A DNA stretch of 64,000 nt, taken from positions 51,646,001 to 51,710,000 of the forward strand of contig OZ024740.1 in NCBI GenBank assembly GCA_964016885.1, read 5' to 3'. Origin of the DNA: Eledone cirrhosa (taxonomy: Eukaryota). The notes beneath the pieces were generated by a model. That model saw only the letters and a list, made by a program, of their open reading frames with translations. It was not told the origin of the DNA and ran no database searches. This document shows, one piece after another, positions 1 through 64,000 of the stretch. Made by a program: the position numbers and the translations under genes. Position 1 is the stretch's first letter; each line of letters starts with the position of its first letter.

Positions 1-158
1 TCTGTATTTTTGACCGTTGGTCAGTCAATGATAAACATTGAGGACCAAATGAATTAACTGTGGAGATATAAAAGATACAGAAGCGAAAACCAACCAAACA
101 GTGAGTGTGTTCTGTTATTATTTCTGACAGTATTATTACAACAATATGACTCTCCCCA

Positions 159-237
<79 letters not shown>

Positions 238-268
238 AGAAAAACCACAGACCCTCCATCTCAACTCA

Positions 269-306
269 CCTTTTGAAAAGCAGAAGAACTGCGAAACCGG
301 TAAAGG
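269..306 (+). ncRNA. Degenerate minimal hammerhead ribozyme
   Basis: cctt-TTGAAAA-gcag(aagaa)ctgc-GAAA-ccgg-TA-aagg. Stems I and II and a palindromic stem III are intact. The core differs from CTGAAGA at two positions. Confidence 0.5.
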
Positions 307-445
307 AACCAAATAAATATATATATTTTTAAAAAAAATAAGACTCCAGTTGCATTTTCGATTTCATCTCTTTTTCTTTATACTTTCACTCGTGTAGGAC
401 ACCTCGGTTATTTTTCATTTTGTAAAAAAACACCCTCACTTTCTA

Positions 446-479
<34 letters not shown>

Positions 480-578
480 GAGAGTTCGAAATAATAAACA
501 AACGCAGGAGTAAATGTTACATGTTGTTATTAGCTTCTCACTTGGTGAGAGTGTGTGTGAGGGGGGGGGAGGTTAAAA

Positions 579-671
<93 letters not shown>

Positions 672-938
672 GATATATATATATAAATGAGAGGTATAGA
701 GATTGTTTTAGCAAGAAGCTAACGGCATTCTATAACATATATGCGACTATAACGTCAAGATGGGAAAAGTAGTTAACGAAAGATTTAGGAAAAATAACTC
801 AAACTCATCTCAAAAGAGAATCAGGATATAAATTCATCCACAGAATTTAGTGAAATCCAGGGAAAAATCTATAGACCTTTAACTCATGATAAAATAAAGT
901 TTGAAACACTTATCCTTCAATTTGGAATAACATCAAAT

Positions 939-1019
939 GCTCTGTATAGTCTTAAAAGACTATTTCATGAAAACTTTCAGTGGAGATGGTGACGGTTGGA
1001 TTTCATTCATCAGCAGAGC
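939..1019 (-). ncRNA. Type I hammerhead ribozyme, all three stems intact
   Basis: Minus strand reads gctctg-CTGATGA-atgaaa...tttcat-GAAA-tagtctt(tt)aagacta-TA-cagagc: 6-bp stem I, 6-bp stem II, long stem III, canonical core, AUA cleavage triplet. Confidence 0.85.
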
Positions 1020-1269
1020 TCAACAGAAAACCAGGGCTCTCACAGTAATATAATCCGAAAAAGGGAATTCTAAAACTGGCTAGTTCGCCTTCATGTGTAA
1101 TTATGAAAAAGCACATGAGGAAAAAACGGGGCTAGTGACGTCAGGATGGAAGTGAATGTTTATTTACAAGAAATAGCAGTCAAATACATTCTGAAAAAAA
1201 CTCTACAATATATATATATATATATACAATATATATATATATATATACAATATATATATATATATATAT

Positions 1270-1372
1270 AACGAAGGAAGTGTGGTAAGGAACCAGGTGG
1301 ACCATAACGCACCAGAGTACTCAATACTAAGGGTAGTAGAGTGCTTTGCCGTCGGGGTCTTAAACATTTCCT
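1270..1372. mobile_element. Short interspersed element inserted in (TA)n
   Basis: acgaaggaagtgtggtaag...gccgtcgggg...tttcctata. Related copies at 35884-35957, 36047-36174, 58851-59008 and, inverted, about 14145-14290. Confidence 0.7.
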
Positions 1373-1471
1373 ATATATGTCAACATGAATAGACCTGCTA
1401 TTTTTATCTAAAGACATTTTTTTGCAATTCCAACCCGCTCGTCTCCTCAATCTATTTTATTTCTCATTCTT

Positions 1472-1507
1472 TCTTCTGATGAAGGACTAGCGTCCGAAAC
1501 GTTAAGA
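1472..1507 (+). ncRNA. Minimal (Penelope-type) hammerhead ribozyme
   Basis: tctt-CTGATGA-a-ggac(tagc)gtcc-GAAA-cg-TT-aaga. Confidence 0.75.
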
Positions 1508-1592
1508 CCCTCTTCCTGCTATATCAAGCGTTAACCTAATATATACCTCTCATATACTGTACCCATTGTGTTGTTATTTCTGTTTACCTTTT

Positions 1593-1638
<46 letters not shown>

Positions 1639-1639
1639 T

Positions 1640-2184
1640 AAATCGAAATAAGTTTCGAAATGAAAAAGTGAAAAAATACCCCGTTCAGCTCTCCTCGGCA
1701 AGTACCCTGAACAATTGGTATGTTTCACTTCAAAATATTTAAAAAGACTGTTTAACGCACATGGTTTTCCAGTATCTAGCTGCCGCATACTCGTTCTGCT
1801 AGAAATAACAGCCGTTTATATGGGGCTAAAGTTAGCTCTACATAAGGAGCAGTGATACTAAGAATAATGAGTTCTAAACTCAAGTATTACACGGCTCAGA
1901 AATACTTCTTTCTTCGAGCTATTTCATTGTAAAGGACTGCTTGAGTTTAGAACTCATTATTCTTAGTATCACTGCTCCTTATGTAGAGCTAACTTTAGCC
2001 CCATATAAACGGCTGTTATTTCTAGCAGAACGAGTATGCGGCAGCTAGATACTGGAAAACCATGTGCGTTAAACAGACTTTTTAAATATTTTGAAGTGAA
2101 ACATACCAATTGTTCAGGGTACTTGCCGAGGAGAGCTGAACGAGGTATTTTTTCACTTTTTCATTTCGAAACTTATTTGGATTT
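1640..2184. repeat. Long near-perfect inverted repeat (arms about 245 bp, spacer about 55 bp)
   Basis: 1640-1884 is the reverse complement of 1940-2184, with about 3 mismatches by eye. Confidence 0.95.
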
Positions 2185-2417
2185 TGAAGTTTAAACTTAT
2201 CTACGGAACAGGTTTGATTTTGAAATTTAAATTTGTCCAAGTACCACGGCAATTTGCCAATATCGTTTGTTTTTATTGATTTATTATTTTAAATCGAGAC
2301 AGGCAAACTGTATTATTATAATTAGTATTTTTCAATCTAGCTAACTTAGTCATTTACAATACAAACACTTATATGTTGGTATTTGTGTTTTATCATATAT
2401 ATTAATTTATATTAACT

Positions 2418-2499
<82 letters not shown>

Positions 2500-2804
2500 A
2501 GCCTTGAAAATGTTGACATTGAAGCAAGATGTATTCAATCACTTTCTAACTTTATGAAAATACGACTATGTTCTGCAATAATGCTTCAATAAAGATTAAC
2601 CTTATTTTCATTAATAAATAATATAAAAAGAATTAACGCAGGCTTCATAGAATAATCCACTGAAAAGGTATAATTATTCGTATCATTCAGCGTTTATCCT
2701 AATCTATCAAATTTTCCTCATAGTGAAAACAGTATTGCTGATCATTAAACGATCAGGTGGGAAATAATCTTTGCTACTATGAAGTCTGTCTGACCTTGTA
2801 TACT

Positions 2805-2930
2805 GATTTCTAATATAGGCAAAAGGCCAGCAAATTTGGGGAAAGGGTAAAGTTGATTAAATCAATCCCAGTACTTTATTATATCGGGTACTATATTATA
2901 TCGATCCAGGAAGAATGAAAGGCAAAGTTA
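2805..2930 (-). mobile_element. Diverged fragment of the Nin-domain-like tRNA-SINE
   Basis: aaggccagcaa...atcgatcc...aatgaaaggcaaagtt matches the SINE copies at 11562-12212. Confidence 0.6.
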
Positions 2931-3171
2931 ATACAGCAATTGTATTTTATCCGATCCTCTACCAATTCCGCCAATTCATCTCCCTTGTCTGACCTTGGAT
3001 GTTAAATATATAATAAGGTGATGAGTTAACAACATTTAATAAATCTCGATCTACTAAATACCTTATTCAAACCCCATAAGGATCGCCTTTCGTAATTCAA
3101 CATTAAACCAGACACGTAGAACGTCAACCGAACGATTAGGCGGGACCCTCAGATCTTTTGTTCCAGTCATG

Positions 3172-3440
3172 GATGCAGCATGGCCAAATAGTTAAGAAGT
3201 TCGCTTCACAATCGTTAGGTCCCGGGTCCGATCCCACTGTATGGCACCTTGGGAAAGTACCATTTACCTTAGTCTCGGGTTGGTTTATGCTTTGTGAGTG
3301 AAATTGAGTAAACGGAAACTGGAAGCCCATCGAATGGACTGTATTTATAATTCAAAAGACCTTGTCATACATTGTGCCACATGAATCTCCATGAGAATTA
3401 CGTTAAGGCTACCCGTGTCTGTGCTGTGTACTAGTTCAAT
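3172..3440 (+). mobile_element. tRNA-derived SINE, second family
   Basis: A/B-box-like head. Body cttgtca...tgaatct...gagaattacgttaagg...gtgtctgtg is shared with 23530-23770. Confidence 0.55.
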
Positions 3441-3874
3441 CAGTGAAAACAACGAAAGTAAATTGTAATGAAAGTGAAAACAAAAATAATATATATGTAA
3501 CTAAATTCTTCTATGGCGGAGATTCGAAATCGAATCTAAAAATTCTCGCCTCTAAAACCACCTATTGTTAGGTGTTCTTACTATTGTCCTGTCAAAAAAC
3601 AACTATGATAAATGTTATATACCACTTGACCTGTGACCCCAGACACTTGACAGACGATAGGCAAATGGCTAGTAAAACAATTAATGTAGTGATAATTGTA
3701 TCACGTTTTTATTACTCAATATTCGATGTACCAACAAATGAATTTTATTATTATAAAATAAACGTTGTCAACATCACAATTCTTCATTCTTTTTATCATT
3801 CATCCTGCAAAGAACACATCTTAACAGTTACATAGACGTGCCCCTATTCGCTACACACACACATATATATATAT

Positions 3875-4223
3875 AAAACCTGCTATGAATAGACACACCT
3901 TAATCCAATATACGCCCCACATCCCACACATCCTACTCCATCCTCCCACTTCCGCCCACACCACCCTTTCTCTGTAAAGTTATGTTGGTACTACAGAACA
4001 TCCAGCCCACACTAAAGTAGTCGTGTAGGTGTCACGACAAAAAGCACCTAGTCCACACTGTAAATGTGGTTGGCGCTAGGAAGGGTATCCAGCCGTAGAA
4101 AAATCAGCCAGAAACAGTTCTATACGAGCGAGACCCGGTCACCCGACCCAACTTGCCTCAAGTGGGACAAACTCGTCTAACCCATGCTAGCGTGGAAGAT
4201 GGACGTTAAAAGATGATGATGAT
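3875..4223 (+). mobile_element. RTE LINE 3' UTR fragment
   Basis: Homologous to 34815-35327: aggaagggtatccagccgtagaaa...cccatgctagcgtggaa...ggacgttaaa followed by a (GAT)n tail. Confidence 0.8.
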
Positions 4224-4352
4224 ATATATATATAGTTTCAATGAAAAACACGAGTAGGCCGAATTCCGATAATTTCCTTGGAATTCGGCATTCGTATGTT
4301 TTTCATTGAAGTATTTAACTCCATTCATGTACTTCCCATGAGACATTAATTC

Positions 4353-4803
4353 TGTAGCGTTCTCTAGACAGGGAAGTAGCTAGAGTTACTTCCCGTCGAA
4401 AGTCTAGAACCCTCTTTGTAACTTCCGGAAAGAGGATATAAATAGCGGCAACGCAGTCAAACTCTCTCTCTTTTTGGCGCCTTCCTTCGAATTGACAACA
4501 CTGAAGACAAGCATGTTAACTTTTCTCTGACCACCTATCATGGATCTGGACTATAACTAATCATGTACGAGAATATTTGTTTACAACAATTATAACATGG
4601 AACTACAATAAAATGAAGACTTATATTCGATACCCGTTCCGAGAAACTGCTTACGTTTTATCATTACCTTTGTAATGGGAATTAACTCTCATTCGACATG
4701 GTGTTATGTAAAAATATCTTATCCTTTTCTTTATAAAATTTAGTAGTTAGATTCCGGTGACATTTACTCGAGTAAATAACCCTGGGTCTGGCAGAACACT
4801 AAA
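4353..4803 (+). repeat. 5' LTR
   Basis: tgtagc...ctaaa, about 9 differences from the 3' LTR, TATA-like gatataaatag at about 4436. Confidence 0.95.
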
Positions 4804-5063
4804 ATGGTGACCCGACGTAAAGAAAAAAAAAAAAAAAAAAAAAAGATTATTTCCGGATACGCATAAATACTTCGTTTTCAACAAAGCCTTCGTTTTGTAT
4901 TCGCCATTTTGCTTCCTCCGTGTTACACCACTTCAACTATTCATGTTACCACCACGTGTTACCACAACTAATTTTCTTTCAAATGTGTTGTCATTGGCTG
5001 ATTCACGGAAGTTTTGCGGCAGTTAAAAAAAAAAAAACATTTCACCCGGCGGCTACTACATTC

Positions 5064-8000
5064 ATGATGAGCAATTCTTCGCTACCGACGTATTCAGGTG
5101 ATGCAGAGTTGTGGTTTGCACAACTAGATTCGTATTTTGTTGCACATGGCGTCCAAGCGGCATAACAAAGGTTACACGTGCTCATAAGTGGAATCCCTGC
5201 CTCGCTCGCCGTGTCAGTAAAGGATATCATCACAGATCCCCCACAAGGCGTCACTTATGAGACCCTTAAGGCAGAAGTGCTCAGACGGAACAGCCGTTCG
5301 TCTGAGAGCAAATTTCGTTCCTTGTTGGAGGAAAACCTGGGAGCTAGAACCCCGTCCCAGTTTTTACGGCGCATCCGGGAACTGAGTGACTCAACAGCAG
5401 AGGACAACTTTCGTAAAACAATTCTTCTTCTCCCGTTTGCCAACAAATGTGCAGACCATACTAGCAAATATAGTCGATACCAATTCTCTGGACCAAATTG
5501 CAGCCTCAGCGGACCGCATAATGGAATTTTCTCGAGTACCTACTTCGGCAGATCCACACATTGCTTCTTCTACTTTTAAAGCACAGCCTGTTCCACCTCG
5601 TGAAGACTATATTGAGAGCAACTCGTCAAGTGAGTAAACTGTGTCGGGAACGAACACATTCCAGATGGCGCCCACGAAGTCGTTCTCCTTTTCATCGTCG
5701 CGCCAAATCCCCCGCCAACAACTCGTCTTTATGTTGGTATCACGTGAGTTTTCGTGAAAAGGCGAATCATTGTATTCAACCCTGCTCTTTCGGGACTTCG
5801 GAAAACTAAACCTGGAGAATCTGGGCACGGCAGATCTCTCCCCCATTAATTCTCCTTATCGTGCCTTTTTCATAAAAGATAGAATTTCAAACAAATCGTT
5901 TATGGTCGACACAGGATCTAGTTGCAGCATTTGGCCTCTTCGGTTCAGCTCTACCAAGCCACATTTTTCCGGTATTTCCTTGTATGCAGTAAACCAGTCT
6001 CCTATAAAAACTTATGGACAAATATCTCTATCATTGGACCTAGCTTTGCGTCGGGATTTCAAATGGATTTTCGTTGTAGCGGACCTACCCACCCTATTCT
6101 CGGTGCGGATTTTTTTACACCACTACTCACTGTTAGTAGATGTCAGGAAACAGAAACTTTATCTACACATCTTTATCTACGTCTGCTCGTGGTTCTACTG
6201 TTGCCACCATAAGTCCCGCGTGTTTCATAGCTGCCTCTGGAAACCAGCTTCATTCTCTTCTTGCCTCGTTTCCCGAGTCAACTGACATTTCATTTAAACC
6301 GAACCATGTAATCCACTCGACTCGACATTTTATTACAACAACTGCTCCGCCTGTTTTTTCTCGACCACGTAGGCTGGCTCCAGACAGGCTAAAAAAAGCC
6401 AGGGATGAGTTCGATCACATGCTTCAGTTTGGTCTTATACGACCGTCCACCAGCCCATGGGCATCCCTGCTTCATTTGGCTCGTAAGGGTGAAGCGGATT
6501 TTAGACCTGTGGGTAATTATAGACGACTTATCGCTATCACAAAAGCTGATCGTTATCCTCTACCAAATTTACAGGATTTTTCATCCGCTCTGCATGGATG
6601 CAAGATATTTTCTAAAATAGATCTGGTACGGGCTTACCACCAGATACCCATGAATCCAGAGGATATACCAAAAACAGCTGTGACCACCCCTTTGGTTCAT
6701 TTGAATTCCTGTCCATACCTTTTGGTTTGCGGAATGCTTCTAGTACGTGCCAGCGTTTTATCGATGAAGTCACGCGTGGATTGGATTTCGTGTTTGCTTA
6801 CGTTGATGATCTCCTGATAGCCAGTGATTCGGATGAACATCATCATCAACATCTATCTCAGTTATTTCAACGTCTCCAATCGTACCGAGTCAGAATCAAC
6901 CCAGCTAAATGTGTGTTTGGTGCAAATTTACTGGAATTCCTCGGACACCTTATAGATTCAGAAGGCATTCGTCCTTTGCCAGCTAAAGTAGAGGCGATTC
7001 AGCAATTAGCACCACCAACATCCTTGAAACAATTACGCCATTTCTTGGGATTAACTTTTATCGTCGTTTTATTCCTGACTGTGCGGACAAGTTATTCTCC
7101 TTGACACAGTTTTAAGGGCTGCAAAAAAGAAAGATGAAAAAATTTCACTTTCTGCCGATGCATTGCAGTTTCCTTCCTTGCCCATCCTGTTGCAAATGCG
7201 AGAGATTCCTTACCTGTTGATGCATCTGATCGTGGTGTTGGCGCAGTTTGCATCATGTAATCGATCACCAAGTTCAACCATTGGCATTTTTCTCTCGCCA
7301 ATTAAAACCAGCAGAACAGAGATACAGCACCTTTGACAGAGAACTTTTGGCGATTTATCTTGCCGTGAAGCACTTCCACCATCTTTTAGAGGGGCGAGAG
7401 TTCACGATATTCACGGACCACAAACCGTTAACGTTCGCTTTACAATCCAAGTCCGACAAGTACTCTCCGAGAGCGTATAGGCATCTGGATCTCATCTCAC
7501 AGTATACCAGTGACATTCGTCACATAGCTGGAACTTTCAACATGCCTGCGGACGCACTATCTCGACTTTCTGTGTGTTCTCTTGCGTCTCCTGCACATCG
7601 ATTTAGTTGCCATTGCAACTGACCAACCTACTTTGGATTCGTTGGACATTTCCTCTGACCAGTTCTCCTGCTGCAAATTGGAATATTTACCTCTTCCATC
7701 TTCTGAAGGGAAATTCTCTGCGATGTTTCTACTGGCTCACCCAGACCGCTTGTTCCAGATTGTCATCAGCGTACCGTTTTTGATGCACTTCATTCCTTGT
7801 CACATCCTGGCATAGCTGCCACGGAGAAGCTTATTATGGCTCGATTCTTATGGCCTAATATGCGTCGTTTAATCACCGGTTGGGCACGTTCTTGCTTGAA
7901 GTGTCAGCGCTCTAAGATTCATCCGCGCTCCTCTTGGAAAATTCAGCCTGCACGACGCACGTTTCCGTTATATACACATGGATATTGTTAGTCGTGGATT

Positions 8001-8876
8001 CACATACATATTGACTTGTATCGATCGTTTCTCTCGGTGGCCTGAAGCCATACCCGTCATGGACATAACAGCAGAGTCCGTTGCCCGAGCTTTCATTTCC
8101 AATTGGATTGCTCGTTTCGGTATTCCTAATAAAATAACTACGAATCGTGGACGCCAATTTGAGGCTTCCTTATTTCGTGAAATATCACGATTCTTGGGTG
8201 CTCATCACATCCATACGACCAGCTATCACCAAGCCTCCAATGGAATGATCGAGAGGTTTCATAGACAGCTGAAAGCTGCCCTTCGCGCTACTCCTGATCC
8301 ACAACGTTGGACTGAATTTTTGCATATCGTGCTTCTTGGTTGTCGTGCTGCCATTAAGACAGATTTAGGTTTTTTTCTGCTGAACTTCTTTATGGTACCA
8401 CATTGTCTCTTCCTGGACAAATGTTAGCACCAGTGGATTCATCACATCTTGACCCAGCATCATATGTCACCAGGATTCGTTCGTATTTCTCGGATCTTCC
8501 ACCGATGAACCCTCGTGACCAATCTATTTCTTCTGCTGTCCCATCGGACATCTCTACGTGGACACAACTTTTCATACGGAATGATTCCGTCAAGGACCTC
8601 TTACGTTACCTTATAATGGACCTTTTCGTGTGCTTTCGCACACACCCAAACATTTCACAGTGGCTGTCAATGGCCGAAAAGAGACAATATCCATTGACAG
8701 AGCAAAAAAGGCTTTCTCCGAAAGTCTCATCACACTGCCTGATACACCTCGTACATACACTCCCACACCACCACTTTCACCTCCACCGCAAACACCACAT
8801 ACCACACAACCTTGTCACACGAGGTGGCAGGACGGTAAAATGGCCACGAAAACTCTCAAAAACAATATACATTTAA
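5064..8876 (+). pseudogene. Frameshifted gag-pol
   Basis: Gag ELWFAQLDSYF and CWYH..C..PC knuckle, protease MVDTGS, RT KIDLVRAYHQI and YVDDLL, RNase H FTDHKPL and ADALSR, integrase SHPG..C..C, DRFSRWPEA and NGMIERFHR. Split over more than 10 ORF pieces. Confidence 0.95.
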
Positions 8877-9214
8877 ACCCCAGTGGCATTAACATACCTC
8901 TTCTTTTTCAGTTTTCAGATAGAACTAGTGTCAGAAAAGTCTGTACACTAGTGATGTATGAACTATTTGACTTTGAAAAACATTGATTTTACCATTGAGC
9001 ATCAATATTCTCTGCTCCTTTGTATGACTATGATTTATCATTCGTTACATTCAAACATTCTTTGTAAAAATGCATTACTTATTTTATGCTCATTTTGGTA
9101 TTTGCTTGCTCATGTTTTATTCATTCATGTTCTTGTACCTTTTGTTTTGCTCCTCATGTCCTCGCTACAATGATTTCATTTGGTCAGTCGACTTCTCGTC
9201 TGAGAGGGGAGTCT

Positions 9215-9665
9215 TGTAGCGCTCTCTAGGCAGGGAAGTAGCTAGAGTTACTTCCCGTCGAAAGTCTAGAACCCTCTTTGTAACTTCCGGAAAGAGGATA
9301 TAGATAGCGGCAACGCAGTCAAGCTCTCTCTCTTTTTGGCGCCTTCCTTCGAATTGACAACACTGAAGACAAGCATGTTAACTTTTCTCTGACCACCTAT
9401 CATGGATCTGGACTATACCTAATCATGTACGAGAATATTTGTTTACAACAATTATAACATGGAACTACAATAAAATGAAGACTTATATTTGATACCCGTT
9501 CCGAGAAACTGCTTACGTTTTATCATTACCTTTGTAATGGGAATTAACTCTCATTCGACATGGTGTTATGTAAAAATATCTTATCCTTTTCTTTATAAAA
9601 TTTAGTAGTTAGATTCCGGTGACATTTACTCGAGTAAATAATCCTGGGTCCAGCAGAACACTAAA
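9215..9665 (+). repeat. 3' LTR
   Basis: Direct repeat of 4353-4803, preceded by the polypurine tract. Confidence 0.95.
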
Positions 9666-9786
9666 CATCTATGATGGAAGATACGTTTACGTTGAGTGCA
9701 TTTTTGCTTATTACATACCGGTTTGCTGATCGGAATGAGTTGAGCACAAACCCAGCTACCTATTAGTTAAACCATACAACGTAAAG

Positions 9787-10632
9787 AATGTATGTATGTT
9801 ATGTTCTTCTGGTTTTATAATTTCACAAATGTTTTTCCCAATAAAGAGAGAGTCGGTTTCTAACATAGACACAAGACTCTCTCATTGGAATTTACACAAC
9901 ATCAACTAGGTAGATTATATATGCATGTGTAGATATGGATGTTATTGTATGTGTGGATGTGTATGTTTTGAGTTGTATGTGTGCATGTGTATATGCTTTG
10001 CATCTGTACATGTGTATATGCAGTTATTAGATGCCAAAAGTTTGGAATGTTTTACATATTTTTACTGTTCCATTAATGGATTGTACTTGTAATTTCCTAA
10101 CTAGTTGTGTTCTTTCTGTTCCTGTGAAGCCCAGATTCTCAAGATTTGTATTGAGACAGTTACTAACATACCCCAGCGCCCCAATAATCACAGGCATAAA
10201 TCTGAAGGTGTAGTCAGGGTGGAGTATCTGCAGATTTCTCATTAGTTCTGCATAAATATTTTCATTTTCGCTAATCTTTGATATTATATTGGCATCTGCT
10301 GGGCAGCTAATTTCCACTACTGCGCATGCTTTCTTCTCCCTGTCCTATATCATAATATCTGGTCTGTTATGCCTGCATTTTATTGGGATTTTTACTGGAA
10401 CATTCCACTAGTACTCTTTCATATTATTTACATGGATGTCTTCCACATTGCTGTAGCTTTTAATGTGTTTATTATCGGGGCTATCTTTTTTACGAACTGC
10501 ATTGTACAGTGTTTTGGCCACTACATCATGCCTCATAGGTAGATAGTACCGCGATGACATCTTTGGACAGCTGCTAATGACATGGGTGATATCCTCGATG
10601 TTAGTTCTGCAGAGTCTGCACTTGTTAGCACT
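9787..10632 (-). mobile_element. 5'-truncated R4/Dong-like non-LTR element (CCHC finger and restriction-like endonuclease)
   Basis: CRLC..EDITHVISSC, RHDVVA, HNRPDI, EISCP, PVIIGALG, with internal stops. Bounded by (TATG)n. Confidence 0.85.
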
Positions 10633-10769
10633 TGTTATGTATGTATGTATGTATGTATGTATGTATGTATGTATGTATGTGTGTAGGCATCCATATGTAT
10701 ATGTATGTATGTGTGTAGACAGGCATCTATGTCTGTGTGTATATATGTATATAGATATATATATGTCTA

Positions 10770-11365
10770 TGTTGGTGCTACTGGTAACATGCATCCCAGT
10801 ACAACCTGTCCCATGGTCGGGTCGTTGGCGACTAAACTGGCAACCCACCAAGGTTTCTTGGTGAGGAGGGTGACTTTGGACATCCTACAGGACTAAAAAC
10901 AAAACCTGTCAAAGGGCAAAGGAGCTCTTAAGAGTCAATGGCCATCCAAAATCACCGGGAGAGATGACCCCTTAGCCTTTGTCAAGGCAGAATTCTAGCG
11001 GAAGGAAAACTCTGATATAACACCTGCAACCCTGATGGTATCCAATGATGTTGACTTGTTCTTCTTTTTGGTAAATATCATCTTGGTTAAGAGAGTGGGA
11101 CTGGCTTTGTGCAGTGCCTTTGCTCACTATAAAAGCTTCACGGCACAGGCATTGCTTTATACCTGGAGATCTCTCTGCACTTGTCGTCACATGGTACCAT
11201 GGGCCCAGCACTGTGTCAATAATTGTCACAAGTGTAGTGTTTGTACCAGAGTTTTCATGTCGTAGGCTGGACTAACAAGTCACACTCGTTCAGCGCATCG
11301 GTAGGGGTTCTCCTACATGGATATAAAGTAGTGGCCGTACTCGAAAACGAGTTGGCAGCCACCAT
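10770..11365. mobile_element. About 600-bp non-coding repeat flanked by (TATG)n (element X)
   Basis: Close inverted copy at 59025-59640 and partial copy at 38650-38850. Confidence 0.8.
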
Positions 11366-11374
11366 GTATGTATG

Positions 11375-11428
<54 letters not shown>

Positions 11429-11561
11429 CAGTGTCGAAAAGATAGCAGGAAAGAAATGAATACAAAATAAATTAGACTATTTAAAATATGAATTATAAGA
11501 AAACAATTGCAACATGGAACACGGAGTTATCAGCAAATATAAAATTCATTTATCGAAGAAA

Positions 11562-12212
11562 TAATAATTGTTTCTACTTTTAGCTAAAGACCAGCAATAT
11601 AAAGGGAAGGGGGGAAATCGATGATTAAATCGATCCTAGTGTGTTATTGGTACTTTATTTTATCTACCTTGTAAAGACGAAAGTCAAAGCTAATCTCGGT
11701 GGGATTTGCTTTCAGAACTTAAAGAGCCGTAACTATATACCGAAAAGCATGTTGTCTGGCGCTGTACCGATACTGTCAACCTACCGAAGAAATAATAATG
11801 GTTTCTTATATAGGCACAAGGCCAGCAATTTTGGGGGAGAGGAAAGTCGATTAAATCGACCCCAGTGCGTGACTGGTACTTTATTTTATCGACCCCGTAA
11901 GGATGAAAGGCAAAGTTAACCTCGGCGGGATTTGCTCTCAGAACTTAAAGGGCCGTAACTATATACCGAAAAGCATGTTGTCCCGCGCTGTACCGATACT
12001 ACCAACCTACCGAAGAAATAATAATTGTTTCTACTATTGGAACAAGGCCAGCAATTATCTCAGTGCATTACTGGTACTTTATTTTATCGACCCAGTAAGG
12101 ATGAAAGGCAAAGTTAACCTCGGCGGGATTTGAACTCAGACCATAAAGGGCCGTAACTCTGCAAAGCATGGCGTCCGACCCTCTACCGATACTGCCAATC
12201 CACCGCCCTACC
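11562..12212 (-). mobile_element. Three tandem tRNA-SINE copies (Nin/Deu-like central domain)
   Basis: Repeated aaggccagcaat...ggtactttattttatcgacccc.taaggatgaaaggcaaagttaacctcggcgggatttgaactc. The B box gagttcaaatccc is on the minus strand. Confidence 0.85.
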
Positions 12213-12372
12213 GAAGAAATAATAATGATTTCTAATTTATGAACACAACACACTCCATTTTAAATAAAAAAAGAATATATTGGATAATGTAATAAAATGT
12301 GGATAACTTCGTACGCCATGGATGAGAAAAGTTATCTGAGGTTTGGAGATTGGCCTTTTGGCTGAGAAGATA

Positions 12373-13776
12373 TAGTGTTGTGCATAATTAAGAGACAACC
12401 TACATGTTAGTTGTCATATTATTAGTAACCTTAGTATATACACACACAAGTGCGCAAATATCATCACACTTTTTTTTCAATCATTGTATGATACATAGTC
12501 GACCAATCACATTATTTGTTGTATTTTCATATATATATATATAGCACACCGTGTCAACATTTTAATACATTTTTTAGTACTAACATGGCTGCCATTTCAA
12601 GCGAAACACGCGTAAATATCATCCTTTTTCATGAAGAAGGCTATTCCCAGTGCGAAATATTTGTACTTTTGGGTATATCTAAGACTGGTGGTCAAAAAAC
12701 ACTTGCCCGTAATGCATCAAAAAGCACTCTTATCTCAAACAAGCGACATGGAAGACAAAGCAAGATAAGTGTTCAAACAGATCACATGATACGCTGACTT
12801 GCAGTGTTAAAAGATCACATGATACGTCGACTTGCAGTGTCAAAAGATCACATGATACACCGACTTGTAGTGTCAAATTTAACTGCTTCCAACTCATATA
12901 TGCAAGCCCAGCTTCTTCAGCACACAAACATATCATCTTCTACCGTCCGACGACGCTGTGTTAAGACTTTAATCTTCGGGCTTTTAAGACAGCTGCCAAA
13001 CCTCAACTTTCAAATAAAAGCATCGACGACCGTCTGTTGTTCTGCAACACTTATCGTCACTGGACTGCTGTTTAATGGAGTGAGGTAATGTTTAGTGATG
13101 AAACATTAATTAGACAATTTGTACCTTATAATCACCATGTAAGCAGACCACCTGGAGAGCGTTATAATTGTCGTTATGTCAAACCAACAGTTAAACATTC
13201 ACAATCATTGATGGTCTAAGTATCAATAACGCATAAATGGACGAACTGCACTGACCATAATTCCGGCAGGTAAAACTGTAAATGCAAACATGTATTTGGA
13301 AATCATACGTGAAAAGCTCCCATTATGGAAGGAGGGGCATGGTTGCAAGATATATCAACAAGATGTATCAACAAGATCCTTGCCATAACCAATTTTTTCG
13401 AGAATCTGGTATTGAAGTGCTGACACCTTGGCTTAAACCCAATTGAAAACTGTTGGAAATTGATGAAAGACAAAGTTGCCAAGCTAAATCCCAGTTCAAT
13501 TACTGATTTACAACAAAGAATTCTTGCTGTATGAACACAACGCATTACTCCTAAATAGTGTGCCTCCTTGGTGGAATCAATATCTCGCAGAATTGCTGCA
13601 GTAATTGTTGCTAAAGGTCATGAAACAAAATACTAATTTGGAATAGACAATTTATAGCATAATGCTTTGTGTTGTTTGTAATAATATGCTATTTTTATCT
13701 AATAATTGTACTTTGTTCAATAATAACCTAATCTAATGAAATTATTGGGGTGGTCTCTGAATTATGCATAACACGG
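12373..13776 (+). mobile_element. Decayed Tc1-like DNA transposon
   Basis: About 28-bp imperfect TIRs flanked by TA. Transposase remnants: EEGYSQCEI (HTH), RHGRQSKIS, VMFSDET, PTVKHS, PIENCWKLMK. Internal 33-bp triplication at about 12775-12875. Confidence 0.88.
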
Positions 13777-13802
13777 TATATATACTGTACATGTGTATTA
13801 TC

Positions 13803-13980
13803 ATTCGGTAGAGCGTCAGACAACATGCTTTGCGGCATAAAACTTCGGCTCTTTACGTTCTGAGTTCAAATCCTTACGGGGTCGATAAAATAAAGTACCG
13901 GTAATGCACTGGGATCGATTTAATCGACTTTCCCCTCCCTAAAATTGTTGGCCTTGTGCCTAAATCAGAAACCGTTATTA
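13803..13980 (+). mobile_element. tRNA-SINE, internally deleted
   Basis: gagttcaaatcc|ttacggggtcgataaaataaagtacc...ggccttgtgcct. Confidence 0.8.
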
Positions 13981-14314
13981 TTAGCTCATGCCATTTTATC
14001 ACCAACGCGAGACTAAGAAAGAAATTAAAAACATGATCATAGTAACATATTTAGATAGAATCAATAGAAAATCAGTGTAGGAAAAACCAAAGCACAAGTA
14101 TATTAAAACAAATTATTGGAGGGGATTAAGACCCTAAAGCACCTTAGCGCCGGTAGGCTTGTATAGCTGTTGAAACGGCAAGAGCTCAGCCGTCAGGGTT
14201 CCGACTCTTTCATATTACCACATTCTACTACCTCAAGTATCGAGTACTTTGGTGAGTAATGGTCTAACAGGTTTTTACTGCATCTATTTTGATTTACACA
14301 TATATGTATATATA

Positions 14315-14482
14315 CCGTATTTCCCGACGCCGAAGACGCTTCGTCCTTGAAGACGCACCCTAATTTTAAAAACCAAAAATTTGAAAAAAAATAATAAACA
14401 ATCTTCGGCCTCCAGGATGCATGGTAGATTTTTTAGGCTTATTTTATGAAAAAAGTAGCGTCTTCGACGCCGGGAAATACGA
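14315..14482. mobile_element. pogo/Tc1-type MITE
   Basis: TIR ccgtatttcccgacgccgaagacgct / agcgtcttcgacgccgggaaatacga, TA on both sides. Confidence 0.85.
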
Positions 14483-14491
14483 TATATTATG

Positions 14492-14898
14492 TTAAAAGTA
14501 CGAGGAAATAATAGACAAAATTATACCTATTTTTTCTTCAAAGTCCGGACTGCAGTTTCGCCGAATCCGTTTGCAGCAATTTACGCACTATAGAAGTGCA
14601 TCATCGCTGTGAGGTTGATAAGGCTTATCAAGAGACCCTCAAAAAGGACTGTTTCTTGACGCGTTCGTAACAAGTGAGAAATTCTCGAGAGGCGGAGTGA
14701 GAAATTAACACGTGGTACAGTGGTCACAGAAGGGTAGTAAAGGTGGACAATAAGCGAGTACCGTATTTGCTAAAAAAAAAAAGCAGTTAGCACACGCCTG
14801 ATTAACTCCTTGCTGTAAACAGATTCGGCGAAACTGGAAGTCGGGACTTTGAAGAAAAAATAGTTATATTTTTGTCTATTACTTTCTCGTACTTTTAA
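14492..14898. mobile_element. Non-autonomous long-TIR (foldback-type) element
   Basis: Imperfect inverted arms at 14492-14579 and 14810-14898. Confidence 0.75.
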
Positions 14899-14978
14899 TT
14901 TGATAAATAGTTCTCATTACTGAATTATTAAAAATTATTTTTACTCTTTCGCTCACCGAGCAAAACATGTTAAGGCGG

Positions 14979-15011
<33 letters not shown>

Positions 15012-15035
15012 GAATATGTGGAAGCTCATTATTTA

Positions 15036-15445
15036 TTGGCAGTATTGGTAGAGGGTCGGACGCCATGCTTTGACGTATAGAGTTACGGCCCTTGCCATTC
15101 TGAGTTCAAATCCCGCCAAGGTTAACTTTGCCTTTCATCCTTACGGGATCGATAAAATAAAGTACCAGTAATGTACTGGGTCATTGCTGGCCTTGTGCCT
15201 AACGTAGAAACAATTATTTATTTATGTCGGTGGATTGGCAGTATCGATAGAGGGTCAGACAACATGCTTTGCAGCATAGAGTTACGGCCCTTTATAATCT
15301 GAGTTCAAATCTCGCCGAGGTTAACTTTGCCTTTCATCCATACGAGGTCGATAAAACAAAGTACCAATCACACACTGGGGTCGATTTAATCGACTTTCCC
15401 CTCCCCCAAATTGCTGGCCTTGTGCCTATATAAGAAACCATTATT
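15036..15445 (+). mobile_element. Two tandem tRNA-SINE copies
   Basis: A box tggcagtatcggtaga, B box gagttcaaatcccg, central ctttcatccttacggggtcgataaa, AT tail. Confidence 0.88.
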
Positions 15446-16183
15446 TATTTATGTCTCGTAATGTAGCAGTTTGACAAAAAGAGATCGATAAAATAAAGTA
15501 GCAGACCTGAAAGAGAAACATCTAGGTGGTGCCCCAACATGGCCACAGTCTAATGACTAAAATCAGTAAAAAAATAATACAAAAGAATTTTGGGTGTGTA
15601 GGTAAATGTTACTGGTCATAGGTGTCAAGGGTCAGTGTGTGTGTGTATGGGGGGGGGGATAGAATTTTATGGGTGTATGTAGGCAGAGGTCACTTGATAG
15701 GGTAGGGGGAAGTATTAGTGAATATAATTGAATATATAGGAAGAGGTCACTGGACTGGACACAGATGTCAAAAGTAGGTAGAGGTCAGTGGATACAAATG
15801 ACATAGTTCATTGTATGAGATAGTGATGTGGTGAATGGTAAATATAATTGTGCGGGTGTATGTGTCGAAGTCACGGACTGTGTGTATGTGTGCAGGGGCC
15901 TCGTTTGCTTTAAAAATGTACGAGGGACAAACCAACATTTGTTGATTCTTAAAGGAGCATAAATTGCTTATGGTGCCTTACCCGGACCCGATCACATAAG
16001 TAACATTTTACGCTAATTAAATGTTATATATTCAAATGAAGTTCAGATATAAAAAAATTAGTTCAGATATAAAAAGGAATCTATCATATCAAATAAACAA
16101 AAAATAAAACATAGACGTTTGAAAAAGTGTGTGTATGGGGGGGGGGGGGGCTTGTCCCCTGGTACCCCCTTGAAACAAGGCTC

Positions 16184-16238
<55 letters not shown>

Positions 16239-16559
16239 TTTGTGTGTGTGTGTGTCAGGGTAACTGCCAAGGTGAAAATATATATAAGAAGATAAAGTAA
16301 AGAAAGGTAAGAGAAGTGATGATAGCGGAATTATGGGAAAAGGTAATGATTCTACATTTCATTATTTGTTTTTGGTCGATAAAATAAAGTACCAGTAATA
16401 CACTGGAATAATTGCTGGCCTTGTGCCAAAAGTAGAAACAATTATTTGTTTTTGTTGTTGAAATTATTTAAAGGTGTCCAAAGTTAGGAGGACTTTGGGG
16501 TTAAGCTGGAATCCAACTTCAGATCAGCAAATAAAGTATAGGCAAACCATCCGCCGACT

Positions 16560-18100
16560 TTGTAATAAAAAGTCCTCCTCCATAGCTACTATCAGGAATG
16601 CGTCTGAGGTTCTCTCTTCAGGTAGAAAGAACACTTTGCTGATCTCCTAAACCCGATCACAACAGCATCTTCTGATGACTAGTCTCTCAGAGACTGAAGT
16701 CACAAGAGAAATTAAAGAGCTCAAATGTGACAAGGCGGCTATGGAAGAGGAAACCTGGCCCGAGATGTTAAAAAGCTTTAAATATAGAAGGTATTCACTG
16801 GCTGATTCGTGTGTGCCATGTGGTCTGGATCTCTGGAAAGGCACCTAAGCAATGACAATCGGGAGTGATAATCTCAATTTTCAAAAAGGGAGACAATAGA
16901 GATTGTTCCAATTACAGAGGGATCTCCTTGTTAAGCCTCCTCGGTAAAGTCTATGTTAAGTGTCTGGCAAAGGGATGTAGGGAGATTGTCCAAGCTAGCT
17001 GATGAACAGTGGAGTTTTCGCCCCGGACGCAGCACAACCAAATATTCACGTGGGAGTATTGCCAAGAGGTATATTCTTGTTTTGTAAAAAAAAAGGCGTA
17101 TGATTGCGTTCCCCAGGACCTGCTGTGGAATGTTCTGCAAGAGTATAGGATCGATGGCCAGCTTCTGGCCCTATACGAGTGCCCAAGTATTTGTGTTCGG
17201 ATAAATCGAGTTAAATCGAAACCATTCAATGTGGGGTCGGATTGCGTCTAGAGTGAATACTGTCACCTCTCTTGTTCATTATTTTCATGAAACGGATTGT
17301 GCAGCTGGGTTGGAAGTGGTGTCACGACTGGCGGGTCTAAAATCAGACGAAATATAGTGTTATTTAACTCTACAGAAAGAGATCTCTGACTTGCATTTGA
17401 TAAGTTTGATGCCGAGTGCTGCATGGCTGGAGTGAATGTCAGTGCTGCGAAAACTGAGACACTCGTCCTCTCAAGGAAACCTGCGTAGTGCACTCTACAT
17501 GTGAATGGAGTTCCACTGAAGCTGGTGGAGAAGTTCAAGTATCTCTGGGCCGTGTTCACGAGTGATGGCAGACAGGAGGCTGGATTAAGTGTAAGAATTA
17601 CAGGAGCTGGTGCAGTTATAAAAAAAGGGAGGTAAGTGTAAAAGCCAAACTCGCTATCTTCAATTCGATATTAAAGCCAACCCTTACCTATGGTCATGAA
17701 TCTTGGGTAATGACCGAAAGAATACGATCACCAATACAAGCGGTCGAAATGGAGTTCACCCAAAGGGTCTTTTGAGTAACGTTACTCGATAAAGTGTGTA
17801 GTTCGGAGATCAGAGAGTCACTCCAATTGAGAGATCACAGCTCCAATACTTTTGGCATGTGGTTAGAATGTCTCAGGAAAGAATCGCTGGACAGATTTTA
17901 CGGGCAAAACCAATCGACAGGAGACCCAGTGGTAGACCCCGAGCCAGAAGGTTGGATAACATTTATGAGCTTGGCTGGTCTTGCTTGGGGATCCAGCCGG
18001 ATCAGTTGGAGATGGTTGCTTCTGACAGGACCCGCTGGAAGGAGTGTTTGAGGATTCTGCCCTCACGACCCTCTCAGGAATAAGTGGGTGAAGAAGAAGA
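16560..18100 (+). mobile_element. Decayed 5'-truncated RTE LINE
   Basis: KKGDNRDCSNYRGISLLSLLGKVY, KAYDCVP, KFKYL, YGHESWVMT, GRPRARRLDNI, and a (GAA)n tail. Confidence 0.85.
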
Positions 18101-18829
18101 AATGTAAAATGTTAATGGATGCGAGCCCTTTAGGGCTACAGATGAATTTTCTTCTTCTTCTTTGTCCACCTAGGAGTGGGGGAAGATCCACAGACGTGCT
18201 TTCCAGAGCGTCCTATGAAAAGCAACCGTTTCTAATTGATCTGACTAGATCACCAACTGAGACCAACCGAGCTCATGTTATCTAAACATCTTCATCGTGG
18301 CCTACCTCTGTGTCTCATGCTGAATAGCTTGCTCGTAAAATCTCTCTAGTGATCTTTCTTTAGACTTTATTTTATCGACCACGAAAAGATGGAAAGCAAT
18401 GTTCAACTCAACGGGATTCGAACTCCGAACAAATACCAACAATTCGCCACCCATATCTTTCAGGGTAAAATATTTCATGATAAATAATGGTGGGTGATAT
18501 TTGCAAGACAAAATTTCTCTATCAACTGATGAAAGTATAAACATTTAAGGATGTCGTGGATGCATTGTTAGATATTGTAGCTCTCGAAAATGGAACGTGG
18601 AGGTCGGGACGAGAATTATTCAACTTTATTTCTTCCTTAATATTCTTATATCATGACCCACCAATGTTGTCAGTGTATTCGGCTCATATTTAGAGGCTAT
18701 TTTAGAGTATTTAATTCGCCTTTTTCTTTTTGCTGTAAGCGACAACATGACTTCACAGCTATTCAGGAAATGGCTTCGACAACTTGCCATATAATACCTA
18801 AACTTGCACAAACATGGTGGCTTTCTTAA

Positions 18830-19049
18830 CCCTTTAGCATTTAAATTTCTCTAGATATACTATTGTATTTTCACAGCAAAGGTTTTATCTTACATAATAT
18901 CTCACATAATATTGAATCTATGAGAGTTTGATATCATTTATTTTGATAACAATACCTTAACATGAGTATGAGCAGCCGGTTACAGCCAGTTTGAACAGAA
19001 AGAGGTGAGAGAATTCTGGCCGGTTATGGCCGGTTTAAATTCTAAAGGG
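18830..19049. mobile_element. piggyBac-type MITE
   Basis: TTAA-ccctttagcatttaaa...tttaaattctaaaggg-TTAA. Confidence 0.88.
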
Positions 19050-19401
19050 TTAAGAAACAGTTATTACAGTGACATTAGAACAATATCTCTAATGGGAATC
19101 AAAAGTTGAAGAAGTCGATGGCATTACGAGAATTTATGACATTAAGCGATCGCGGAATCAAGGCCATATTAGCTTTCATTCGGTATGTTCTACAAGAGGT
19201 AAAGTTATTAAATGTTGAATTCGAATCTAATTAGTTCAGGTTGCATCTTCAGTGCTTCATAATATCGTAATTTTTAAAAAATCTCCCGAATCTCTATTAT
19301 CATTATTAAAGCTGAATCCCTAGATAACTAAATTATTAGAAGTTGATTAGTAGCTGCAAAAATATTAATATTTACTTTAGAGAAAAGGCAACAGTACTTT
19401 T

Positions 19402-19586
19402 AATAATTGTTTCTACTATTGGCACAAGGCCAGAAATTACCCAGTACATTACTGGTACTTTATTTTATCGACTCCGTAAGGATGAAAGTCAAAGTTAACC
19501 TCGGCGGGATTTGAACTCAGAATGGCAAGGGCCGTAACTCTATGCGTCAAAGCATGGCGTCCGACCCTCTACCGATACTGCCAATA
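19402..19586 (-). mobile_element. tRNA-SINE
   Basis: Reverse complement of the 15036 family. Confidence 0.88.
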
Positions 19587-20036
19587 CAAAACTAATTGTT
19601 GGAAATTCCTAGCGGAATTTTGTAATTCAACCTAGATGGAATTACTGCTAAACCTGAAGTATTGTTATACCAAAAGACAGCTCGTGAACTCAGCATCGTC
19701 TATAGTTCTGCAATATGTTGATTCCGCAGTCACTGTGCCGGAAAATAGATTAAGTCTTCTTGGAGATCAATGAAGTTATCATTTAATACCAGACAATTTA
19801 CCGATCTCCATAGAAATGTTTCTCAATACTGGTACATGTGAAGCGAAGCAATGGTTAGTGAATGTTGTTAGAGGTGTATTAACACAAAATAGATGGTTTC
19901 GTTTTGATACAAGATTTACTTCACTTCACTTTATAAATGAATAAAGAATAAGTTACAAAGTTATAATGGTTGACGATGTTTTTGTTGTTATGGTGAAATA
20001 GTCTGTGGCCAGAGAAGGTAAGACCAGGAGAGAGAG

Positions 20037-20074
<38 letters not shown>

Positions 20075-20199
20075 CCAAGAGGTCTGTAGAAAGCAAATGT
20101 TTTACATACAGAAATCAAAAATCAAATTAACATTCATTAGTAGATTAAATAGTAGAGTGGGATAATAATGGGAGGGCTCAAACGACATGCAAAAGTACC

Positions 20200-22490
20200 T
20201 GAAATCCAACCACAGCCGGCTATTGGCACATATTCTTCATTGACCATACTTAAATATGGAATGATACGCGATGGGGTCCCTCCCCCACACAGCCCCAGCG
20301 GACAGGATGGAGAAGGCGTTTCCCCAGAGGACAGCAAGGGAGACGCGCTGGAAAAGCCACTCCAACTCGCGGGGCTCACACCTACGGCTGGCCAGCTCAG
20401 CGCCTATCATGGTGAGTAGGGAGGTAGCCCTAGGGCCGAGGACACCAGAAGTTTCCACTGCCAAGGGTACAACCGCAAACCTGTCGGAGAGCGACCGGTA
20501 TTTGAGGAGTTTGGCCTCCTCAGCCCGACGTGCAGCAGAACCTGGGTTAGTCGCAGACTACACCAGGCTGCGGCTGCAGAAAGTGTTTGCCGTCCCCTCG
20601 GTCCAGCCCCACCGGCTCGAGCTGGGAAGGGAAGCCTGCAGCGTCTAAGCCATGCTTTATGACCTCGTTGAGAGCAACATGGCGTGGAAGGCGGCCGGAC
20701 TGTGGCGACAGGAAAGCGGGTGGAGGCCGAAAGAGTCCACGGTGGATCCGCAGCGACATTGGTGTGGCTCGCAGATCCGGAGGTCGAGCCTCAAGAAACG
20801 CCGATGCGCAGGCTATTGTTGTCTAGTTGCGTGCCAGTAGAGAGGGAGGCAGGGAATGGTGCCAGGCACTACTGTGGGGTTTGGAGGCCGCACGAAAACA
20901 GGCAAGGCGGTGCTGGTCGAGCTGGCGCGTGAGCCTGTCTGAGGCCAGGCTGCACTGGATGGCATCCCAAGTGCTTTAGGGGGACTTGACGTCAACAGGC
21001 GGAGAAGAATGAGGGACGTCTACTGGGCTAAGTCCCAGCCGGTCCCACGTCTCAAAGGCGGCCTCACGTTCTCTGAACACAGAGGGTTGTATTGTTTTGA
21101 CGAACCCTGCTGACGAGGACGCAACACGAGGTTACCGACGAAAGATACGCCGGCAAAGCCAGTGAGATCGGGAACCGGAGGCCAAGGCCGCCATACCTGA
21201 CAGATAAAGTGGCCTGTTGCCATCCAATATCGTCAAACTTGACGTTGCATATCTCCTCGGCTTCTGCTCGGATACAAGTATCGAGGTCAGCGAGGAGAGA
21301 TGTGTGGGTGTAGCACGGAGCGTTGCGAAGGGTATAGAGGAGCTTCGGCATGGCGAAGCAGTTCCTCAACAGAAAGAGAGCTGGGTGGCTGTCGATCAAG
21401 CCCAGTCGACTCGTGAGAGTCTGGAGTTGTTGAAGCCTGGACCTGATGGTGGAGAGGATGGCCGGCGGGTAGATCAGTGACCCGAGGATGAGGACATCCT
21501 CTTTGGGGGTCACTTGTACCTGGTGGAGTATGGACCACACGTCCGAGACATAGGCTGCAAAGCTCTCAGCATCGTGGCTGACATTCACCACCTCCGAGTT
21601 GACCTGGAGGCATGAACCACCGATTTTAGGTCATGGCAGACAGTCTGTACGGGCCCGCTCAACGTAGCATCATCCATATACCAAACGTTGAGAGGGGCCG
21701 TGATACTCCGGGTGATGTGATCTATACCAAGGGCAAACGAGTGGTCCCGGTGTAAGCAGTTGAAGGCATTCCTCATGTCAAGCTTGACAATGAGGTGCCT
21801 GGAGTCCCTGGATGCTGGTTCCGGTGGGCAGCTGTTGAAGAACTGCCTGGTTGCATGTGCGGCCCCCTCACAACAACCGGACACGCCGACACCCAGTTGC
21901 ACCGGACTGAACTCCTCACCCAGTCCGGGTGTTATGGACTTGCAGACCACCTTGGCAGCCAGCCTCCGGAAGAAATTGCTCACAGCGATCGGGCGTATGC
22001 CACCCCCTTTCTTCCTGAGAGCGGTGAGGTTAGCCGAAAAAAAGAGGCCTCGGGCGTGAGGGTCCAGGGTGCCATGGATGAGCCTATTGGTGGGTGCTTC
22101 AATTGCACTCAGAAGGCGGCGCCCAGCCTCAGCAGAGAGGGGGGATAGCAACTCCTTGAGGTGGCCTGGTCGGAGACCATCAGCACCTCCGCTGCTGCTA
22201 GCTGGGAAGGACTTGATTGCGGACATGATGTCTGCGTCGGAAGCCACAAGGAGCAAGTGGGGGTCGGGTGGTGGTATGGGTCTGAGATCAGCGGGTGGCT
22301 CAAGGTGCTTGAGTCGCAGGGTAGCCAGGACCTCCTCGGTGGATTGGAGGACAGTGTCCTTTGAGGCAACCACTCTGACTGCGGCCAAGACATCACCAAT
22401 GATTAATTTAGCATTTACGCGGTCACGCAAACGCTTGGCGCTGGCCTCAGGAGTGGAGGATTGGGTCACCCTGAGCCAATCCTCTGCGAA
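20200..22490 (-). mobile_element. CRE-clade non-LTR retrotransposon with internal deletions
   Basis: [91 protein letters not shown]. The RT QG motif region is deleted. Confidence 0.88.
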
Positions 22491-22662
22491 ACGCGCGTAA
22501 CAGGTCGATGCGCAATAAATATTTTTCATATGTAAACGAGACTACCTCGTTTTTTCTATTATATACACTCTACATGTGCATAGAGGGCTTGATTTGGCAC
22601 CAACACCAGTATTTCACCGTACTACCTACACTATACACACACACACACACACATTATATATA

Positions 22663-22836
22663 TATTAAAATAACAGATTAAAGTTTCAGCAAAGAATCGC
22701 TGCTTTCACCCTTAACGGGATCTTCTGAAATCTTTTTTCGTTTCAGAAGATCCCGTTAAGGGTGAAAGCAGCGATTCTTTGCTGAAACTTTAATCTGTTA
22801 TTTTAATAAATATTTGGTCTGTGTTTTTTTTTTATA

Positions 22837-22874
<38 letters not shown>

Positions 22875-22920
22875 CCTTGTCGAGCCCTCTTCGGATTTTA
22901 GTCTTCACATTTATTATTAC
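22663..22920. mobile_element. Inverted-duplicated short element carrying a hammerhead-like fold (PLE pLTR-like)
   Basis: Perfect arms at 22663-22730 and 22741-22808, plus a tail shared with 36512-36930. Confidence 0.8.
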
Positions 22921-23019
22921 TTTGCCTTTCATCCTTACAGGGTCGATAAAATAAAGTACCAGTAATGCACTGGGTATTGCTGGCCTTGTGCCTAACGTAG
23001 AAACAATTATTATTATTAT

Positions 23020-23073
<54 letters not shown>

Positions 23074-23127
23074 TCAACATTCTAATTGGATTTTAAAATA
23101 TTTGTAATAAAATGCGGAAAAAAAATA

Positions 23128-23211
23128 AATTTGTAACTGAATTCTATGTTAGCCTGGCGGAGATTCGAAATCGAATCTCCGCCAGGCTAACATAGAATTC
23201 AGTTACAAATT
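23128..23211. repeat. Perfect hairpin, 41-bp arms, 2-nt loop
   Basis: aatttgtaactgaattctatgttagcctggcggagattcga-aa-reverse complement. Confidence 0.95.
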
Positions 23212-23529
23212 AAATAGTGAAAGTAAGGGGAAGGGAGGAGTGAGTGGCAGACTCTATACTCCAGCCTAGGTGGTATATCTTAGCTGCATCCCGTAGACAA
23301 AATGGCGAAGGCATCGTCGCGAAGAACAGCCAGCAACATCCACTGTATTAATCAAACCACCCCATTTGGCTCCTTCCTCAGGCGGAATGCACTCCTCCAA
23401 ATTTTGCGGAGGAAAATTGCTGCTCGATAGTCGAGGACACCAGAGGTCTCGACGGCGTCCGGCATGAAAAAGGAAGTGGTCGATCAAGTTACAGCATTTG
23501 ACTACATGTTAGGCATTATATAGAGAAAA

Positions 23530-23770
23530 GGAGGTGAAAACGCATAGCTTAGTGGTCAGGGTGTTCATCTCAATATCGTAAAGTCCTGTGTTCAATTCCT
23601 GGACCGGGTGGCAAATATGAGTTATACCTGTAATTCAAGGAGGAAACTTTGTCACACTTGTGTACCACTGAATCTTTCTGAGAACTATGTTAAGGGTGCA
23701 TGTGTCTATGGACCCTCAGATACATACACGTTAATTTCACGAACAGGTAGTTCCGTTGATTGAATGGGCC
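23530..23770 (+). mobile_element. tRNA-SINE, second family
   Basis: tagcttagtggtcagg A box and gttcaattcc B box. Body shared with 3172-3440 and with an inverted copy at about 24090-24340. Confidence 0.6.
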
Positions 23771-24419
23771 AACTAGCGGTCACTGCACCAGCAAGAAATA
23801 GTTGTTAAATCTCCCAGTCAGGCCACAACTATCTTGTAAAACCACAGCTGTATTGGATATATTTAATAAGGAACTAGACTACAACAAAAACATTGCTTTA
23901 TATGACACACGGGAGTATCTTCAAACAATGAGTCAGCTCTTTTCAACAGTCTGAAGCTAACACATTGTTGGAGTCAGATTAAGAAATGAGTCATTGTGAC
24001 CGGGGTTACTTACAAGGTCACATATACATCCGGTGAGATGAGGTAAAGTAAGTTTTGACGATGAGTATTCTACTTGCATGATTAACCGAACGGCCTGTTC
24101 CTTAAATTAACGCGTGACCCATTAGCGTAATTCCTAGGGAGATACTACCAGACACAGTGTGTGTCAAGGTTGGGTTTTTCAATTACATTTACAGTCAAAA
24201 CAGCTTCCAAACAATTTCTGTCTCCCCAATTTCACTAACAAAAGTTGGGTCGATCCGATAGTACTTGGTTAAGATATTATGCACAAGGATCAAACCTAAA
24301 ACCTTATGATTTTGAAGCGAACCTCTTGACCATTTAGCCATGTTACGTCCATAGTGAGGAGTGGTAGGGTAAATGTTATAGTCATTAAGAAATGTATTGC
24401 ATTTAGTTGATCCTTGGAC

Positions 24420-24870
24420 AATTTAAACAGGCAATTATTGAGGCCACATGTTCAGGTTGTGATAGGAAACTGGTCGCGTCAAGGCTCCTTTTGATGACGT
24501 CGTTCAAGCTAGTGTGCCGAGGAAACCGACCTGTGCTGTGGCGACAAGAGAGCGGATGTAGTTCGAACTCATCGGCCATGGGTTCACAATGGCATTTGTG
24601 TTGTTGACTCACGCGGAATTCAAAGCGCTTGGACACTCTGGGTACTCTCACCATCAAGAAAGGTACCGGTTGATGAAGAGAGCGCCAGTTGATGAGGAAT
24701 GCACCGGTTGAAGAGGAGGGCACCGAACTGAGTCATGCGCTGCTGTTTGGCTGCGAGACAGACCAGAGGTAGAAGAGCCAGTGTTAGTCCAGGGAAATCC
24801 ACTAGCTTCACAACAGCTTCTCCCTCGGAAGGATCTGGACAGCTAACACATCCTTATTGGAGGTAGACAA
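24420..24870 (-). mobile_element. CRE-clade fragment
   Basis: [33 protein letters not shown]. Confidence 0.78.
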
Positions 24871-25639
24871 GGCGATATCTCTGGCAGGAGCTTGGGAGTT
24901 TCTGATATTGGCCAGACTCAGCCATAGCACATGCTCGCTAATTTGACTCTGAGTCAGTTTCAGATATCGTTGGTGTATGTAAATTCAGTTTCGAGGTAGT
25001 TTTGAAAGCATTATCACTGAGATGCCCAGATAATGTATATGAAACTGCCACTGTCAACCTTCTCTATTACATAAACATCTCAACCTCCTTAATGACCACT
25101 AGTACGGCTTTCGTAAAACCAGATCTACTGAAGACTCAGCTTTGATAGATTTAGCTATTTTAGTTATTCCAGCGTCGTAGACTTGCTATCACCTGTGACA
25201 ATGTTGCATGTGTGTTGGCTTACCTAAAAAAATATTAGAGGGTGGTTCGAGCACACCTTGTGGTATGTGATTGAATGTGGTGATCCTTTCTCCACCACAT
25301 TTTTTCTTCATTATTCACTCACTTTTATCTCTCCACCTACTTCTTTTTTTTTCAGTTTTTTAGTAATGTATATATCTGCATAGTCTAATTCATTATATAA
25401 ATTGTATTGACAAATTACTTGTATAATAAAGTTTCTTAAGTAATTGCTGTTTTATTTCACCATCTGCATTATCTAGGCTTCTAAGTCTTTTTAAATCTCA
25501 ACACATGGTCACACAAACGCACATGTATAGATGTATATATAAAGTATATACATTTATATAATATAAATTAAGCCGTTAATGCCAAATGCAACGAATTTGA
25601 CATTAAAGGGGTTGTTCACCCCCCCCCCCCCCCCCTGCC

Positions 25640-27724
25640 CTCTTTGTCCTCCCGCGTCCTTGAGAGAAACATCCTCCAGTCCCTCCGGACGACAACCTAC
25701 ACTTGCTCGACCCTTCAGGTTATTTACAGCCTGTTTTCACCTCAGACAACAGGAAGGCGATTGTATCATTTCTTGCGGGTTCTGGTGGCAGGAATTGGTG
25801 GTCTACGACCTCAACATCTCAAGGATAGTATCTCCCTATCAGCTGGCGTTGCCGGCCCTCAGCTCTTGGAGAACCATGTTCTCGCCCTCTGTTTTTTTGG
25901 GGGGCTAAACTGTTTGGTATCACAAAGACCAATGGTTACCTCTATCCCATAACAGTTGGGCGTACTCTGCGACGGCTCACAGTGAAAGTGTGTCTGTCCT
26001 CGGCTCCAGACTTCCTGTCCACCGAATAGGGATTCAGCTAGGTGTAGGTACCAAGCTGGGTCATGTGGTTATAGCTCACGCCACTAGAGCTTTTATCAAC
26101 TTGCCTTCTGAGACTCCAAATGTTATTCTCAAACTAGATATTAGGAACGCTTTCAGTTTCACCCGTTGGGATGTCATCTTTCGTTCAGTAAGGGAGAGGG
26201 TCTCCCAGCTGCAGCACTTTGCTTGGCAAGCTTATAGGGAGCCCTCCAACCCCCTATCTGCATCAGGGATCCAACAGGCGACCTTTGAACATCTGGTGTC
26301 TTGATGATGCTTTTTTTTGTTTTTTGGAGGGAGGGGGGTTCCAGAGAAGGTCCTTCCAACTGCGAGGACGATGATTGAGGAACTTGGTCGTAGGGGCCTT
26401 TACGCTTACAGTTGCAAATGGGAGCCCTGGCTCCTCAAACACCCAGTTTCACATCAGAGACTGTAGACCTGTTTACCGATACCTTTCCTTCTATTCCGAT
26501 TCCTCCCTCATCAGCGACGTGCGCCCTTGGAGCCCCAATTACTGACTGAACCTTCGATCCCACATTTCAATCCAAGTTGGCTAACCTCGAGCAACTGTTA
26601 AAAAACCTTGAGGCTTTTCATCCCCACTAAGGTTTTTTATACTTAGAAATTACTTGTCGATTCCGAAGTTGTATTTTCTCAGAGTTAGTCCATCCTATAG
26701 ATTCTCGTTGTCTCTACAACGCTTTGACGGCCTAATCTTCAGCGAACTCGAATGCTGGATCAATGTCAGACTCTCCCCAGAGTCCCGCAATTAGGCTGCC
26801 TTGCCTGCCCAAACGGTTGGAGGTCTAGGTTTGCGTAAATACTCGTATCCGTCTCTTCTCTGTTTTCTTTCCTTCATTTGCGTTTGCTCCCTTTGGTAGA
26901 AAATATCCTCTCCTTTCCAACATGGACTAGTTCCAACAGGAAGATTGATGAAGCTTTACTACAGTGGAGAGAGCTAGGTTTGTAGACAGAAGTAGAGAGT
27001 ATGGGACAATCTGCGTTCGAGTGATACCTTCAACTCTCTCTTTGATCAATCAGATCTATTTTCAAGGTGTCGCCTATTTTCTGCAAGCGCAAAATTCTTG
27101 GGGAACCGAGTTGATGCACTGCCTGTGACCAACATTGGTGGTCTTCTTAGTCTGGGTGAGGTCCGCATCTCCATTGCAATCAAAGTGGGAGCCGATGTCT
27201 GCGGGGGACTGCGATATCGCTGTGGTAGGCCCCTCGATTCCACAGGCCTCCATCATTTGTATTGCCGCCTGAATGCTGGTCGCTTCGCCCGCCACACTAA
27301 ACTAAGCTTGATCATTAAGCGGGCTCTAGCTCGGGTAAATATCCCCTCTGGATTATCCAGGATTGCTGAGAAGAGACCAGATAGCCTTACCCTTTGTCCC
27401 TGAGTAAGAGGTAGATATCTCATCTGTGACACCACAATCAGTGACTCTTTTGCTCACTCCCACATCCTGGATGCTGCGGTGAATGTGAGGGACGCTGCTT
27501 CCGTAGCTGAACGGAATAAAATTCTAAAGTACAGGAACTTATCGGTAGACCTTTTCTTCCAGACGTTTGGGGGAACTGGGCCGCTGACAGCAACATTCTT
27601 GTCATCGTTAACGGCTCGCCTTACCGAGGTGTCAGGTGATGCTCGTGAGGGTGCTTGGCTATTTCAGCGTCCTAGCCAAGTCATCACCCGAGGCATGTTG
27701 GCTTACCTAAACAAATTCCGATGA
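25640..27724 (+). mobile_element. Old CRE-clade copy
   Basis: GGLRPQHLKD, QLGVG, KLDIRNAFS, YRCG..DSTGLHHLYC..GRFARH, KRPDSLT, WLFQR, with many stops and frameshifts. Confidence 0.85.
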
Positions 27725-28211
27725 CCCATGTAGTGTGACCGATTGACGCATTTAGTGTAGAATTAATTGAGAATTAATTGGGGTTTTTTCGCCTTATTGT
27801 ATATTTTTGTGTATTATATTTATAAAGTTTCTAGCAATAATTAATTAATTATATGTATATATTTTTTAATTTTATATTTTTATCTATTAATTATATTTGT
27901 TAAATGATAATAGAAATGCTTTTTTTTTAATATAAAAACAAACAAAATTTAGTTCAGTAGTATAGTGTATACATGTATATGTAGTGGACAACAGGAACAA
28001 CATAATTCAGTGAATCTCGTTTTTCATAATGGATAATGTTATCAAACTCTATGTATGTATGGGGTACAAAGGTCGGTCGAGTAAAGAGATACATAAGTAT
28101 AGGTGTAGTCTGGGTTAAATTTTATTTGATTTTATTATTGCCCCCCCCCCCCCCCCCCCCCCAGTGAAGTATATCTCTAATGACTTGATTTTTTATTTCA
28201 TTGTTTTAACT

Positions 28212-28243
<32 letters not shown>

Positions 28244-28295
28244 CACGCATATACATATACATATAAATACATACATACACATGACTGCTATTTAA

Positions 28296-28324
28296 TACCC
28301 GAGCAACACCGGGTACCTCTGCTA

Positions 28325-28325
<1 letters not shown>
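28296..28325 (+). mobile_element. Helitron-type 3' terminus
   Basis: Hairpin tacccg-agcaacac-cgggta followed by CTAG|T. Confidence 0.65.
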
Positions 28326-28382
<57 letters not shown>

Positions 28383-28520
28383 GTTGGCATGTTACTAGTT
28401 CTGACAAGATTAGTACTCCACACTTAAGAAAGTAAAGTCTGGTAGGTATTATATGGGGTACGAAGGTCGGTCGAGTAAAGAGATACATAAGTATAGGTGT
28501 AGTCTGGGTTAAATTTTATT

Positions 28521-30620
28521 TGTAATCACAGATAGTTAAATCTCCCCCTTTGTAATCACAGTTAGTTAAATCTCCCCCTTTGTAATCACAGATAGTTAAA
28601 TTTCCCCCTTTGTAATCACAGATAGTTAAATCTCCCCCTTTGTAATCACAGATAGTTAAATTTCCCCCTTTGTAATCACAGATAGTTAAATCTCCCCCTT
28701 TGTAATCACAGATAGTTAAATTTCCCCCTTTGTAATCACAGATAGTTAAATCTCCCCCTTTGTAATCACAGATAGTTAAATTTCCCCCTTTGTAATCACA
28801 GATAGTTAAATTTCCCCCTTTGTAATCACAGATAGTTAAATCTCCCCCTTTGTAATCACAGATAGTTAAATTTCCCTCTTTGTAATCACAGATAGTTAAA
28901 TTTCCACCTTTGTAATCACAGATAGTTAAATTTCCCTCTTTGTAATCACAGATAGTTAAATCTCCCCCTTTGTAATCACAGATAGTTAAATTTCCCTCTT
29001 TGTAATCACAGATAGTTAAATTTCCACCTTTGTAATCACAGATAGTTAAATTTCCCTCTTTGTAATCACAGATAGTTAAATCTCCCCCTTTGTAATCACA
29101 GATAGTTAAATTTCCCTCTTTGTAATCACAGATAGTTAAATTTCCACCTTTGTAATCACAGATAGTTAAATTTCCCTCTTTGTAATCACAGATAGTTAAA
29201 TCTCCCCCTTTGTAATCACAGTTAGTTAAATCTCCCCCTTTGTAATCACAGATAGTTAAATTTCCACCTTTGTAATCACAGATAGTTAAATTTCCCTCTT
29301 TGTAATCACAGATAGTTAAATCTCCCCCTTTGTAATCACAGATAGTTAAATTTCCCCCTTTGTAATCACAGATAGTTAAATTTCCCTCTTTGTAATCACA
29401 GATAGTTAAATTTCCACCTTTGTAATCACAGTTAGTTAAATTTCCACCTTTGTAATCACAGATAGTTAAATTTCCCCCTTTGTAATCACAGATAGTTAAA
29501 TCTCCCCCTTTGTAATCACAGATAGTTAAATTTCCCCCTTTGTAATCACAGATAGTTAAATTTCCCTCTTTGTAATCACAGATAGTTAAATCTCCTCCTT
29601 TGTAATCACAGATAGTTAAATCTCCCCCTTTGTAATCACAGATAGTTAAATTTCCCTCTTTGTAATCACAGATAGTTAAATCTCCCCCTTTGTAATCACA
29701 GATAGTTAAATTTCCCTCTTTGTAATCACAGATAGTTAAATCTCCCCCTTTGTAATCACAGATAGTTAAATCTCCCCCTTTGTAATCACAGATAGTTAAA
29801 TTTCCCTCTTTGTAATCACAGATAGTTAAATCTCCCCCTTTGTAATCACAGATAGTTAAATTTCCCTCTTTGTAATCACAGATAGTTAAATCTCCCCCTT
29901 TGTAATCACAGATAGTTAAATTTCCCTCTTTGTAATCACAGATAGTTAAATCTCCCCCTTTGTAATCACAGATAGTTAAATCTCCCCCTTTGTAATCACA
30001 GATAGTTAAATTTCCCTCTTTGTAATCACAGATAGTTAAATCTCCCCCTTTGTAATCACAGATAGTTAAATCTCCCCCTTTGTAATCACAGATAGTTAAA
30101 TTTCCCTCTTTGTAATCACAGATAGTTAAATCTCCCCCTTTGTAATCACAGATAGTTAAATTTCCCTCTTTGTAATCACAGATAGTTAAATTTCCCTCTT
30201 TGTAATCACAGATAGTTAAATTTCCACCTTTGTAATCACAGATAGTTAAATTTCCCTCTTTGTAATCACAGATAGTTAAATCTCCCCCTTTGTAATCACA
30301 GATAGTTAAATTTCCCTCTTTGTAATCACAGATAGTTAAATTTCCCCCTTTGTAATCACAGATAGTTAAATCTCCCCCTTTGTAATCACAGATAGTTAAA
30401 TTTCCTCCTTTGTAATCACAGATAGTTAAATCTCCCCCTTTGTAATCACAGATAGTTAAATCTCCCCCTTTGTAATCACAGATAGTTAAATTTCCCCCTT
30501 TGTAATCACAGATAGTTAAATCTCCCCCTTTGTAATCACAGATAGTTAAATCTCCCCCTTTGTAATCACAGTTAGTTAAATCTCCCCCTTTGTAATCACA
30601 GTTAGTTAAATTTCCCCCTT
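28521..30620. repeat. 30-bp tandem array, 70 units
   Basis: tgtaatcacagatagttaaatYtccccctt. No indels, and substitutions fall in a few columns. Confidence 0.99.
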
Positions 30621-30724
30621 TGCCGATGATCCAACATTTGACAACTGTGATTCACCGATTAATGGTGAAATATATTTCTTTGATGGAATATGTACAAAGG
30701 AGATTAATCATTATTGCAAGGTAT

Positions 30725-30941
30725 GTGGGCGGTGGATTGGCAGTATCGGTAGAGAGTCGGGTGCCATGTTTTGTAGCATAGAGATACAGCCCTTTATGAT
30801 CTGAGTTCAAATCTCGCCGAGGTTAACTTTGCCTTTCATCCTTACGGGGTCGATAAAATAAAGTACCAGTCACGCACTGGGGTCGATTTAATCAACTTTC
30901 CCCTCCCCCAAAATTGTTAGCCGCATGCCTATATAAGAAAC
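30725..30941 (+). mobile_element. Full tRNA-SINE with target-site duplication
   Basis: cattattgcaaggtat repeated at 30709-30724 and 30942-30957. Confidence 0.9.
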
Positions 30942-31214
30942 CATTATTGCAAGGTATCTATATTTAGGGTTCTCGTAAATTTATAATATGTTACCTATGT
31001 AACTATATGTTTACACTCTTTACAAATTATCCCCTGTAATTGTTTGATGTGTTTATTATATATATGTCAATAGATTTTTAATTTAATATTAATAAATGCT
31101 CAGATTTATTCCTTAGAATTCTTTGAGCTTATTCTACAGGTGGTATAGCGCATGTTTCTGATATTCTCAGACATTACATTTTTAATTTAATTTTGGTAAT
31201 ATATATATATATAT

Positions 31215-31396
31215 CCACGTGATTCGCCAACACTACACCTGATATCCCCCTCCATACACACACACACACATGTATTTGATGACTCATACACTGTTCAATT
31301 ACCTGACATTTGTACATCATTCTATGTACTATACATGCACCTTTGATGAGTTGTAGTACACCTGAGCACTGTACACAATAATTTCATTATTATTAT
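31215..31396 (+). mobile_element. 3' UTR fragment of the CR1-like LINE at 61484-64000
   Basis: attcgccaacactacacctga...tgatgagttgtagt...ctgtacacaataatttcatt followed by (ATT)n. Confidence 0.8.
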
Positions 31397-31544
31397 TTTA
31401 TATCTGTGAATATGTTAAGTATATTTGCAGAGAGGAGTTCTCGGTGCTATAATTAAGATTGGGTAAGAGTCATATGTAAAAGTTATAATTAATTGTAATT
31501 ATACATATGTATGTGTCAAATAGTGTTCGATGCGTCTTATAGAG

Positions 31545-31723
31545 CAGACAAGTCAAACTAAGGGTCCGCCGAGGGCCACATGGGTCACATATGTGTTGTC
31601 TGAGGACCACACATGACAACTATTTTTTTAAATTTTATATTACGAAGATAAAGCATGCTCGTGCTGTAAAAACCCTTTGTGCGGACCGCATGCAGCCCGC
31701 GGGACGCATGTTTGACATGCCTG
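31545..31723. mobile_element. hAT-type MITE
   Basis: TIR cagacaagtcaaac / gtttgacatgcctg with a perfect 8-bp TSD ttatagag. Confidence 0.9.
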
Positions 31724-31743
31724 TTATAGAGTACACATAGTGA

Positions 31744-34700
31744 AAGAAATACCCACCAAACACAATCCAAAACTTCAGAGTTGGTACCATGAATGTAGGG
31801 ACCTTAAAAGGCCGCTCAAACGAGGTAGTAGAAATGCTTGAACGTAAGGAGGTTGATGTCTGCTGCATCCAAGAGACCAGGTGGAGGGGCGGGTCTGCTA
31901 GATTCATTGTGGGTAAAAAACGATGCTATAAGCTTTTCTGGGTGGGAAATGACAATGGGCTGGGTGGGGTAGGAATCATGTTAGCAGAAAAATGGGTGGA
32001 TAAGATAATAGATGTAAATAGAGTAAACGACAGAATAATTAAAATAAGACTTGTTCTAAATAGAACTACTGTGACGATAATATCTGCGTACGCGCCCCAA
32101 TCCGGACTGCCTGGCGCTATAAAAGACACTTTCTATGAGACACTGATGCTCACTACCTCCCAAATAACCGACAGTGACTATATAATTATTACTGGCGACC
32201 TAAATGGTCACGTTGGACAACATTGTGACGGCTATGATGAAATCCATGGAGGCTATGGGTTTGGTACTAGAAATGAGGAAGGCTCCAGAATCCTGGAATT
32301 CTGTGACGCAAATAACCTAACAATCTGTAACACTAACTTCAAAAAACGAGACAATCACTTGATCACCTACAGATCAGGGGAACATACCAGCCAGGTAGAT
32401 TATATCCTTACCAGAAGACGTGACAGAGTGACTGTTGTAAACACTAAATCCCTCCCCCATGAAGAATGCACCTCCCAACATAGACTGATAATTAGCGACC
32501 TCATAGTCAGGACGAGACGTACTCGACAGCAGAAGAGGACTATCCTCAGGAGAAAAATATGGAAGCTAAAGGACCCCACAGCCAGAAATAAATTTCAAAG
32601 CATATTACTTGACGCTTTCGACAGTAAGGAAGAGCATTTAGAGTCGGACAATATAGAGGGACAGTGGGAATTCCTGAAAGCAAACCTGCTGATGGCGGCA
32701 GACGAAGTCTGTGGCCGGAGCAGGCCTATAGGCAGGAGGAGAGTAACATGGTGGTGGAACAGTAAGGTGGAGGAGTCGATTAAGGCCAAAAAGCAGGCTT
32801 GGAAAATGTGGCGGGATGGGGGAAGTAGAGAAGACTATCAAGTGGCCAGGAGGGAAGCTAGGAGACAAGTGTACTTTGCAAGAAGGGAAGCAGAGGAAAG
32901 AAAGTTCAAGCATGTTCTACAACGCGAGGACCAAAAACGTGAGGTGTTCAGGATTGCTAGGCAATGTGTCAAGAAAAACCGTGATATTGTTGGGGAGAAG
33001 TGTGTACTAAATGATGATGGCGTACTCGCCATCACTGACGCTGATAAGAAGGTCGCTTGGAAGTGTCACTACGAGAGGCTACTAAATGAGGAGAATAAAT
33101 GGGAGAAGGATAGTCTCCCCCAGATCGATCCAATAGAGGGACCAGCAGTGTTAGTTGAAGGTAGTATAATAAGTAAGGCGATCAAAGATATGAAGACGGG
33201 TAAGGCGGCTGGGCCTTCGGAAATAGTCGCTGAGATGCTGAAGGCCTCTGGAACGGTGGGACACACCATGGTCACCCGGATAGTAAACCAAGTCATACAG
33301 AATGGGGTTGTTCCGAAGGACTGGCGTAGCAGCATCATCATTAACTGTTACAAGGGTAAAGGAGATGCCCTAGATAGGAGTAACTATAGAGGGATTAAAT
33401 TAATCGACCAGGTCATGAAGGTCACGGAAAAAGTAATAGTGCAACTAATCAGAGAGAGAATCGATCTAGATGAAATGCAGTTCGGGTTTGTGTCAGGCAA
33501 AAGTACCACAGACGCTCTCTTCATTGTACGACAACTACAGGAGAAGTACCTAGCTAAAAGTAAACCCCTATACTTAGCCTTTGTCGACTTGGAGAAAGCC
33601 TTCGACAGAGTCCCCCGTTCCATTATCTGGTGGGCCCTTAGAAAACTAGGTGTTGACGAATGGCTTGTGAGAGCTATACAAGCCATGTATAAAGAAACAG
33701 TGAGCAAGGTTAGAATTAACAACGAATATAGTGAAGAGTTTAGCGTAAAAGTTGGTGTCCATCAGGGCTCTGTTCTTAGCCCCCTACTATTCATTATTGC
33801 TCTTCAGGCTATAACAGAGGAGTTCAAGACCGGCTGCCCATGGGAACTCCTATACGCAGATGACCTAACGCTCATAGCTGAATCAATGGCCGAGCTAGAG
33901 AAGAAATTCCAAACATGGAAGCACGGCCTAGAATCAAAAGGCCTTAAAATTAACATGGCTAAGACTAAAGTTCTAGTTTGTAGGAAAGAAAATAAGGCGC
34001 CGGTCCCTTCCGGGAAATGGCCATGCTCAGTGTGTAGGAAAGGCGTAGGTAGAAACTCCATCTTATGTCCCAAATGCAAAGTATGGGTGCATAAAAGATG
34101 TAGTGGGATCACAGGTAAGCTAACTAAGAACACAGATTTTACATGTGGCCGGTGCTCTGGTGCAATAAGTAGCAGCAAGTGCCCACAGAATACTAGCTCT
34201 TTCAACTGCGCAGAGGGTTCTATAGAAATAGTGGACAGCTTCCGTTACCTGGGTGACAAAATCAGCAGTGGGGGAGGGTGCTCCGAAAGTACAGTAGCTA
34301 GAGTCAGAACTGGATGGAAAAAGTTCAGAGAGCTTATACCACTATTAGCCGCTAAAGGGTTCTCCCTAAAAGTGAAGGGCAGAGTGTATGATGCCTGCAT
34401 ACGAACAGCAATGTTGCATGGCAGTGAGACCTGGGCATTGTGTGCATAGGATATACGCAGACTAGAGAGGAACGAAGCTTGCATGCTCCGCTGGATGTGT
34501 AATAGTAATATACGCGAACGGCAAAGCATAAACGAACTAAGGAAAAAATTAGAAATAAGAGGGATCAGATGTTGTTTACTCGAGAGAAGGCTACGTTGGT
34601 ATGGTCACGTGATGCGCATGAAAGACGACAGCTGTATAACAAAGTGCAGGGCAATAAAGATAGATGGTAGCCACGGAGTAGGCAGACCCAGAAAAACCTG

Positions 34701-35292
34701 GGACGAGCTGATAAATTCCGACCTCACACACTTACACCTCTCCAAGACAATGTCACTGGACCGAGACCTTTGGCGGTACTCAGTAACAGAGAAGACCCGC
34801 GTTACCTAAATACAAAGTAAAACCTACTACAGTCAGCAGGCATCTCTAACAAAATACACCCCCCGTCCCACCACCCCCACCCCATCCACACCGCCCCTTT
34901 CAATGTAAAGTTATGTTGGTGCCACAAAATCCAGGCCGAAACAAATGAGATCGTGTAGGTGTCACGTCAAAAAAACACACAGTTCACGCTGTAATGTGAC
35001 CGTGTAGGCAACACGGTAAAAACGTCCCAGTCCCACACTGTAAATGTGGTTGGTGTTAGGAAGGGCATCCAGCTGTAGAAAACCTGCCAGATAGTCCACG
35101 CTGTAATGTGGCCGTGTAGGCAACACGGTAAAAACCTCCCAGCCCCACACTGTAAATGTGGTTGGTGTTAGGAACGGCATCCAACTGTAGAAAACCCGCC
35201 AGACAGTCCTATGCGAGCAAGACAACCACTCTTGCCTCAAGTAGGAAAACTCCCGTCCAAACCCATGCAAGCATGGAACACGGACGTTAAAC

Positions 35293-35327
<35 letters not shown>
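31744..35327 (+). mobile_element. Near-complete RTE-clade LINE
   Basis: APE-RT ORF, a 3' UTR with an internal duplication, and a (GAT)n tail. Confidence 0.95.
31789..34809 (+). pseudogene. RTE ORF (AP endonuclease, RT, PHD-like Zn finger) with one premature stop
   Basis: CIQETRW, GDLNGHVG, VDYIL, SQHR, FVDLEKAFD, GVHQGSVLSP, LYADDL, CSVC..CPKC..HKRC..CGRC. TAG at 34447-34449, then the same frame continues to 34809. Confidence 0.95.
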
Positions 35328-35442
35328 GTGTCATAGGTATAACAAAAAGCATGTAATCATAGTAAATATGTGAGTGTAATATGTAATCCTCTTTCAGAAG
35401 ATAGTTTTATTAAGTAAACTTTTATTATACAAAGCATATAAA

Positions 35443-35663
35443 TAAATTTACAGTAGAATAACATAACAAATATGTTTTAAATCTATACATAAATAACATT
35501 ACAAATGCTTAGTTAACATTATAAATTGCTCGCGATTCTTTAAGAATGTTACAATATCCTTCTGAAAGAATCGCGAGCAATTTATAATGTTAACTAAGCA
35601 TTTGTAATGTTATTTATGTATAGATTTAAAACATATTTGTTATGTTATTCTACTGTAAATTTA
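35443..35663. repeat. Perfect inverted repeat, 99-bp arms
   Basis: 35443-35541 against 35565-35663. A diverged third copy of the arm lies at about 36280-36360. Confidence 0.93.
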
Positions 35664-35990
35664 ATGTAAAGGAAGGGGTATGTTATGGCTATAATTAAAT
35701 GTATGTGTTCATATTGAATATAAGTTCAGGGTAGTTAGTGTTAATGATATATGAAAAAAATTTCGTTTTTTACAAAAACACTATAAAAATTGGAAGGAGA
35801 TCAATATTTAATGTAAAAACGTATTAAGTAATTACTTTAATATATATATATATATATATACATATATATACATATATATATATAACGAAGAAAGTGTTGT
35901 CCAGAAATAGCCGTCGAACGGCTTGAGCTCTGCCGTCGGGGTCTAGAACATTTTCCTACACATATATATATGTATATACATATACATACG

Positions 35991-36047
<57 letters not shown>

Positions 36048-36171
36048 CGAAGGAAGTGTGGTAAGTAACCAGCTGGACCATAACGCACAAAAGTACTCTA
36101 TACTGGGTAATAGAGTGGGTAATAGGAAAAGAGTCAGGCCGGAGCTCAGCCGTCGGGGTCCTGACTCTTTT

Positions 36172-36237
<66 letters not shown>

Positions 36238-36442
36238 GAATTTATCTTTCATTATACCATCCTTTGTAGTGTTACCGAGGCATTTGTAGTGTTATTTATG
36301 TATATATTTATATATTTAAAACATATTTATGTTATTCTACTGTAAATTTATTTATATGCTCTGTTTATATTTTCATTCTGAAGGAACTTATCCACTTGTG
36401 TTGATATAAGTGATTTTATGACTTTCCTCTAAGCATTGTGTC

Positions 36443-36511
<69 letters not shown>

Positions 36512-36519
<8 letters not shown>

Positions 36520-36925
36520 TAAAATAACAGATTAAAGTTTAAGCAAAGAATTGCTGCTTTCACCCTTAACGGGATCTTCTGAAACTAACAAAGTCAATCT
36601 GTAAACGCAGAACTGGATATTTCAAAAAACGTTGCAACCGGAGGAAGACAGGAAGACGATACATTGGTTCGTGGAAACGTTCCCTGCCAAAGAACGGGAA
36701 AAAACGAATATAATACGGTTGCAACGTTTTTTGAAATATCCACTTCTGCGTTTACAGATTGACTTTGTTAGTTTCAGAAGATCCCGTTAAGGGTGAAAGC
36801 ACCGATTCTTTGCTTAAACTTTAATCTGTTATTTTAATAAATATTTGCTCTACGGTTCTTATATATTATATATATTTATCCTTATCGAGCCCTCTTTGGA
36901 TTTTAGTTTTCAAATTTATTATTAT

Positions 36926-36930
<5 letters not shown>
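36512..36930. mobile_element. Second copy of the inverted-duplicated hammerhead-like element
   Basis: Arms at 36512-36640 and 36716-36844, tail matching 22809-22920, embedded in (TA)n. Confidence 0.82.
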
Positions 36931-36983
<53 letters not shown>

Positions 36984-37235
36984 TATAAATAACAATCAAA
37001 GAGTGTTTAAATGTTTTAAGTATAATATATTTAACTTTTGTAATAGACACATGTTATTCAAATGTATGAATATTTTTGAGTGGTAATATATTTATATTTT
37101 TTCTATGTATGAACTTACGTGTGTATATGTATATATTTGCCTTTATATATATGTGATTATTTATATATTTTTTTGTACGTACGGTCTTTTTATGTGTATA
37201 CATGTATTTTTTTATATGGTGATATGTTTATTACA

Positions 37236-37317
<82 letters not shown>

Positions 37318-37391
37318 CACATACACACACACACACACACACATACATACATATTACGACTGTTTGGAATGTAATGTTTTTGAATACTCAC

Positions 37392-37580
37392 GTGAAATCC
37401 ACCGCAATAAAGTTCGTTGTCTTGATAATTGTGAGGCGTCGAGTATCCTCTTTTCCACATGCTCGATCGACCACAAGGCTCCCATAACCGACCATGGGCT
37501 CGAACAGAGTCGAATAGACACAATAAATAAATAATAAATACGAACGTGAGCAGCCGAGTTAATAGTAGTTGTTTTTCCAT
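37392..37580 (-). CDS. First coding exon of a secreted AA15-type lytic polysaccharide monooxygenase (chitin-binding type-4 domain protein)
   Basis: MEKQLLLTRLLTFVFIIYLLCLFDSVRA|HGRLWEPCGRSSMWKRGYSTPHNYQDNELYCGGFH: hydrophobic signal peptide, V-X-A cleavage before His, HGRL.EP..RSSMW.G..P.NY.DNEL.CGG motif. Ends at a phase-0 GTGAGT donor (37391-37386). Confidence 0.9.
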
Positions 37581-38027
37581 TTGAAAGTAGAAAGTAAAAG
37601 TGAGGGAAGGGTGACAGATAGAGAATGAACGGAGAAACTATAAAATGTTTGAACGATAAATACTGTTGATTGGTCAAAGTGTTTTGTTCTTAAGTATAAT
37701 TAATTCACTGTGACTTAATTACTGTTATTAACTCCTAATTACTCAATTACTTCAATGAACTCAAGCAACTAATGTAATTTATCCTGTGCGTGTGTTTATG
37801 TTGCGACCACTTCATCGTCCTATCATCCTATTGATATTGTCCACAAGTACGCGTGTCGCCTTATGTGCTTTTCTATATAACTCATCCCAAAGAAAGCAAA
37901 TATATATATATATGTATGTGTAAAGTTATATTTAAAATTGTTGGGTTACAACTAGTAAATTCTTCAAATGAAGTTGATGTTTATTACGGTATGTCGAATA
38001 TATTTTTCTATAAAACTGTTTATATTG

Positions 38028-38093
38028 TATTTTGTCTGATGAAGGCATAGCATATTGTTAATATGATATCCCCGAAATATATATAATGAAATA
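38028..38093 (+). ncRNA. Minimal hammerhead ribozyme
   Basis: tattttgt-CTGATGA-a-gg...catatt(gtt)aatatg...cc-GAAA-tatata-TA-atgaaata. Confidence 0.7.
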
Positions 38094-38164
38094 AATATGG
38101 TTTTATAAATATAGTTTTCCATTTATTTAATATTGTATATATATGTATGTATATGTGTATGTAT

Positions 38165-64000: not shown

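What the first reader, a model, noticed from the sequence alone, without database searches (positions are those of the whole stretch)
37392..37580. Hidden host gene: exon 1 of a secreted AA15 LPMO masked by a microsatellite ORF
Seen: a 28-aa signal peptide ends exactly before His29 (codon 37496-37494), followed by HGRLWEPCGRSSMWKRG..NYQDNELYCGGFH and a textbook GTGAGT donor. Known: LPMOs need a mature N-terminal His for the copper histidine brace, and AA15 enzymes oxidatively cleave chitin or cellulose in animals. Inference: this is a cephalopod chitin-remodelling or prey-digesting LPMO. It has EPCGR where EPPSR is more usual, which adds a Cys near the active site. I found no exon 2 (expected ..GKCGVCGD..) in 37 kb, so intron 1 is probably very large.
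Basis: partly seen in the sequence, partly recalled or inferred. Interest (0 to 1): 0.75.

Follow-up and report, generated by a model that had tools for sequence, protein, structure and literature searches.

The report
Ordinary octopus chitin-cutting copper enzyme
This stretch is the first exon of an intact, spliced three-exon gene, split by a 99-kb intron, for an ordinary member of a known family of animal copper enzymes (AA15 LPMOs); it likely cuts chitin and is predicted to be tethered to the cell surface rather than freely secreted.

Summary
Window 37580-37392 (minus strand) is coding exon 1 of an AA15 lytic polysaccharide monooxygenase gene. Exon 2 lies 99,302 nt downstream and exon 3 a further 2,736 nt on, both outside the window; they give an open 264-aa frame. 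A 1,376-nt contig of one public run tiles the three exons without introns and reads through the predicted donor. His1, His89, Ala87, axial Phe185, Tyr24, Trp166 and ten family cysteines are present. It groups with Octopus sinensis and Argonauta proteins; six further His-bearing paralogs are in the genome. Two corrections: the protein ends in a hydrophobic tail (likely GPI or membrane anchor, common in mollusc homologs), and the extra Cys8, real and seen in 0 of 117 homologs, lies at the far end of strand 1, probably not near the copper. A 32.9-kb satellite and retroelements fill intron 1. Activity, substrate and tissue are untested. No earlier scan note covered this gene; two covered histidine-less relatives on other DNA. 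Verdict: ordinary new member of a known family.

The parts
37581..37832 (-). 5' UTR of exon 1 (at least 252 nt; two short upstream ATG frames at 37826 and 37815; main ATG has A at -3 and G at +4)
   Evidence: X1 contig covers 37832-37392 with no differences. A contig end does not mark the true transcription start.
37497..37580 (-). 28-aa signal peptide (hydrophobic core, Val at -3 and Ala at -1)
   Evidence: 11-residue Kyte-Doolittle mean 3.1; cleavage site inferred from alignment of His1 with homologs; SignalP not available
37494..37496 (-). His1 of the mature protein (histidine brace)
   Evidence: aligned to His1 of 5MSZ; His in 116 of 117 homologs with a residue there
37473..37475 (-). Cys8 codon (TGT), an eleventh and probably unpaired cysteine
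   Evidence: Cys in 0 of 117 homologs (Pro 111, Val 3, Ala 2, Ser 1); no other letter in X1 or X2
37392..37496 (-). first 35 residues of the AA15 domain, with Tyr24 and Cys31
37386..37391 (-). splice donor GTGAGT of intron 1 (phase 0)
   Evidence: X1 contig leaves the genome here and continues in exon 2
1..37391 (-). in-window part of intron 1 (whole intron G000:C1:51584090-51683391, 99,302 nt), with microsatellites, a 30-bp minisatellite and retroelement remains. Beyond the window's left end lie a 32.9-kb satellite of a 19-bp unit (C1:51584759-51617685), exon 2 (C1:51583708-51584089, 382 nt, with Ala87, His89 and six cysteines) and the coding part of exon 3 (C1:51580748-51580971, with Trp166, Glu183, Phe185, three cysteines, the hydrophobic tail and TGA, then at least 329 nt of 3' UTR)
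   Evidence: intron; satellite; exon 2; exon 3

Best explanation
This is exon 1 of an intact, spliced three-exon gene for a 264-aa AA15 LPMO that likely cuts chitin oxidatively and is predicted to be tethered to the outer cell surface by its hydrophobic tail. Shown: gene structure, open frame, splicing in one run, and all active-site residues. Inferred from the family: signal peptidase frees His1; His1 and His89 bind one copper; after reduction the copper uses H2O2 or O2 to hydroxylate a glycosidic carbon (C1, recalled) of crystalline chitin held on the flat face marked by Tyr24 and Trp166, which nicks chains for chitinases. Inferred from sequence: the tail is swapped for a GPI anchor or stays as a membrane helix, so the enzyme would work where chitin meets the epithelium that makes it (beak, radula, sucker or gut lining; tissues from general knowledge). 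Cys8 is most likely a tolerated lineage-specific substitution, and the large intron a result of satellite and retroelement growth.
For: Exons at C1:51683392-580, 51583708-4089 and 51580748-971, GT-AG introns, 795-nt frame without internal stop. X1 contig of 1,376 nt = 441 + 382 + 553; its loose end at the donor equals exon 2 bases 3-32 and occurs once in 264 kb; contigs of X2-X4 run through the introns. 5MSZ matches: exon 1 E 7e-7, exon 2 E 1e-19, ortholog E 4e-44. Ortholog model pLDDT 91.7, best PDB match 5MSZ, TM 0.95, rmsd 1.3. His89 in 120 of 120 homologs, Phe185 in 119 of 120, Glu183 in 120 of 120. An axial Phe was suggested to go with chitin degradation (PMC8393829, passage); insect LPMO15-1 has Trp and Phe at the same two places (PMC9156745, passage). 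Tail: best 15-residue hydropathy 2.37 with no Lys or Arg behind it; orthologs 1.75, 2.54, 1.88; a C-terminal helix in the ortholog model; 47 of 120 homologs pass 1.8.
Against: No activity, copper binding, substrate or tissue data. Splicing rests on one contig of one run whose type is not on record, from one study that may be the genome's own sample. The GPI signal is a poorer fit here than in the orthologs: the Ser-Ser-Ala-Ser of O. sinensis is Ser-Pro-Ala-Ser, and the remaining good small-residue sites lie 37-40 residues from the end, beyond the 20-30 given in PMC7125958. The structure is of the ortholog P0002 (153 of 193 domain residues identical), not of this protein. An odd cysteine number is rare (4 of 120 homologs).
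Confidence: 0.72

Rival explanations
1. A freely secreted digestive LPMO that attacks the chitin of crustacean prey; the tail is cut off or never anchors.
For: Thermobia AA15s and Tribolium group III enzymes are gut enzymes (PMC5823890, PMC9156745, passages). The GPI signal here is imperfect, and GPI-anchored proteins can be shed (general knowledge).
Against: Those gut enzymes have only the catalytic domain; this one and its three orthologs keep a hydrophobic tail. The Tribolium group II gene, whose product has a predicted transmembrane span, is expressed in carcass and not midgut (PMC9156745).
Confidence: 0.17
2. Cys8 is functional: it links two molecules or a partner by a disulfide, or serves as a redox entry point, making this copy a variant enzyme.
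For: Cys8 is in the spliced contig and a DNA-like run, is absent from 117 aligned homologs, and leaves an odd count of eleven.
Against: Not conserved even in the orthologs (Val, Pro, Val at that place in P0002-P0004); the site tolerates Val, Ala and Ser; it lies after strand 1, away from His1 (ortholog model).
Confidence: 0.06
3. A non-catalytic chitin-binding or copper-handling surface protein with the LPMO fold.
For: No activity shown; a histidine-less AA15 relative appears to exist in this genome, so the family can lose catalysis.
Against: Every brace and second-sphere residue checked is intact.
Confidence: 0.04
4. An orphan exon or pseudogene.
For: No Pfam hit for exon 1 alone; no exon 2 in the window.
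Against: Downstream exons found, frame open, spliced contig present.
Confidence: 0.01

Closest known systems
Octopus sinensis LOC115214156 (P0002, 260 aa) and Argonauta hians homolog (P0003), both labelled 'uncharacterized protein' with PF03067
   Same: One clade with this gene and unnamed P0004 (FastTree support 0.997); 153 of 193 and 139 of 195 domain residues identical; same layout of signal peptide, AA15 domain and short hydrophobic tail.
   Different: Cys at mature position 8, a seven-Ala run in the tail, and Pro in the likely GPI attachment region. Their intron sizes could not be checked.
TdAA15A of Thermobia domestica (PDB 5MSZ; PMC5823890, passages and the structure section read)
   Same: His1, second His (89 here, 91 there), Ala (87, 89), Tyr24, ten cysteines, fold.
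   Different: Axial Phe185 for Tyr184, Trp166 for Tyr166, one tongue cysteine shifted in the alignment, an eleventh cysteine, and a C-terminal hydrophobic tail that TdAA15A lacks.
Insect group II LPMO15-2 (PMC9156745, passages read)
   Same: AA15 domain followed by a predicted membrane span and no cysteine-rich module.
   Different: Orthology not tested (no labelled group II sequence in my tree); the tail here may be a GPI signal.
Insect group I LPMO15-1 (PMC9156745, passages read)
   Same: His, Tyr, Ala, His, Trp, Phe active-site set as listed for TcLPMO15-1.
   Different: No ~120-aa C-terminal stretch with two six-cysteine repeats; the tail is 43 aa without Cys.

Membership tests
CAZy AA15 LPMO | Signal peptide whose removal exposes an N-terminal His | tested here: met
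   Hydrophobic 28-aa leader ending Val-Arg-Ala; the following His aligns with 5MSZ His1 and 116 of 117 homologs. The cleavage itself is inferred; no SignalP.
CAZy AA15 LPMO | Second brace His and the Ala two residues before it | tested here: met
   His89 and Ala87 align with 5MSZ His91 and Ala89; His in 120 of 120 homologs.
CAZy AA15 LPMO | Axial Tyr or Phe; surface aromatics at 24 and 166 | tested here: met
   Phe185, Tyr24, Trp166; mapped to 5MSZ Tyr184 and Tyr166 through the ortholog, as exon 3 alone gave no 5MSZ match.
CAZy AA15 LPMO | Ten conserved cysteines | tested here: met
   Cys 31, 45, 48, 98, 111, 151, 154, 176, 179, 188, plus extra Cys8; ten is the family norm (PMC5823890; 90 of 120 homologs).
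CAZy AA15 LPMO | LPMO_10 (PF03067) profile and AA15 beta-sandwich fold | tested here: met
   Exon 2 scores 49 bits, cut-off 23; exon 1 and exon 3 alone give no hit. Fold tested on ortholog P0002 only: 5MSZ first, E 8.5e-23, rmsd 1.3.
CAZy AA15 LPMO | Copper-dependent oxidative cleavage of chitin or cellulose | not testable with these tools
   Needs enzyme assay.
Insect group I LPMO15-1 | C-terminal stretch with two six-cysteine repeats | tested here: not met
   43-aa tail with no Cys.
Insect group II LPMO15-2 | C-terminal membrane span | tested here: inconclusive
   Hydrophobic 15-mer of mean 2.37; span versus GPI signal not resolved.
Insect group II LPMO15-2 | Common descent with insect group II | not tested
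   No labelled group II sequence was in the tree.
GPI-anchored proteins | Small omega and omega+2 residues, about 10 polar then about 20 hydrophobic residues, 20-30 in all (PMC7125958) | tested here: inconclusive
   Fits P0002 (sites 29-31 from the end) and P0004 (24); here the small-residue sites are 37-40 from the end or weak. Hand rule only, no predictor.

The most novel reading that the evidence does not exclude
A cephalopod clade of surface-anchored AA15 enzymes shapes chitin as it is laid down in beak, radula or suckers, and this lineage's copy has gained a free cysteine that links it covalently into a dimer or to a matrix partner, a mode not described for animal LPMOs in the papers I saw.
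Probability: 0.05. Interest if true: 0.55.

Novelty: new member of a known kind. Interest (0 to 1): 0.2.

Why it matters
Mostly as annotation: it completes a gene that a window-based reader or a gene caller could miss, because exon 1 is 99 kb from the rest and its frame runs into a microsatellite. AA15 genes in molluscs have been known since 2018 (PMC5823890), and the orthologs are in databases as uncharacterized PF03067 proteins. My six literature searches listed no study of a cephalopod AA15, so this gene is a fair candidate for asking how octopods remodel chitin in beak, radula and suckers; that is a gap in coverage, not a surprise.

Tried and rejected
Pfam on the 63-aa and 35-aa exon 1 peptides: no hit; too short, not evidence against. 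Exon 3 alone against Pfam and PDB sequences: nothing relevant. Run search with exon 2: no RNA holder listed; four runs of unrecorded type from one study; X1 was judged RNA-like only from its intron-less contig. The exon 2-exon 3 joint is not among the 15 joint rows shown (52 not shown); it is read from the two pieces of one record in table 8. An intron-less retrocopy as the source of the contig is unlikely: the genome search with P0002 gave exon-wise matches only. A nearer partner exon or tandem copy was excluded within 274 kb. The search 'LPMO15' or 'GPI' returned only general GPI papers. Look-ups of earlier findings by sequence and by place were blank. The distance from Cys8 to copper could not be measured: no coordinates are returned and the spliced protein itself was not folded. 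The order of branches within the ortholog clade is unresolved (support 0.23 for query with P0002). No supplements were read; alignments in the supplements of PMC5823890 and PMC9156745 may bear on position 8 and on C-terminal anchors.

Full report
Observation. On the minus strand an ATG at 37580 opens 63 codons that end at 37392, followed by GTGAGT. His29 is codon 37496-37494 and the extra Cys is codon 37475-37473. Without splicing the frame runs on into a (TA)n repeat, which explains the 'microsatellite ORF'. The 35 mature residues match only TdAA15A among solved structures (E 7.1e-7). Pfam does not recognise so short a piece.

The rest of the gene. The window is G000:C1:51646001-51710000 of a 3.0-Gb genome. 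A PF03067 search of the genome gave seven matches, one on C1 99 kb downstream on the same strand. Searching with the only longer homolog of exon 1, Octopus sinensis LOC115214156 (P0002), added exon 3. Boundaries: exon 2 C1:51584089-51583708 (382 nt), exon 3 from 51580971 with TGA at 51580750-748. Both introns are GT-AG; intron 1 is 99,302 nt in phase 0 and intron 2 is 2,736 nt in phase 1; the joined frame is 264 aa with no internal stop. The 264 kb read hold no N, and a profile scan of 274 kb finds one copy of each exon, so the pairing is unambiguous.

Splicing. Four runs from one study hold exon 2; their type is not on record. In X1 one contig of 1,376 nt and depth 12.7 covers exon 2 (record 438-824) and exon 3 with 3' UTR (825-1376) and skips intron 2, whereas X2-X4 contigs lie across the intron. 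On the window, a contig of the same length, depth and strand covers 37832-37390 as record 1-443 with no differences and has a loose end that equals exon 2 bases 3-32 and occurs once in 264 kb; 441 + 382 + 553 = 1,376. Records are numbered per call, so that it is the same contig is inferred from these agreements. It is one run, perhaps of the same animal as the genome, and says nothing of tissue or level.

Protein. Against 120 homologs (the best 120 of 337 listed): His1 in 116 of 117 with a residue there, His89 120 of 120, Ala87 108, Tyr24 113, Glu183 120, Phe185 119. These map to His1, His91, Ala89, Tyr24 and Tyr184 of TdAA15A, and Trp166 to Tyr166 (roles from PMC5823890, structure section read). 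The Trp and Phe variants are those of insect LPMO15-1 (PMC9156745, passages), and an axial Phe has been suggested to go with chitin degradation (PMC8393829, passage). The ortholog P0002, folded with 114 sequences, gives pLDDT 91.7 and matches 5MSZ first (E 8.5e-23, TM 0.95 by target length, rmsd 1.3). This protein itself was not folded.

Orthologs and paralogs. In a FastTree tree of 125 domain sequences (this protein, 118 homologs and six paralogs; P0005, P0006 and the divergent C2 paralog left out) the gene groups with P0002, Argonauta hians P0003 and unnamed P0004 at support 0.997; none of the six paralogs falls in that clade. The paralogs have a donor at the same place and first introns of about 0.9, 2.6, 2.7, 4.2, 6.3 and 19 kb (from coordinates). 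That the genome is of an octopod is inferred from these nearest named proteins.

The extra cysteine. Position 8 is Pro in 111, Val in 3, Ala in 2, Ser in 1 and Cys in 0 of 117 homologs; Gly at 9 is common (19). The ten family cysteines are all kept, so Cys8 is an eleventh; 4 of 120 homologs have an odd count. It is present in X1 and X2. In the ortholog model, mature residues 2-6 are one strand and 7-9 the turn after it; at about 3.3 A per strand residue (general knowledge) position 8 would be near 20 A from the His1 amine. It is not conserved in the orthologs, so I read it as a tolerated substitution.

The tail. After the domain come 43 residues without Cys, with a 15-residue hydrophobic stretch of mean 2.37 and no basic residue behind it; the orthologs score 1.75, 2.54 and 1.88, and 47 of 120 homologs reach 1.8. 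The ortholog model has a helix at 240-259. By the rule in PMC7125958 (passages) P0002 and P0004 look like GPI signals; here a Pro sits in the likely attachment region and a (GCT)7 run lengthens the tail, so GPI versus membrane span is open. Insect group II enzymes have a predicted C-terminal span (PMC9156745), so an anchor is not new to the family.

The intron. Tandem repeats make up 39% of intron 1, chiefly a 32.9-kb array of a 19-bp unit (about 1,735 copies) that ends about 670 nt before exon 2. In the window part lie reverse-transcriptase and integrase frames. Its size needs no special explanation.

Mechanism and verdict. Shown: an intact, spliced gene with a full AA15 active-site set and a hydrophobic tail. 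Inferred: copper binding by the histidine brace, oxidative nicking of chitin, surface anchoring, and a role in chitinous structures rather than in digestion (0.72 overall; family membership about 0.97). Six literature searches listed no cephalopod AA15 study; of the papers listed I read passages of PMC5823890, PMC9156745, PMC8393829 and PMC7125958, and only listings of the rest. Earlier scan notes were blank for this gene; two concern histidine-less relatives. It is a new member of a known kind, interest 0.2.

Noticed in passing
G000:C2:154069625-154081490 (+); L015, L058, L059: A divergent AA15-like gene that appears to lack both brace histidines: the likely exon 1 has Gln where His1 should follow a signal-like leader (weak match, E 0.11), exon 2 (E 3.6e-22) has Gln at the second His, and a likely exon 3 (weak, E 0.12) lies in a frame of about 400 codons. 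Splicing not checked.
   Followed up: partly
G000:C1:51584759-51617685 (L018-L022): 32.9-kb satellite of a 19-bp unit inside intron 1, with recurrent longer spacings (2.7, 6, 7.9 and 9.2 kb) that suggest block duplications; none of its 30 commonest 12-mers occurs on the same strand in the window.
   Followed up: partly
window 31744-34449 (+): 901-aa open frame of a LINE with endonuclease, reverse transcriptase and a PHD-finger match just after the RT domain; related pieces lie near C1:51619232 and 51635689. The clade (RTE-like) is my recalled label.
   Followed up: partly
window 5758-8876 (+): LTR-retroelement remains in five separate frames, three with reverse-transcriptase or integrase matches; broken by frame changes.
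   Followed up: no
window 28519-30622: 30-bp minisatellite, 70 copies, open for 711 codons on the minus strand; probably a repeat artefact.
   Followed up: no
window 39838-42227 (+) and 51528-53849 (+): Further reverse-transcriptase frames upstream of the gene; the frame at 41535-42227 has a weak PAPS-reductase match below cut-off (E 0.004).
   Followed up: no
G000:C7:23337622-23361000 and C9:39230887-39262883: Two closely similar tandem AA15 paralogs on C7 and a divergently oriented pair on C9; the C9 minus-strand copy seems to have an extra intron in the exon 2 region.
   Followed up: partly
window 37826 and 37815 (-): Two short upstream ATG frames (4 and 22 codons) in the 5' UTR covered by the X1 contig.
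   Followed up: no
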